Source of the DNA: an uncultured Micavibrio sp. | Lineage (GTDB): Bacteria > Pseudomonadota > Alphaproteobacteria > Micavibrionales > Micavibrionaceae | Assembly: GCA_964570705.1 (NCBI GenBank) | Contig: CAZMZK010000001.1 | Span: forward strand, 1-48,188 | Length of the DNA stretch: 48,188 nucleotides | Direction: 5' to 3' | Shown here: piece after piece, positions 1 to 48,188 of the stretch | Position numbering within the stretch: the stretch's first letter is position 1 | Layout: each line of letters starts with the position of its first letter | The notes under the pieces: generated by a model | Told to the model about the DNA's origin: nothing | Seen by the model: only the letters and a program-made list of their open reading frames with translations | Databases searched by the model: none | Position numbers and translations under genes: made by a program

Positions 1-2
1 AA

Positions 3-122
3 ATCATGCGGCGGATTTTGCGCAAAATTTCGGCCAACGAACTGGATAGTCTGGGCGATATTTCCACTCTGGCAGACCCCAGTGTGGTGGATAACCTGAT
101 CAAGGGACGGCAACAGGGATAA
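3..122 (+). CDS. C-terminal fragment of an unidentified protein (gene begins upstream of the window)
   Basis: Frame 3 is open from the window edge (..[39 protein letters not shown]) and ends at TAA 120-122. Convergent with phrB. Too short to assign a family. Confidence 0.3.
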
Positions 123-159
123 TGCAGCAAACATAATATTGCTGCCAGATCTGTGCGGC

Positions 160-1500
160 CTATTTGGTTGCAGCAAGAGCTTCGAGGGCCGCTGTGCGGG
201 CTTTGGCATGATTGACAATGGGGCGGATCCGCGCAGAATCCGGGGCCCATTGGCGGATATAGGTGCCATTCGGATCAAATTTTTCGCCTTGGGTGGTTGG
301 ATTGAATATGCGGAAATATGGCGCGGCATCCGCACCACATCCTGCAACCCATTGCCACGATGCTGCATTATTCGCCAGATTGGCATCAACCAATGTGTCC
401 CAGAACCAGTCTTCGCCATGTCGCCAATGGTACCGCAAATCTTTGACCAAAAACGAAGCTACAATCATCCGGACGCGGTTGTGCATATATCCGGTCGCCC
501 ATAATTCCCGCAATCCTGCATCTACAATCGGGTATCCTGTGCGTCCTGTTTGCCAGCGGTGCAGCAAATCCGGATCGACACCGGCCCAATCAAAGGATTC
601 AAATTTGGGGTTGAGCGGTTTTTCCGGCAAAGAGGGAATGTCATAGAGCAGGGCATGTGCAAATTCCCGCCATCCCAGTTCGGAATGAAAACAATCCAGA
701 TCGGATTCGGCTTTGTGGTGGATACCGGCATAGGACGAAGCCGCCCAGACCTGATGTGGAGAAATTTCCCCGAAATGTAAATGGGGGGACAGCCGCGACG
801 TATGGGGTTTTTCGGGGAAATTCCGCCCGTCTTTATACCCTTTTAACCCCTGATCCAGAAAGTGATCGAGGCGTTTTTGCGCAGCAATTTCTCCCACCTG
901 CCAATAGGACATCATCCCTGTATCCCAACGCGGAGAGGTGGGGAGAAGCGCGAGGCGTTCAAGAGGGAGTGCGGATGGACAGTCCGCATTATAAAGGGGA
1001 ATATGCGCGGGTTCCGGCAACGGTGTACGCGGTGGGGGTGCAGATAAACATCCGTTGCGATAAAAGGGCGTGAAGACGCGGTAAGGTGTGCCGTCTTTTT
1101 TGCGAATGGTCCATGGTTCCCACAACACAGATCCATTTTCGCTGTGGCACGGGATGGGAAGTGTGTCTTTCAGACGGGTATCACGCGCAATCCGCCATGG
1201 TTCATAACAGCGGTTCCAGAAAATTTTGCTGGCAGATGTTGCAGCAATCAGGGCCGGAAGCAGTGTCTCGGGATTGCCTTTGAATAAGCGTAATTGGCCA
1301 TTTAGGCGGGCATTCAGGGCGGCGAGTGAATGGTGCAGCCAAACGCGGGAGGCGCCCCCCATTTTCCAGTCGCCGGCATTCGTGTCATCCAGAATATAAA
1401 TAGGCAACACAGGCTGGCCTGTGGCAACAGCCTGTGTCAAAGCGGGGTTATCCGACAGGCGCAAATCCTGCCGGAACCAAAGGATAACCGGATCAACCAT
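160..1500 (-). CDS. phrB: deoxyribodipyrimidine photolyase (cryptochrome/photolyase family)
   Basis: The ORF has an N-terminal VILWFRQDLRLSDNPAL and FAD-binding-domain strings TGYPIVDAGLRELWATGYMHNRVRMIVASFLVKDL and WQWVAGCGADAAPYFRIFNP. ATG at 1500 (MVDPVILWF) is preferred to the ORF-track start at 1542. It gives an ATGGTTGA overlap with the upstream gene's stop. Confidence 0.9.
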   Translation of the reverse strand: MVDPVILWFRQDLRLSDNPALTQAVATGQPVLPIYILDDTNAGDWKMGGASRVWLHHSLAALNARLNGQLRLFKGNPETLLPALIAATSASKIFWNRCYEPWRIARDTRLKDTLPIPCHSENGSVLWEPWTIRKKDGTPYRVFTPFYRNGCLSAPPPRTPLPEPAHIPLYNADCPSALPLERLALLPTSPRWDTGMMSYWQVGEIAAQKRLDHFLDQGLKGYKDGRNFPEKPHTSRLSPHLHFGEISPHQVWAASSYAGIHHKAESDLDCFHSELGWREFAHALLYDIPSLPEKPLNPKFESFDWAGVDPDLLHRWQTGRTGYPIVDAGLRELWATGYMHNRVRMIVASFLVKDLRYHWRHGEDWFWDTLVDANLANNAASWQWVAGCGADAAPYFRIFNPTTQGEKFDPNGTYIRQWAPDSARIRPIVNHAKARTAALEALAATK

Positions 1501-2455
1501 CTTTGTTGATTGTTGCAATAATTTCTTTGAGAGTGGGGTCAACGGCGTCGTTGTTAATCTGGCATGTGCCTGCCGCGTTGTGTCCGCCGCCGCCGTATTT
1601 CAGGCAGAGTTGCCCGACATCGGTTTTGCTGGAGCGGTTGAGGATGGATTTCCCGATGGCAAAGACTGTGTTCTGTTGGTTTTTCCCCCACATGACATGG
1701 CAGGAAATATTGCATTGTTGGAACAGGGCATAAATCATGAAACGGTTGCTGGCGTAAATCGTGTCTTCATCGCGCAGATCCAGCACCACCAGATTTTTAT
1801 ACACGCGGGAGCAACGTTCGATCTGTTCTTTGGATTTCTTTTCGTGGGCTTTGAAAATATCCACGCGTTCTTTCACGTCCGGCAGAGCCAGAATTTCGTT
1901 GATGTCGCTGTGTGTCCGGCAGAAATCGATCAATTGCATCATCAATTGATAGTTGGAAATGTTGAAATCCTTGAAACGCCCTAATCCGGTGCGCGAATCC
2001 ATCAGGAAGGACAGCAATTCCCATCCTTGCGGATTGATAATATCGTCACGGGTAAAGGCAGCCGAATCGGCTTTATCTACGGCGTGCATCATGTCGTCAG
2101 AGACATTGGGGAAGGCTTTTTTGCCGCCGAAATAGTCATACACCACCCGCGCCGCAGATGGAGCCTTGGAATCAATGATGTGGTTGTCTTTGGGGCCGCC
2201 AACGCGGGTGACTTCACTCGCATGGTGGTCAAAGGCCATGTATACGCCTTCTACATAAGGTAGGTTGGTGGTGATGTCATCGGTACTCACCTCGACCAGC
2301 CCGTCCTGCATATCTTTGGGGTGGGCGAAGGTAATTTCATCAATAATGCCCAATTCTTTTAACAGAACGCCACAGACCAAGCCGTCCATGTCACTGCGGG
2401 TAATCAGGCGGTATCTTTGATTGGGTTGCGGCATAAGCAAGGCTGACTTCGTCAT
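1493..2455 (-). CDS. DHH/DHHA1 family phosphoesterase (NrnA/NrnB-like nanoRNase or related)
   Basis: 320 aa with an N-terminal DMDG, a DHH motif (AFDHHASE) and a C-terminal DHHA1 GGGH motif (KYGGGGHNAAG). Confidence 0.75.
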   Translation of the reverse strand: MTKSALLMPQPNQRYRLITRSDMDGLVCGVLLKELGIIDEITFAHPKDMQDGLVEVSTDDITTNLPYVEGVYMAFDHHASEVTRVGGPKDNHIIDSKAPSAARVVYDYFGGKKAFPNVSDDMMHAVDKADSAAFTRDDIINPQGWELLSFLMDSRTGLGRFKDFNISNYQLMMQLIDFCRTHSDINEILALPDVKERVDIFKAHEKKSKEQIERCSRVYKNLVVLDLRDEDTIYASNRFMIYALFQQCNISCHVMWGKNQQNTVFAIGKSILNRSSKTDVGQLCLKYGGGGHNAAGTCQINNDAVDPTLKEIIATINKDG

Positions 2456-2592
2456 GAGTGACTCCGGTAAAACAAGAATGGTTAAAACAAGGGTGGGATG
2501 TTAAAAAATCAGGAAAGACTTTACACGGAGGATCATAATAAAATCTTAATATTTTGGGAAGGGTCAATTCGTGTTGAGCAATAGCACATCCT

Positions 2593-3378
2593 TTACAGGG
2601 AGAATCCTTCCCCCAGATAGACTTTGCGAACATCGCTGTTATTCACAATGTCGTCGGGCGTCCCTTCGGTCAAGACTTTGCCATCGTGCAGAATATACGC
2701 ACGATCCACAATCCCCAACGTATCACGGACATTATGATCGGTAATCAAAACTCCGATATTCCGGTTGCGCAGTTGCGAAATCAGCATGCGGATATCATTG
2801 ACAGCAATCGGGTCAATCCCCGCCAGAGGTTCATCCAGCAAAATAAAATGCGGGCGTGATGCCAGAGCACGGGCAATCTCGACCCGCCGCCGCTCTCCCC
2901 CCGACAAGGCAATCGCGGGCGTCCGGCGCAAATGTGACACCGAAAATTCTACCAATAATTCCTCTAACAACGCTTCCTGATCATCCATATTCAGATCGGT
3001 CTGGGTCTGGATAATGCCTTTGATATTGTCTTCGACATTTAGGCCACGAAAGATAGAGGCTTCCTGCGGCAAATACCCGATCCCCAAACGGGCGCGGCGA
3101 TACATCGGCAAGGTGGTCATGTCTTGCCCATCCAGCGTGACATCCCCTCCATCCGGTTGAATAAGACCAGTGATAATATAAAAGCTGGTGGTTTTCCCGG
3201 CCCCGTTCGGGCCCAACAACGCCACGGCTTCGCCGCGCTGCACATGCAGTGACACATCCCGCAACACCGGACGTTGTTTATAGGATTTGGATAAGTGGAC
3301 CGCATGCAACCCATTTGGCACGGCATGCAAAGAGGGGGGCAAGGATGTGGGATGTCCGGATGGTGCGCGTGTCATCAA
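2593..3378 (-). CDS. lptB: LPS export ABC transporter ATP-binding protein LptB
   Basis: Walker A GPNGAGKTT, ABC signature LSGGERRRVEIARAL and Walker B ILLDEP. No fused permease. Same strand and cluster as the lptC and lptA candidates. Confidence 0.85.
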   Translation of the reverse strand: MMTRAPSGHPTSLPPSLHAVPNGLHAVHLSKSYKQRPVLRDVSLHVQRGEAVALLGPNGAGKTTSFYIITGLIQPDGGDVTLDGQDMTTLPMYRRARLGIGYLPQEASIFRGLNVEDNIKGIIQTQTDLNMDDQEALLEELLVEFSVSHLRRTPAIALSGGERRRVEIARALASRPHFILLDEPLAGIDPIAVNDIRMLISQLRNRNIGVLITDHNVRDTLGIVDRAYILHDGKVLTEGTPDDIVNNSDVRKVYLGEGFSL

Positions 3379-4016
3379 TGGCCTGCCTTGGTCAGAGCCA
3401 ACCGGATCCCCAGCGCGATCAAAACCCCGCCACAGACACGATCAATCCATTTGGAGCATTTTAAAAACTGGGCGCGAATAACCGGAGTTGTCAAAATCGT
3501 TGCCACAATAGCAAACCAGGCCGCCGTCATGGTGACACAGGTGAACCCATAGACCACACTTGTCCACACCGGAATCTGTGGGCTGAGAATTTGTGTAAAT
3601 AACGCCATAAAAAACAATGTGGCTTTGGGATTAAACAGATTGGTAATAAAACCGCTGCGGAAAGCTTGCAAAGCCGTCATACGAGGGGCTGTTTTTGCAA
3701 CATCCGACGCCTCGTCCATGGTGAATCCCTTGGAGCGCAAAGCCGATATCCCGACATAAAACAAATATCCTGCCCCGATGAATTTCAGAATGTTAAACAA
3801 AATAATGGATTGCGCAATCACCGTCGCCAACCCCATCAAACAATAGGTGACATGAATCGCGACACCCGCCGCAAATCCAAAGGCCGTGATAATGCCGATC
3901 CGGCGGCTCTGTTGGATCGAATTGCGCACCGCAATCACAAAATCCGGCCCGGGCGATGCCAATGCAATCGCAAAAACCCCAACCAATATGGCCCAATTCA
4001 CAATAAAATCATGCAT
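3375..4016 (-). CDS. LysE/RhtB family amino-acid exporter
   Basis: 213 aa, multi-pass hydrophobic protein with the family-typical N-terminal SPGPDF motif. Its stop overlaps the lptB start (ends at 3375, lptB starts at 3378). Confidence 0.8.
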   Translation of the reverse strand: MHDFIVNWAILVGVFAIALASPGPDFVIAVRNSIQQSRRIGIITAFGFAAGVAIHVTYCLMGLATVIAQSIILFNILKFIGAGYLFYVGISALRSKGFTMDEASDVAKTAPRMTALQAFRSGFITNLFNPKATLFFMALFTQILSPQIPVWTSVVYGFTCVTMTAAWFAIVATILTTPVIRAQFLKCSKWIDRVCGGVLIALGIRLALTKAGH

Positions 4017-4030
4017 GATAACGCCGCTCC

Positions 4031-4759
4031 CTACTTTTTTCCTGTTCCGGGATAAAAGACACCTTTGACACGGCCACTGCCTTTTTGTCCGGTCATTTTG
4101 CTGATATGTGTGGTGAGGTTCATTTCAGCTTTATCGCCTTCCAAGACGTTTTTATCCTGAGTGATTTTTACACGACCGATTAATTCCGCCATGGTCGTCG
4201 CCGCCGTATAGGTCGCCTTGTCCCCCGTCGCAACTTGGTTCTTTCCGGTAATTACCACATGGCCCGTGGCTTCGGCCCGATCCAATTGCCCAAGCCCCGC
4301 TTTTCCATCGGCGGTCCTGGTCCATGCTTTGATCTGGTCAGCTTCCAGAGTGCTTCCATTGGTCTGAACGATTTTGGGACGTGCCCCTGTGGTTGTATCC
4401 CCCGATAACGTGGCTTCCCCCGTGACCAGATCATACACGGCGGTTTTGCCCGTGGCCGTTTCGTTGGCCGTAGCCAGAACAACGTTTCCTTCGGCGTTCA
4501 ACAAGATCAGATCGCTGGTGCTCCCGTCTTTGCCTGCATAGGTGGCTGTCAAAGTGTCGGATGTCACCGACAGATCATTTTGTTTGGCAATGGCATGGCC
4601 TCGCGCCGTATAGGTTTTGGCCGTCTGGTTCCATTCCAGAGCTTTGTCCGCTATGATTTCTAATGGAGCAGCTTGATCAGCCGCCGCCATAGCTACCGTC
4701 GCATATAACGGCAGAACCATCACACAACAGGATAACATCAGGAGAGAAACACGGGTCAT
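4031..4759 (-). CDS. lptA: LPS transport periplasmic protein LptA (OstA N-terminal-like)
   Basis: 242 aa with a signal peptide (LLMLSCCVMVLPLYATVAMA) and a repetitive beta-rich T/G/K sequence typical of the OstA/LptA fold. ATGA overlap with the upstream lptC candidate. Confidence 0.7.
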   Translation of the reverse strand: MTRVSLLMLSCCVMVLPLYATVAMAAADQAAPLEIIADKALEWNQTAKTYTARGHAIAKQNDLSVTSDTLTATYAGKDGSTSDLILLNAEGNVVLATANETATGKTAVYDLVTGEATLSGDTTTGARPKIVQTNGSTLEADQIKAWTRTADGKAGLGQLDRAEATGHVVITGKNQVATGDKATYTAATTMAELIGRVKITQDKNVLEGDKAEMNLTTHISKMTGQKGSGRVKGVFYPGTGKK

Positions 4760-5508
4760 GGCTGTGGATCCTTTTGGTCTTTTATATCAGTGGAAGACGA
4801 AGATGGCACTTTCCGCAAAGTCAGGGTTGCGGGGCCCTTGAAAATGACCGTATGCGCGGCCCCATCAACCGACAAACCCGTCGCCGTAATATCTGCAGCA
4901 GGACCATGGCCGGTCACCGGTGTTTGCGATTCAATGGTTTGGTTGGTCACATCAATATTCATTTTCTCTGTGGTAATTACATACCCGCTATTATGATGTA
5001 CTTCCACCTGACCATTCAAATCCAGAGTTTTAGCCCCTTGTTTGTACGATCCATTGACCGCCTTTAACGACACCGTATCACCGGATTTTAACGTCATATC
5101 GGCCACAGGTTTCTGCAACAGAATAGTATCCATATCGGCCGCATTCTGCGTGGCTTTATCTGCTGTGATGGTATAGGGCTGGGCGTTCGTATCTTCGGAT
5201 TGGAATTTGGGATTAATCAATTCGTTCTGGCTGACCGTTTGAGGAGATACTTTCTCCCGTGGCACCGGAGCCAAAGGAATCTGATCATCTTTCCATGTCA
5301 TCAACACCGCCACAATCCCCAATGCCACCACCGGCAGAATCAGGCGCATTTTACGCACCCATGCGCTGTGACGGCGGGATTTTTGGGTATTTCTTAACAG
5401 ATCTTCATCCGTACGCACCAACAAATCAATGCCACGATCGTTCCGCTCAACGTCCGGAGCGGCTTTCTGATGTGCATCCTGATGGACAATCGTATCGGTC
5501 TGGGTCAT
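4756..5508 (-). CDS. lptC: LPS export system protein LptC-like (membrane-anchored)
   Basis: One N-terminal TM segment (LILPVVALGIVAVLMTW) followed by a beta-rich periplasmic domain. Position immediately upstream of lptA supports the call. ATG at 5508 (MTQTDTIV) avoids the overlap with purF that the 5583 start creates. Confidence 0.6.
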   Translation of the reverse strand: MTQTDTIVHQDAHQKAAPDVERNDRGIDLLVRTDEDLLRNTQKSRRHSAWVRKMRLILPVVALGIVAVLMTWKDDQIPLAPVPREKVSPQTVSQNELINPKFQSEDTNAQPYTITADKATQNAADMDTILLQKPVADMTLKSGDTVSLKAVNGSYKQGAKTLDLNGQVEVHHNSGYVITTEKMNIDVTNQTIESQTPVTGHGPAADITATGLSVDGAAHTVIFKGPATLTLRKVPSSSSTDIKDQKDPQP

Positions 5509-5522
5509 CGGAACGGACTGGC

Positions 5523-6962
5523 CTAACCCGCTTTTTTCAGCGATTGATCGGTCAAAGCGACTGGGTAATCTCCGGTAAAGCACGCATCACAATATTGCGG
5601 GTTTTTGGCATTGCGGCCCGTTTCCCCCATCGCCCGATAGAGGCCGTCTTCCGAGATAAAGGATAGGCTGTCCACCCCGATAAATTCGGCCATTTGTTGC
5701 ACAGAATAGGTGGAGGCCAGCAATTCTTTTTCCGAGGGTGTGTCGATCCCATAGAAACAGCTATGCGCTGTCGGAGGACACGCAATGCGCATATGGACTT
5801 CTTTGGCTCCGGCTGCGCGCATCATTTCCACGATCTTTTTCGAGGTTGTCCCACGCACGATCGAGTCATCGACCAACACAATGCGTTTCCCTTCGATCAA
5901 ACCGCGGTTGGCATTATGCTTGCGCTTGACACCCAAATGACGAATTTTCTGGGTTGGCTCGATAAAGGTACGGCCAACATAATGGTTGCGGATAATCCCC
6001 AATTCAAACGGGATCCCTGATTGTTGCGCATAGCCGATGGCGGCCGGCACACCACTGTCCGGAACCGGCACAACCAAATCCACATCACACGGGGATTCTT
6101 GCGCCAGAACCACGCCAATATTTTTGCGTTTATCATAGACAGATTTGCCTTCGATAATGCTGTCCGGACGAGCAAAATAGATATATTCGAAAATACAAAA
6201 ACGATGGGGAGCGGCTACCAGAGGACGATGGCTCTGGATCCCTTGTTCGGTAATAACCACCACTTCACCAGGCTCAATATCGCGGACATAGTCGGCACCA
6301 ATAATATCCAGAGCACAAGTCTCGGACGCCAGAACATACGAGTTATCAAGTTTCCCCAAAATCAATGGACGGAACCCATTGGGGTCCCGCACCCCGATCA
6401 TCCGGCCTTCCGCATGGATAATCAGGGAATATGCCCCTTCAATTGTTTTCAAGGCATCAATAATGCGGTCGAAGACTGTCGGTTTACGGGATAAAGCCAC
6501 AAGGTGGATAATCACTTCTGTGTCGCTGGTCGATTGAAAAATCGATCCTTGTGTCACCAATTCGCTGCGCAAGGTCATTGCATTGGTCAAATTTCCATTA
6601 TGCGCCACCGTGAACCCGCCAAAGGCCAGATCTGCATACAGCGGTTGCACATTGCGCAACATGGTTTCGCCGGTCGTAGCATAACGGTTGTGACCGATCG
6701 CACAATTGCCTTTGAGTTTGGCAATCACATCCGGATCATTAAAAATATCATCGACCAGCCCAAGGCCGCGATGCGTGTAATATTTTGCGCCATCGACCGA
6801 GACAATCCCCGAAGATTCCTGTCCGCGGTGTTGCAAGGCATGCAGCCCCAAAGCCGTCAATGTTGCAGCATCTTCGTGCCCGAACACGCCAAAGACACCG
6901 CATTCTTCGTGCAATTTATCATCGTCATACGGCTGGAACGGGTGGGTTGTCATCTCACTCAT
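5523..6962 (-). CDS. purF: amidophosphoribosyltransferase
   Basis: 479 aa with the N-terminal glutaminase nucleophile context HEECGVFGVFG, a PRTase motif (IVLVDDSIVRGTT) and C-terminal Cys ligands (YCDACFTGDYP). Confidence 0.95.
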   Translation of the reverse strand: MSEMTTHPFQPYDDDKLHEECGVFGVFGHEDAATLTALGLHALQHRGQESSGIVSVDGAKYYTHRGLGLVDDIFNDPDVIAKLKGNCAIGHNRYATTGETMLRNVQPLYADLAFGGFTVAHNGNLTNAMTLRSELVTQGSIFQSTSDTEVIIHLVALSRKPTVFDRIIDALKTIEGAYSLIIHAEGRMIGVRDPNGFRPLILGKLDNSYVLASETCALDIIGADYVRDIEPGEVVVITEQGIQSHRPLVAAPHRFCIFEYIYFARPDSIIEGKSVYDKRKNIGVVLAQESPCDVDLVVPVPDSGVPAAIGYAQQSGIPFELGIIRNHYVGRTFIEPTQKIRHLGVKRKHNANRGLIEGKRIVLVDDSIVRGTTSKKIVEMMRAAGAKEVHMRIACPPTAHSCFYGIDTPSEKELLASTYSVQQMAEFIGVDSLSFISEDGLYRAMGETGRNAKNPQYCDACFTGDYPVALTDQSLKKAG

Positions 6963-7746
6963 GATGGGGCTTTCCTGTGGTCTTTGTTGCGGGGTCTTTC
7001 GCGGAATCTTTTGTAGCTTCCGGGGAAGCAGAATCTATTTTCTCTTCGATCAAATGATCCAGTCCGTGGCGTGCCTTATCCGAATATCCGCCGGATTGGG
7101 CATCTTTTTGGGCATCGGACTTTGTTTTTTCTTTATCGGCCTTGGACAGGCGTTTATCCCCCAGAATATCAATCGCGTTTAATTTCTCGCGGGTTGTCTC
7201 GACAATCTTTTCCGATGATTTCTCTTGCGGGACAAAGGACATTAACCATTCGGTTGTCCCTTGCACATACACCATGGTCTGGGACTTTTCAAACCACTCT
7301 TTTTTGGTGTCGTCGGGAAGGATCAAATGAAACGGCAGATACAGAATGCCCAATAATAACAATCCCCGCGCAAGACCGAAAAAAATCCCCAATGTCCGGT
7401 CCACAGGGCCCAATCCGACTGCTTGCGCGGCACTGGAAATCAGGTGGGATGCAAGTTGTAACATAATAAAAACAACCACAAAAATGCCCGCATAAGCAGC
7501 AATTTGCGCGACAATATCCATAGGGATCAGGTCAAACAGTTTGGCAGAGGGCTTTCCCTCGACGACACCGAACCACTTTGACATGAGAGGAACCAATTTT
7601 GGGCCAAAAGCCAAGGCCGCAAACCCGCCACCCACAGCACCGACAATAGTTAACACTTCCCGGATTAAACCGCGAAAGAACGATACTCCCGCCGAAACAA
7701 GAAGGAGAGCAATAACACCAATATCGACCAAAAGAGCAATATTCAT
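6955..7746 (-). CDS. cvpA: CvpA family membrane protein with a long charged C-terminal tail
   Basis: The N-terminal ~165 aa contain four hydrophobic segments typical of colicin V production protein. Classical cvpA-purF adjacency, with an 8-nt overlap with purF. Confidence 0.8.
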   Translation of the reverse strand: MNIALLVDIGVIALLLVSAGVSFFRGLIREVLTIVGAVGGGFAALAFGPKLVPLMSKWFGVVEGKPSAKLFDLIPMDIVAQIAAYAGIFVVVFIMLQLASHLISSAAQAVGLGPVDRTLGIFFGLARGLLLLGILYLPFHLILPDDTKKEWFEKSQTMVYVQGTTEWLMSFVPQEKSSEKIVETTREKLNAIDILGDKRLSKADKEKTKSDAQKDAQSGGYSDKARHGLDHLIEEKIDSASPEATKDSAKDPATKTTGKPHHE

Positions 7747-7984
7747 AAATATGTAGCCTTGCAGGATGTGATCAAAGGAGAGTGATAGGAGAAATTCAGA
7801 ATTATTGCAAGGGAATAGAAACGCAGAAGCTCACTACAAATTTCAAGAACACATAAAAGATCGTGCTATTTCTGGAGAAGCCGTAATTATCTTTTTGCCT
7901 TTTTGCCTGAAATCACTATGATAATCGGACTTTTTATCCCTTTGACCTTAATACTCCCTTTCACAGGGAACACAGGAAAATAGC

Positions 7985-9289
7985 ATGTTAGCTGATCAAG
8001 ACCGTATCTTTACGAACCTTTACGGGTGGGAATCGTTTAGCCTTGAAGCCGCCCGCAAGCGCGGTGACTGGGACAATACCAAGGATATTATCGCCAAAGG
8101 GCGTGATTGGATCATCGACGAGATGAAAAAATCCGGTCTGCGTGGTCGTGGTGGTGCGGGGTTCCCGACCGGAACCAAATGGTCGTTTATGCCCAAAGTA
8201 TCCGATGGGCGCCCCAGCTATCTGGTGATTAACGCCGATGAATCCGAACCCGGAACCTGTAAAGACCGCGATATTTTGCGCCATGATCCGCATAAATTGC
8301 TGGAAGGTGCGTTGATTGCCGGTTTTGCCATGGGGGCGCATCGTGCGTATATTTACATGCGCGGTGAATTTTATAACGAAGGATCCACCATCAACCTTGC
8401 TATCCGTGAAGCGTATGACGCGGGGTTGTTGGGAAAAAATGCAGCCGGATCGGGATGGGATTTTGATGTTGTCCTGCATCGTGGCGGTGGCGCGTATATC
8501 TGCGGTGAAGAGACTGCCCTGATCGAAAGTATCGAAGGCAAAAAAGGCCAACCACGTAACAAACCTCCTTTTCCTGCGGGGGCCGGGTTGTATTCCTGTC
8601 CAACGACGGTCAATAACGTGGAAACCATTGCGGTGGCTCCGACCATTTTGCGCCGTGGCGGTGCATGGTTTGCGGGGATTGGCCGTGACGAGAAAAATAC
8701 CGGAACCAAATTATTCTGTATTTCCGGCCACGTAAATAATCCGTGCAACGTGGAAGAAGCCATGGGGATTCCGTTGAAGGAATTGATTGAAAAACATGCT
8801 GGTGGCGTCCGTGGCGGATGGGATAACCTGTTGGCCATCATTCCTGGCGGATCATCGACCCCGTTGTTGCCGAAACATATTTGTGACACCGTTCTGATGG
8901 ATTTCGATTCGTTGCGCGCGGTGCAAAGCGGGTTGGGGACAGCCGGTGTGATTGTCATGGACAAATCGACCGACATTGTGACGGCGATCGCCCGTTTAAG
9001 CCATTTCTATATGCATGAAAGCTGTGGGCAATGTACGCCGTGCCGTGAGGGGACTGCGTGGTTGTACCGCATTATGCAACGTATGGCGCGTGGCAATGCT
9101 ACCATCAGCGAAATTGATATGTTGTTGGATGTGACCAAGGAAATCGAAGGTCACACCATTTGTGCGCACGGAGATGCATCGGCATGGCCGATCCAGGGGT
9201 TGATCCGGCATTTCCGTCCGGAAATGGAAAAACGCTTGCTGGATTACCGTAAAGATGCACCAACCCATGACGATATGGCTGCGGAGTAG
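7985..9289 (+). CDS. nuoF: NADH-quinone oxidoreductase subunit F
   Basis: 434 aa with the NADH/FMN site [21 protein letters not shown] and the 4Fe-4S motif [14 protein letters not shown] aggaaa lies upstream. Confidence 0.95.
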
Positions 9290-9292
9290 GTA

Positions 9293-9769
9293 ATGCGGGG
9301 CGTATGGCGGCTTTTGGCTGGTATGATGTGTCTGGTCGGCGCTGGGAGCGTTGGCCAGGCTGCTGAAGCGCCACGGCAATTGTCAGGGGCCGATCTGGAA
9401 ATGGCCGCCAAGATGAATGATGCCTATGCCCGTCATATGTATTCATCCGCCTGTGTGGATACGCAAGAATCTTATTTTATTCCTCCGAAAACCATGCCGG
9501 CGGCGGATAAAGCCAGGATTCTCCAGTCATTCAAGACGTCATGTGATTGTCTAACAGCCAATGTTATGAAAGCGGCAGCCCCCAATGATGTCATTAATTA
9601 TGTGACGACCGTCAATGGCGGAAGGAAATCTGGCTCTACGCCTGATGAGGGGGAAACCCGCGCCTTTCCCGATCTGCCGCAAGGATCTGTGGAAGAGCAA
9701 AAAATGTTTAAGATTATTGATGTCGGACGTGACCCGAAAATACGTAAGGATTGTGGATTTACGCGGTAA
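9293..9769 (+). CDS. hypothetical secreted Cys-containing protein located between nuoF and nuoG
   Basis: 158 aa with a signal-peptide-like N-terminus (LLAGMMCLVGAGSVGQAAEA). Starts 4 nt after the nuoF stop. No recognisable domain. Confidence 0.5.
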   Translation: MRGVWRLLAGMMCLVGAGSVGQAAEAPRQLSGADLEMAAKMNDAYARHMYSSACVDTQESYFIPPKTMPAADKARILQSFKTSCDCLTANVMKAAAPNDVINYVTTVNGGRKSGSTPDEGETRAFPDLPQGSVEEQKMFKIIDVGRDPKIRKDCGFTR

Positions 9770-9889
9770 AACTCTTTTCTAAAACAGAATTACCGTTTTA
9801 ACTTTGAAACCAGTATGCTAGGACGTTTGCTATGTTATTTGCAGGGTTATTAGCACGAACAACTCGTGAAGAATGAGGGATTTGACACT

Positions 9890-11950
9890 ATGCCGAAACT
9901 GAAAATCAATGGGACAGAAATTGACGTTCCTGCCGGGACCTCGATCCTTCAAGCCTCGGAAATGCTGGGCTATGAAATTCCCCGTTTTTGTTACCATGAT
10001 CGCCTGAGCGTTCCAGCCAACTGCCGGATGTGTCTGGTCGAGGTCAAAGGGGCGCCAAAACCTGTCGCGTCCTGCGCGATGGCGTGTGGTGAAAACATGG
10101 AAGTTTTTACCGACAGCTCTCTGGTCAAAAAATCCCGCCGTGGTGTCATGGAAATGATGCTGATTAACCACCCGCTTGATTGTCCGATTTGTGATCAGGG
10201 TGGTGAATGTGATTTGCAGGATCAGGCTTTTGGTTATGGCTTTGACCGTTCGCGCTATACAGAAGACAAACGCACCAAAGTTGATCCGGATCTGGGGCCG
10301 ATTGTCAAAACCGTGATGACTCGTTGCATTCAATGCACACGCTGTGTCCGTTTTTCCGAAGAAATTGCTGGTGTATCCGATTTGGGCATGGTCAATCGTG
10401 GGGAAGATGCGGAAATCACAACCTTTATTGAAAAAGCCATTAACTCGGAATTGTCCGGAAACCTGGTTGATGTGTGTCCGGTCGGGGCTTTGACCTCCAA
10501 ACCTTACGCCTTTACGGCGCGTCCTTGGGAATTGCGCAAAACCGACAGCATTGACGTACAGGATGCGGTCGGCAGCAATATCCGTGTCGATGCCCGTGGC
10601 AATGAAGTTCTGCGCGTTTTGCCACGTCTCAATGAAGATGTGAACGAAGAATGGATTTCCGACAAAACCCGCTATGCCATTGATGGATTGAAACGGGCGC
10701 GTCTGGACAAACCTTATGTCCGTGATGCCGCCACGGGAGCCCTGCGCGAAGCGTCGTGGGAGACGGCTTTGTCGGTTGTGGCGGAAAAATTATTGACCAC
10801 AGCACCGGAAAAAATGGCGGCGATGGTCGGGGCGTTGAACGATACGGAATCGATGCTGGCCCTGAAAGATTTGATGGTCTCTTTGGGCGTTAAAAATCTG
10901 GATTGCCGGACGGATGGTACGCTGTTTGATGTATCGCAACGGGCAGGATATCTGTTCAATTCCACGATCGCGGCGATTGAACAAGCCGACGTTATTTTGT
11001 TGGTGGGCACCAATCCCCGTTGGGAAGCTCCACTGGTCAATGCCCGTATTCGCAAGGCTTTTGTGGCCAAGCGGGTTAAAGTCGGTGTGATCGGGGAACA
11101 GCGCGATCTGACCTATCCGGTCACGTATATCGGATCCGGTCCGGAAAGCCTTGCGGGCGAACATGCGTTCCTTGACCTGATTAAAAAGGCCGAACGTCCG
11201 TTGATGATTGTGGGGCAGGGAGCATTCCTCCGCCCGGATGGTGAAGCGGTGCATGCCGCTCTGCATGATTTTGCCGAAAGTTTCGGTTTTGTCAAAGAGG
11301 GCTGGAATGGCTTTAACGTGTTGCATACCCACGCCTCCCGCGTTGGTGCACTTGATATCGGTTTTGTGCCACAAGCGGGCGGATTGAATGCCTATGGCAT
11401 TCTGAACGCGACCCAGAACAAAGGACTGGATGTTCTGTATTTGTTGGGTGTGGATGAATTCAATGTGGATGCCTCGATCGGCAAAGATACGTTTGTTATT
11501 TACCAGGGGCACCATGGGGATCAAGGGGCGGCACGTGCGGATGTGATTCTGCCGGGGGTTGCCTATACCGAAAAAGACGGTTTGTATGTGAATACCGAAG
11601 GTCGGGTTCAATTGGCCAAGAAAGCGGTGTCACCTTTGGGACAAGCGCGGGAAGACTGGAAAATCCTGCGGGCGTTATCGGATAAAATCAGCAAGCCGCT
11701 GCCTTACAACACCTTGGCGCAATTGCGCGCACGGTTGGTGGCAGAGTTTGCACAGTTCGGAAAAATTGGTCAGGTGGTCCCGGCTCCGTGGGCGGCTTTT
11801 GGTCGTGCCGGAGACATCCGTGTCCATCCGTTCCACTCGCCGATTGACAATTTCTACATGACCAATTCGATCAGCCGGTCATCGAAAACGATGGCCGCTT
11901 GTACCGAGGCCTTTGTTTATCCAACCAAAACCGCAGAAGCGGCGGAGTAG
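9890..11950 (+). CDS. nuoG: NADH-quinone oxidoreductase subunit G
   Basis: 2Fe-2S and 4Fe-4S Cys clusters are present (CYHDRLSVPANCRMCLVE, HPLDCPICDQGGECDLQD, CIQCTRCVRF). ATG at 9890 (MPKLKINGTEI) has SD gaggga. The ORF-track GTG at 9866 is less likely. Confidence 0.95.
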   Translation: MPKLKINGTEIDVPAGTSILQASEMLGYEIPRFCYHDRLSVPANCRMCLVEVKGAPKPVASCAMACGENMEVFTDSSLVKKSRRGVMEMMLINHPLDCPICDQGGECDLQDQAFGYGFDRSRYTEDKRTKVDPDLGPIVKTVMTRCIQCTRCVRFSEEIAGVSDLGMVNRGEDAEITTFIEKAINSELSGNLVDVCPVGALTSKPYAFTARPWELRKTDSIDVQDAVGSNIRVDARGNEVLRVLPRLNEDVNEEWISDKTRYAIDGLKRARLDKPYVRDAATGALREASWETALSVVAEKLLTTAPEKMAAMVGALNDTESMLALKDLMVSLGVKNLDCRTDGTLFDVSQRAGYLFNSTIAAIEQADVILLVGTNPRWEAPLVNARIRKAFVAKRVKVGVIGEQRDLTYPVTYIGSGPESLAGEHAFLDLIKKAERPLMIVGQGAFLRPDGEAVHAALHDFAESFGFVKEGWNGFNVLHTHASRVGALDIGFVPQAGGLNAYGILNATQNKGLDVLYLLGVDEFNVDASIGKDTFVIYQGHHGDQGAARADVILPGVAYTEKDGLYVNTEGRVQLAKKAVSPLGQAREDWKILRALSDKISKPLPYNTLAQLRARLVAEFAQFGKIGQVVPAPWAAFGRAGDIRVHPFHSPIDNFYMTNSISRSSKTMAACTEAFVYPTKTAEAAE

Positions 11951-11952
11951 GT

Positions 11953-12774
11953 ATGAAAATTCTTCTCTCCCTTGTTGTGCTATTGCTGGCTATCCCTGCA
12001 TACGCAGCGGACGGGGGAGAAGCATATGATCGTGTAATAAAGTCCAACACGTTGCGGTGTGGCATCATGTTGTGGCCGCCTTATTTTGAAATGGATGCGA
12101 ATACCCATGCGTTAAAAGGGTTTGGCGTTGATTTTTATAATGCGGTTGCGGAGATTCTGGGGATTAAAATCACTTACTCCGAGATCATTCCAGGGCAGCA
12201 AGCCGAAGATTTGAATCGGGGAAAAATTGATGCCGTATGTAACGATGGTCCCTATGTTTTCTCGGCCATGAAGTTTGTAGATTATACTGTCCCAGCTTAT
12301 TATGGCCCAACGTATGTTTATGTAAGTGAGAAAAATACCTCGTTCAAAACGCCGGATGATCTGAATAAAAAAGCGGTTCGCTTCGTGGGGATGGATGGGG
12401 ATTTGAGTTCGGATCTGGTCCCTCGTCATTATCCGCAGGCAGCATTACAAACATTGCCTGCAACGTCGGATGCGGCTGCGTTAATGCTGCAAGTTTCGAC
12501 AGGCAAGGCAGATGCCGTTATCATCGATCCGGGGCCTGTTGATGGGTTCAATGCACAGAACTCCCCGAAATTAAAACCTCTTTTCAAAGAGTCGCCCTTC
12601 GTCTACCCTATCGGAATGTCGGTGAAAAAAGGGGAGCAGCAGCTTTTGAATATGCTGAATTCTGGAATTTCTGCACTGTGGAATACACACGGAGCCTTGC
12701 CGATCCTCCGGAAGTATGATCCAAAGGGACGCATGTTTTTACCAATTTCAAAACCGTATGAATTAAAATACTAA
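11953..12774 (+). CDS. family-3 (amino-acid type) ABC transporter substrate-binding protein, orphan, located between nuoG and nuoH
   Basis: ATG at 11953 gives the signal peptide MKILLSLVVLLLAIPAYA. The SBP_bac_3-like body includes GFGVDFYNAVAEILG and a KADAVIID-type hinge. No permease or ATPase gene is adjacent. Confidence 0.75.
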   Translation: MKILLSLVVLLLAIPAYAADGGEAYDRVIKSNTLRCGIMLWPPYFEMDANTHALKGFGVDFYNAVAEILGIKITYSEIIPGQQAEDLNRGKIDAVCNDGPYVFSAMKFVDYTVPAYYGPTYVYVSEKNTSFKTPDDLNKKAVRFVGMDGDLSSDLVPRHYPQAALQTLPATSDAAALMLQVSTGKADAVIIDPGPVDGFNAQNSPKLKPLFKESPFVYPIGMSVKKGEQQLLNMLNSGISALWNTHGALPILRKYDPKGRMFLPISKPYELKY

Positions 12775-12780
12775 GGTGGA

Positions 12781-13815
12781 ATGATGACCGCATTAAAGGA
12801 ATTTCTGCACACTATGTTTGGCCCGTTCTGGGGGGATGCTGTCCTTCTGGTTGGGTCGATTGTCGGGCTGTCCCTGTGCATTATGGTGTTTGTTGCGTTT
12901 GTGACCTATGCCGAACGCAAAGTTCTGGGGGCCATGCAACGTCGTCAGGGGCCTATGACGGTTGGGCCTTTTGGTTTGTTACAACCTTTTGCCGATGCGT
13001 TTAAACTGTTGTCCAAAGAAACGATTGTGCCAACTCAGGCAAACCGCCCTGTGTTCTTTATGGCACCGATCTTGATTCTGACGCTGGCGTTGGTGGCATG
13101 GTCTGTCATTCCTTTGAGTGCACAGATGGTTCTGGCTGATATTAATGTGGGGGTTTTATTCCTCTTTGCGATTTCATCCTTAGGGGTCTATGGCGTGATT
13201 ATGGCCGGATGGGCCTCCAACTCGAAATACGCCTTTCTTGGCGGCTTGCGGTCGGCCTCCCAAATGGTGTCGTACGAAGTTTCCATGGGATTGGTGATTG
13301 TCACGGTGATTTTGTGCACCGGGTCGATGAATTTGTCGGAAATTGTGCTTGCGCATCGTCCGTGGTGGATGGATCTTCTCCTCCTGCCGATGCTGGGGGT
13401 TTTCCTTATTTCCATTCTGGCGGAAACCAACCGCCCGCCTTTCGACTTGCCAGAGGGCGAATCGGAATTGTCGGGGGGATTTATGGTGGAATATTCGGCG
13501 GGGACCTTCGTTCTGTTCTTCCTCGGTGAATACATGAATATGGTGTTGATGTCGGCGATTACAGCGGTTCTGTTTCTGGGGGGGTGGTTGCCTCCTTTCG
13601 GGATCGAGGCTCTGGCTGTTGTCCCCGGTGTTATCTGGATGATTGCCAAGATTTCGCTCGTCCTGTTCTTCTTTTTCTGGGCACGGGCGACATTCCCCCG
13701 TTACCGCTATGACCAATTAATGCGCTTGGGGTGGAAAGTCTTCTTGCCATTCAGCTTTATCTGGGTTGTAATTGTGGCCGGAACACTGATTTATACGAAC
13801 ACGCTGCCTCATTAA
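12781..13815 (+). CDS. nuoH: NADH-quinone oxidoreductase subunit H
   Basis: 344 aa polytopic protein with [16 protein letters not shown] and [16 protein letters not shown] motifs. Confidence 0.95.
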
Positions 13816-13839
13816 GAGATTATCAATAGGAAATAGATT

Positions 13840-14328
13840 ATGTCTGCTTTTACCGTTGCCCGTTCGTTTTTGTTGATCGAAATCCTCAAAGGGATGGCGT
13901 TGACTTTGAAATACATGTTCTTTGTCCCGCGTGTGACGATCAACTACCCGTATGAAAAAGGCCCGTTATCGCCCCGTTTCCGTGGGGAGCATGCGTTGCG
14001 TCGTTATCCCAACGGGGAAGAGCGCTGCATCGCCTGTAAATTATGTGAAGCGATTTGCCCGGCCTTGGCGATTACGATCGAGGCAGAGCCACGCGAAGAT
14101 GGCTCTCGCCGCACGACACGTTACGATATTGATATGACCAAGTGCATTTATTGCGGCCTGTGTCAGGAAGCCTGTCCGGTTGATGCGATTGTAGAAGGCC
14201 CGAATTTTGAATTTGCAACCGAAACCCGTGATGAATTGTTCTATAACAAACAAAAATTGCTGGAAAACGGGGATCGTTGGGAAGCACAACTCGCCCGGAA
14301 TTTGGTCGCGGTAGCTCCGTATCGTTAA
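13840..14328 (+). CDS. nuoI: NADH-quinone oxidoreductase subunit I
   Basis: 162 aa with two 4Fe-4S ferredoxin motifs ([12 protein letters not shown] and [12 protein letters not shown]). Confidence 0.95.
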
Positions 14329-14433
14329 ACGATCAAAATTGTGTTATAATACGTAATTGCCTGCGTAGACTCACACTCTGTTAAGGGGTTTGGGCGTAAA
14401 CTATATAAACGATCATTTTTTACAAGGCTCGGT

Positions 14434-15087
14434 ATGGCACACGACGCGAAATCACGGGACATGCAATCTTTTCAGGCTCCGACCAGTTCCAATTCGGATA
14501 TCAGCTCTATTTTGTTGATGATTCATGCGATGAAAGAGCAAATGGACGGGATGGAGCGGTTCGTCCGTCGTCGGTTTGATGAAATTTCCATGGAAATCAA
14601 CGCGACATCCCAACAGCTGGATATGGCGGAAGAGGGCTTGGCGGGCCGATTCTCTGAAGTCTTGAGCGTGATCTCGGCGATTTCGTTCAGCGGGAACGGA
14701 TTGACGGCTGCCAATACGGGCGTGGAGCTGGAAGCGGTTATTACCGACACCGAAGAAGCGGCCAATAAAATTCTGGATGCCGCCGACCGTATTTCGCAAC
14801 GGATCCGGACGGAAAATCAATTGACGGGTGAAGAGGCACGGAAACGCTTTCTGGAAGAAACGCGTTCCGATGTACAGGATATTCTGATGGCCTGTACGTT
14901 CCAGGATTTGACGGGGCAACGGATTCGCAAAACCTTGGAAAGCCTGCAACTGATTGAAAACAAAATCAGCACGACGCTGGACGAGTTGGGGATCGAGGTC
15001 AAAGTTGATCCTTTGGCGGGCGGTGTTCGGGAATCGACGGAAAACCACGCCCATTCCCAAGCCGATATCGACGCGTTGTTTTCATAG
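14434..15087 (+). CDS. cheZ: CheZ-like CheY-P phosphatase (orphan; no other che genes in the window)
   Basis: 217 aa with the active-site string FQDLTGQRIRK (compare E. coli CheZ DFQDLTGQVI, which carries catalytic D143/Q147) and an acidic C-terminal peptide SQADIDALFS resembling the CheY-docking tail. Confidence 0.75.
   Translation: MAHDAKSRDMQSFQAPTSSNSDISSILLMIHAMKEQMDGMERFVRRRFDEISMEINATSQQLDMAEEGLAGRFSEVLSVISAISFSGNGLTAANTGVELEAVITDTEEAANKILDAADRISQRIRTENQLTGEEARKRFLEETRSDVQDILMACTFQDLTGQRIRKTLESLQLIENKISTTLDELGIEVKVDPLAGGVRESTENHAHSQADIDALFS
15012..15087. repeat. left copy of a ~76-nt direct repeat (the native 3-prime end of cheZ, including TAG)
   Basis: The string ttggcgg..ggtgttcgggaatcgacggaaaaccacgcccattcccaagccgatatcgacgcgttgttttcatag recurs at 15814-15891. 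Confidence 0.85.
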
Positions 15088-15284
15088 ATCGTATTATTGT
15101 TGGCAGATTTTGTAACAACAAACCGTGCTTTTCGAGATCTGTATCGCAGAACACAGGGCCGTGTTCGACAAATATAAGCGCCGAAAAGTAGGGTTTCCAG
15201 TCTAGAAGATTATAAGTGATGATATCCCACCCGGTGGTTGCCCCCGAGGTTTTTTGGATTCTTACAGAAAACACCTGCAAGCGA

Positions 15285-15314
15285 CACTCACCTCCTGAAA
15301 AGATGAGGTGAGTG
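15285..15314 (-). terminator. candidate hairpin downstream of the 15351-15659 ORF
   Basis: Perfect 10-bp stem, cactcacctc (15285-15294) with gaggtgagtg (15305-15314), and a 10-nt loop, about 37 nt past the reverse-strand stop. On the minus strand it is followed by tcgcttgcaggtgttttctg, so the T-tract is weak. Confidence 0.35.
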
Positions 15315-15350
15315 CTATCGGAGGAAGTATGAGGGATCTTGAATTTTTTG

Positions 15351-15659
15351 TTATTTTAGGGAAAATTCATGCCTACTGCCAGAATAAAATGGTGTGCAGC
15401 CCTTTTGATATTTTTCTAATAATTCCGCGGCTGTTTGGATGCTTTTATCTTCGTAGGTTGTTTGAGTAGCCTTGTCAGGACATATAATCTTCACCTGTCC
15501 GTGCCTAACCGATTCTAACTGATCTTCTGCTGTCGCAGCAGCGAAATTTCTTTTAATTTGCTGTTGTTCACCCCTTTGGTTGTAGACCACTGCTCCCGCG
15601 ATACTGCACATTAACCCTACACCGATTACAACATTTCGTAAATCTTTGTTCATTTTCAT
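15351..15659 (-). CDS. hypothetical small membrane-anchored or secreted protein inside the AT-rich islet
   Basis: 102 aa with an N-terminal hydrophobic segment (VVIGVGLMCSIAGAVVY). AT-rich promoter-like DNA lies upstream (15660-15800). No recognisable domain. Confidence 0.45.
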   Translation of the reverse strand: MKMNKDLRNVVIGVGLMCSIAGAVVYNQRGEQQQIKRNFAAATAEDQLESVRHGQVKIICPDKATQTTYEDKSIQTAAELLEKYQKGCTPFYSGSRHEFSLK

Positions 15660-15813
15660 ATCACCTATTAAGTTATGTTAAAATACGGTTTATGTATACT
15701 GCAATAATTTCCCTTTTTCAATAAAAATATTACGGTAAATTGTTTCTTTGTATTTTGATAATGTATTTATAAAACTAAACGCGCCCTTTTAAAGACTGAA
15801 TATAAAGAATACG

Positions 15814-15891
15814 CCTTGGCGGGGTGGTGTTCGGGAATCGACGGAAAACCACGCCCATTCCCAAGCCGATATCGATGCATTGTTTTCATAG
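15814..15891. repeat. right copy of the ~76-nt direct repeat (second copy of the cheZ 3-prime end)
   Basis: It differs from 15012-15087 by one 1-nt indel near the 5-prime edge and two substitutions (gac to gat, gcg to gca). Both substitutions are synonymous in the cheZ frame, and the copy ends with the same TAG. Confidence 0.85.
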
Positions 15892-15927
15892 TGTCTATCC
15901 AAAAACTTGTGGCGCATTTTTGAGGTC

Positions 15928-16015
15928 TTCGTCATCCTTCGCCAAGTGGAGATTTTGCGAAAGCCGCAATCTCACTTGTACAAGAGGAGATTCTGGCTTT
16001 CGTCAGAATGACGAA
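15928..16015. repeat. nested palindromic (REP/MITE-like) element
   Basis: The outer stem pairs ttcgtcat (15928-15935) with atgacgaa (16008-16015). Inner hairpins include attctg..cagaat. It belongs to the gtcat..gaatgac type seen elsewhere in the window. Confidence 0.6.
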
Positions 16016-16048
16016 TTTGTATTTTAAATTATTATATCCGAAAGTTTT

Positions 16049-16135
16049 CCCCCTCACCCCTCCCTCTCCCCACGGGGGAGAGGGCAACGCAGGCTTAAGG
16101 GCTGTAAGCCTTTAGCCGAAGTCGGGTGAGGGGGG
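16049..16135. repeat. multi-hairpin extragenic palindromic element
   Basis: The outer stem pairs cccccctcaccc with gggtgagggggg. It encloses ccctctcccc-acg-ggggagaggg (16062-16084) and aggctta-agggctg-taagcct (16091-16110). Confidence 0.65.
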
Positions 16136-16190
16136 CTCTTTTCTCGGCTCATTAACCGAACGAAGTATATTCTTAAACGTCATGATGTTT

Positions 16191-16772
16191 CTATTCTATC
16201 CGCCGTGCCGGAAGATATGCCATCGGCGGCGTTGGTTGGCAATCAGCATAGTCGCGGACGATCAGCGCGGAAAGTTCTGCGAGCAAGTCGGCGCAGGTTT
16301 TTTTACACTGTATTACTGCGGCATCCGAAAGCCGGCGGCACTCTATTGGTGCGGAAGGTTCTATCCCACTTATTTCATCTGCAGTAAAAATTCCAGCCGC
16401 CGCATATGTCATTTTTAGCTCAGATTCCCATGTCTCTTTCCACAGGTTTATTGTGTTTTGACGTATCTGATCTTGTTTGAATAAATGTGGGAAATCTTGC
16501 GGCTGGATATGTTCCTCGATGTAGGACAAGGCGTTACATAATTTTATCAGTTTCTGATGTGTGAGCTGCTTTTGCTTGGAGGGAAATTCTGGAAGAAAAA
16601 TGGTTGGGGCAACTGTATAGGTTTTTGCCAATTGTATCATTTGATCCCGATGGATGATAAATTCTTCTCCCGCATAAGCTGGCCAGTTTGTACGGGGCCC
16701 ACTTTTTGTGGAAGTGTTGGAAAAGTTTTGTACGAGAGTTAGGGCTTGTGATGTGCGCATCAAAATATCCAT
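16191..16772 (-). CDS. hypothetical protein (no recognisable domain)
   Basis: 193-aa ORF, the only long frame in this interval. It lies between the repeat cluster and purK. Confidence 0.5.
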   Translation of the reverse strand: MDILMRTSQALTLVQNFSNTSTKSGPRTNWPAYAGEEFIIHRDQMIQLAKTYTVAPTIFLPEFPSKQKQLTHQKLIKLCNALSYIEEHIQPQDFPHLFKQDQIRQNTINLWKETWESELKMTYAAAGIFTADEISGIEPSAPIECRRLSDAAVIQCKKTCADLLAELSALIVRDYADCQPTPPMAYLPARRIE

Positions 16773-16821
16773 AAATTATGGCAATTTATAGCGCGAGGGG
16801 CGCCGCATGTCAAATTCCTGG

Positions 16822-17892
16822 TTAGCTACGCGGTTTTAACAGGGTGATATGCCCCATTTTGCGCCCTGCGCGGACGTCGGGTTTGCCATAGAGGTGGATA
16901 CAGGCATTGGCCTTGGCCATATAGCTGTCTACCAAAGCAATGTCATCGCCAATCAAATTCAACATCACGGCATCGGAATGGCGTTTGGCCGATCCCACAG
17001 GCAGGCCACAGACGGTCCGCACATGGTTTTCGAACTGGGATACGGCGCAGGCGTCGATCGTCCAATGTCCGGAATTATGGGTGCGTGGTGCAATTTCATT
17101 GGCCAGAATTTTGCCGTCTTTGGTGACAAACATTTCAAGGGCCAGAACCCCCACCAGCCCCACTTCGTCGGCTACTTTTTTACCCAATTTCTGGGCTTTG
17201 GATAACAGGGCAGGGGACAAAGGTGCTGGTGCCGTGGTTTTGGATAGAATGTGGTTTTTATGGTCGTTTAATACCACATCGTAACATTCCGTTTTGCCGA
17301 AAACGTCGCGGGCGACCACTACGGATATTTCATGACGGAAGGGGACAATGGCTTCAATAATCACTTCGTCCGATTTCAGGGAGGCAAAGGCCGCATCAAT
17401 ATCGGTACCTTTGCTGATTTTAACTTGTCCCTTGCCGTCATAGCCAAAGCGGGCGGTTTTCAGGATGCAATCATGTACGCCCCATTCGGCGAGGGTGGCA
17501 TGAACTTGTTCGGCACAACAGGCCTTTGCCCAGTTGGCGGTTGGTATTCCGATATTGTTCAGAAATTGTTTTTCGTGCCAACGATGTTGCGCGATTTCCA
17601 ACAGGTAATCATCAGGGAATACAGGTTTTATTTTTTTCAGAAACTGGACGGTTTCGACCGGAATATTTTCAAATTCATACGAGATCACATCCACCGATTT
17701 GGCAAAGGCCCGCAAAGCAACCTTGTCGGTATAGGGAGCCACAAAGGTTTTGGCGGCAACATAGGAGGCCGGACTATCTTCGTCGGGGCAAAAAATATGA
17801 ACCTTGATCCCTAAACGCGCCGCCGCCATGGCTGACATGCGGCCCAATTGTCCGCCCCCCAGAATTCCCAATGTTTTTGCCGGCTGTGTCAT
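16822..17892 (-). CDS. purK: N5-carboxyaminoimidazole ribonucleotide synthase
   Basis: ATP-grasp protein. Starting at ATG 17892 gives MTQPAKTLGILGGGQLGRM. Further on, ENIPVETV, YDGKGQ and the HNSGHWT motif are present. No purE is adjacent. Confidence 0.9.
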   Translation of the reverse strand: MTQPAKTLGILGGGQLGRMSAMAAARLGIKVHIFCPDEDSPASYVAAKTFVAPYTDKVALRAFAKSVDVISYEFENIPVETVQFLKKIKPVFPDDYLLEIAQHRWHEKQFLNNIGIPTANWAKACCAEQVHATLAEWGVHDCILKTARFGYDGKGQVKISKGTDIDAAFASLKSDEVIIEAIVPFRHEISVVVARDVFGKTECYDVVLNDHKNHILSKTTAPAPLSPALLSKAQKLGKKVADEVGLVGVLALEMFVTKDGKILANEIAPRTHNSGHWTIDACAVSQFENHVRTVCGLPVGSAKRHSDAVMLNLIGDDIALVDSYMAKANACIHLYGKPDVRAGRKMGHITLLKPRS

Positions 17893-17986
17893 GATATGTG
17901 CCTTTATTATAGTGTCGTTCTTGGGCGTTTTTACCACAGAGGACACAGAGATCACAGGGATTTTTTCTCTTCAGAATCGTCCTCGG

Positions 17987-18535
17987 TTAGACTTTGCTCC
18001 ACGCCTCGAGCAGTTGTTGGAGGGCGGTATCTTCTGCGGGAGAAATATTCAGGTCGGTGTAAGAATCCCGATCCAGAAGACGCAAGACAAAATGCTCTTT
18101 CTTTTCGTGTATCCGCCCCCATAAGGACTGATTGAGCCCCTCGGCATCGTCTGCTTCGCGATACGCACGGGCGACAGAGGTCGCAATGGCCATCAGGGCA
18201 TTTCCGTATAATATAGATTCTTCGCCAGTGGCTTGGGCTTCTAAAATTGATTTTACCTGTGGGATATCCGACACAGCCGAGTCGCTCGTATTGGCCCAAT
18301 GTTCCCAACTTCCTTTCTGACGCAAGGCTTCAAAGGCAATATCTGCCGCCAATGCGCCAAAGACTCTGGATGAGGCAATCGTGCCCAATGTTCGTAACAT
18401 CAGCTCATTTTCGATGTTTTCGGAATGATCCCCTATATCTGTATCATCGATACCGGACATCCAGAGACCGATGCGGTAGAACACGCTGACCAGAATGTCC
18501 TGATCGGCAGGAGGAAATCGGGATAATTCAGACAT
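17987..18535 (-). CDS. hypothetical protein, paralog A of a tandem pair
   Basis: 182 aa. It shares with the neighbour L.P....D..V...FR.GLW.S..D at the N-terminus, VA.AY.E in the middle and LNISPAE near the C-terminus. Confidence 0.6.
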   Translation of the reverse strand: MSELSRFPPADQDILVSVFYRIGLWMSGIDDTDIGDHSENIENELMLRTLGTIASSRVFGALAADIAFEALRQKGSWEHWANTSDSAVSDIPQVKSILEAQATGEESILYGNALMAIATSVARAYREADDAEGLNQSLWGRIHEKKEHFVLRLLDRDSYTDLNISPAEDTALQQLLEAWSKV

Positions 18536-18567
18536 AACAACTCCAGAACCGGCCTCTCAACAGGGGC

Positions 18568-19131
18568 CTAAATTTTAACAGATATGCCCATCGTATCGGC
18601 CAACAATTTAATCGCGGATCGTTCGGCGGGACTGATATTGAGGGATGACTCATCAGGCGGGAGCACCTCGCCGCCAAACATGGCTTGTAATTTCCGGAAG
18701 AAAATGGCCACATATACTTCAATTTTATTCAAGGTGCTCGCGCTCTCGTTAAATTCGCAATAAGCCTGCGCTACGGTAATGCCAACCTCCAGCAAATTGT
18801 GTTTGAGAGCCATAATTTCTTTTTCCGGAACAATTCCGGCCATTGCTTTGACAACGGTCCAGCATTCTTCGGGAACTTTGGTAATATCTTTTCCCCACCC
18901 GCCCCATTTGGATTTCAGGTTCAGGGTTTGCAGCATGACATCGTGGGCAAATTCCGACTTGACCGTGTCTTCCACGTAGAATGTGACAATATTTTCCAGG
19001 GCTGCACGCTCGGCTTCGGCGGATTCATCACCCCCGGTTTGGTCGCTCTCGGAAATGTACAACCCAACCCGAAACGGAAGACGTACAACCAGATCCTGAA
19101 TCTCTGCAGGTAATAAAGATAAATATGTCAT
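18568..19131 (-). CDS. hypothetical protein, paralog B of a tandem pair
   Basis: 187 aa, collinear similarity to 17987-18535 (LLPAEIQDLVVRLPFRVGLYISESD ... VAQAYCE ... LNISPAERSA). Confidence 0.6.
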   Translation of the reverse strand: MTYLSLLPAEIQDLVVRLPFRVGLYISESDQTGGDESAEAERAALENIVTFYVEDTVKSEFAHDVMLQTLNLKSKWGGWGKDITKVPEECWTVVKAMAGIVPEKEIMALKHNLLEVGITVAQAYCEFNESASTLNKIEVYVAIFFRKLQAMFGGEVLPPDESSLNISPAERSAIKLLADTMGISVKI

Positions 19132-19302
19132 GCCTCGATTTTACCGCAAAACCCTCTGGCAGAAAAGAGGTAAAAACGAGTCATTCTCCGGATAAATATT
19201 GCCATTCTTGACATTTTCTTTATCTTAAAAAGAATAAAATTTTTACAACCAAACGTACCAAACGACATTTTTAGAATATTGGAACCGGGGAGATAACATA
19301 TA

Positions 19303-20988
19303 ATGGCCATACACGATATGCCGTTGTTGACCACTGTGGCCTTGGGGTTGAGCACCGCATTTGTATGCGGGGTTATCGCCCATAAGTTGCGATTGCCTCC
19401 AATTGTCGGGTATTTGATTGCGGGCATTCTGATTGGCCCTTTCACACCCGGTTATATTGCCGACACCAAAGTGGCCGAGCAACTTTCCGAAATCGGGATT
19501 GTGCTGTTAATGTTTGGCGTGGGGCTTCACTTTTCAATGAAAGATTTGATGGATGTCCGGAAAATTGCTTTACCCGGTGCCATTGTCCAGATTGCAACTG
19601 CAACACTGATGGGATGTGTTATGGCCCATTTCTGGGGGTGGTCTCTTCCGGCAGGGCTGTTGTTTGGTCTGGCGTGTTCGGTGGCTAGTACGGTGGTTCT
19701 GCTTCGTTCGTTGGAAGACCACCATCTGATGCAAACATCGAACGGACGGATTGCCATCGGGTGGTTGATTGTCGAGGATTTGGTCATGGTTCTAGCCTTG
19801 GTGTTCGTGCCAACTTTAGCCACTCTTGGAACATCGGATGCGGGGGAATCATTTTATAGTTTGCTGCAAACGGTTGGAGTCTCTCTCGGGAAAATCATTC
19901 TCTTTGTGATCTTTATGTTGGTGGTCGGGAACCTCGTTTTGCCATGGTTGTTGACTTTGGTGGCCTCCACACGGTCGAGGGAATTATTTACATTGGCTGT
20001 GTTTGCGATTGCCGTGGGTGTCGCGTTCGGGGCCGGACAGATTTTCGGGGTCTCTTTGGCGTTGGGGGCTTTTTTTTCCGGCATGATGATTCGGGAATCC
20101 CATCTCAGTCAGGAAGTCGCAGAGCGGGCTCTGCCGTTCCAGGATGCATTCGCGGTGCTCTTTTTCGTCTCGGTCGGGATGTTGTTTAACCCATCTATTA
20201 TCCTGAGCCACCCGATCGAGGTTCTCGCCTGCGTTCTGATTATTATGGTGGGAAAATCTGTCGCGGCTTTCCTGATTGTCATGGCTTTCCGCTATCCGCT
20301 GAAGACGGGCTTGTTGGTCTCTGCCGGACTGGCCCAGATCGGAGAATTTTCGTTTATTCTGGTCACGCTGGGGGTGTCGTTGAATATTTTGCCGCCCACC
20401 GGACGGGATATCATTCTTGCGGGGGCCTTAATCACGATTACGTTGAACCCGATCACGTTTTTAGGATCGCGTCTGATGTATGAGTTTTGTGAAAAGCACA
20501 AGAAACTCGCCGATTTTTTTGATATGAGCGATGAGGATGATCTGGCGCATCTGAGTCAGGACGAAATAAACGATTTGCGCCATACGGTCATTCTGGTAGG
20601 TGCAGGACAGGTTGGTGGTTACATTTGTGACCATGTGGAACCGCGGCGGACAGAGTTGGTGATTATCGAAACAAATCGTCAGCGTGTCGAAGCTCTGCGG
20701 CAGCAAGGGTATCATGCGTTGGCCGGAGACGCCGGATCACCGGACACATTGCGCGAGGCCTTGATTACCAAGGCCAAAGCTCTGGTTGTTGTGATTCCCG
20801 ATTCATTTGAGTCGGTGCGGATTGTGGATGCGGCACGGTCTTTGCGTCCGGATATTAAAGTGATTGTGGTAGACCGTTATCATAATTTTGATGATGCTGT
20901 GTTCGAACGTCATGCTGTGGATTTGAAGGTCAAAAGCTACGAAGAAGTCGGGCGCCGTATTTTAACCTATATTTATGACATGAAATAA
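19303..20988 (+). CDS. ybaL: Kef/YbaL-type monovalent cation:proton antiporter (CPA2) with a C-terminal TrkA-N/RCK domain
   Basis: 561 aa with about 12 hydrophobic segments. The N-terminal LPPIVGYLIAGILIGP is typical of CPA2. A C-terminal Rossmann motif VILVGAGQVGG is present. Confidence 0.85.
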   Translation: MAIHDMPLLTTVALGLSTAFVCGVIAHKLRLPPIVGYLIAGILIGPFTPGYIADTKVAEQLSEIGIVLLMFGVGLHFSMKDLMDVRKIALPGAIVQIATATLMGCVMAHFWGWSLPAGLLFGLACSVASTVVLLRSLEDHHLMQTSNGRIAIGWLIVEDLVMVLALVFVPTLATLGTSDAGESFYSLLQTVGVSLGKIILFVIFMLVVGNLVLPWLLTLVASTRSRELFTLAVFAIAVGVAFGAGQIFGVSLALGAFFSGMMIRESHLSQEVAERALPFQDAFAVLFFVSVGMLFNPSIILSHPIEVLACVLIIMVGKSVAAFLIVMAFRYPLKTGLLVSAGLAQIGEFSFILVTLGVSLNILPPTGRDIILAGALITITLNPITFLGSRLMYEFCEKHKKLADFFDMSDEDDLAHLSQDEINDLRHTVILVGAGQVGGYICDHVEPRRTELVIIETNRQRVEALRQQGYHALAGDAGSPDTLREALITKAKALVVVIPDSFESVRIVDAARSLRPDIKVIVVDRYHNFDDAVFERHAVDLKVKSYEEVGRRILTYIYDMK

Positions 20989-20991
20989 GTA

Positions 20992-21372
20992 ATGGAACAG
21001 CTTTTTTTACGGAGAACATCGTACACACGCGGGCTTTGGGCAGAGATGTATGCCATTCTGTTTCTGTTTCTGTGTGGGTATCGTATTCTGGCCTGCCGTT
21101 ACAAAACGCCGGTGGGGGAGGTTGATATTATTGCACACCGGCGGGGTGTTATTGCGTTTGTCGAGGTAAAATTGCGCCCCGATCTGGATTCTGGATTGGA
21201 GGCAGTCCTGCCCCGCGCTCGCTATCGTATTTCCCGTGCGGCCAGTTATTTTATAAGCCATTTTATAACCCATCATCCCAAATATGCGGGGGCATCTCTC
21301 CGGTTTGACGTTATAGCTGTGTCAGGATGGCGATTAAGACATCTGGACAATGCGTGGTATTGCCCTACATAA
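20992..21372 (+). CDS. yraN: YraN family (UPF0102) endonuclease-like protein
   Basis: 126 aa with GEVDIIA...VAFVEVK... and FDVIAV strings typical of UPF0102. It is followed by a BON lipoprotein, as yraN is followed by dolP in the E. coli lpoA-yraN-diaA-dolP cluster. Confidence 0.8.
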   Translation: MEQLFLRRTSYTRGLWAEMYAILFLFLCGYRILACRYKTPVGEVDIIAHRRGVIAFVEVKLRPDLDSGLEAVLPRARYRISRAASYFISHFITHHPKYAGASLRFDVIAVSGWRLRHLDNAWYCPT

Positions 21373-21428
21373 TGGGGGTATGATTCGCACTGCTCTTGCG
21401 TTTGTTTCTTTTCAATAGGCGTTCTACC

Positions 21429-22205
21429 ATGATCTGCAAAAAATCGAAATTATGTCTCTCTTTGCTCGCATCGGCTGTGTTACTGTCGGGCTGTGTTGGC
21501 GCGGCTGTCGGGGCTGGTGCAGCCTTGGGTGTAAGTGCCGCCAAAGAAGGCGGGCTGCAAACATCTATTAAAGATGAGGCTATCCGTATCAAGATTAGCG
21601 ATTTGTGGTTCAAACGCAGCACAGATATGTTCGGTAAATTGAATTTGACGGTCAATCAAGGCCGCGTTCTGGTGACTGGTGTTGTCCAGAACCCGCAGGA
21701 TCGGGTGGAGGCCATTCGTCTGGCATGGCAACCCAAAGGCGTAAAGCAAGTTATCAACGAGATTCGGGTTGGTAATGCCAATTCTTTTGCAAGTTATGCC
21801 AAGGATACATGGATTGCCGGCCAATTGCGGACTCGTTTGACCTTTGAAAAGAATGTCCAATCCATCAATTATTCGATCGAGGTGGTGCAGGGGGCGGTTT
21901 ATTTGATGGGGGTTGCCCAAGATCAAGCTGAATTGGATCGCGCCATCCGGATTTCCCGCCGGATTAGCGGGGTAAAAGAGGTTATCAGCTACGTGAAACT
22001 CGCCGGGGTTGATGCGGACATAGGCCAAACCGCCGGATCCGGTCCAACGCATAGAGCGTATAGTGAGTCTACATCCTCGTCTGGAGTTTCAGGGGCTTTA
22101 AATGAAGCAACCAAAGATCCTGTGCCGTTAACCAGCAGCCCGGCGCGCGCTCCGTCATCTTCTGCATCCTCATCTGCGATCCAATCGGAAGTTTTACCTC
22201 CGTAG
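21429..22205 (+). CDS. BON-domain lipoprotein (DolP/OsmY-like) with an S/P-rich tail
   Basis: ATG at 21429 gives MICKKSKLCLSLLASAVLLSGC, which carries a lipobox. Two BON-like repeats are present (LNLTVNQGRVLVTGVV.. and YSIEVVQGAVYLMGVA..). Confidence 0.75.
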   Translation: MICKKSKLCLSLLASAVLLSGCVGAAVGAGAALGVSAAKEGGLQTSIKDEAIRIKISDLWFKRSTDMFGKLNLTVNQGRVLVTGVVQNPQDRVEAIRLAWQPKGVKQVINEIRVGNANSFASYAKDTWIAGQLRTRLTFEKNVQSINYSIEVVQGAVYLMGVAQDQAELDRAIRISRRISGVKEVISYVKLAGVDADIGQTAGSGPTHRAYSESTSSSGVSGALNEATKDPVPLTSSPARAPSSSASSSAIQSEVLPP

Positions 22206-22242
22206 AAAATTTTAGTTACGGCAGAATTTGAATAAAACGTGT

Positions 22243-23043
22243 TCATCCAAGCGTATAATAGGCAATCATCGCTCCGCCGAACAGGATGCGGTATACGGCA
22301 AAGGGAATAAAGTCATGTTTGCTGATATAGCTGACCAAAAACTTGACGGCGGCCAATCCGGAAAAGAAAGAGACCACAAACCCGATGCCAATCACCCAGA
22401 TTTCATCCACGGTTAAGTCTTTGTAATACTTGAAAACATCCAGTGCGGTTGCCGCCACCATAACCGGCATGGCCAGAAAAAACGAAAATTCGGTTGCGAC
22501 TTTTCGATCCAGTTTTAACAACAATCCCCCGATGATGGTGGCTCCGGATCGTGACGTTCCGGGAATAATGGCAACGGCCTGCGCGCAGCCGACCAGAAAA
22601 GCCTGTTTTAAGGTCATATCATCCATATCATGGGTGGTTGGGGCCGGTTTTTTCTTTTCGACGACCCAGATCACAATCCCCCCTATCACCAGACTGACGG
22701 CCACAACCAGTGGCGAAAACAGATAGGTTTCGATGGCATGATGGAAGGATAGTCCGATAATCGCGGCCGGTAAAAACGCCACAAAGAGTTTCAGAACAAA
22801 AAAACGTTGTTTCTTTTGATGTAAATGAAAGGCCACATCAAACAGGCGTTGACGATACAGCCAGCACACCGCCAGAATGGCCCCCAATTGGATAACAACC
22901 GTAAACATTTTGGCAGATGCGATCGAGAATCCCAATAAATCCTGGGCCAAAATCAAATGGCCTGTCGAGGAGACGGGAAGGAATTCGGTGGCACCTTCGA
23001 CAAGGCCAAGGATGACAGCGTGAAAATAGGTTAGCAGGGACAT
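22243..23043 (-). CDS. uppP: undecaprenyl-diphosphate phosphatase
   Basis: 266 aa polytopic protein with the BacA motifs GLVEGATEFLPVSSTGHL and PGTSRSGATI. Confidence 0.9.
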   Translation of the reverse strand: MSLLTYFHAVILGLVEGATEFLPVSSTGHLILAQDLLGFSIASAKMFTVVIQLGAILAVCWLYRQRLFDVAFHLHQKKQRFFVLKLFVAFLPAAIIGLSFHHAIETYLFSPLVVAVSLVIGGIVIWVVEKKKPAPTTHDMDDMTLKQAFLVGCAQAVAIIPGTSRSGATIIGGLLLKLDRKVATEFSFFLAMPVMVAATALDVFKYYKDLTVDEIWVIGIGFVVSFFSGLAAVKFLVSYISKHDFIPFAVYRILFGGAMIAYYTLG

Positions 23044-23277
23044 GGTTTCGCTCGATTGTTGCGGGTATGTGGCGCGTGAGACAGTTCAATATTATAGTTA
23101 AATACTACAGGAATTCAGGCTTTTGTTGTACCGAGTCCGTGCCGGTTCGTCCAGAGTAAGAAACGATATATCCCTGAAAACGGGGTATCGCACCCTTTGC
23201 CCCCGATCTATATCAAGAAATATGTTGAGCAATCCGGTAACATCCGGCATGATTCCGGCGAAAAGAGTGTGAATCGG

Positions 23278-23661
23278 ATGTTGTACCATTTTGTGATTGT
23301 GGGATTGGGCGGTGCGCTGGGGGCGATGTTGCGTCATGCGGCGGGCCTCGCGGCCTTGCGCCTGATACCGTCTGCTTTTCCGTGGGGAACGTTGGCGATC
23401 AATGTGGTCGGGTCCTTGTGTATCGGGGTTGTGATCGGTTTATTGGCCTATGCCCAGACATGGTCGCAGGACATCCGTTTATTCGCGGTTGTCGGGGTTT
23501 TGGGGGGATTTACCACCTTTTCGTCCTTTTCGCTCGAAACGATCTTGCTCTTTGAGCGCGGACAGGCTTTATACGCTGTCTTATATATTGCGGGGTCTGT
23601 GGCCGGATCCCTAGGAGCAACCCTGATTGGCCTGTATGGCATAAGAGCATTGACAGCATGA
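23278..23661 (+). CDS. crcB: fluoride ion channel CrcB/FluC
   Basis: ATG at 23278 gives a 127-aa, 4-TM protein (GGALGAMLRH ... GGFTTFSSFSLE). The ORF-track start at 23197 adds a non-homologous extension. Confidence 0.85.
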   Translation: MLYHFVIVGLGGALGAMLRHAAGLAALRLIPSAFPWGTLAINVVGSLCIGVVIGLLAYAQTWSQDIRLFAVVGVLGGFTTFSSFSLETILLFERGQALYAVLYIAGSVAGSLGATLIGLYGIRALTA

Positions 23662-24656
23662 GCAACGACATTCGCCACTTTACTGTTCCCGACGATGACC
23701 ATGGTCAACGTCTGGATCGTTGGTTAAAGAAAACATTGCCGAAAACGCCTTATGCTTTGCTGCAGAAAATGGTGCGGACAGGGCAGGTGCGGATTGATGG
23801 CAAACGCGCCAAGACAGATACGCGTCTGGAGGCCGGACAATCGATCCGTATTCCGCCTGCCGAAGAAAAAACAGGAAAAATCACGTTTTCTCCGCGCGAA
23901 GGCGATAAAGAGTTTCTGGAAGACATTACCCTGTATGATGACGGACAGGTTCTGGTGATTAACAAACCTTACGGATTGCCGGTGCAGGGCGGCCCCAATA
24001 TTACCCGCCATGTGGACGGAATGTTGGGCAGTCTGCGCAATCTGAAAGGGGTGGCGCCACGCCTCATCCATCGTTTGGATCGCGATACATCGGGTGTTCT
24101 GGTGTGCGGGCGGTCTTTGTCGGTGACATCGGCGCTGGGCGATTTGTTTGCCGGACGCGATATCAAGAAAATCTATTGGGCCGTTGTCTCCCCCGCCCCC
24201 GCAGACGATAAAGGCGAGATTGATGCCGCCCTGATCAAAGGCGAAGGGGCCCGCAAAGACGCGATGATTATCGACCCCGTCAATGGCAAGGAATCAAAGA
24301 CGCTTTACCGCGTGATTGCGCGCAGCAAACAGAATGATGCTGCGTTTGTGGCCTTTTGGCCGCGCACCGGACGGATGCACCAAATCCGCGTGCACACCGC
24401 CGATGGATTGGGATGCCCGATTATCGGGGATGAAAAATATGGCGGGCTGACGGATATTCTGGATCAGTACGGTTTATCGGGGCGGCTTCATCTGCATGCC
24501 GCGCGGTTGGTGTTCCGTCACCCCAAAACCAATGAATTGCTGGACATACGGGCGCCGTTGCCGGAAGATATGGCAGCAACATTTGCGGCATTCGGATTTG
24601 ATCCCGCCTATGACGGTGATCCCTTCGATGATAAACGAAAAAAGGACGTATCATGA
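23658..24656 (+). CDS. RluA-superfamily (RluC/RluD-like) 23S rRNA pseudouridine synthase with an S4 domain
   Basis: An S4-like N-terminus (GQRLDRWLKK..VRTGQVRIDGKRAK), the catalytic motif HRLDRDTSGVLV and HQIRVH are present. ATGA overlaps on both sides. Confidence 0.85.
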   Translation: MSNDIRHFTVPDDDHGQRLDRWLKKTLPKTPYALLQKMVRTGQVRIDGKRAKTDTRLEAGQSIRIPPAEEKTGKITFSPREGDKEFLEDITLYDDGQVLVINKPYGLPVQGGPNITRHVDGMLGSLRNLKGVAPRLIHRLDRDTSGVLVCGRSLSVTSALGDLFAGRDIKKIYWAVVSPAPADDKGEIDAALIKGEGARKDAMIIDPVNGKESKTLYRVIARSKQNDAAFVAFWPRTGRMHQIRVHTADGLGCPIIGDEKYGGLTDILDQYGLSGRLHLHAARLVFRHPKTNELLDIRAPLPEDMAATFAAFGFDPAYDGDPFDDKRKKDVS

Positions 24657-25435
24657 AAAAATGGATTCTCAGATTATTGGTCGCGCTGGTTGTGGCGATG
24701 TGCTTTTTTCTGTTTGCGCTGAAAATTGTATCGGGCACAGGCGATGCGCAAAAACGCGGGTTGGAACAAGCCTTTTCCGAGATATTTCAGGGGCGCGCAA
24801 CGTTTGGCCAGTTGGTCGCGTTTAATCTTTTCCCGCAATTGTCGTTGGCCGTTGATAATCTGGCCATTTCGAACGTCAAGGGTCAGGGCGATATTGTGGC
24901 CAGTAAGGTCGCTTTGTCATTTTCAACATGGGACATTGTTGCAAAAAATCGCAAAATTTCAGGATTTCATCTGACGGGATTAAACGTGTCGGAAGGAGTG
25001 TATACACCGATGGCTTTGTCGTTTGATGATGCGGGGATCTATAAAGGGGACACGCCGGATCAGGGTGTTTTATCCTTTTCCGGACATTATGGCGAGGCTC
25101 CGATCAAAGGGCGATTGACGATGCAGGCGGAGTCCGGTTTGCAACCCAAATATTATTTTGGCCCTGAAAACCCTTTCACGATGAATCTGGGGGCGGTCCA
25201 GGTGTCCGGCGTATTTATGCCGTATGTTGTTGTCGGGGGGCAGGTCAGCAAAGTGTCTTTCCTGGCGCGGACATCGCAAAAGGCCAAGGAACAAACCTGC
25301 GCTTTGCCACCGGAGCAGGCCCTGTCTTTGCCCCGTTTCTTTAAAGAGCTGGTAGGGGGCGCGGCGACCTTGAAATCCTCCAAAGATTTTGATGCCTTGT
25401 GCCGGACGCTGGGCCAGTCGACGGGGACTCCATGA
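24653..25435 (+). CDS. hypothetical membrane-anchored protein (possibly AsmA-N-like)
   Basis: 260 aa with an N-terminal TM segment (ILRLLVALVVAMCFFLFAL) and a beta-rich remainder. Translationally coupled to its neighbours by ATGA overlaps. Confidence 0.5.
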   Translation: MKKWILRLLVALVVAMCFFLFALKIVSGTGDAQKRGLEQAFSEIFQGRATFGQLVAFNLFPQLSLAVDNLAISNVKGQGDIVASKVALSFSTWDIVAKNRKISGFHLTGLNVSEGVYTPMALSFDDAGIYKGDTPDQGVLSFSGHYGEAPIKGRLTMQAESGLQPKYYFGPENPFTMNLGAVQVSGVFMPYVVVGGQVSKVSFLARTSQKAKEQTCALPPEQALSLPRFFKELVGGAATLKSSKDFDALCRTLGQSTGTP

Positions 25436-26178
25436 AAAAATTTTATACAACCGTTTTAATATCTCCGGTATCCACACCGGAACTGTCGGACGGATATCAG
25501 GTCCTTTTGGATGGTCGGGTGGTGCAAACTCCGGCCAAGCGCCCTTTGGTTCTGGCAACGTTTGCGTTGGCCGAGGCCATCGCCGATGAGTGGCGGGCAC
25601 AGGGAGATCGCGTTGTTCCAGACACGATGCCACTGTTGCAAATGGCGACGACCCTGCAAGATCGTGTGATATCGCAACGCCCGCATCTGGAGGCGGAGGT
25701 GTTGGATTATCTGGATACCGATCTTGTGTGTTATCGGGCGGATTCTCCGGAGACATACCGGCAGGCACAAGAAGCCGCATGGGATAAATTTGTGCACTGG
25801 GCGGGCGGGCGTTTGGGTGTGGCGTTGCAAACAACCACCGGATTGCATCCATTGGTACAGGCGCAACAGGCCCATGATACGTTGGCCGCAGCGGTGCGGG
25901 GGATGACCGATCCGGATTTTATGGCTCTGTATCTGACTACTTTGGGCACGGGGTCGGTTATTCTGGGCCTTGCGTTTGTGGAAAGAGCCTTCTCCGCGGC
26001 GGATATTCTGGACGCAGCTTTTGCCGAAGAAAAGCGGAAGGATCAGATTTATTTGAGCGAGCAGTACGGATCGGCGCCGGATCAGGAAAAGCGTTATAAA
26101 GCTCTGGAATCGCAATTGGCTGTTTTACAGTGTTTGCGGGAGTTGCTGTCTTCACGCCCCCTTTTGGAGCGCGGCTAG
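25432..26178 (+). CDS. ATP12 family F1-ATPase assembly chaperone
   Basis: ATG at 25432 (MKKFYTT). The string GYQVLLDGRVVQTPAKRPLVLATFALAEAIADEWRAQGDRVVPDTMPL matches the conserved ATP12 N-terminal block known from alphaproteobacteria and mitochondria. Confidence 0.7.
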   Translation: MKKFYTTVLISPVSTPELSDGYQVLLDGRVVQTPAKRPLVLATFALAEAIADEWRAQGDRVVPDTMPLLQMATTLQDRVISQRPHLEAEVLDYLDTDLVCYRADSPETYRQAQEAAWDKFVHWAGGRLGVALQTTTGLHPLVQAQQAHDTLAAAVRGMTDPDFMALYLTTLGTGSVILGLAFVERAFSAADILDAAFAEEKRKDQIYLSEQYGSAPDQEKRYKALESQLAVLQCLRELLSSRPLLERG

Positions 26179-26240
26179 AATTTAAAAGTATTCTTCAAGA
26201 GTGATGTCATTCCTGATCTGGCTGTAAGGCTTGAGGAAAT

Positions 26241-27797
26241 TCAAAGGGTTCTGTGCATCTTTTCAATAGTTTTGGTTGTGCTCAGGCCTTCGGTTAAGTC
26301 AATCAATTCGATTGTTCCACCGAAACTTTCCATGATCTTGGCTTCGGGAAGAGTGGCTACTGTATAATCGCTTCCCTTGAAATATATATCCGGTTTCAAA
26401 AAGCGGATCAGATTTCCGGCAGTGTTATCGTCTCCCGCCTCTGTGGCCCCGAAAAAGACAACCATATCCACGCATCCCAGCGCGCCAATGACCGTCGCAC
26501 GCGAAGATTGATCATTCACGGGTCGCGAAGGCCCTTTCAACAAACGCACCGATGCATCGTGATTGAGCCCCAGAACCAAACGGTCGCACCGCGCCCGGGC
26601 CGCATTGAGGTAATTCACATGACCCGCATGGACAATATCAAAACAGCCATTGGTAAAACCAACTTTCAATCCACGGGATCGCCATAATTCGATTTGTTCC
26701 AACGCCTCGTCTGCGGTGCAGACCGGCGCAATTCCTGTAGCATTCGATGAAAACCGTGTTCCAACCACCATATGCGCAGCCGGTTTAAAATCCGGACTTG
26801 ACAGAGCTTCACACAACTCTGCGTAACGGATAGGTGTGGTCCCCACTTTTCCTACCACGATCCCCGCGGCCACATTTGCAATCGTCGCGGCATCCGCGAT
26901 ATCCGCTCCGGCCGCAAGTCCGGCCGCAATCGTTGCAATCACCGTATCGCCTGCGCCCGATACATCAAAAACTTCACGCGCCAAGGTGCGCAAATGGACA
27001 GGAGCCACATCCGGCTGGATAATGCTCATGCCATCCTGGGAACGGGTTGCGACAATCGCACGAATACCGGAATCCGCCATCAATTTTTCAGCAGCCTTAA
27101 TCACATCGGCATCAGACTCCGTGATCATACCACCTGTAGCTTCGGATAATTCTTTCCGGTTCGGCGTGGCCAAAGTAGCCCCTTTATATTTCGACAGATC
27201 ATGCCCGCGTGGATCCACCAGAACAGGAATATTCCGTTCATTGGCACAGGTAATAATATGGCGGATCAAACGATCCGTCAGATGGCGATACCCATAATCG
27301 GATAAAATAATCGCATCCTGCGTCGGAATCACATCCGAGGCCCGAGCCACCAACAAATCTTCAATATCTGCGGGGCATGTTCTGGTTCCATCAACATCCA
27401 CCCGCAGAACCTGCTGGTGACCAGACATATACCGTGTTTTGACCGTGGTACGGGTCTTCGGATCCACAATCAGATTGTTGGGATCGGCTCCGGTGGCCTC
27501 CACCAAATTCCGGATGATATCGCCATCGCGATCAGGCCCAATGACCGAAAGGATCGTGGCTTTGATCCGTAACCCGATCAGGTTGGAAAAACTGTTCCCT
27601 GCTTGCCCCAAGACATTATTTTCCTGATGCGCGAGTAACACCGGAACAGGGGCTTCCGGAGAAATACGACTGACATCTCCGCGAATATAGCGGTCCAGAC
27701 AGATATCCCCCACCACCAGAATGCGACGGGAATCAAACGAACGCATCCGATCCATGTAATTTTGAGGGGCATTCGCAGGAGTTTGGAGCGAAATCAT
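26241..27797 (-). CDS. hldE: bifunctional D-beta-D-heptose 7-phosphate kinase / D-beta-D-heptose 1-phosphate adenylyltransferase
   Basis: An N-terminal PfkB-type kinase (RILVVGDICLDRY ... DVSGAGDTV) is joined to a C-terminal cytidylyltransferase (GFTNGCFDIVHAGHVNYL). The start is uncertain: ATG 27797, 27755 or ORF-track 27875. Confidence 0.9.
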   Translation of the reverse strand: MISLQTPANAPQNYMDRMRSFDSRRILVVGDICLDRYIRGDVSRISPEAPVPVLLAHQENNVLGQAGNSFSNLIGLRIKATILSVIGPDRDGDIIRNLVEATGADPNNLIVDPKTRTTVKTRYMSGHQQVLRVDVDGTRTCPADIEDLLVARASDVIPTQDAIILSDYGYRHLTDRLIRHIITCANERNIPVLVDPRGHDLSKYKGATLATPNRKELSEATGGMITESDADVIKAAEKLMADSGIRAIVATRSQDGMSIIQPDVAPVHLRTLAREVFDVSGAGDTVIATIAAGLAAGADIADAATIANVAAGIVVGKVGTTPIRYAELCEALSSPDFKPAAHMVVGTRFSSNATGIAPVCTADEALEQIELWRSRGLKVGFTNGCFDIVHAGHVNYLNAARARCDRLVLGLNHDASVRLLKGPSRPVNDQSSRATVIGALGCVDMVVFFGATEAGDDNTAGNLIRFLKPDIYFKGSDYTVATLPEAKIMESFGGTIELIDLTEGLSTTKTIEKMHRTL

Positions 27798-27944
27798 AAT
27801 GGCGCGCTTTCGGTAATTTGCTGGAAAAGCCAATAAAACTGCCAATTTTTTCGCATGATGGTAAGAATTTGTCAACTTTTATAGTGTGTAATAAAGGTGA
27901 GAAGGTTTGAAGAATGCAAACCTCCAGAGGAAAAACGACTGGGT

Positions 27945-28913
27945 ATGGGCATGCCGCGACACACACACGACACGGGTATTTTACGTCTGATCAATGCATA
28001 TCTTCACCGCAACAAAGTCGGTGAAATTCTGGTGGCGCACGGAAAATTAACGGTGGATCAACTCCGTGAAGCGCTGCACCTTCAACGGCACGATTCTGTC
28101 CCGTTGGGCCATCTTCTTATCAATCGGGGAATTATTACCCGCTATGAATTGGGAAAAGCCCTTCTCACACAATCCGCACTCAGAACCATTGTGGCCACTC
28201 TCACCCTGTTAAGCAGCGTCACATATTTTTCGCCACGTCAGGCGTTGGCCGGACAAGAGGAGGCTATTCCCGCATCCATCACGGTTGCTTATCTCCCTCC
28301 AGGGGCGATGGACTCTGAAATCGGGACAAACGATGCGTCTTTGTTCGGAACCAGTGAACGATCCTCGACAGATCTGTCATCGTTTACCAAATGGACCGGA
28401 ATGTTTGATCGTTTTACACAAGAGGTTACTGCCGGACGATCACAGGAGGCAATCCAGAAATGGCGAAAAGCGTTGGCGGCGTTTCGCGGGCTGCCTTTGC
28501 AAGACATGGCCCGTGATGTCAATGATATGATGAACAAAGTGCGCTATATCGGCGACAATCGCAATTGGGGAAAATCGGATTATTGGGAAACTCCGGTCGA
28601 GTTTTTGACCAAGGGTGGCGACTGCGAGGATTTCGCGATTGCGAAATACGTTTCTCTAAGGGCTTTAGGGGTTCCTGATAAAGCGATGCGTGTCGCCATT
28701 GTGCGGGATTTGCAGAAAAACATTCCGCATGCTGTTTTGATTGTCTACACCAGCCAAGGCCCAATGGTTTTGGATAACCAGATCAAAACCATGACCAAGG
28801 CCAGCGAGATCAAACATTATAAACCGATCTTTTCGATTAACCAGACAGCGTGGTGGCTTCATTCTGACCGCCCAACGTCCAATCCATCCCAGATCGCATC
28901 GGCGGCCAGATAA
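27945..28913 (+). CDS. MshEN-like (T2SSE_N) c-di-GMP-binding motif + single hydrophobic segment + bacterial transglutaminase-like cysteine proteinase (BTLCP, LapG family)
   Basis: The N-terminus reads KVGEILVAHGKLTVDQLREALHLQ-RHDSV-PLGHLLINRGIITRYELGKALLTQ (nt 28014-28172). A hydrophobic LRTIVATLTLLSSVTYF follows. The C-terminal domain carries GGDCEDFAIAKY, PHAVLIV and VLDNQ (Cys-His-Asp contexts of Peptidase_C93). The start is ATG 27945 or 27951 (ORF-track GTG 27897). Confidence 0.75.
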   Translation: MGMPRHTHDTGILRLINAYLHRNKVGEILVAHGKLTVDQLREALHLQRHDSVPLGHLLINRGIITRYELGKALLTQSALRTIVATLTLLSSVTYFSPRQALAGQEEAIPASITVAYLPPGAMDSEIGTNDASLFGTSERSSTDLSSFTKWTGMFDRFTQEVTAGRSQEAIQKWRKALAAFRGLPLQDMARDVNDMMNKVRYIGDNRNWGKSDYWETPVEFLTKGGDCEDFAIAKYVSLRALGVPDKAMRVAIVRDLQKNIPHAVLIVYTSQGPMVLDNQIKTMTKASEIKHYKPIFSINQTAWWLHSDRPTSNPSQIASAAR

Positions 28914-28922
28914 AGCAAATAG

Positions 28923-29660
28923 TTACACCATCGCCATACCACCGTTCACATGCAGGGTGGCCCCTGTCACATAACCGGCTTCTTCGGATGCCAGATATGT
29001 AACGGCCGCGGCAATATCACCCGCAGATCCCATCCGCCCCATCGGAATGGTGGCCGAGATTTTTGCCTTTTGATCATCCGTCAAAACTTCGGTCATCGAG
29101 GTCGCAATAAAGCCAGGCGCCACACAATTGACCGTAATGTTGCGCGATGCAATTTCCTGCGCCATAGCTTTGGACCAACCGATCATTCCGGCTTTGGAGG
29201 CCACATAGTTGCATTGCCCGGGATTTCCCATCACACCCACAACCGATGCAATATTGATGATACGGCCCCAACGGCGTTTCATCATGGCGCGTTGAACCGC
29301 TTTCGCCAGTTTAAAGGTCGCGGTCATATTCACAGCAATGACCTCATCCCATTCTTCATCTTTCATCCGCATGGACAAATTATCGCGGGTTAATCCGGCA
29401 TTGTTGACCAGAATATCGACTTGCCCCATGGCTTTATCAGCATCTGCCACCAATGCATCAACCGCATCCGGCTGCCCCAAATCTGCGGGAAGAACAAAAA
29501 CACGTTCCTTCAAATCCGCCGCCAAAGCATTCAGTTTATCGGTATTACGACCCGATATTCCTACGGTCGCGCCTTGGGCATGCAGCGCACGGGCAATAGC
29601 CTCGCCAATCCCGCCGGTTGCTCCGGTTACCAACGCTGTTTTTCCACTCAGATTAAACAT
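28923..29660 (-). CDS. fabG: 3-oxoacyl-ACP reductase
   Basis: 245-aa SDR with TGATGGIG, NNAG and YVASKAG motifs and the typical FabG C-terminus (ATLHVNGGMAM). Confidence 0.9.
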   Translation of the reverse strand: MFNLSGKTALVTGATGGIGEAIARALHAQGATVGISGRNTDKLNALAADLKERVFVLPADLGQPDAVDALVADADKAMGQVDILVNNAGLTRDNLSMRMKDEEWDEVIAVNMTATFKLAKAVQRAMMKRRWGRIINIASVVGVMGNPGQCNYVASKAGMIGWSKAMAQEIASRNITVNCVAPGFIATSMTEVLTDDQKAKISATIPMGRMGSAGDIAAAVTYLASEEAGYVTGATLHVNGGMAMV

Positions 29661-29785
29661 ATTGAGATCCCCTTTTGTATCGTTCTGCGGTGTTTATTCT
29701 GGGCTCCCTTTTAAAGCATTCCCCAACATTATTCCACCCCATTTGTTATTCATAAATTGGGAAAAGAGGGAGGAAAGAGGCACTT

Positions 29786-31168
29786 CTACACACAACCTTC
29801 CCGTAACAAGGCAATCACATCATCCAGATGGCCAATTTCTTGAATCCGCAATCCCTCAATCGCCACGTGTTTTTTCTTTTGCCCGGCACGCGACATAATG
29901 CAGGCCTCACTAAAGCCCAATTTGGCCGCCTCTTTCAAACGTTGATCCGGTTGCGCCACCGCGCGGATTTCACCGGATAACCCCACCTCGCCGAAAAACA
30001 CGGTTTCCGCAGGCACGGGACGCCCCTGAAGAGCCGATACCAATGCGGCGGCAACAGCCAGATCGGCGGCCGGTTCGGTGATTTTCATTCCGCCCGCCAT
30101 ATTCAAATAGACTTCACTACCCGAAAAGGCCAACCCACAGCGCGCCTCCAAAACCGCCAAAATCATCGATAACCGGTTTTGATCCCATCCAATGACCGAA
30201 CGGCGCGGAGCGCCATAAGGGGCGGGCGCCACCAAAGCTTGCACCTCGACCAGAATCGGGCGGGTGCCTTCCATTCCGGCAAAGACCGCACTGCCTGTCA
30301 CATCCGATTGCCGCTGGGACAAAAATAGAGCGGACGGGTTCGCCACTTCCGACAATCCCAATTCCCCCATTTCGAACACACCGATCTCGTCGGTGGCCCC
30401 GAAACGGTTTTTGACAGTCCGCAAAATGCGGAATTGGTGCCCACGATCGCCTTCAAAATACAAAACAGTATCCACCATATGTTCCAGAACACGCGGGCCG
30501 GCAATCTGGCCATCTTTGGTCACATGTCCGACAAAAAAGGTCGAAATACCGCGTTTTTTGGTGATCCGGATCAATTCTTGTGCCGCGGTGCGGACTTGGG
30601 TCACAGTGCCAGGAGCGGATTCGACGGTGTCCACATACATGGTCTGGATCGAATCAATGACCAGAACATCAATTGGGGCCTCTTCCAATGTCGCGGCAAT
30701 TTCCCGCACATTGGTGGCCGATGCCAACGCGACGGGGGCTTTATCCAACCCCAGACGTTGCGCCCGCAAGCGTACCTGATCCACCGCCTCTTCTCCGGAA
30801 ATATAGACACAGCGCAGACCTTTTTGGGCAAGAGCACACACCGCCTGTAATAATAACGTGGATTTCCCGATCCCTGGATCACCGCCCAGCAGAATCGCGC
30901 ATCCGGGGACCAACCCGCCCCCCGTGACACGGTCAAATTCGTTCAGTCCTGTGGTATGGCGGGTAAGGGGTTTTTCTTCGGAAAATTGTAAGCCGAATAA
31001 TTCCAGAGACTTTCCTTTTTTTCCGCTCCCCAAACCTTTGGGCGGCCCCGATTCCACGATCTCTGCGACCAACGAATTCCATTCGCCACAGGCTTCACAT
31101 TTTCCGGCCCATTGAGAGGATACCGAACCACAGGATTGACAGATATAGGATGTTTTTGCTTTGGCCAT
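29786..31168 (-). CDS. radA: DNA repair protein RadA/Sms
   Basis: An N-terminal zinc finger (YICQSCG...KCEACGEWNS), Walker A GDPGIGKST, the KNRFG motif and a Lon-like C-terminal domain. Confidence 0.95.
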   Translation of the reverse strand: MAKAKTSYICQSCGSVSSQWAGKCEACGEWNSLVAEIVESGPPKGLGSGKKGKSLELFGLQFSEEKPLTRHTTGLNEFDRVTGGGLVPGCAILLGGDPGIGKSTLLLQAVCALAQKGLRCVYISGEEAVDQVRLRAQRLGLDKAPVALASATNVREIAATLEEAPIDVLVIDSIQTMYVDTVESAPGTVTQVRTAAQELIRITKKRGISTFFVGHVTKDGQIAGPRVLEHMVDTVLYFEGDRGHQFRILRTVKNRFGATDEIGVFEMGELGLSEVANPSALFLSQRQSDVTGSAVFAGMEGTRPILVEVQALVAPAPYGAPRRSVIGWDQNRLSMILAVLEARCGLAFSGSEVYLNMAGGMKITEPAADLAVAAALVSALQGRPVPAETVFFGEVGLSGEIRAVAQPDQRLKEAAKLGFSEACIMSRAGQKKKHVAIEGLRIQEIGHLDDVIALLREGCV

Positions 31169-31186
31169 AGGCCAGAGAGTATCAGA

Positions 31187-32065
31187 TTAATGGAGCAATT
31201 CAAGGCCAGCAGGGCGACCAGCTTTCGAAAGATCTGGACGAGGCATCATTGGATCAACATAGCTGGATTCCTGAACGACATGAATACCCGCCTCCCGCAG
31301 CATAGGCAACATAAAGTCATCTGTCTTCCGGAACCCCTCCAGAATCAATAGGGCATGAGGGCATAGGCGAGAGATGGCCCAAATATGATGTATAGCTATT
31401 TCTGCATCCAACAGATCTCGTTTTTCTCCAGTGCTCACTGCTTTCCTGAAACGAGCAGCCATATGATGATCAAATTTGATGGCATCAATAAATGCAAAAA
31501 TGCCAAGACTCTCTAACTCCCGCCAAGAAAAAGGATCGATATCATCCAAAGCAATACTAATCCCCATTTCCTTTAAGCGCGCAAGAACTTTAGGATTATA
31601 TTCTGGTGGAATGCGACTGTGACCATCCATTTTTGCTTCCGAAATTTCGAACATAACCCTCTGTGGATCATGCTCAATTTTTTCTAAGACTTTTATCAAT
31701 CCTTTACTATAGGCGGTTCGCGAACAAAGATTGATACTAACCCCTTCTTTATATTGCAGAGATTTTGGTAATGCCTTTTCGAGAAGAATAGCATCAACTT
31801 CTGCGTCTAAACCAAGTCGATGACAATTTTTATAGAAATCCTCAACCGAGCCATTCGCAACAATCCGGAGACTCTCTTTCTCAGGCTTATTCAAAATCTC
31901 ACAATGTGGAATACCAACCGACTTTGGCGGAAGAAGAGCCCCTTCTATAAGAACAAAATCCTCAGAACTCGAAGTGCTAAATTGAACACCCTCAAGAATA
32001 TGCTCTCGCATTCCCAGCCAAGCATTCTCTGAAATACTTAAAAAATCTTGACTGCAACTTCCCAT
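31187..32065 (-). CDS. stand-alone divergent EAL-domain protein (putative c-di-GMP phosphodiesterase)
   Basis: The EAL-domain landmarks appear in the right order: CEILNK (EAL), VSINL (N), FEISE (ExxE), IALDDIDPF (DDFGTG position, divergent), IKFD (KxD), ILEGF (EGVE position) and VVQE (QG position). Ends 18 nt upstream of radA. Confidence 0.6.
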   Translation of the reverse strand: MGSCSQDFLSISENAWLGMREHILEGVQFSTSSSEDFVLIEGALLPPKSVGIPHCEILNKPEKESLRIVANGSVEDFYKNCHRLGLDAEVDAILLEKALPKSLQYKEGVSINLCSRTAYSKGLIKVLEKIEHDPQRVMFEISEAKMDGHSRIPPEYNPKVLARLKEMGISIALDDIDPFSWRELESLGIFAFIDAIKFDHHMAARFRKAVSTGEKRDLLDAEIAIHHIWAISRLCPHALLILEGFRKTDDFMLPMLREAGIHVVQESSYVDPMMPRPDLSKAGRPAGLELLH

Positions 32066-32274
32066 AGCTTTTCACTCATTTTCTGTATTCCACGAATTAT
32101 ATTAATTCCAAAAAGCAAATATAACAAGAAATAAAAATACGAAAAAGTATAACGGGCTATGATAAATGCCATTTCAACGGCTTTGCCAAAAATATTCTCC
32201 GGATTTGGGGTTGAGATTTGGAGGAAAAAACCCTAGTTTGGCAAGGTAATAATATTTTAAAACAGGACCTTCCG

Positions 32275-33519
32275 ATGACCGACGATTTTTTCTCTTCCCC
32301 TTCTGACACGCCTGTCTCATATCCCGCCCAAGGTTCTGTGAAACCATCAAAAATGCGCCGGATATTGGTCCGTGGGGGAATTTTGTTGGTGGTTCTGGCC
32401 TTGTTGGGTGGCACCGGATTTATGTTCACGATGAAACTTAAATTTGCCGATTTTCAACCACCGATGGCTCCGGCCAATGTGATCCTGACTCCTGTCGAAT
32501 CCCATGCGTTTGTTGACCGGATCGAAGCTATCGGGACGACAACCGCCAATGAATCCGCCGTGTTGACGGCCACAGTCACCGAAACGGTGAAAGCCATCAA
32601 TGTGCAAGAAGGTCAATTTGTGACCAAGGGCACGTCTCTTGTTGACCTGAATGATGCGCAAGAGCAAGCGACGTTGAACGAGGCGTCTCAATCTTATAAC
32701 CGTTACACGAAATTGGTAAAAGACAATTTGGCAAGTCCCGAAAAACGGGATCAAGAGCAGGCCAGTTTTAATGTTGCCAAGGCCCAATTGGACAAACGAA
32801 AAATTGTGGCGCCTTTTGATGGATTTTTGGGGATTCGTCACGTGAATGTCGGGGATATTGTCCAACCCGGAACGGTCATTACCACCATTGATGCTATTGA
32901 TCCGATTAAATTGGATTTTACGGTGCCCGAAGTGTATCTGGCGGATATCAAACAGGACATGGAGATTCAGGCAACAACTGCCGCATGGCCGGATGATGTG
33001 TTTACCGGAAAAATCTATGTGATTGATTCGCGGATCAATGCGGATTCCCGCGCTTTTACGGTGCGGGCGGTCATACAGAATCCTGATCATAAGCTGAAGC
33101 CCGGTTTATTGATGAAGGTCAATGTTATTCGCAATACCAAAACGTCTCTGGCCGTTCCCGAGGAAGCCATTCAATCGGCGGGAGAGCGGAAATCTGTCTT
33201 TGTTGTGGGGGCCGATAAGAGTGTCGCCGAAAAAGTCATTCATACCGGACAACGGGAACCCGGATTGGTCGAAGTTCTCGACGGTCTGTCGGTGGGAGAT
33301 AAGGTGATTGTCGAGGGTCAGATGAGGACCAGAGTCGGGGCCACGGTCAATATTGTCGGTGAAAAGACGATTGCCGAGGTTATGTCCGGAGATGCTCAAT
33401 ATTCCAATGACCGCAAGCAGGAATCGTTGAAAACCGATTACAAAATCGAACCCCCGAAACCAGATACCAAACCAGATACCAAACCAGAAACAACAACAGG
33501 CGGGCAAAACGCAAAATGA
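32275..33519 (+). CDS. RND efflux periplasmic adaptor (membrane fusion protein)
   Basis: ATG at 32275 with SD agga. A TM anchor (ILLVVLALLGGTGFMF), HlyD_D23-type lipoyl and beta-barrel strings (IVAPFDGFLG, FTGKIYVIDSRI) and a C-terminal KPDTKPDTKPET repeat. 4-nt overlap with the permease gene. Confidence 0.85.
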   Translation: MTDDFFSSPSDTPVSYPAQGSVKPSKMRRILVRGGILLVVLALLGGTGFMFTMKLKFADFQPPMAPANVILTPVESHAFVDRIEAIGTTTANESAVLTATVTETVKAINVQEGQFVTKGTSLVDLNDAQEQATLNEASQSYNRYTKLVKDNLASPEKRDQEQASFNVAKAQLDKRKIVAPFDGFLGIRHVNVGDIVQPGTVITTIDAIDPIKLDFTVPEVYLADIKQDMEIQATTAAWPDDVFTGKIYVIDSRINADSRAFTVRAVIQNPDHKLKPGLLMKVNVIRNTKTSLAVPEEAIQSAGERKSVFVVGADKSVAEKVIHTGQREPGLVEVLDGLSVGDKVIVEGQMRTRVGATVNIVGEKTIAEVMSGDAQYSNDRKQESLKTDYKIEPPKPDTKPDTKPETTTGGQNAK

Positions 33520-36500
33520 TCCTTTCCGATATATCGATCCGTCGCCCGATTTTGGCGACGGTTATTAACGTTCTGGTGATAATTATTGGTCTTGTGGCCT
33601 TTTCCCGTTTGGAATTGCGGGAATATCCGGATATTGATCCTCCGGTCGTCTCTGTTCAAACGACGTATACGGGTGCATCGGCACAGGTCATTGAAACCCG
33701 CGTGACCAAAATTCTGGAAGACAGTATTTCCGGTATTCAAGGCGTGAAATCCATCGATTCCAGTTCGCAGGACGGGGTATCCACCATATCCGTGGAATTT
33801 GCTTTGGATCGCAATGTTGACGAGGCGGCCAGCGACGTACGTGACCGCGTACAGCGCGTGCAACGCCAATTGCCAGACGAAGTGGATGCGCCCCAAATTT
33901 CCAAAGTGGATGCCAATACCCAACCGATTTACTGGATTACGTTTCACAGCCAGTATCGCAATGGATTGGAACTGACGGATTATGCGACACGGTATATCAA
34001 GGATAAATTGTCAGTGGTGGATGGTGTCTCGCGTGTCCAGATCGGGGGAGAGCGGCGCTACGCTATGCGGATATGGTTGGATCGCAACGCCATGGCGGCG
34101 CGCGATTTGACGGTTGTTGATATCCAGAATGCATTAACGTCCCAGAACGTCGAGTTGCCAGCCGGACGGGTGGAATCCTTGGGACGGGAGTTTTCTGTCC
34201 GTGTTGATCGTATGTACAACAACACCGTTGATTTCAGCAATTTACCGATTAAGCGCAGTACGGACGGCTATGTCACCCGTTTGAAAGATGTGGCTAAAGT
34301 CGAAAAAGGCGCTGAAGATGACCGGCGGGAATTGCACTTTAATGGTATCGCCACCATTGGCTTGGGGATTGTCAAACAATCGAATGCCAATACGTTGGAT
34401 GTGATCAAGAATGTGAAGGCTGAAACCGAGAAAATCAAAAAAACACTGCCTGCCGATATTACCATGGAAACGGCCTTTGACTCGGGCTTGTTTATTGAAG
34501 GGGCTGTCCATGAGGTGTATTTCACACTGGGGTTAACTCTGGCTCTGGTAATTCTCGTTATCTGGGTTTTTCTGGGGGATTGGCGCGCCACATTGATTCC
34601 TACTCTGGCCATTCCAGTCTCATTGATCGGGGCATTTATCGTTTTATGGACGATGGGATTTTCGATTAACCTCTTGACCTTGCTGGCACTTGTTCTTGCG
34701 ATCGGTCTGGTGGTGGATGATGCGATTGTGGTTCTGGAAAACGTTTATAAACGCATTGAAAAAGGCGCGCCACCTTTGGCATCGGCCCAGATCGGGACCG
34801 AACAAGTGGCCTTTGCGGTGATTGCAACAACCCTGGTTCTGGTGGCTGTGTTCTTGCCTGTGTCGATGATGTCGGGTAACTCCGGACGGCTCTTTACCGA
34901 ATTTGCATGGGCGATTATTGGCTCGATTCTGTTTTCGGCGTTTACAGCCCTTTCCCTGACTCCGATGTTGTGTTCCCAGATTCTCAAACGTGGATCCACC
35001 GGACATGACGGGGAACATAAAACCAATTTCCTCACCGCATGGGTGAATAAAAAACTTGATGGGCTATCGGTCAGCTATGCGGGTCTTCTGGATAAATTGT
35101 TCCGGCGTCCGTTGCTGGTGGTCGGTTTTATGTTTGTGATGCTCGCGCTGGGTGTTTTTTTCAGCAAATATATCGCCTCAGAATATGCTCCGAAAGAGGA
35201 TCGCGGGTATTTCCTTGCGTTTATGCAAGCGCCGGAAGGGGCCTCGCTTGAATATACCAAACGCAATCTGGCGATTGTCGAACATAAATTGGGGGGGCTG
35301 TTGGCGCCATCCCCGTATAACACCAATACAGGCACAGGCGAAGCCCATGGCGTTGTGACGATTGTCCCGGGAAATTTCAGCTCGACAGGCGCGGTTAATT
35401 CGGCCTTCTCGTTTGTCTTGCTGGAGCCATGGAGCCAGCGCCATCGTTCGGTCAGCAAAATTGTCTGGGGTGACTTTATGAAGGGCACGCCCGGATTATT
35501 TCAGGACTTTTCCAGCATTCCCGGAATTATGGCCTTTCCCATTGAGCCTGGGTCTTTGGGGCAATCCGGATTCTCGCAACCTGTCCAGTTTGTGATCGCC
35601 GGAACCGATTATGCCGAATTGGCTAAATGGCGCGATCTGTTGAAAGCCGAGATCGCATCCAATACCCAGATCCGCAACGCGGATTGGGATTACAAAGAAA
35701 CTAAACCCCAATTGAGAATCGAGATTGATCTGGCCAAGGCCGCCGAAATGGGGGTCAGTATTTCCAATATCGGGTCCACGCTACAAACCTTTATGGGCTC
35801 TTTGCAGGTGACCGATTATCTGGATAAAGGGGAACAATATGACGTGATCCTCCAAGGGGGTGATGGAGACCGCATGCGGCCTATGGACATGACGGGCATT
35901 TATGTACGTTCTGACCGCACAGGAACGCTCATTCCGTTGTCAAACTTGATTACCTATATCGAGACAGCGGATTCTGGATCCTTGAACCGCTATAACCGTC
36001 TGCGGGCGATTACATTGAAAGCCAACCTGGCCCCGGGCTATAGCTTGGGACAGGCTCTGGAGTATCTCGAAACATCGGCGCGCAAAGTTCTGCCACCGGA
36101 GGCCCGTATTGATTTCAAAGGGGAATCCCGTGAATACAAAGAAAGCGGTGCGGCAATTTATATGACTTTTCTGTTTGCCCTGATTGCTGTCTATCTGTTT
36201 CTGGCGGCGCAATTTGAGAATTGGGTGCACCCGTTTGTCATTATGATGACGGTCCCTCTGGCCGTGGTCGGGGCATTGTGGGGATTGTTCCTGTCAGGAG
36301 CCACCCTGAATATTTATACCCAGATTGGATTGATTATGCTGGTGGGGCTTGCAGCCAAGAACGGGATTCTGATTGTGGAGTTCGCCAACCAGTTGCGGGA
36401 TGAAGGGCATGAATTTATCGATGCTCTGAAAACGGCGGCCTTGGCACGTTTGCGTCCGATCCTGATGACATCTTTTGCGGCAGCGGCAGGGGCAATCCCC

Positions 36501-36707
36501 TTGATCTTTGCCACAGGGGCCGGTGCCGAAAGCCGTTTCCCGATCGGGGTTGTGATTTTCTCGGGCGTGATTTTCTCGACGATCTTTACACTGTTCGTGG
36601 TGCCAAGTTTCTATGCCATGTTGGCGAAACACACCCAATCACCTCTGTCTACCACCCGTAAGCTCGAAGCTGAACTGCGGGCGCTGGAAGGTGAAAAACA
36701 GTCATAA
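33516..36707 (+). CDS. RND (AcrB/HAE1-like) efflux permease
   Basis: 1063 aa with an N-terminal SIRRPILATV and 12-TM architecture with two large periplasmic loops. VVDDAIVVLEN motif present. Confidence 0.95.
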   Translation: MILSDISIRRPILATVINVLVIIIGLVAFSRLELREYPDIDPPVVSVQTTYTGASAQVIETRVTKILEDSISGIQGVKSIDSSSQDGVSTISVEFALDRNVDEAASDVRDRVQRVQRQLPDEVDAPQISKVDANTQPIYWITFHSQYRNGLELTDYATRYIKDKLSVVDGVSRVQIGGERRYAMRIWLDRNAMAARDLTVVDIQNALTSQNVELPAGRVESLGREFSVRVDRMYNNTVDFSNLPIKRSTDGYVTRLKDVAKVEKGAEDDRRELHFNGIATIGLGIVKQSNANTLDVIKNVKAETEKIKKTLPADITMETAFDSGLFIEGAVHEVYFTLGLTLALVILVIWVFLGDWRATLIPTLAIPVSLIGAFIVLWTMGFSINLLTLLALVLAIGLVVDDAIVVLENVYKRIEKGAPPLASAQIGTEQVAFAVIATTLVLVAVFLPVSMMSGNSGRLFTEFAWAIIGSILFSAFTALSLTPMLCSQILKRGSTGHDGEHKTNFLTAWVNKKLDGLSVSYAGLLDKLFRRPLLVVGFMFVMLALGVFFSKYIASEYAPKEDRGYFLAFMQAPEGASLEYTKRNLAIVEHKLGGLLAPSPYNTNTGTGEAHGVVTIVPGNFSSTGAVNSAFSFVLLEPWSQRHRSVSKIVWGDFMKGTPGLFQDFSSIPGIMAFPIEPGSLGQSGFSQPVQFVIAGTDYAELAKWRDLLKAEIASNTQIRNADWDYKETKPQLRIEIDLAKAAEMGVSISNIGSTLQTFMGSLQVTDYLDKGEQYDVILQGGDGDRMRPMDMTGIYVRSDRTGTLIPLSNLITYIETADSGSLNRYNRLRAITLKANLAPGYSLGQALEYLETSARKVLPPEARIDFKGESREYKESGAAIYMTFLFALIAVYLFLAAQFENWVHPFVIMMTVPLAVVGALWGLFLSGATLNIYTQIGLIMLVGLAAKNGILIVEFANQLRDEGHEFIDALKTAALARLRPILMTSFAAAAGAIPLIFATGAGAESRFPIGVVIFSGVIFSTIFTLFVVPSFYAMLAKHTQSPLSTTRKLEAELRALEGEKQS

Positions 36708-36829
36708 TTCGGACGTTTTGACATGCCTTTTGTCTGTTGACGCGTACGCCCTCTATTCGTGGAGGCAAGATCCTGTTAAACTCATCGCTGTTTGGTTGAT
36801 GATTTTATCCCTTCTGTGAGGAGACTTAC

Positions 36830-37414
36830 ATGCCTATCTATCGCACACTTATTTGTTTGGCAGCCTTTACCTCTGCTGTATCTGTTCTGGCGGGGTGTGC
36901 GCCGGGTGATCGTGCTTGGCAGGAGAGTTCCTCCCATACCGTTTTTGGCGCACAATCTTCCCCGAAGGGATATAGGTATCAGGATGATACGCCTTTATCA
37001 TCTCCGGCTCCTTCGTCCCCTTGGATTGCATCGGCTGTAGCGCATGATACAGAGCGTATGACTACCAATGCTGTGGCGTGGAAGGGGGCTGTGTTTGAAT
37101 TGGTTGCCCAGTTGGAGAAAACATTGCCACAAAATGGGGCGCCGATTCGCGTTATGCCGGAAGAAAAATGGTTCGCTGGAACATCGGCCCATACCACATC
37201 CTTTGACCATTATTTGCGTCAAGCATTGATCCAGAAGGGGTATCACCTGACAACGCAACCTGATGCGGGGGCGTTGGTGATGTATAAAATGACCAAAGAC
37301 GCGGCCAAGAAAGATACCTATGTCTTGACGGCGGCGTCCCGGGTGGTTAAGGCCGGAACGCCTGTCTCTGTTCCTGTCTCTGTCGTTGCCATTCTTCCCT
37401 ATGAAGAACAGTAA
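36830..37414 (+). CDS. hypothetical lipoprotein
   Basis: 194 aa with signal peptide and lipobox (AVSVLAGC). No recognisable domain. It is too small and not beta-barrel-like, so it is not an outer-membrane factor for the pump. Confidence 0.55.
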   Translation: MPIYRTLICLAAFTSAVSVLAGCAPGDRAWQESSSHTVFGAQSSPKGYRYQDDTPLSSPAPSSPWIASAVAHDTERMTTNAVAWKGAVFELVAQLEKTLPQNGAPIRVMPEEKWFAGTSAHTTSFDHYLRQALIQKGYHLTTQPDAGALVMYKMTKDAAKKDTYVLTAASRVVKAGTPVSVPVSVVAILPYEEQ

Positions 37415-37431
37415 GGTGGACCTGCGTGGTG

Positions 37432-37917
37432 CTACAGGCGTGTGACGCACGCATCCGCGCCGGATAATTCGACCGCACTGGCAACGGGTTCTACCTGAAG
37501 ATCTGTGACCACACCCTTGTCAATCACCATGGAAAACCGTTGAGCGCGGGTTCCAAGACCGGCTCCGGCGGCGTCCAGTGTTAATCCGAGGGCGGTGACC
37601 AATGCGGCGTTCCAATCGGGCAGCATGGTGACTTTGCCGGTTGCACCGACCAGTTCACCCCATGATTTCATCACAAAGGGATCATTCACCGACACGCAGA
37701 TTATTTCATCGACACCTTTGGCCTTGATGGCCTCTGCATTGGCGATATAGCCGGGCAAGTGTTTCTGATGGCAGGTCGGGGTAAAGGCCCCCGGAACGGC
37801 AAACACCACCACTTTTTTGCCCGCAACATATGTTGCAAAGGAGATGTCTTCCATCCCGTTGTCGCCAAGGCGTTTCAAAGAAATATCCGGAATCGTGTCG
37901 CCAATTTTTATCGTCAT
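37432..37917 (-). CDS. Prx5-type peroxiredoxin (AhpC/TSA family)
   Basis: 161 aa with the PGAFTPTC peroxidatic Cys motif and Prx5/PrxD-like length. Confidence 0.9.
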   Translation of the reverse strand: MTIKIGDTIPDISLKRLGDNGMEDISFATYVAGKKVVVFAVPGAFTPTCHQKHLPGYIANAEAIKAKGVDEIICVSVNDPFVMKSWGELVGATGKVTMLPDWNAALVTALGLTLDAAGAGLGTRAQRFSMVIDKGVVTDLQVEPVASAVELSGADACVTRL

Positions 37918-37974
37918 AGTAGATCCTTGATCAATGAGGGTTTCAGTTTAGACTAATGGAAAACAGATATAGAC

Positions 37975-38616
37975 TTACTGGCTGACCCAGACAATACGCG
38001 ATATCCACAAAATGTCCTTGGCTGCTAGAATGTCATCGCCTTCGGCCGGAGGCAACGATTTTAATTCGACTTTGCCACCTGTCTGGCGTGCCAATTCCTT
38101 GGCGTGCAATGCGCCACTGATGGTTTTGACAACCACACGATCCCCGCGCCGTACAGGGGCGTTTGGGGCGATAATCAACCGATCGCCTTCGCGAAACAAT
38201 GGCAACATCCCATTTCCTGTCACTTCCAGCGCATACATCATCAGGCCCTCATCGGGGGCATAAGGGAAATGGATATAATCCCACCCTTCTCCCTTGGGAT
38301 TGCCGGATTCATCAAACACATCGCTGTGTTCGGCCTGATGGGTGGCGATGACCGGAATGCGCGAATGGGTGCGGACGGTTGTGGATGCGGTGCTGATCAA
38401 CCCGATAAAATCGGCCATGCTGGAATTCGTGGCACTCAGGATGCGGGCGATACTCTCGGTAGATGGCCAGCGTGGCTTGCCATCTGCGCCAATTCGTTTG
38501 CTGCGGTTGAACGATGTCGGATCCAGTCCTGCTTTTTTGGCAAGACCCGATGTGGAGTAACCGCAACTTTGCGCCAGACGATCAATCGCTAGCCAGATAG
38601 TGTCGTGTGTCAGCAT
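37975..38616 (-). CDS. HTH + S24 (LexA/CI-like) domain regulator with the catalytic Ser replaced by Gly
   Basis: ATG at 38616 gives MLTHDTIWLAIDRLAQSCGYSTSGLAKKAGLDPTSFNRSKR (HTH). The C-terminal S24 fold has VTGNGMLPLF where LexA, CI and UmuD have G-(D/N/M)-S-M. The Lys context ALHAKEL is retained. Confidence 0.8.
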   Translation of the reverse strand: MLTHDTIWLAIDRLAQSCGYSTSGLAKKAGLDPTSFNRSKRIGADGKPRWPSTESIARILSATNSSMADFIGLISTASTTVRTHSRIPVIATHQAEHSDVFDESGNPKGEGWDYIHFPYAPDEGLMMYALEVTGNGMLPLFREGDRLIIAPNAPVRRGDRVVVKTISGALHAKELARQTGGKVELKSLPPAEGDDILAAKDILWISRIVWVSQ

Positions 38617-38678
38617 GATGTTCCTAGTATCGCATAAGTCTTTAATCCTAGATATAGGAAAAAAATCATAAATTTTTC

Positions 38679-38707
38679 TTGACAGGAGCAAAAAGAGTCG
38701 GTATCAA
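38679..38707 (+). promoter_or_regulatory. candidate sigma70-type promoter for the rightward phage operon
   Basis: TTGACA (38679-38684), 17 nt, TATCAA (38702-38707), in the divergent intergenic region. The nearby tcctagtat and tcctagatat repeats (38622-38656) could be operator half-sites. Confidence 0.3.
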
Positions 38708-38793
38708 TGAGAACATAAAGGGAACAATTGTAACTTTTTTCAGGTTTTGTGCCGGTTACGCTGTTCCGCAACTCTTCTGGGGACTTAATTATA

Positions 38794-39206
38794 TGACAAC
38801 GTTCAAGACGATCACAGGGTCGCCGTTGCTGACGGCTGACGACACGATTCCATTCAAATCAGCCGAAGAAGCCTGGTTCTGGTTCATTCAGGCGCAAACT
38901 GCCCGCAACGAGGGCGCAAAAATCACGGCCGGAGCCGGATTATATGCGCGCCCCTGTGAGCCGGTAGATATTATTCAGGCGCTGGAGCGCCTGTATCGTC
39001 ATCGCCGTGTGACCATGGATCATGTGATGATTTTGCGTCATTATGGCCAGCGATCTCTCTCGCCTGACCCGCGCCGCCCCAAAGAAAAACGCGCTTATGG
39101 TTTGTGGAAAGAGGCTTTGGAAAAACTCGAAGATGTTTTGGTCACCAAACGTATTGTGGTGCGTCCTCATTGGATCCGCTTGGTGTGTAACAATGATGCC
39201 GGATGA
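38794..39206 (+). CDS. hypothetical phage-associated protein
   Basis: 137 aa from ATG 38794 (MTTFKTITGSP..; FKSAEEAWFWFIQAQTARNEG ... LYRHRRVTMDHVMILRHYG). First gene of the rightward operon. Function unknown. Confidence 0.5.
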
Positions 39207-39567
39207 AATTCTGGTGGTCTTTACCGACCAGACGGATCTGTGGTGGCTCACATGTTTGCGCCGCGGATTCCGTCATTGCTTTGTTCTGCTCCGCTTTGCG
39301 GATGTATGGATATGTGTTGATGCCTTGGCGCATAAGACCGAAGTCATGCGTCTGGATTTGCCGGATGGGTTCCATTTGAAAGATTGGTTCGAACATCAGG
39401 GAGATCGGGTGATTTCTGTCCCTGTGCCTCTGTCATCCGCGACACCAAAAATTTTATGGCCGGCGGCTTTTAGTTGCGTGGAAAGTGTCAAACGCATTCT
39501 GGGAGTACGGTCATTTTTTATTCTCACGCCGTGGCAACTTTTTCGCCATCTGCAGTCTTTAACCTGA
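39193..39567 (+). CDS. hypothetical phage-associated protein
   Basis: 124 aa from ATG 39193 (MMPDEILVVF..). 14-nt overlap with the previous gene. No recognisable domain. Confidence 0.45.
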   Translation: MMPDEILVVFTDQTDLWWLTCLRRGFRHCFVLLRFADVWICVDALAHKTEVMRLDLPDGFHLKDWFEHQGDRVISVPVPLSSATPKILWPAAFSCVESVKRILGVRSFFILTPWQLFRHLQSLT

Positions 39568-39585
39568 AAGGATACCATCACTATC

Positions 39586-39834
39586 ATGGGAAGCATTACG
39601 TCACGCCCCAAAATTCCTACGGCGGCCGCTGTGGTAACTCCACAAACAACGGAGTCCAGCTCCGCCGTCACGACATCGCCAACCGTGGCCAGTCCGGACG
39701 AGGTTGCCAAATCCCGCGTCGAGACTGTTTTGCGCCGATCGCGTAGCGTTCTGGGGAACGTCTTAACCAGCTATCGCGGTCTTTTGAATGAAAACAGCAC
39801 TGCGCCACAACGCAAATCCTTGTTGGGAGAATAA
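39586..39834 (+). CDS. hypothetical small phage protein
   Basis: 82 aa, low-complexity T/S/A-rich centre, ends RKSLLGE. Its N-terminus MGSITS resembles the MGSLTS N-terminus of the 47588 gene. Confidence 0.45.
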   Translation: MGSITSRPKIPTAAAVVTPQTTESSSAVTTSPTVASPDEVAKSRVETVLRRSRSVLGNVLTSYRGLLNENSTAPQRKSLLGE

Positions 39835-39837
39835 TCC

Positions 39838-41316
39838 ATGTCCGAAGATCTGAATCAGTTGCTGGCGCGAAAATTTCGTGCAGCAAAATCACAACACGAC
39901 CAATGGCAAGGGGTGTGGCGGGATTGCTATGATTACGCGCTCCCCCAATGTAGCTCCTATCTCTCCGGAAGTGGTGCGGTCAATCGGCGCAGTGAATCGT
40001 TGTACGATGGGACAGCGCTCGATTCGGTGGATCAATTGGCCAGTCTGTTATTGGGCAATGTGACGCCACCATTGACTCCCTGGTTTGGATTAAAAGCCGG
40101 AACCGATTTGACACCGGATGAAGCCAAGGCGATTGCGCCTGCGCTTGAGAAAGCGACACGTTTGTTGCAGGCCCATTTTGATCAATCGAATTTTATTGTC
40201 GAGATTCATCAATGTTTTCTGGATCTGGTTGTCGCTGGAACCGCGTCTTTGGTATTTGAAGAGGCGGATATTGGCGAATTATCTGCCTTTCATTTTATGG
40301 CCAATCCGTTGAGCGACATCGTGATGGATGAAAGCGCACATGGCAAGCTGGATACGGTGTTTCGTTCCATCGCATTAACCCTGCCCCAGATTCTGGCGCG
40401 GTATGAGGGCGCGGATATACCGTTATCTTTATTGCACACAGGAAATCGTCATCCGGATGAAACCTTTCCGTTGATGGAGGTTGTCACAAAACATCCGGAC
40501 GGGCATGGATATCTCTTTGCTTTATGTGATCCGGACACGCTCGAGATCATCTATCAAAGCACGTTGCCGCAATCGCCGTTTATCAATTTCCGTTGGATGA
40601 AATCTCCGGGGGAAATTTATGGGCGGTCTCCGGTGATGAAGGCATTGCCGGATATTAAAACCGCCAACAAAGTTGTCGAATTGATCCTGAAAAATGCGTC
40701 GATTTCGGTCACTGGGATTTGGCAGGCCGAAGATGATGGTGTGTTAAATTTGTCCAATATTGAATTGGTTCCCGGCGCTATTATTCCAAAAGCCATAGGG
40801 TCCAAAGGTTTGACGCCGTTGGAGATGCCCGCACGGTTTGATGTATCGCAATTGGTGTTGAGCGATTTGCGCGGGCGCATTCGTCATGCGTTGTTGGCTG
40901 ATCGTTTGCCGCAGATAAGTGATGCTGGCCGCGCTACGGCCACCGAAATTACGTTGCGATCGAACGAGATGACGTTGCTTTTGGGGGCCACATTCGGGCG
41001 TTTGCAAGTCGAATTGTTGAACCCGTTATTGCAGCGGGCGTATCAGATTTTGCGCAAGCGCGGTGTGATTCCCGATTTACCGCTGGATGGGCGGGTGGTT
41101 GCGATTGATTACCGATCGCCGTTGGCCCGTGCGCAATCATCGCAAACAGTGCAGCAGGCTTTAGGCTGGATACAGGCTGCCACCAGTCTCGGCCCCGATA
41201 TTGTGGCGCAAATCAATCGTCCGGCGATGATGGCCTACCTGACCGAGATGTTGGGTGTGCCGGATTTCCTGACACAACCTGACTCATCTTTCATTATTCC
41301 AACAAAAGGAGACTAA
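39838..41316 (+). CDS. phage portal (head-to-tail connector, T7 gp8-like)
   Basis: 492 aa with SD gggaga. The N-terminal block (W..VWRDCYDYALPQ ... LYDGTALDSVDQLASLLLGNVTPPLTPWFGL) resembles the podoviral Head-tail_con family. Position before scaffold and capsid supports the call. Confidence 0.8.
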   Translation: MSEDLNQLLARKFRAAKSQHDQWQGVWRDCYDYALPQCSSYLSGSGAVNRRSESLYDGTALDSVDQLASLLLGNVTPPLTPWFGLKAGTDLTPDEAKAIAPALEKATRLLQAHFDQSNFIVEIHQCFLDLVVAGTASLVFEEADIGELSAFHFMANPLSDIVMDESAHGKLDTVFRSIALTLPQILARYEGADIPLSLLHTGNRHPDETFPLMEVVTKHPDGHGYLFALCDPDTLEIIYQSTLPQSPFINFRWMKSPGEIYGRSPVMKALPDIKTANKVVELILKNASISVTGIWQAEDDGVLNLSNIELVPGAIIPKAIGSKGLTPLEMPARFDVSQLVLSDLRGRIRHALLADRLPQISDAGRATATEITLRSNEMTLLLGATFGRLQVELLNPLLQRAYQILRKRGVIPDLPLDGRVVAIDYRSPLARAQSSQTVQQALGWIQAATSLGPDIVAQINRPAMMAYLTEMLGVPDFLTQPDSSFIIPTKGD

Positions 41317-41319
41317 CCT

Positions 41320-42094
41320 ATGACCGATCTGACCCCCACCCAAACCAGTGACAATTTGTTAACCGCCGCCGTTGATGTGAATGACACCGCTGCCCCAGCC
41401 ACGCAAGATCCTGCGAAGCCCGATTCGGTGCCGGATAAATTCTGGGATGCCGACAAAAAAGAAATTCGGGTTGATGCTCTTCTCAATTCGTATCTGGCTC
41501 TTGAACGGCGCGCCTCGAAAATGGTGCCTCTGCCAGAGACAGAAGATGATCGCAAGCGGTTGCAAAAAAATCATGGGGCTCCCTGATACGGCGGATCAAT
41601 ATGATATTACTTTGCACAATGATGTGATTGCGATTGATCCGGAATTGAACGCCCGCTTGCACCAGAAAGGGTTTACCAATGATCAGGTGCAGGAAATTTA
41701 TGATCTGGCCACCGAGAAACTGGTGCCGATGATATTGGATATGGCCGCAGAGTTTCAGGCTGACCGCGAATTGGAACGTTTGGTCAAAGAATTCGGCGGG
41801 CCGGAAAAATGGGATGTCGTCTCCAAACAATTGCAGGAATTTGGTCAGAAAAATCTGCCTGCGTCTGCCTATGACGGGCTTTGTTGTTCATATGACGGCG
41901 TGATGGCGTTATATGCCATGATGAAGTCCGGCGCGAAAAGTCCGATTGCCAAGGATGAGACAACCGCGATTGGCCCGATCGATGAAGCCGGATTAAAACA
42001 GATGATGCAAAATCCGAAATACTGGCGCGAGCGTGATCCTGCCTTTATCGCGCGGGTGAGTGATGGATTCCAGAAGCTGTATGGTGGTCAGTGA
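41320..42094 (+). CDS. phage scaffolding-like protein, reading frame broken at an A7 run (41564-41570)
   Basis: Frame 1 (41320-41586) ends ..RKRLQKNHGAP*. Frame 2 continues IMGLPDTADQYDITLHND.. to 42094. Removing one A gives a continuous 257-aa protein reading ..RKRLQKIMGLPDTADQYDI... SD aaggag. Position between portal and capsid. Confidence 0.6.
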
Positions 42095-42186
42095 GTGTTT
42101 TAGTGATCAGTGATTAGTGGCGAGTGATCAGTTTTATGCAAGGCGTCATCCCGTTGGCGTGTTCCGTTAGGAACGCTTGCACAAAC

Positions 42187-42281
42187 GGGATCCAGAAAAG
42201 AGCGGAAAGCAATGCTTTCCGCACATCATGGATTCCGGCTGTGTGAGTTTTTTCTACGAAAAAACACCGCCGGAATGACGG
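42187..42281. repeat. 95-nt nested-hairpin element, copy 1 (inverted partner at 48051-48145)
   Basis: gggatccagaaaagagcggaaagcaatgctttccgcacatcatggattccggctgtgtgagttttttctacgaaaaaacaccgccggaatgacgg. 91 of 95 positions are identical to the reverse complement of 48051-48145. It is preceded by a gtcatcccgtt..aacgggatcc hairpin (42146-42194). Confidence 0.85.
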
Positions 42282-42300
42282 TCTGCCAGAGCGGTATGAA

Positions 42301-42699
42301 CTAAGCCTGTGATCCGGCGAATTCGCGGGCGTTAAAGTCGTCAATCACGTTCTGGAACGTTTTTCGCATGTCGTTGTTAACCGGCAAGAATTGGAACGAG
42401 ACCGATTCGTTGGATTTGCGCACGACTTTGGCTTTGTGTTTAACGCTGATCAAATTCTCGCGCAGATGGAATTTCAATTCGACATCCATTTCTTCACCAA
42501 GGGCCACAGGGCGGGTATCGGCAAATACCCGCATGCCGCCCGGGCTCCAGTCAAGGATCGGGTGGGCTTTGCCATTGATGAAGCCCACGCACTGGTCGCA
42601 GCTGCGGCGTGGATGAACACGGCGCGAGGCGAAGCCGTCTGTGCCGTCCGAAGAGATCGAATTTTTAAACCCTAATGCAGTCATAATACCCTGCAGCAT
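42301..42699 (-). CDS. single-domain PilZ c-di-GMP receptor (reverse-strand cargo gene between scaffold and capsid)
   Basis: 132 aa with SD taggag 9 nt upstream of the ATG at 42699. The PilZ signature RRVHPRR (RxxxR) ... DWSPGG (D/NxSxxG) is present. Confidence 0.8.
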   Translation of the reverse strand: MLQGIMTALGFKNSISSDGTDGFASRRVHPRRSCDQCVGFINGKAHPILDWSPGGMRVFADTRPVALGEEMDVELKFHLRENLISVKHKAKVVRKSNESVSFQFLPVNNDMRKTFQNVIDDFNAREFAGSQA

Positions 42700-42987
42700 A
42701 ATTTTTGCTCCTAAAACTGTCTATGACAAAAGGCGTAGATTTTGAGTTGTCTACAGATAAAACGCAGCTTTCGTCATCCTATAGTCCGGATCATACACCA
42801 AGACGCCGGACAAAACAATAAAAATATGTTTATGACAATAAATAGTCCTGATTTCCCCAGATAACCGCCTGTTTTCTGCCCGAAAACGGCGGCCTGAGAC
42901 GATACAACACTGCCTTTTCTCTGGCCGGACACGAGAACCGGAGGCAAGGGCATTCCCGTAACCCCCATAACCCAAAAGGATACATAC

Positions 42988-43818
42988 ATGAGTACAGATA
43001 TCAATCTCGCCTTTGTGAAGCAGTTCGAACGTGAAGTGCATGAGGCGTACCAACGGCAAGGGTCCAAATTGCGCGGCGCCGTGCGCGTGATCAACAATGT
43101 AAAAGGATCGTCCGTTGTCTTCCAGAAAGTCGGAAAAGGCACCGCATCCACAAAATCCACCCATGGCATGGTGCCGGTGATGAATGTCAGCCATACCGCC
43201 GTCGAATGCGTGTTGCAGGATTATTACGCCGGTGATTGGGTCGATAAATTGTCCGAGTTGAAGATCAATCACGATGAACGCGCCGTGATTGCGAATGCCG
43301 GAGCCTATGCGCTCGGTCGTAAAACCGATGATCTGATTATCGGTGCGCTTGCCTCTGCAACATCGTTGGTGATTCCGGATGCCAATATCGGCCTGACCCG
43401 CGATAAGGTTCTCTCCGCCTTTGAAAAACTCGGCGGCGCGGACGTGCCGGATGATGGCCAGCGTTTCGCCGTGATCGGGTGGAAGCAATGGAGCGAGTTG
43501 TTGAAAATCCCTGAATTCGCCTCATCCGAATATGTCGGTGCGGATGAATTGCCGTATAAAAATATGCAGGCCAGAAAATGGTTGGGAACCACATGGATTC
43601 CGATGTCGGGCTTGCCCATGGATGGCAATGATATCCGGTCGTGTTTCTGGTTCCACAAAACCGCCATTGGCCATGCGTCGGGGTCGGATGTCCAGTCCGA
43701 TATTACCTGGCACGGCGATCGTGCGGCGCACTTTGTCAACAACATGATGTCCCAAGGGTCGGTGTTGATTGATGGGTCAGGTGTGGTGGTCATCAACTGT
43801 GACGAAACCCCTGATTAG
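42988..43818 (+). CDS. phage major capsid protein
   Basis: 276 aa with SD aaagga. It is in the capsid position after the scaffold. The N-terminal LAFVKQFEREVHEAYQRQGSKLRGAVRV and C-terminal SQGSVLIDGSGVVVI blocks look like a recurrent phage capsid family, judged from memory only and not verified. Confidence 0.7.
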   Translation: MSTDINLAFVKQFEREVHEAYQRQGSKLRGAVRVINNVKGSSVVFQKVGKGTASTKSTHGMVPVMNVSHTAVECVLQDYYAGDWVDKLSELKINHDERAVIANAGAYALGRKTDDLIIGALASATSLVIPDANIGLTRDKVLSAFEKLGGADVPDDGQRFAVIGWKQWSELLKIPEFASSEYVGADELPYKNMQARKWLGTTWIPMSGLPMDGNDIRSCFWFHKTAIGHASGSDVQSDITWHGDRAAHFVNNMMSQGSVLIDGSGVVVINCDETPD

Positions 43819-43927
43819 TGTGTGAGTGAACAGTGATGAGGAATGAGTGGTCGGTCAATCATGATCCATCACTTGTTTCCCCATCCTCTATCTTTTTCAT
43901 GTCCAATTTTTATAAGGAGTACAAAAC

Positions 43928-44170
43928 ATGGCTTTTGCAACAAAAGACCTGAGCGTGTTGGCTTATGCCAATAATTTTACCCTGTGGCATTACACGACGT
44001 TTGATGCGTCGGTTTTAACCGCAGGATATTTCAACTCTGCAGCCAGTATGCTGCGGGTCAATGATCTGATGATTGTGAATCTCGATACAGATGGCACACC
44101 GTCAACAGTCTTTTATATCGTCACCGGAAACACCGGATCTGTCGTGACTGTTGCGACCTTCACCGCGTAA
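43928..44170 (+). CDS. small phage head-associated protein (decoration or accessory candidate)
   Basis: 80 aa with strong SD aaggag. Immediately downstream of the capsid gene. Confidence 0.5.
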   Translation: MAFATKDLSVLAYANNFTLWHYTTFDASVLTAGYFNSAASMLRVNDLMIVNLDTDGTPSTVFYIVTGNTGSVVTVATFTA

Positions 44171-44323
44171 TCACGCCTCCTGCCTTTGTGTGAAGGGTGC
44201 AGGTTTTTCCCTCCTCCTCTGCACCATTCTGTATCGATCCGGAATGGCCGGATATATCCTCCTCCCGCAACGGGATCCGGCCATTCCCCCTTTTTCAAGA
44301 CTCTTTATAACGGAGATTATATT

Positions 44324-44893
44324 ATGGCGTTGAATGATATTGGCCTGTGTGCCCGTGCCTTGGCCCGTGTGGGCGTGCATCCTATTACCTCTTTTGCCGA
44401 TGGAACGGCCGAATCCGAAATTGCGGCCTTGCTGTATCCGCCGTTGCGCGATGCGATTTTATCGTCCTATCCGTGGAGCTTTGCCACGGCGCAAATATCT
44501 TTGACACGGTTGGAGACTGCGCCTGTTGCCGATTATGCCTATGCGTATCAATTGCCGTCCGGTTTCTTGCGGGCGTTATCGGCGGGGATGGGGACGCGCG
44601 GGCGTGGCGTGTCGTATCGTCTGGTGCAAAATCAACTGCACAGCGATGCCAGTGCCATCACGCTGACCTATGTGTATCGCCCCGAGGAAGAAGATTTTCC
44701 ACCCTATTTTGCGTCAGCGGTGATCACGCGATTGGCCGCGGAATTTTGTTTGCCGCTCACCGAGAATACGGCGCGCGCCGAAGCTCTGGCCCGATTGGCG
44801 GATCAAGACCTTATCCGCGCCCGCCAGATTGATGCGCAACAACACAGCCCCAACCGGATCGAGCGCTTCCCGTTGATTGATGCGCGGGAGTAA
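44324..44893 (+). CDS. phage adaptor / tail tubular protein A-like (by position and size)
   Basis: ATG at 44324 with SD ggag gives 189 aa (MALNDIGLCARALARVGVHPITSF..YPWSFATAQ). T7 gp11 is of similar size and occupies the same position. The ORF-track start at 44186 is unlikely. Confidence 0.45.
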   Translation: MALNDIGLCARALARVGVHPITSFADGTAESEIAALLYPPLRDAILSSYPWSFATAQISLTRLETAPVADYAYAYQLPSGFLRALSAGMGTRGRGVSYRLVQNQLHSDASAITLTYVYRPEEEDFPPYFASAVITRLAAEFCLPLTENTARAEALARLADQDLIRARQIDAQQHSPNRIERFPLIDARE

Positions 44894-44904
44894 AAGTTAT
44901 TTGA

Positions 44905-45316
44905 ACCACAGAGGTTTTTTCTTCGCGATCGTCATCCCCCGATTTACTCGGGGGATCCAGAAAAGAAAGTTCTTTCACCACAAAGTGCACGAAGCTCTCG
45001 AAGTTCACGAAGTTTTTGTGTCCATAAAATCCGTGTTCATCTGTGGTCTTTAAGGTCTTTTTCTGGATCCCCCTAGACTGCTGCGCAGTCAGGGGATGCA
45101 GTCAGGGGATGATGTACGGGAAGTAAGAAACCTCTGCGGTCTCTGCGGATTCTTTGCGACCTCTGCGTGTGGCATTCTTTTTTTAACCACGAAGTGCACG
45201 AAGCGCGCGAAGGTGTTTGTGCTTCAGAAATTCCTTCGTGAATTTCGTGGTCTTCGTGGTTCAATTTTACTTTTTTCTGGATCCCCCGAGTAAATCGGGG
45301 GATGACGGGCGGAGGA
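44905..45316. repeat. cluster of nested or degenerate palindromic MITE-like elements
   Basis: gtcatcccccgatttactcgggggatccagaaaag (44931-44965) is inverted at 45270-45306. A related ctggatccccc..gtcaggggatg unit lies at 45063-45111. cacgaag, cttcgtg and ctctgcg short repeats lie in between. Confidence 0.8.
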
Positions 45317-45559
45317 TTAGTTTGTTCCGAAGCCGAGAGCTTGGAACCCATTTTGAATACATCTATCGTTTGCACTATGGAGAAATTTTAATACGTGTGC
45401 TTCAGGGCACTGGAATGCACGAGCGAGGTCACCCTTTGTAAAAAGATTATGATGCAAAGCATCTCTCACAATATCACCGACTGAATGACGATGAGGTTTT
45501 TCACCTGCAGCAAACTGGTTCAATTTCTTACGAATAGATAGTGCATGAGTATCGGTCAT
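45317..45559 (-). CDS. small putative HTH protein (reverse-strand cargo gene)
   Basis: 80 aa with SD gagggg 4-5 nt upstream. It has a helix-turn-helix-like stretch FTKGDLARAFQCPEAHVLKFL. Flanked by AT-rich DNA and the repeat cluster. Confidence 0.45.
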   Translation of the reverse strand: MTDTHALSIRKKLNQFAAGEKPHRHSVGDIVRDALHHNLFTKGDLARAFQCPEAHVLKFLHSANDRCIQNGFQALGFGTN

Positions 45560-45667
45560 TTTCCCCTCTTATTACGTTAAAGTTAATCGAAAATTTCATA
45601 TTTCATAACTTACGCAACCCGCTTTGTCAATATGAAAATATAATCCACCTTACTATCAGGAGAGTTT

Positions 45668-47566
45668 ATGCCCCGCATTCCCACCATTAAAACAACCTTT
45701 ACTGCCGGAGAAGTGTCCCCCGATCTGTTGGGGCGCGGCGATTTGAATGCCTATGACAATGGCGCGTTAAAACTGCGCAATGTCTTTATCCAGCCCACAG
45801 GCGGAGTCGTGCGCCGATCCGGTTTGCGTTATATCGACACGGCGGCCGGAGCCGGTCGTATGGTCGCCTTTGAATTCAATACCGAGCAAACCTATTTGTT
45901 GGTCTTTACGCATTTATCCTGTGCGATCTATGCCAATGATGCGTTGGAGGCGACGTTGGCCACGCCGTGGGCCATCGCCGATATTCCGCAACTGGCATGG
46001 ACGCAAAGTGCCGATACGTTGTTATTGACCCATCCGGATTATGCCCCCCGTAAATTGATCCGGACCAATACGGGCGCATGGGCGATCGGGAATTGGGACT
46101 TTTACACAGCGCAAAACCGGGTGCATCAGCCCATGTATAAATTTGCGCCATCTGCGACAACGGTGACCCCCAGTGCGACCACCGGAACGATTACTGTCAC
46201 CGCGTCCTCCGAGGTGTTCGAGGCAGGGCATGCCGGTACGCGCATGCGGATTGGTAACAAGGAAATTGCGGTGACTGCTGTTTTATCCCCCACCGTCATC
46301 AGTGCCAGCGTGATCGAGCCTTTGCTATCCGTTACGCCGACAGTTGATTGGGACGAGCAAGCCTTTTCGCCTGTGCGCGGCTATCCGGTGACCAGTGCGT
46401 TCCATCAGGATCGTTTGGTGATCGGCGGAAGTCGGGATTTGCCCAATCGTTTGTGGATGTCGCAATCGGGTGATTTGTTCAATTTCGATTTGGGCACAGG
46501 GCTGGATTCGGAATCCATCGAGTTCGGGATTTTCTCGGATCAGGTCAATGCCATTCGTGGCGTATTTTCCGGTCGCCATTTGCAGGTCTTTACCAGCGGG
46601 TCGGAATGGATGGTCACCGGTGATCCGCTCACCCCGTCCACCGTGCAAATCAAACGCCAGACGCGGGTCGGGTCGATGATCCACCGCTATATCGCGCCGA
46701 TTGATGTCGATGGTGCGACGCTTTTTGTGGCGCGCAACGGGCAGGAATTGCGCGAATTTATTTATACCAGCATCGAAGAAGCGTATCAGGCCACCGATAT
46801 TGCGTTACTATCCCACCATATTATTACGACTCCGGTGGATCAGGATTTTGACCAGAAACGCCGTTTGTTGTTTCTGGTGCGGGCCGATGGGAAATTTGCC
46901 ACCCTCACTGTCTATCGCGCGGAATCGGTGGCTGCGTGGACGTTGCATGAGACTGCAGGGCAGGTAATTTCGGTATCGGTCGTGGGCGATCAGGTCTATT
47001 TCCTCATCGTGCGCAACGGAGCCTATGCGATTGAAGTCCTTGATGATCTTGTCCAATTGGATGCGGCTTTGGCGGGCGAGGTCGGGACTCCCGCCACAAT
47101 ATGGGACGGATTATCCCATCTGAACGGGCAGAGTATTTCTCTGGTGGCTGATGGAAAAATCGTGCCGGATCAGGTGGTATCAGGCGGGCAAATCCATCTG
47201 GTCACACCTGCACGCTCGGTGCAGGCCGGATTGCCGTTTACCCATGTGATCGAGCCATTGCCCCCTTCCAATATTTCCGATGTCGGTGCGGCGCGGGCCG
47301 TGCGCTTGGTCGAGGCCACGTTCCGTTTGCGCGATACAGGGGCGCTCAGTCTCGATACCGGACGCGGCCTCAAAGACATTTCACTGCGCCGGATCGGGGC
47401 GGGGGACACGATTCTGGATGCGCCGCCGCCCTTGGTCACCGGAGATATTCGCGTGCGCGCCTATGGATGGAAAAACGACACATCCAAGCCGCTGTGGCGC
47501 ATTGAACAGAGCCAGCCTCTGCCCTTTGCGTTGCTGTCGGTGCAGACGGACATTATTGCCAATTAA
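45668..47566 (+). CDS. phage tail tubular protein B / nozzle-like structural protein (by position)
   Basis: 632 aa with SD aggaga. The N-terminal FTAGEVSPDLLGRGDLNAYDNGALKLRNVFIQPTGGVVRRSG block recurs in podoviral tail proteins as far as I recall, not verified. Occupies the T7 gp12 position. Confidence 0.5.
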   Translation: MPRIPTIKTTFTAGEVSPDLLGRGDLNAYDNGALKLRNVFIQPTGGVVRRSGLRYIDTAAGAGRMVAFEFNTEQTYLLVFTHLSCAIYANDALEATLATPWAIADIPQLAWTQSADTLLLTHPDYAPRKLIRTNTGAWAIGNWDFYTAQNRVHQPMYKFAPSATTVTPSATTGTITVTASSEVFEAGHAGTRMRIGNKEIAVTAVLSPTVISASVIEPLLSVTPTVDWDEQAFSPVRGYPVTSAFHQDRLVIGGSRDLPNRLWMSQSGDLFNFDLGTGLDSESIEFGIFSDQVNAIRGVFSGRHLQVFTSGSEWMVTGDPLTPSTVQIKRQTRVGSMIHRYIAPIDVDGATLFVARNGQELREFIYTSIEEAYQATDIALLSHHIITTPVDQDFDQKRRLLFLVRADGKFATLTVYRAESVAAWTLHETAGQVISVSVVGDQVYFLIVRNGAYAIEVLDDLVQLDAALAGEVGTPATIWDGLSHLNGQSISLVADGKIVPDQVVSGGQIHLVTPARSVQAGLPFTHVIEPLPPSNISDVGAARAVRLVEATFRLRDTGALSLDTGRGLKDISLRRIGAGDTILDAPPPLVTGDIRVRAYGWKNDTSKPLWRIEQSQPLPFALLSVQTDIIAN

Positions 47567-47587
47567 ACCAGTCAGGAGAGATATCAC

Positions 47588-48031
47588 ATGGGAAGTTTAA
47601 CATCATTGGTTACGCCGCTTGCGGCAATGGGAAAATTCGTCACGTCGGGCGTAGAGGCTGCGCAAAGCGTGAACGAGATCAACGCAAAAAACCGTGCATT
47701 GGCGCAGAATGCCGCCCTTCAGAAACAGGCCAATTTGTTGGCCTTGCAACAAAAAGAAACCGATCGGCTGACAAAATTGCAACAAGCCACGGCGACCCAA
47801 CGGGCACATTTCGGGTCACAGGGCATCGGGTCGGCGACCGGATCGTCCGAAGCCGTCCAGCAAGGGATTTTTGAATCGTCCGATATCACGCGGCAACAAA
47901 ACGCGGCCAAAACTGCTCTCGATAACCAGACAATCGACCAAAGTCTGGCATCGCAACAACAGATGAATTTGTTGCAAAAACAACAGGTGAAACAAAAAGC
48001 TGCATTAAGTCTTTTAAGCGCGTTGGGGTAG
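47588..48031 (+). CDS. Q-rich coiled-coil phage protein (internal virion protein candidate)
   Basis: 147 aa with SD aggaga. Q/A/L-rich heptad-like sequence. Occupies the T7 gp13/gp14 position. Confidence 0.45.
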   Translation: MGSLTSLVTPLAAMGKFVTSGVEAAQSVNEINAKNRALAQNAALQKQANLLALQQKETDRLTKLQQATATQRAHFGSQGIGSATGSSEAVQQGIFESSDITRQQNAAKTALDNQTIDQSLASQQQMNLLQKQQVKQKAALSLLSALG

Positions 48032-48050
48032 AGGGAAGAAAACTCTCAAT

Positions 48051-48145
48051 CCGTCATTCCGGCGGTGTTTTTTCGTAGAAAAAACTCACACAGCCGGAAT
48101 CCATGATGTGCGGAAAGCAATGATTTGCGCTCCTTTCTGGATCCC
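48051..48145. repeat. 95-nt nested-hairpin element, copy 2 (inverted relative to 42187-42281)
   Basis: The reverse complement matches 42187-42281 at 91 of 95 positions, with the terminal 70 nt identical. It is followed by a ctggatcccccgatcgcgtcaggggatgac hairpin (48138-48167). Confidence 0.85.
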
Positions 48146-48188
48146 CCGATCGCGTCAGGGGATGACGGGGGGGATGACGTGCGGGGGG

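Follow-up and report, generated by a model that had tools for sequence, protein, structure and literature searches.

An MshEN_N-type motif pair and a LapG-fold cysteine protease joined by a signal-peptide-like segment in a conserved Micavibrio-group gene

We analysed a window of 48,188 nucleotides, the whole stretch of DNA taken from an uncultured Micavibrio sp., in which the gene under study occupies positions 27945..28913. This gene and all features described below lie on the forward strand. From the open reading frame list and the sequence, it encodes a precursor consisting of an MshEN_N domain, a signal-peptide-like segment and a bacterial transglutaminase-like cysteine proteinase (BTLCP) domain. 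Public gene calls take the ATG at 27945 as the start, giving a protein of 322 aa, and a 100% identical gene call of that length was found on three public contigs (P0001). The frame stays open upstream to a GTG at 27897, which gives 338 aa, and the stop codon is at 28911-28913; residues are numbered here in the 338-aa frame. A preliminary description of this DNA had read residues 40-92 (nt 28014-28172) as KVGEILVAHGKLTVDQLREALHLQ-RHDSV-PLGHLLINRGIITRYELGKALLTQ, followed by the hydrophobic stretch LRTIVATLTLLSSVTYF and by the protease segments GGDCEDFAIAKY, PHAVLIV and VLDNQ. All of these sequence statements were confirmed, as was the underlying observation that an N-terminal MshEN_N-type motif pair and a C-terminal LapG-fold BTLCP are translated as a single polypeptide. 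The matches to both domains were well beyond chance. An Rfam search over the whole window showed no c-di-GMP riboswitch and no other RNA family, no tRNAs were found, and promoters and terminators predicted at the locus did not exceed chance level.

The N-terminal domain begins with a conserved helix, alpha-0 (residues 27-39, 27975..28013, GILRLINAYLHRN), which precedes the first motif. Its best-kept positions among 120 homologs are N39 (112/120), G27 (110/120), L36 (103/120) and R38 (98/120). In the AF2 model the segment is helical at residues 12-21 (322-aa numbering), and it resembles 'AYPQKNRLGE' of PilF GSPII-C. Motif 1 (residues 40-63, 28014..28085) was assigned from the NCBIfam model NF053729 and from a gapless alignment to R9-Q32 of Vibrio cholerae MshE (VcMshE). 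The spacer RHDSV (residues 64-68, 28086..28100) has five residues as in VcMshE (PMC5013675); its sequence is variable, and its length is constant in the 120 homologs. Motif 2 (residues 69-92, 28101..28172) was assigned from its conservation and the AF2 fold. With phmmer, the query aligned gaplessly against VcMshE residues 7-67, which puts the five-residue spacer in register, and the two 24-residue consensus copies with V. cholerae spacing were thus found as described.

NF053729 (c-di-GMP_motif, MshE-related) aligned its positions 2-53 (of 53) with residues 41-92 at an E-value of 8e-12. The score of 44.7 bits is above the curated cutoff of 38, and 118/118 aligned family members matched the same model at E<=0.001, with a best E-value of 9e-18. 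Comparison of the family profile with the PDB recovered the MshE structure 5HTL (E=9e-10) and PilF 6F8L (E=3e-22), and models of NfrB and a related glycosyltransferase showed weak matches to the query N-terminus. The AF2 model predicted a four-helix bundle with pLDDT values of 83-97 across the MshEN_N domain, and Foldseek placed this predicted bundle on 5htl_B over 55 residues with an rmsd of 0.9 Å and a probability of 1.00. Of the profile check proposed in the preliminary description, the NCBIfam model, the PDB profiles and the fold supported an MshEN assignment, whereas Pfam T2SSE_N (PF05157) was silent, with no match to the query even at E<=10. The bundle runs directly into the hydrophobic segment, and an MshEN_C-type alpha/beta subdomain is absent. 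Judging from the sequence, only the 53-residue MshEN_N subdomain is present, not full MshEN.

On the other side of the hydrophobic segment, residues 119-148 (28251..28340; pLDDT 53-62) would form either the N-terminal stretch of the mature protein or a linker. Most homologs carry a (K)DIP..I.LA motif here, with K122 in 88/120, D123 in 76/120 and P125 in 102/120, and the motif is common to the non-fused relatives P0139 and P0140. The BTLCP/Peptidase_C93 catalytic domain follows at residues 149-324 (28341..28868), as indicated by Pfam, NCBIfam, PDB and Foldseek comparisons, and contains the subfamily motif LFGxxE..S.F.KW and a DYWETP loop. Pfam Peptidase_C93 (PF06035) matched with an E-value of 1e-20 and 74.6 bits against a gathering threshold of 27, in agreement with the family assigned previously. 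The family profile matched the LapG structures 4U65 (E=4e-32) and 4FGO (E=4e-30), and LapG structures were also the top Foldseek matches (4u65_E, E=6e-11, target TM-score 0.67). The catalytic Cys243 (28623..28625) lies within GGDCED and aligns with GDCED of Pseudomonas fluorescens LapG. His278 (28728..28730, PHAVL) and Asp293 (28773..28775, VLDNQ) are invariant and align with AHMVL and VLDS of LapG, respectively. The triad of C243, H278 and D293 is unchanged across 118 sequences, D-C-E-D is equally unvarying in them, and the GDCED and DYWETP segments are kept in the family and align with LapG. Boyd and colleagues are said to have identified in 2012 the Asp and Glu flanking the catalytic Cys as Ca2+ ligands of LapG; the protease described here is probably calcium-dependent. 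The NCBIfam LapG model (NF045674) matched residues 179-324 with an E-value of 1.9e-35, and 118/118 homologs matched it at E<=0.001, the best (3e-36) being about equal to the query. The score of 122 bits, however, is below the equivalog cutoff of 320, and no Lap partner genes were found nearby in the window or in four annotated homolog loci. The earlier term 'LapG-like' is consequently apt at the level of fold and family only: by these profile scores the protease belongs to the BTLCP of LapG fold and is not a LapG ortholog.

The fusion was present in more than 120 full-length metagenomic homologs with 49-65% identity and in all of the best 80 species-representative loci; these come from MAGs of Micavibrio or of alphaproteobacteria. 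This distribution supports conservation of the fusion under selection. A gene-calling or assembly artefact was ruled out because more than 200 independent sequences share the in-frame fusion. An internal start that would give an ordinary preprotein was also ruled out, as there is no conserved Met upstream of the h-region. Searching with only the N-terminal 106 residues returned no homologs, the word index being too coarse for a query of this length. In the precomputed Pfam annotation, almost every one of the 120 listed homologs has Peptidase_C93 alone, and their source names, where given, read 'transglutaminase-like cysteine peptidase'. With Peptidase_C93 as the only annotated domain, the family is likely to escape domain-based surveys of c-di-GMP receptors.

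The two domains are connected by an internal segment resembling a Sec signal peptide (residues 93-118, 28173..28250), recognised by homology and by conserved -3/-1 positions; about 90 residues, assigned to the cytoplasm, come before it. Arg96 (28182-28184) forms its n-region, residues 97-111 (about 15 residues) its h-region and SPRQALA its c-region; a putative signal-peptidase-I cut is predicted after Ala118, between nt 28250 and 28251. R96 is kept in 119/120 homologs and in 78/80 species loci. Every homolog (120/120) and 78/80 species loci have Ala at position -1, and position -3 is A, S, V or T in all homologs and species loci, so that an AXA site is conserved. Fused members with 35-45% identity (P0126, P0133, P0134 and P0141) likewise retain Ala at -1 and A/S/V/T at -3. 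The segment aligned with the N-terminal Sec signal peptides of non-fused BTLCP relatives, for example SVACAQPALA/GN in P0187 with YFSPRQALA/GQ in the query, where the slash marks the predicted cut. By homology, the hydrophobic segment would be the protease's own Sec signal peptide. The homology, the conserved -3/-1 positions and the short core of about 15 residues tip the balance towards cleavage after RQALA. The preliminary description had correctly noted one hydrophobic segment, but the same three features do not agree with a neutral transmembrane linker. Its proposal of a one-component version of the Lap switch stands insofar as putative receptor and protease are encoded on one polypeptide; with cleavage likely, their permanent linkage is not the best-supported reading.

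Cis-control by c-di-GMP is the most likely purpose of the fusion. In our main reading, to which we assign a probability of roughly 0.55, the MshEN_N domain carried on the signal peptide would let c-di-GMP control in cis whether the protease is exported, retained at the membrane or released. The gene product would be the precursor of an exported LapG-fold BTLCP cysteine protease, and the 53-residue MshEN_N bundle on the cytoplasmic, N-terminal side of the Sec signal peptide would bind c-di-GMP. In the AF2 model, a single continuous helix runs from the last helix of motif 2 into the h-region, with pLDDT below 50 at the cut site. The junction Q92-x-x-x-R96 has a fixed length of three residues, with no gaps in either the 120 or the 80 sequences. 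The continuous helix and the fixed junction would place the ligand site at the inner face of the membrane, where the last sensor helix would continue into the hydrophobic core of the signal peptide. The c-di-GMP state would then choose between two fates: export and cutting by signal peptidase I, giving a soluble periplasmic protease, or retention of the uncleaved precursor, either membrane-tethered or unexported. A single polypeptide would thereby mirror the sequester-or-release logic that LapD applies to LapG in trans. The substrate would probably be an envelope protein rather than a neighbouring Lap-type adhesin. We infer ligand binding, cleavage, the direction of control and the substrate here. 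As signal-peptidase cleavage is irreversible, control would be limited to newly made protein, which counts against this reading.

A more specific form of cis-control, which we put forward tentatively and consider rather less probable than the general reading, is a signal peptide gated by a second messenger. Here the c-di-GMP bundle would serve as the cytoplasmic n-region. Its ligand, once bound, would displace or fix the short h-region, so that Sec engagement or cleavage takes place at one c-di-GMP level only. Cytoplasmic c-di-GMP would in this way decide post-translationally whether the protease is released to the periplasm. No other signal peptide that carries a second-messenger domain is known to us, which also counts against the main reading.

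The segment could instead act as an uncleaved signal-anchor. A piston movement, rotation or dimerisation of the one transmembrane helix would then relay the c-di-GMP signal and turn a tethered protease on or off, which would be a true one-component inside-out switch of the Lap type. The rigid helix that AF2 predicts to run without a break from MshEN alpha-4 into the membrane segment fits this alternative as well, as does the invariant junction length. A basic residue is also found at position -5 (K/R114), being K or R in 75/80 species loci and absent from the displayed signal peptides of non-fused relatives; R96 and this residue bracket a span of 17 residues that resembles a fixed membrane anchor. 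A membrane-anchored BTLCP has a precedent in DvhG of D. vulgaris (PMC13090378). However, the near-invariant -3/-1 site is homologous to the cleavage sites of the non-fused relatives, and the hydrophobic core is only about 15 residues long. Moreover, the low-confidence linker of about 30 residues between the membrane and the catalytic domain would be a poor conduit for allostery. We therefore regard the signal-anchor as unlikely, if still the strongest competitor of cis-control over export and release.

Cis-control further depends on c-di-GMP binding by the bundle, for which the conservation of ligand-contacting positions was compared across the 80 species loci. In motif 1, G3 is invariant (80/80), as is L17 (80/80); position 1 is R in 57 and K in 23, and G10 (77/80), L21 (78/80) and Q24 (58/80) are also kept. 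In motif 2, G3 and Q24 are invariant (both 80/80) and L21 is found in 77/80, whereas position 1 (P36/Q11/R8/H8) and position 10 (N23/G18/A10) are variable. The ligand-contact positions conserved in 80/80 are Gly3 in each motif, Gln24 in motif 2 and R/K at position 1 of motif 1, and the conserved contacts of the family include ones that are lost in XpsE (PMC5013675). The two non-conservative deviations of the query were located as described, at K in position 11 of motif 1 and P in position 1 of motif 2; motif 1 deviates further by K at position 1 and V at position 2. Both K11 and P1 also occur in Thermus PilF GSPII-C (RLGEVLVQEGKL..., PLGEILV...), which binds c-di-GMP, and this counts in favour of cis-control. 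In PilF GSPII-B, the Arg at position 1 is dispensable, and the relaxed MshEN pattern of Wang et al. 2016 permits P there ([RKPN]; PMC5013675). The frequent P at position 1 and N at position 10 of motif 2 count against cis-control, and this degeneracy could weaken or abolish binding in some members.

It is accordingly conceivable, though improbable, that the MshEN_N fold does not bind c-di-GMP at all and serves dimerisation, slower or targeted export, or docking of a cytoplasmic partner, the protease being exported like any other BTLCP, only with a long extension to its signal peptide. Motif 2 rarely has Arg at position 1 and often lacks Gly at position 10, and degenerate non-binding MshEN domains are known in XpsE and PilF GSPII-A; XpsE has lost some ligand-contact positions and has I19R among its changes (PMC5013675), to be compared with the Lys at position 11 of motif 1 in the query. 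On the other hand, the ligand-contacting residues, together with the Leu/Val core, are the most conserved in the domain, the query and its family match NF053729 as given above, and the PilF domains show that neither the K11/P1 pair nor the loss of Arg at position 1 need prevent binding. Least probable of all, to the point of being very doubtful, is a reading in which the precursor is always cut into two products and a fragment of about 118 aa, the MshEN_N domain plus helix, remains as a small c-di-GMP receptor that is anchored in the membrane and produced in constant proportion to the protease, perhaps acting on other targets or released by signal-peptide peptidase or RseP: the cleavage site is indeed conserved alongside a strongly conserved N-terminal domain, and in some genomes (L021, L024) a second, ordinary non-fused BTLCP adjoins the fused gene, implying a distinct role for the fused copy, but the reading is pure inference, stand-alone MshEN_N-TM homologs were not recovered in an insensitive search, and the constant BTLCP partner would be left without explanation.

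Cis-control over export and release can be set beside several known systems. LapG of Pseudomonas fluorescens and Legionella (4U65, 4FGO) shares the BTLCP fold, the Cys-His-Asp triad and the GDCED and DYWETP segments, and in both cases cytoplasmic c-di-GMP would set the availability of a periplasmic protease, as proposed here. LapD, however, is a separate protein with degenerate GGDEF-EAL domains that sequesters LapG in trans, whereas MshEN_N lies on the same chain. DvhG of Desulfovibrio vulgaris is a c-di-GMP-controlled BTLCP with an N-terminal hydrophobic helix anchor and a disordered linker, but its receptor DvhD (HD-GYP with dCache) is separate and DvhG has no cytoplasmic sensor domain; DvhG orthologs mostly have plain signal peptides (PMC13090378). 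HvyA of Caulobacter crescentus (CCNA_00166), which is similar by description, is a periplasmic BTLCP of an alphaproteobacterium; it carries a classical Sec signal sequence, lies outside any Lap system and inhibits capsule at the envelope (PMC4241560). It differs in being controlled by cell-cycle transcription and proteolysis, with no fused sensor, and in its location in a capsule locus (PMC4241560); the gene described here is in an hldE/fabG setting, not in a capsule cluster.

The MshEN domains of MshE, PilB and PilF (GSPII; 5HTL, 6F8L, 8PDK) have the same two 24-residue motifs, short spacer and four-helix bundle, and PilF GSPII-C, which has both K11 of motif I and P1 of motif II in common with the query, is the closest match. 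Those domains include MshEN_C and regulate cytoplasmic secretion ATPases; in this family MshEN_N occurs alone and the output lies across the membrane. MshEN or MshEN_N also serves as a portable c-di-GMP input on other envelope-acting enzymes, namely the MshEN_N-Peptidase_M23 protein NlpD of Acaryochloris marina (AM1_1153) and the glycosyltransferase-MshEN fusion NfrB (Wang et al. 2016 Suppl. Table 4, PMC5013675). The outputs there are an M23 metallopeptidase and a GT2 rather than Peptidase_C93, which is absent from that table, M23 being the only peptidase fusion found in it (PMC5013675).

Among the papers that could be searched, none connected MshEN to BTLCP or to transglutaminase-like proteases. 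To our knowledge, c-di-GMP control of periplasmic proteolysis is known solely as the two-protein systems LapD-LapG and DvhD-DvhG. A conserved one-polypeptide version, if true, would be the smallest known route from a cytoplasmic second messenger to a periplasmic enzyme and could provide a simple experimental model. The mechanism as such would be new should a cleavable signal peptide link sensor and protease, and a gated signal peptide would represent inside-out signalling on a new principle, with no need for a partner receptor. Micavibrio-like predatory alphaproteobacteria, for which the searched papers described no characterised c-di-GMP receptor or output, would gain both. Such gating might, in these epibiotic predators, direct how the envelope or attachment factors are remodelled.

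As had been reported, no lapD, T1SS or LapA-like gene was present in the 48-kb window. The 10 kb or so around the gene, in the window and in four annotated homolog loci, contained neither lapD nor a T1SS or adhesin gene. A neighbour survey of the 80 species loci, which covered homologs of the window's own neighbours rather than Lap genes, showed hldE to be the conserved neighbour and the downstream gene to vary. A scan for GGDEF motifs in flanking sequence totalling about 1 Mb found no diguanylate cyclase, a result that is uninformative on whole genomes. The window contains an EAL-like gene at 31187-32065 and M. aeruginosavorus has a cNMP/EAL protein (PMC6717892), and c-di-GMP turnover thus exists in the lineage. 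A lipoprotein gene near hldE is also conserved, the copy in the window lying at 36830-37414; some copies contain 'NTAAWQG', and the copy in the window reads NAVAW, which makes it a weak substrate lead only.

The forward-strand open reading frame at 27897-28913 opens with GTG at 27897; public gene calls start it at ATG 27945, giving a 322-residue product (P0001) that was unchanged on three public contigs. Residues are counted here from the GTG, as in the preliminary description. Two 24-residue MshEN motifs on the forward strand, at residues 40-63 (nt 28014-28085) and 69-92 (nt 28101-28172), are kept apart by the spacer RHDSV and followed by LRTIVATLTLLSSVTYF, and the frame also contains GGDCEDFAIAKY, PHAVLIV and VLDNQ. 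Reading the sequence thus reproduced the frame, the motifs, the spacer, the hydrophobic stretch and the protease triad contexts as first described. As a whole, the evidence places three parts on one precursor: a c-di-GMP-type sensor on the cytoplasmic side, a Sec signal peptide whose predicted cleavage site is conserved, and a BTLCP protease for export. In such a precursor, c-di-GMP would control the export, retention or release of the protease in cis, and cis-control of this general kind is the most likely purpose of the fusion (probability of about 0.55). LapD-LapG follows the same sequester-or-release logic but acts via a partner protein, which the proposed fused version would not need (PMC4359373).

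The C-terminal assignment to the BTLCP family was supported by Pfam Peptidase_C93 (1e-20). The best sequence matches of the protease domain were LapG structures (4U65, 4e-32; 4FGO, 4e-30), as were the best Foldseek matches (E ~1e-10, target TM-score ~0.7). C243, H278 and D293 were invariant among 118 homologs, likewise the GDCED and DYWETP segments common to LapG. The term 'LapG-like' holds for fold and family but not for orthology: by profile score the protease is a BTLCP and not a LapG ortholog, because it reached only 122 bits against the cutoff of 320 of the NCBIfam LapG equivalog model.

The main correction concerns the hydrophobic segment, described before simply as the one stretch joining receptor and protease. 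Non-fused relatives from the representative search start with ordinary Sec signal peptides, and when both groups were aligned together, the h-regions and cleavage sites of these relatives landed on residues 93-118 of the fused form. The cleavage region reads ...YFSPRQALA↓GQ in this protein, and ...VACAQPALA↓GN, ...SPQGALA↓QE and ...FASPALA↓QG in the non-fused P0187, P0138 and P0176, respectively. The mature N-termini of both groups are homologous, with DIP..I..A and LFGxxE..F.KW in common. Judging from this alignment, the segment is a signal peptide by descent. Its n-region charge, Arg96, was kept in 119/120 homologs and 78/80 species loci, and its uncharged span in the fused family is 15-17 residues. 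Signal peptidase I sites obey the -3/-1 rule of von Heijne. The predicted site of the fused family is canonical and selected, with A, S, V or T at position -3 without exception and Ala at position -1 throughout the 120 homologs and in 78 of the 80 species loci; even fused members of 35-45% identity retained AXA. The AlphaFold2 pLDDT fell below 50 exactly at the predicted cut site. Tight coupling between sensor and segment is favoured by two features: the spacing Q92-x-x-x-R96 did not vary among 120 homologs and 80 species loci, and the AlphaFold2 model shows a single continuous helix that begins as the last helix of MshEN and extends across the h-region. A specific version of cis-control, in which cleavage itself is gated, is a tentative proposal.

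The reading of the preliminary description, by which the segment stays in place as a permanent anchor and signals allosterically across the membrane, is in our view rather unlikely. A basic residue at position -5 (K/R in 75/80 fused species loci) is absent from the aligned signal peptides of the non-fused relatives and argues against the signal-peptide reading and toward an anchor; this residue and R96 could jointly hold the helix as an anchor. DvhG is an example of a membrane-anchored BTLCP, but its receptor is a separate protein.

For the N-terminus, described earlier as MshEN, the Pfam T2SSE_N model gave no match, but residues 41-92 matched the 53-position NCBIfam model NF053729 ('cyclic di-GMP-binding domain-containing protein, MshE-related') from end to end at 44.7 bits (E=8e-12), above its curated cutoff of 38. 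NfrB, a related glycosyltransferase model and EpsG matched more weakly, through their MshEN regions. NF053729 was matched by every one of the 118 aligned members of the family (best E=9e-18), and a PDB search with the family profile retrieved PilF (6F8L, E=3e-22), MshE (5HTL, E=9e-10) and the N-termini of several PilB proteins. The single sequence aligned without gaps to residues 7-67 of Vibrio cholerae MshE with the 5-residue spacer in register, in agreement with the MshE-type spacer length noted before. The AlphaFold2 model (mean pLDDT 84; MshEN_N domain 83-97) contained the expected helices, and 55 residues of this domain superposed on 5HTL_B at 0.9 Å (Foldseek). MshEN_N is the sole MshEN subdomain; MshEN_C is absent from the protein.

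Across the 80 species loci (best loci, one genome per GTDB species), Gly3 was present in 80/80 for both motifs and Leu21 in 78/80 (motif 1) and 77/80 (motif 2). Leu17 was found in 80/80 in motif 1 and as L61/I16/V3 in motif 2, and Gln24 in 58/80 and 80/80, respectively. Position 10 was Gly in 77/80 in motif 1 and variable in motif 2 (N23/G18/A10); position 1 was R57/K23 in motif 1 and variable in motif 2 (P36/Q11/R8/H8). The two deviations flagged previously (K11 in motif 1 and P1 in motif 2) are present, yet both recur in the c-di-GMP-binding GSPII-C domain of Thermus PilF (RLGEVLVQEGKL...; PLGEILV...), the affinity of which is about equal to that of MshEN (PMC11731258). Lys or Leu at motif position 1 raises affinity (PMC11731258), and the relaxed pattern of Wang et al. 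permits P there. A purely structural, non-binding N-terminal domain is improbable; the positions missing from the non-binding XpsE rank among the most conserved MshEN_N positions of the fused family. A precursor giving two independent products is the least probable alternative.

The fusion is real and conserved. At least 120 full-length homologs (249-343 aa, 49-65% identity) were found in the 90%-clustered protein database, with PF06035 the sole annotation for nearly all of the 120 listed. Among 7,884 BTLCP relatives in the 50%-representative library, ~23 of the best 150 reached across the N-terminal domain, and the full-length fused form was encoded in 80/80 species loci. These loci were titled Micavibrio, Alphaproteobacteria MAG or 'Pseudobdellovibrionaceae', under which NCBI places Micavibrio. 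The catalogue of Wang et al. (2016) includes an MshEN_N-Peptidase_M23 fusion and none with Peptidase_C93. Full-text literature searches for a link of MshEN or MshE to a BTLCP, LapG or transglutaminase protease yielded just unrelated papers or ones containing both terms, and two MshEN papers examined did not mention a protease fusion; the architecture may already be silently indexed in InterPro or CDART. The fusion is of specialist interest, and its mechanism is readily testable.

As noted earlier for the window, no lapD, T1SS or giant LapA-type adhesin was found there, nor up to 10 kb away from four other homologs; an HlyD-family gene does occur at 32218 but forms a pair with an AcrB pump. The reverse-strand hldE gene (26241-27797; NCBIfam 1e-130), for bifunctional heptose-7-P kinase/heptose-1-P adenylyltransferase in ADP-heptose synthesis, is divergent from the protease gene across the intergenic region 27798-27944, here and in 67/80 species loci, and the downstream neighbour varies. 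This pairing hints at regulatory DNA used by both genes, or at a role related to the envelope or LPS. In 58/80 species loci a conserved lipoprotein gene lies directly past hldE, next to the protease gene (for example L008, 5128-5691, and L024, 4440-5585, both reverse strand); the homolog in the window (36830-37414, forward) is displaced by ~8 kb. The family carries a lipobox and a conserved PxGY..(x)..YKS motif and matched no Pfam or NCBIfam model. Some copies contain NTAAWQG, which resembles the T-A-A-G site of LapG; that of the window has NAVAW. Synteny with hldE and the lipoprotein gene, along with the precedent of HvyA in Caulobacter capsule control (PMC4241560), points loosely to envelope targets for the protease. 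Two genomes have a second BTLCP gene on the forward strand immediately 3' of the fused one (L021, 7107-7760; L024, 7095-7772); this paralog is non-fused and starts with an ordinary signal peptide.

A divergent-EAL cytoplasmic protein of 292 residues (31187-32065, reverse; Pfam 5e-10), weakly similar to the EAL part of LapD, is encoded 2.3 kb from the protease gene, with no synteny in other loci. It has recognisable EIL, N, EISE, DDID, KFD, EGF and QE motifs and may act as a phosphodiesterase for c-di-GMP or as a receptor of it. A cNMP/EAL protein is also present in M. aeruginosavorus (PMC6717892), and the two therefore point to c-di-GMP turnover in the lineage.

Elsewhere, no tRNA or GC anomaly was found in the window. 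The region 37975-47566 resembles a T7-like prophage or phage remnant, with a Peptidase_S24 repressor-like gene (37975-38691, reverse), a head-to-tail connector (39838-41316; Pfam 6e-125), a T7 capsid assembly protein (41381-42094) and, from there to 47566, several large ORFs without a family match. The nuoF-nuoG-nuoH-nuoI cluster (7985-14328) is interrupted by a 158-residue ORF without a family match (9293-9769) and, between nuoG and nuoH, by a family-3 solute-binding protein gene (11899-12774); a lone CheZ-like phosphatase gene (14434-15087, forward; Pfam 6e-9, NCBIfam 1e-7) lies just 3' of it. In the reverse-strand lptC-lptA-lptB-type LPS transport cluster (2593-5583), the LptA-like gene is separated from the ABC ATPase gene by an inserted LysE-family exporter gene (3375-4016).

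Follow-up and report, generated by a model that had tools for sequence, protein, structure and literature searches.

The gene cluster at positions 37975-48188 of a contig from an uncultured Micavibrio sp. [Genbank: CAZMZK010000001.1] (48,188 nt; this whole stretch is called the window below) is fairly probably the left part of a domesticated, SOS-controlled, podovirus-derived element resembling gene transfer agents (GTAs), fixed in the chromosome and vertically inherited. The remaining 38 kb of the window is housekeeping DNA (photolyase, purF, nuoF/G/H, purK, radA and an RND pump). All listed ORFs were confirmed at the following coordinates by an ORF check, and the features of the cluster are as follows.

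37975-38616, minus strand: HTH + S24 (CI/LexA-like) regulator, 213 aa (Peptidase_S24 PF00717, 1e-13; phrog_4)
38646-38659: palindrome TCCTAGATATAGGA, 5' of the -35; putative operator for the element-encoded repressor
38679-38707, plus strand: sigma-70-like promoter of the a-b-c-portal operon (TTGACA, 17 nt, TATCAA; conserved)
38711-38725, plus strand: GAACATAAAGGGAAC, GAAC-N7-GAAC direct repeat, starting 3 nt past the -10
38793-39206, plus strand: ORF a, 137 aa, first gene of the operon; helical, conserved
39193-39567, plus strand: ORF b, 124 aa; in true phage relatives the same gene lies between TerL and portal
39586-39834, plus strand: ORF c, 82 aa, low-complexity; position conserved
39838-41316, plus strand: portal (T7 gp8 type), 492 aa (PF12236, 6e-125; phrog_332)
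41320-42094, plus strand: scaffold (T7 gp9 type; PF05396), split by an extra A
42187-42281: 95-nt repeat unit, immediately 3' of pilZ, that includes a terminator-like hairpin; inverted copy at 48051-48145
42301-42699, minus strand: PilZ-domain protein, 132 aa (PF07238, 1e-9; RxxxR and DxSxxG motifs)
42988-43818, plus strand: major capsid protein, 276 aa (PF19821, 6e-78; phrog_3437)
43928-44170, plus strand: ORF d, 80 aa, conserved 3' of the capsid gene (phrog_18004, 7.5e-11; 71/73 loci)
44324-44893, plus strand: tail tubular protein A (T7 gp11 type), 189 aa (phrog_394, 4e-45)
44930-45307: MITE-like palindromic repeats in the gp11/gp12 spacer
45317-45559, minus strand: variable cargo ORF, 80 aa, with no conserved counterpart even in the 96.7%-identical relative
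45668-47566, plus strand: tail tubular protein B / nozzle (T7 gp12 type), 632 aa (phrog_376, 9e-143)
47588-48031, plus strand: ORF e, 147 aa, coiled-coil; kept in 69/69 loci
48051-48172: repeat copies at the contig end

The coordinates and profile identities agree with the order given in the preliminary description (three small ORFs, portal, scaffold, capsid, and ORFs of 80, about 190, 632 and 147 aa). As ORF positions and the identity of Prx confirm, the regulator is divergent from the structural genes and adjoins the Prx gene; it lies 1.22 kb from the portal gene (about 1.2 kb had been noted), and the large ORFs are indeed intact. A good Shine-Dalgarno sequence had been ascribed to every gene; GGAG-type sequences precede the structural genes, but those of ORFs a, b and c are weak or absent. 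The gp12 protein has 3569 homologues, nearly all of 630-633 aa. The ORF a family occurs in 49 of 62 loci (667 homologues); its AF2 model (pLDDT 80) had no fold match in PDB or BFVD, and a PDB search with ORF b gave no match. ORF e had no match in the family search and, in profile comparison, only weakly resembled a phrog_418-type protein (hhalign 54%, E 1e-4); it occupies the slot of the small internal virion protein in phage relatives. The scaffold frameshift reported earlier is present as one extra A (A7 at 41564-41570, against A6 in the relative), and this base in a homopolymer may be a sequencing error; the scaffold of the 96.7%-identical relative (L001) is intact (257 aa). The claim of two reverse-strand cargo genes held for the ORF at 45317-45559 but not for pilZ, which is a core gene of the Micavibrionales element, found in 63 of the 66 loci reaching that position, with RxxxR and DxSxxG both kept in 69 of 70 orthologues. 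Nor was the description of the repeats as host-type borne out: they were found only in spacers of the element, never in the window's 38 kb of host DNA. Across the family, cargo is inserted mainly in the gp11/gp12 spacer (57 insertions across loci). The assembly probably stops at 48188 because of the repeat copies at the contig end; 9/9 public contigs with the exact e protein also break right after e.

Since the window ends after ORF e, its fibre, terminase and lysis genes were deduced from relatives (96.7% nucleotide, 77% amino-acid identity). The full order in relatives is a divergent HTH repressor, ORFs a, b and c, portal, an optional Bbp19-like gene, scaffold, pilZ on the opposite strand, capsid, ORF d, tail tubular proteins A and B and the small internal protein e, followed by fibre/spike (pectate-lyase fold), ORF f, T7-type TerL, ORF g, endolysin and a GTA-type holin (Pfam PF11351, the family of the RcGTA holin). 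TerL matches NF033889 (termin_lrg_T7) with 436 bits against a cut-off of 150, and Walker A is present in 60 of 61 copies. Thus, the fibre, lysis and terminase genes predicted beyond the contig end are all present in relatives, with host genes directly after them. The cluster, 14-18 kb overall and ~17-18 kb in Micavibrionales, has its left two-thirds in the window; the suspicion that it is domesticated is supported, but it is not structural-only, since terminase and lysis genes belong to it. In relatives the cluster contains no replication genes, RNA polymerase or large internal (ejectosome) proteins. No recognisable integrase was found in the window, the relatives' clusters or the immediate flanks, and the window has no tRNA; across ~160 loci, no integrase, excisionase, primase or replication-initiator gene was recognisable. 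A replication module and integrase beyond the window, raised earlier as the mark of a prophage, were looked for in relatives, and none follows.

The element was found in at least 577 species-representative genomes (Micavibrio and allies) and on at least 585 IMG/VR contigs, and cultured Acetobacteraceae, non-predatory Roseomonas relatives included, have the same compact cluster. In most genomes it is a single locus, usually between nadK/PRTase and eamA/nhaA/icd (purC-nadK-PRTase on one side, eamA-nhaA-icd on the other). About 80 species-level loci share the gene order and are bordered directly by housekeeping genes on either side; on relatives' contigs, which reach 2.4 Mb, the cluster closes with holin/endolysin and is directly followed by eamA, nhaA, icd or pyrD, while nadK/PRTase or other host genes lie in front of it. 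Counting only loci long enough to show each gene, occupancy was 57/63 for portal, 67/68 for capsid, 75/76 for gp11, 65/67 for fibre and 57/59 for TerL. One variant is permuted (L127), and five loci are split at scaffold/pilZ.

A conserved position with dN/dS well below 1 had been proposed as a sign of domestication. Synteny with relatives is conserved at one locus in hundreds of species, and dN/dS against the 96.7%-identical relative was 0.054 (155 synonymous and 28 non-synonymous differences; the comparison covers ORFs a, b, c, pilZ and e each). Thus, instead of absence from close relatives with relaxed selection, the cluster is present in them and under strong purifying selection, in line with the GTA-like reading already offered. 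Between species, where dS is saturated, identity was 74% (median) for capsid, 68% for gp11 and 67% for gp12, and 56% for nadK, 54% for nhaA and 67% for icd in the flanks. Pairwise distances of the element correlated with those of nadK (rho 0.45-0.80) and nhaA (0.31-0.65; nadK-nhaA 0.81), these being non-independent data points, and no correlation was found with icd distances. The cluster is vertically inherited and co-diverges with the chromosome, its distances tracking nadK and nhaA but not icd. In the neighbor-joining tree of gp12, all compact elements form one clade (140 tips), with the phage-type contig L140 as sister.

Upstream of gene a, the GAAC-N7-GAAC repeat is the sole match in the 48-kb window and occurs in 47 of 52 loci (0.007 expected), and in almost every locus TTGAC and the GAAC box are a fixed 31-32 nt apart; the promoter was missing from the list of a consensus scanner because its -10 ends in A. 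Acetobacteraceae-type elements carry the repeat too, in the opposite orientation. GAAC-N7-GAAC is the alphaproteobacterial LexA SOS-box motif (PMC9578287). Control probably includes the host LexA, acting on this SOS box in the promoter region, if LexA of Micavibrionales uses the motif; alternatively, the box could be a site of the element's own repressor. The palindrome TCCTAGATATAGGA, a candidate operator of that repressor, is present in 10 of 35 aligned intergenic regions; others carry TAGGA-N6-TCCTA at the same place. The regulator, which PHROG annotates as 'transcriptional repressor', shares its domain architecture (HTH + S24) with the lambda CI / LexA family, and conservation between loci is 65-75% over its first 75 aa. 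In an alignment with 16 orthologues and E. coli LexA, most orthologues keep the Ser-Lys dyad and the Ala-Gly site, whereas in the window's copy the S24 nucleophile Ser is replaced by Gly (GNGM, not GDSM) and the Ala-Gly cleavage site is lost; this copy appears non-cleavable. Also unlike that family, some species lack the S24 domain: it is replaced by an in-frame PRTase fusion in ~20 species, and the HTH stands alone in one species.

Among known systems, RcGTA of Rhodobacter capsulatus (type I) is likewise a ~15 kb phage-derived head-tail-terminase cluster, fixed in an alphaproteobacterial chromosome, vertically inherited under purifying selection and free of integrase and replication genes; its release is by a PF11351-family holin and endolysin, as in relatives of the present element. 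Input from c-di-GMP is plausible for both. Their ancestries are unrelated, RcGTA being long-tailed and HK97-type, and the present element having a short tail and T7-type portal, scaffold, nozzle and TerL. RcGTA is controlled by CtrA/GafA, unlike the SOS box and CI-like repressor predicted here. Homologues in the same gp8-gp12 order are found in T7-like podoviruses (pelagiphages, Methylophilales phages, IMG/VR L140, L144-L163), which share portal (30-36% identity to pelagiphages), scaffold, capsid, gp11, gp12, the fibre N-terminus and T7-type TerL. True phage relatives (gp12 at most 40% identical) encode, between nozzle and fibre, internal virion proteins of 545-1327 aa and also have more upstream genes, both missing from the compact element, which is not mobile and has gained PilZ and the SOS-box promoter. 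Large RcGTA clusters are absent from Rhodospirillales and Micavibrio (PMC5721377), and the distributions of the two elements look complementary. FpGTA of Faecalibacterium prausnitzii (Firmicutes; two loci) is GTA-like, inferred to be podovirus-like, without replication functions and with experimental packaging evidence, and was presented as the first podovirus-like GTA-like element (PMC12946183); compared by description, the present element is alphaproteobacterial, mostly single-locus, T7-derived and predicted from its genes. We found no earlier description of it in the literature.

A less probable but serious alternative is a domesticated particle selected to harm other cells, as a PBSX-like bacteriocin or an enzyme/toxin vehicle, possibly with prey of predatory Micavibrio as targets and DNA packaged only for head stability. 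PBSX of Bacillus, the model for it, is a defective phage, fixed in the chromosome and induced by the SOS response, whose particles package host DNA, are released by lysis and kill; it is contractile-tailed, unrelated and from a Gram-positive host, and killing by the present element is part of this alternative only. Tail-gene hot spots repeatedly hold same-strand cargo (PG_binding_1 fused to lysozyme or SLT, PG_binding_1-MuF-colicin E5 nuclease with an immunity gene, RTX-repeat proteins, HipA), the large ejectosome proteins are missing, the fibre fold is depolymerase-like, and many hosts resemble Micavibrio, whose cultured members are epibiotic predators. However, the cargo is variable, with none in the window's copy or in Acetobacteraceae copies; the conserved part is a core set with an intact T7-type terminase, and the non-predatory Roseomonas relatives carry the element. 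It is improbable that the element is selfish but immobile or helper-dependent, either a stuck prophage packaging in situ in the style of lateral transduction or a satellite, which would depend for replication and ejection on a T7-like phage in the same cell. The complete head-tail-terminase-lysis set with a CI-type repressor, a cluster that would fit its own capsid if the head is T=7, the viral label of many copies in IMG/VR and the permuted variant speak for it; against it are the gene content of the ~160 loci, a fixed locus co-diverging with its flanks, conservation equal to or above that of housekeeping neighbours, and the full tail, not normally encoded by satellites. A decaying remnant without current function, one of the two readings first proposed, is very unlikely: the frameshift, the MITE-like repeats in spacers, the altered repressor and the five split loci are outweighed by the low dN/dS in the window's own lineage, intact large ORFs, a frameshift of a single base in an A-run missing from the nearest relative, and conservation over hundreds of species, so that selection and distribution refute it. 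An ordinary temperate T7-like prophage with integrase, replication and early genes past the contig end, compatible with a window stopping inside the cluster and a CI-like repressor at its left edge, is hardly credible and contradicted by the host genes directly on both sides of relatives' clusters and the lack of a tRNA or recognisable integrase noted above.

Some observations fit the GTA-like reading less well. A T7-like T=7 capsid, if kept, could hold the whole 14-18 kb cluster, whereas a GTA is usually expected to package no more than a part of the locus that encodes it. The normal substrates of T7-type terminases are concatemers with specific ends, and a start on the chromosome is to be explained. 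The delivery route must do without ejectosome proteins; the window's repressor looks non-cleavable, and its scaffold may be frameshifted.

Under the favoured GTA-like reading, the genes from a to holin would be kept off by the local repressor together with host LexA, the latter bound to the GAAC-N7-GAAC box at the transcription start. After DNA damage the operon would be derepressed in some cells, with c-di-GMP as a possible extra input through PilZ. As predicted from the gene set, these cells would build podovirus-like heads, the terminase would fill them with chromosomal DNA, and the cells would lyse; the particles would bring DNA to kin, which is the lifestyle of a gene transfer agent (viriform). 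As hundreds of Micavibrio-like and Roseomonas-like bacteria carry it at a fixed place in the chromosome, the element is a strong candidate for a GTA of a new, short-tailed kind.

Comparison of the cluster at 37975-48188 with related loci (numbered L001-L163) shows an apparently domesticated, non-mobile and selected T7-like gene cluster that brings its own genes for packaging and lysis. Every ORF listed in the preliminary description was found, and the assignments were upheld by Pfam and PHROG matches, as was the T7 order gp8-gp9-gp10-gp11-gp12 (39838-47566). The features, with the small ORFs designated a to e, are as follows.

37975-38616, minus strand: regulator, HTH and Peptidase_S24 (PF00717, 1e-13; PHROG 'transcriptional repressor')
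38793-39206, 39193-39567 and 39586-39834: ORFs a, b and c
39838-41316, plus strand: portal (PF12236, 6e-125)
41320-42094, plus strand: scaffold (PF05396)
42301-42699, minus strand: PilZ protein (PF07238)
42988-43818, plus strand: capsid (PF19821, 6e-78)
43928-44170: ORF d, 80 aa (phrog_18004)
189 aa: gp11, tail tubular A type (phrog_394)
632 aa: gp12, tail tubular B type, the nozzle (phrog_376, 9e-143)
47588-48031: ORF e, 147 aa

The good Shine-Dalgarno sequences reported for the plus-strand genes were seen before the plus-strand structural genes (GGAG-type) and not before ORFs a, b and c, which have no strong ones. The reported frameshift is present as an extra A in the scaffold gene (A7 at 41564-41570), but L001, a 96.7%-identical contig, has A6 there and encodes an intact 257-aa scaffold. 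ORFs a, b, c and e had no family match in NCBIfam, Pfam or PHROGs; the profiles of ORFs a and b gave no match or noise against PDB sequences, and the AF2 model of ORF a (pLDDT 80) matched nothing in PDB or BFVD with Foldseek. The PilZ protein carries RRVHPRR (RxxxR) and DWSPGG ([D/N]xSxxG), both c-di-GMP motifs being kept in 69 of 70 orthologues, and is a predicted c-di-GMP receptor by these motifs. Note that a gene for an EAL-domain (c-di-GMP phosphodiesterase-type) protein lies at 31187-32065 (minus strand), 10 kb from this pilZ. The 38 kb of the window outside the cluster is housekeeping DNA (photolyase, purF, nuoFGH, purK, radA, the EAL protein, an RND pump and Prx), the GC content is even across the junction of host and cluster, and neither tRNA nor integrase was seen in the 48-kb window. 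A 78-nt direct repeat (15010-15087 and 15814-15891; 92% identical, 804 nt apart) was observed where a CheZ-like ORF has its 3' end; the GC content of this stretch is low (0.42).

Palindromic MITE-like repeats occur in the window at 42187-42281, 44930-45307 and 48051-48172, with terminator-like hairpins on two copies, and in L001 at 3.7, 6.5, 9.5-10.0, 12.3 and 13.6-13.8 kb. They had been taken as host-type; by BLAST they are confined to the spacers of the element (window and L001), with zero copies across the 38 kb of host sequence, and none were found in the loci of other species. All nine public contigs with the exact e protein of the window stop directly after e, at the same repeat, which is probably why the window ends at 48188. 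An exact look-up of the gp12 protein gave no identical entry.

Fibre, lysis and terminase genes had been expected past the window end, and they are present in the clusters of relatives. L001 continues after e with a 675-aa fibre or spike with a pectate-lyase fold, followed by small ORFs. On long contigs the whole cluster (approximately 17-18 kb in Micavibrionales relatives) reads regulator (minus strand), a, b, c, portal, an optional Bbp19-like gene, scaffold, PilZ (minus strand), capsid, d, gp11, gp12, e, fibre, f, the large terminase (TerL), g, endolysin and holin, f and g being ORFs that flank TerL. TerL matched phrog_38 and, in one relative (L066), NF033889 termin_lrg_T7 (436 bits; cut-off, 150), and Walker A is retained in 60 of 61 TerL copies; the lysis genes of the relatives belong to PF07486 (endolysin) and PF11351 'GTA_holin_3TM' (holin). 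The idea of a structural-only element thus had to be abandoned. Host genes stand directly at both ends (purC, nadK and a PRTase gene upstream; an EamA transporter gene, nhaA and icd downstream). In none of the loci could an integrase, a replication gene or an RNA polymerase be recognised, and no integrase or transposase was found inside the cluster or at its borders, where the genes are housekeeping in all loci.

The gp12-like protein has 3569 homologues, and nearly all of the closest are 630-633 aa long. Relatives of the element were found in at least 577 genomes (scan with one genome per species). The best 80 are MAGs named as Micavibrio, Pseudobdellovibrionaceae or 'Alphaproteobacteria bacterium', and in many of them the contig is 0.2-2.4 Mb long. 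Among the loci long enough to show a given gene, occupancy was 57/63 for portal, 63/66 for PilZ, 67/68 for capsid, 75/76 for gp11, 69/69 for e, 65/67 for fibre and 57/59 for TerL. The preliminary description had named a conserved position and a dN/dS well below 1 as signs of domestication, and both were obtained. The locus and gene order are kept in approximately 80 species; the upstream neighbour is nadK in 24 of 42 loci, and the Prx junction of the window is also present in the related locus L004. Pairwise protein distances of the element genes were correlated with those of nadK (rho, 0.45-0.80) and nhaA (0.31-0.65), the value between nadK and nhaA being 0.81, and icd distances were correlated with those of no other gene; since the distance pairs are not independent, this co-divergence with the flanks was counted as supportive only.

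Because dS is saturated between species, the between-species dN/dS values (0.11-0.44) are upper bounds, and the close pair of the window and L001 (dS, 0.10) was used. Over the ten comparable genes, 155 synonymous and 28 non-synonymous differences were counted, giving a dN/dS of 0.054, and the ratio was also low individually in a, b, c, pilZ and e. Median cross-species identity was 74% for capsid, 68% for gp11, 67% for gp12 and 62% for portal, compared with 56% for nadK, 54% for nhaA and 67% for icd; the structural proteins are conserved equally to or above the flanking housekeeping proteins. The cluster is split precisely at scaffold/pilZ in five species (L020, L060, L068, L075 and L076), with DnaK, GuaA or RsmB genes upstream of pilZ, and the portal module of these loci must be elsewhere or lost. 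MAG OFTM66 contains two copies of the element (L014 and L025, on 289- and 336-kb contigs), each followed by icd, which could mean that two related populations were binned together or that a segment was duplicated.

In the regulator, the N-terminal 75-aa HTH is conserved and the C-terminus is variable. Most loci encode an S24 domain there that has both the Ser-Lys dyad and the Ala-Gly site (G-D-S-M/L in 11 of 17 aligned orthologues, with AQAG in most of those 11). The regulator of the window has GNGM, with Gly for the catalytic Ser, and QAE at the Ala-Gly site, so that neither dyad nor site is present, and it is probably not RecA-cleavable; the Ala-Gly site is also missing in its closest relatives (L004 and L006). 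In approximately 20 species, the element HTH is joined in-frame to the neighbouring PRTase (pyrE-like) in place of S24 (L041:2042-3034, minus strand; L017, L019, L021, L025, L029, L031, L033, L038, L039, L042, L043, L058, L063, L069, L071, L074 and L081), the two being separate genes in other species; the fusion, which originated at the border of the element, has a PurR-like architecture. In locus L003 the HTH stands alone (76 aa). Three features of the divergent intergenic region are kept across species.

38646-38659: palindrome TAGGA/TCCTA
38679-38707: promoter TTGACA-17-TATCAA
38711-38725: GAAC-N7-GAAC box GAACATAAAGGGAAC, 3 nt past the -10

A consensus promoter scan did not list this conserved promoter and gave no excess of promoters or terminators. 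GAAC-N7-GAAC (GTTC-N7-GTTC) is the SOS box described for Caulobacter (PMC9578287). The motif, which is taken from Caulobacter and may not be that of the host LexA, has a single match in the 48-kb window; 47 of 52 loci carry it ahead of gene a (expected, 0.007 per locus), and more distant elements have it in opposite orientation. By this candidate LexA box at its promoter the element is a putative member of the SOS regulon, and its repression probably comes from host LexA, the local repressor or the two together.

Among isolated phages, the nearest are several pelagiphages and one Methylophilales phage (portal identity, 30-36%). T7-like phages (Autographiviridae-type) have in common with the element the structural block and the T7-type TerL, whereas their polymerase and DNA-metabolism block and their ejectosome proteins are missing from it. 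The phage RNA polymerase and DNA-metabolism block is absent upstream of the portal gene in the window and its relatives, where the regulator and three small ORFs are followed by host genes; the large gp14-16-type ejectosome proteins are absent between nozzle and fibre in the window and its compact relatives, where ORF e (approximately 150 aa) stands alone. At least 585 related contigs were found in IMG/VR. Those with gp12 identity of 45% or more have the compact layout (12-19 kb; without PilZ in the distant ones), and those at 40% or less are phage-type (TerL, b, portal, scaffold, capsid, gp11, gp12), with ORFs of approximately 160, 545, 1327 and 897 aa past gp12 ('internal virion protein' PHROG matches) and then fibre. 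The profile of e matched the ~160-aa internal protein of the phage-type contigs weakly (hhalign, 54%). In the midpoint-rooted NJ tree of gp12 all compact elements form a single clade (140 tips) with the phage-type L140 as sister. This tree, which carries no support values, suggests that the ejectosome and replication modules may have been lost once. L140 (IMG/VR contig 3300005670_000020, 33.9 kb) contains large ORFs of internal-protein size and is a candidate for the nearest surviving true-phage relative. Another IMG/VR contig (L127, 3300031555_010385) is permuted: regulator, a, b, f, TerL, g, endolysin, holin, portal, scaffold, capsid, d, gp11, gp12. Hundreds of chromosomal copies catalogued in IMG/VR as viral contigs or prophages (L084-L137, 12-19 kb) likely represent a systematic misclassification.

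A distant compact element (L113; gp12 approximately 53% identical to that of the window) has homologues of 67-94% identity across cultured Acetobacteraceae, namely Roseomonas, Teichococcus, Siccirubricoccus, Belnapia, Humitalea, Roseicella, Craurococcus, Falsiroseomonas, Neoroseomonas, Elioraea and Sediminicoccus. In R. marmotae and Sediminicoccus sp. KRV36 (closed chromosome, CP085081.1), the cluster is approximately 14.4 kb from S24 regulator to endolysin, with host genes on both sides and a common downstream flank (DUF952-EamA-pyrD-HAD). The Micavibrionales and Acetobacteraceae elements have EamA neighbours of only 26% identity, so that a common insertion site is no more than possible.

Non-core ORFs (245 in total) occur at few slots, mainly gp11/gp12 (57) and e/fibre (38), and also fibre/f, d/gp11 and gp12/e. 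Their products include RTX-repeat proteins, HipA, an M50 protease and two polymorphic-toxin-like kinds, namely PG_binding_1-lysozyme or -SLT fusions and PG_binding_1-MuF-colicin E5, the latter accompanied by an immunity gene (toxin-like, RTX or HipA cargo: L003:7466-8875; L055:12523-13998; L056:6722-7891; L079:16490-17716; L003:11900-13303, minus strand). The gp11/gp12 slot of the window contains repeats and an unconserved 80-aa reverse ORF.

GTAs and other viriforms are defined by particle genes derived from a caudovirus, transmitted vertically with the cell genome and maintained by selection, and by particles loaded mainly with random host DNA and with no more than a portion of the encoding locus, with induction in a small subpopulation and release by lysis (PMC9662315). 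Vertical transmission is indicated here by the conserved locus and gene order, the co-divergence with the flanks and the Prx junction in common with L004, and maintenance by selection is indicated by the dN/dS of 0.054 and by structural proteins conserved at least like the flanks; for release by lysis, relatives carry the holin and endolysin genes that would be needed. The function that we favour, with moderate confidence, is GTA-like: DNA damage would lead the cluster to form short-tailed particles filled with DNA. Its chief rival, suggested by the toxin cargo and the predatory lifestyle of cultured Micavibrio, is a particle for killing or for effector delivery, which we consider rather improbable. 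A homologue of RcGTA, the type I alphaproteobacterial GTA, was rejected on PF12236, PF19821, the T7 scaffold, gp11/gp12 and the T7-type TerL; the holin family (PF11351) is the sole family in common, and the HK97-type capsid and long tail of RcGTA are not those of the element. A capsid-forming satellite was rejected by the full tail and the lack of integrase and primase. An ordinary prophage is contradicted, and so is the decaying remnant, one of the two original readings; the other, a domesticated element, is borne out by selection and the fixed locus.

To our knowledge, the genetic basis has been established for only a handful of GTA lineages of independent domestication, and a T7-like phage is the ancestor in none. 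Searches of the accessible literature gave no description of this element. The genome paper of M. aeruginosavorus ARL-13 reported no phage, the large clusters of RcGTA are reported to be absent from Rhodospirillales and Micavibrio (PMC5721377), and FpGTA of Faecalibacterium was termed the first podovirus-like GTA-like element in 2026 (PMC12946183). We rate the present element as a domesticated phage or GTA-like element of an apparently undescribed sort. As a tentative proposal, it might be a second major independent alphaproteobacterial GTA lineage, derived from a T7-like podovirus by a single domestication and SOS-wired, in the RcGTA-less Micavibrionales and Acetobacteraceae/Rhodospirillales; in predatory Micavibrio, swappable PG-binding toxin or enzyme cargo would replace the ejectosome, making the particle both a DNA-exchange and an effector device.

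For virus-prediction pipelines, hundreds of loci called viral (IMG/VR) are apparently host genes. Cultured carriers (Sediminicoccus sp. KRV36, R. marmotae and M. aeruginosavorus among them) offer a way to study a podovirus without an ejectosome and the wiring of SOS and c-di-GMP into a domesticated virus. If the GTA reading is true, this would be a new GTA lineage, clade-wide and selected, with 577 or more species-level genomes and many cultured Roseomonas-group strains as its carriers, and it would explain what fills the 'GTA-less' deep alphaproteobacterial branches.
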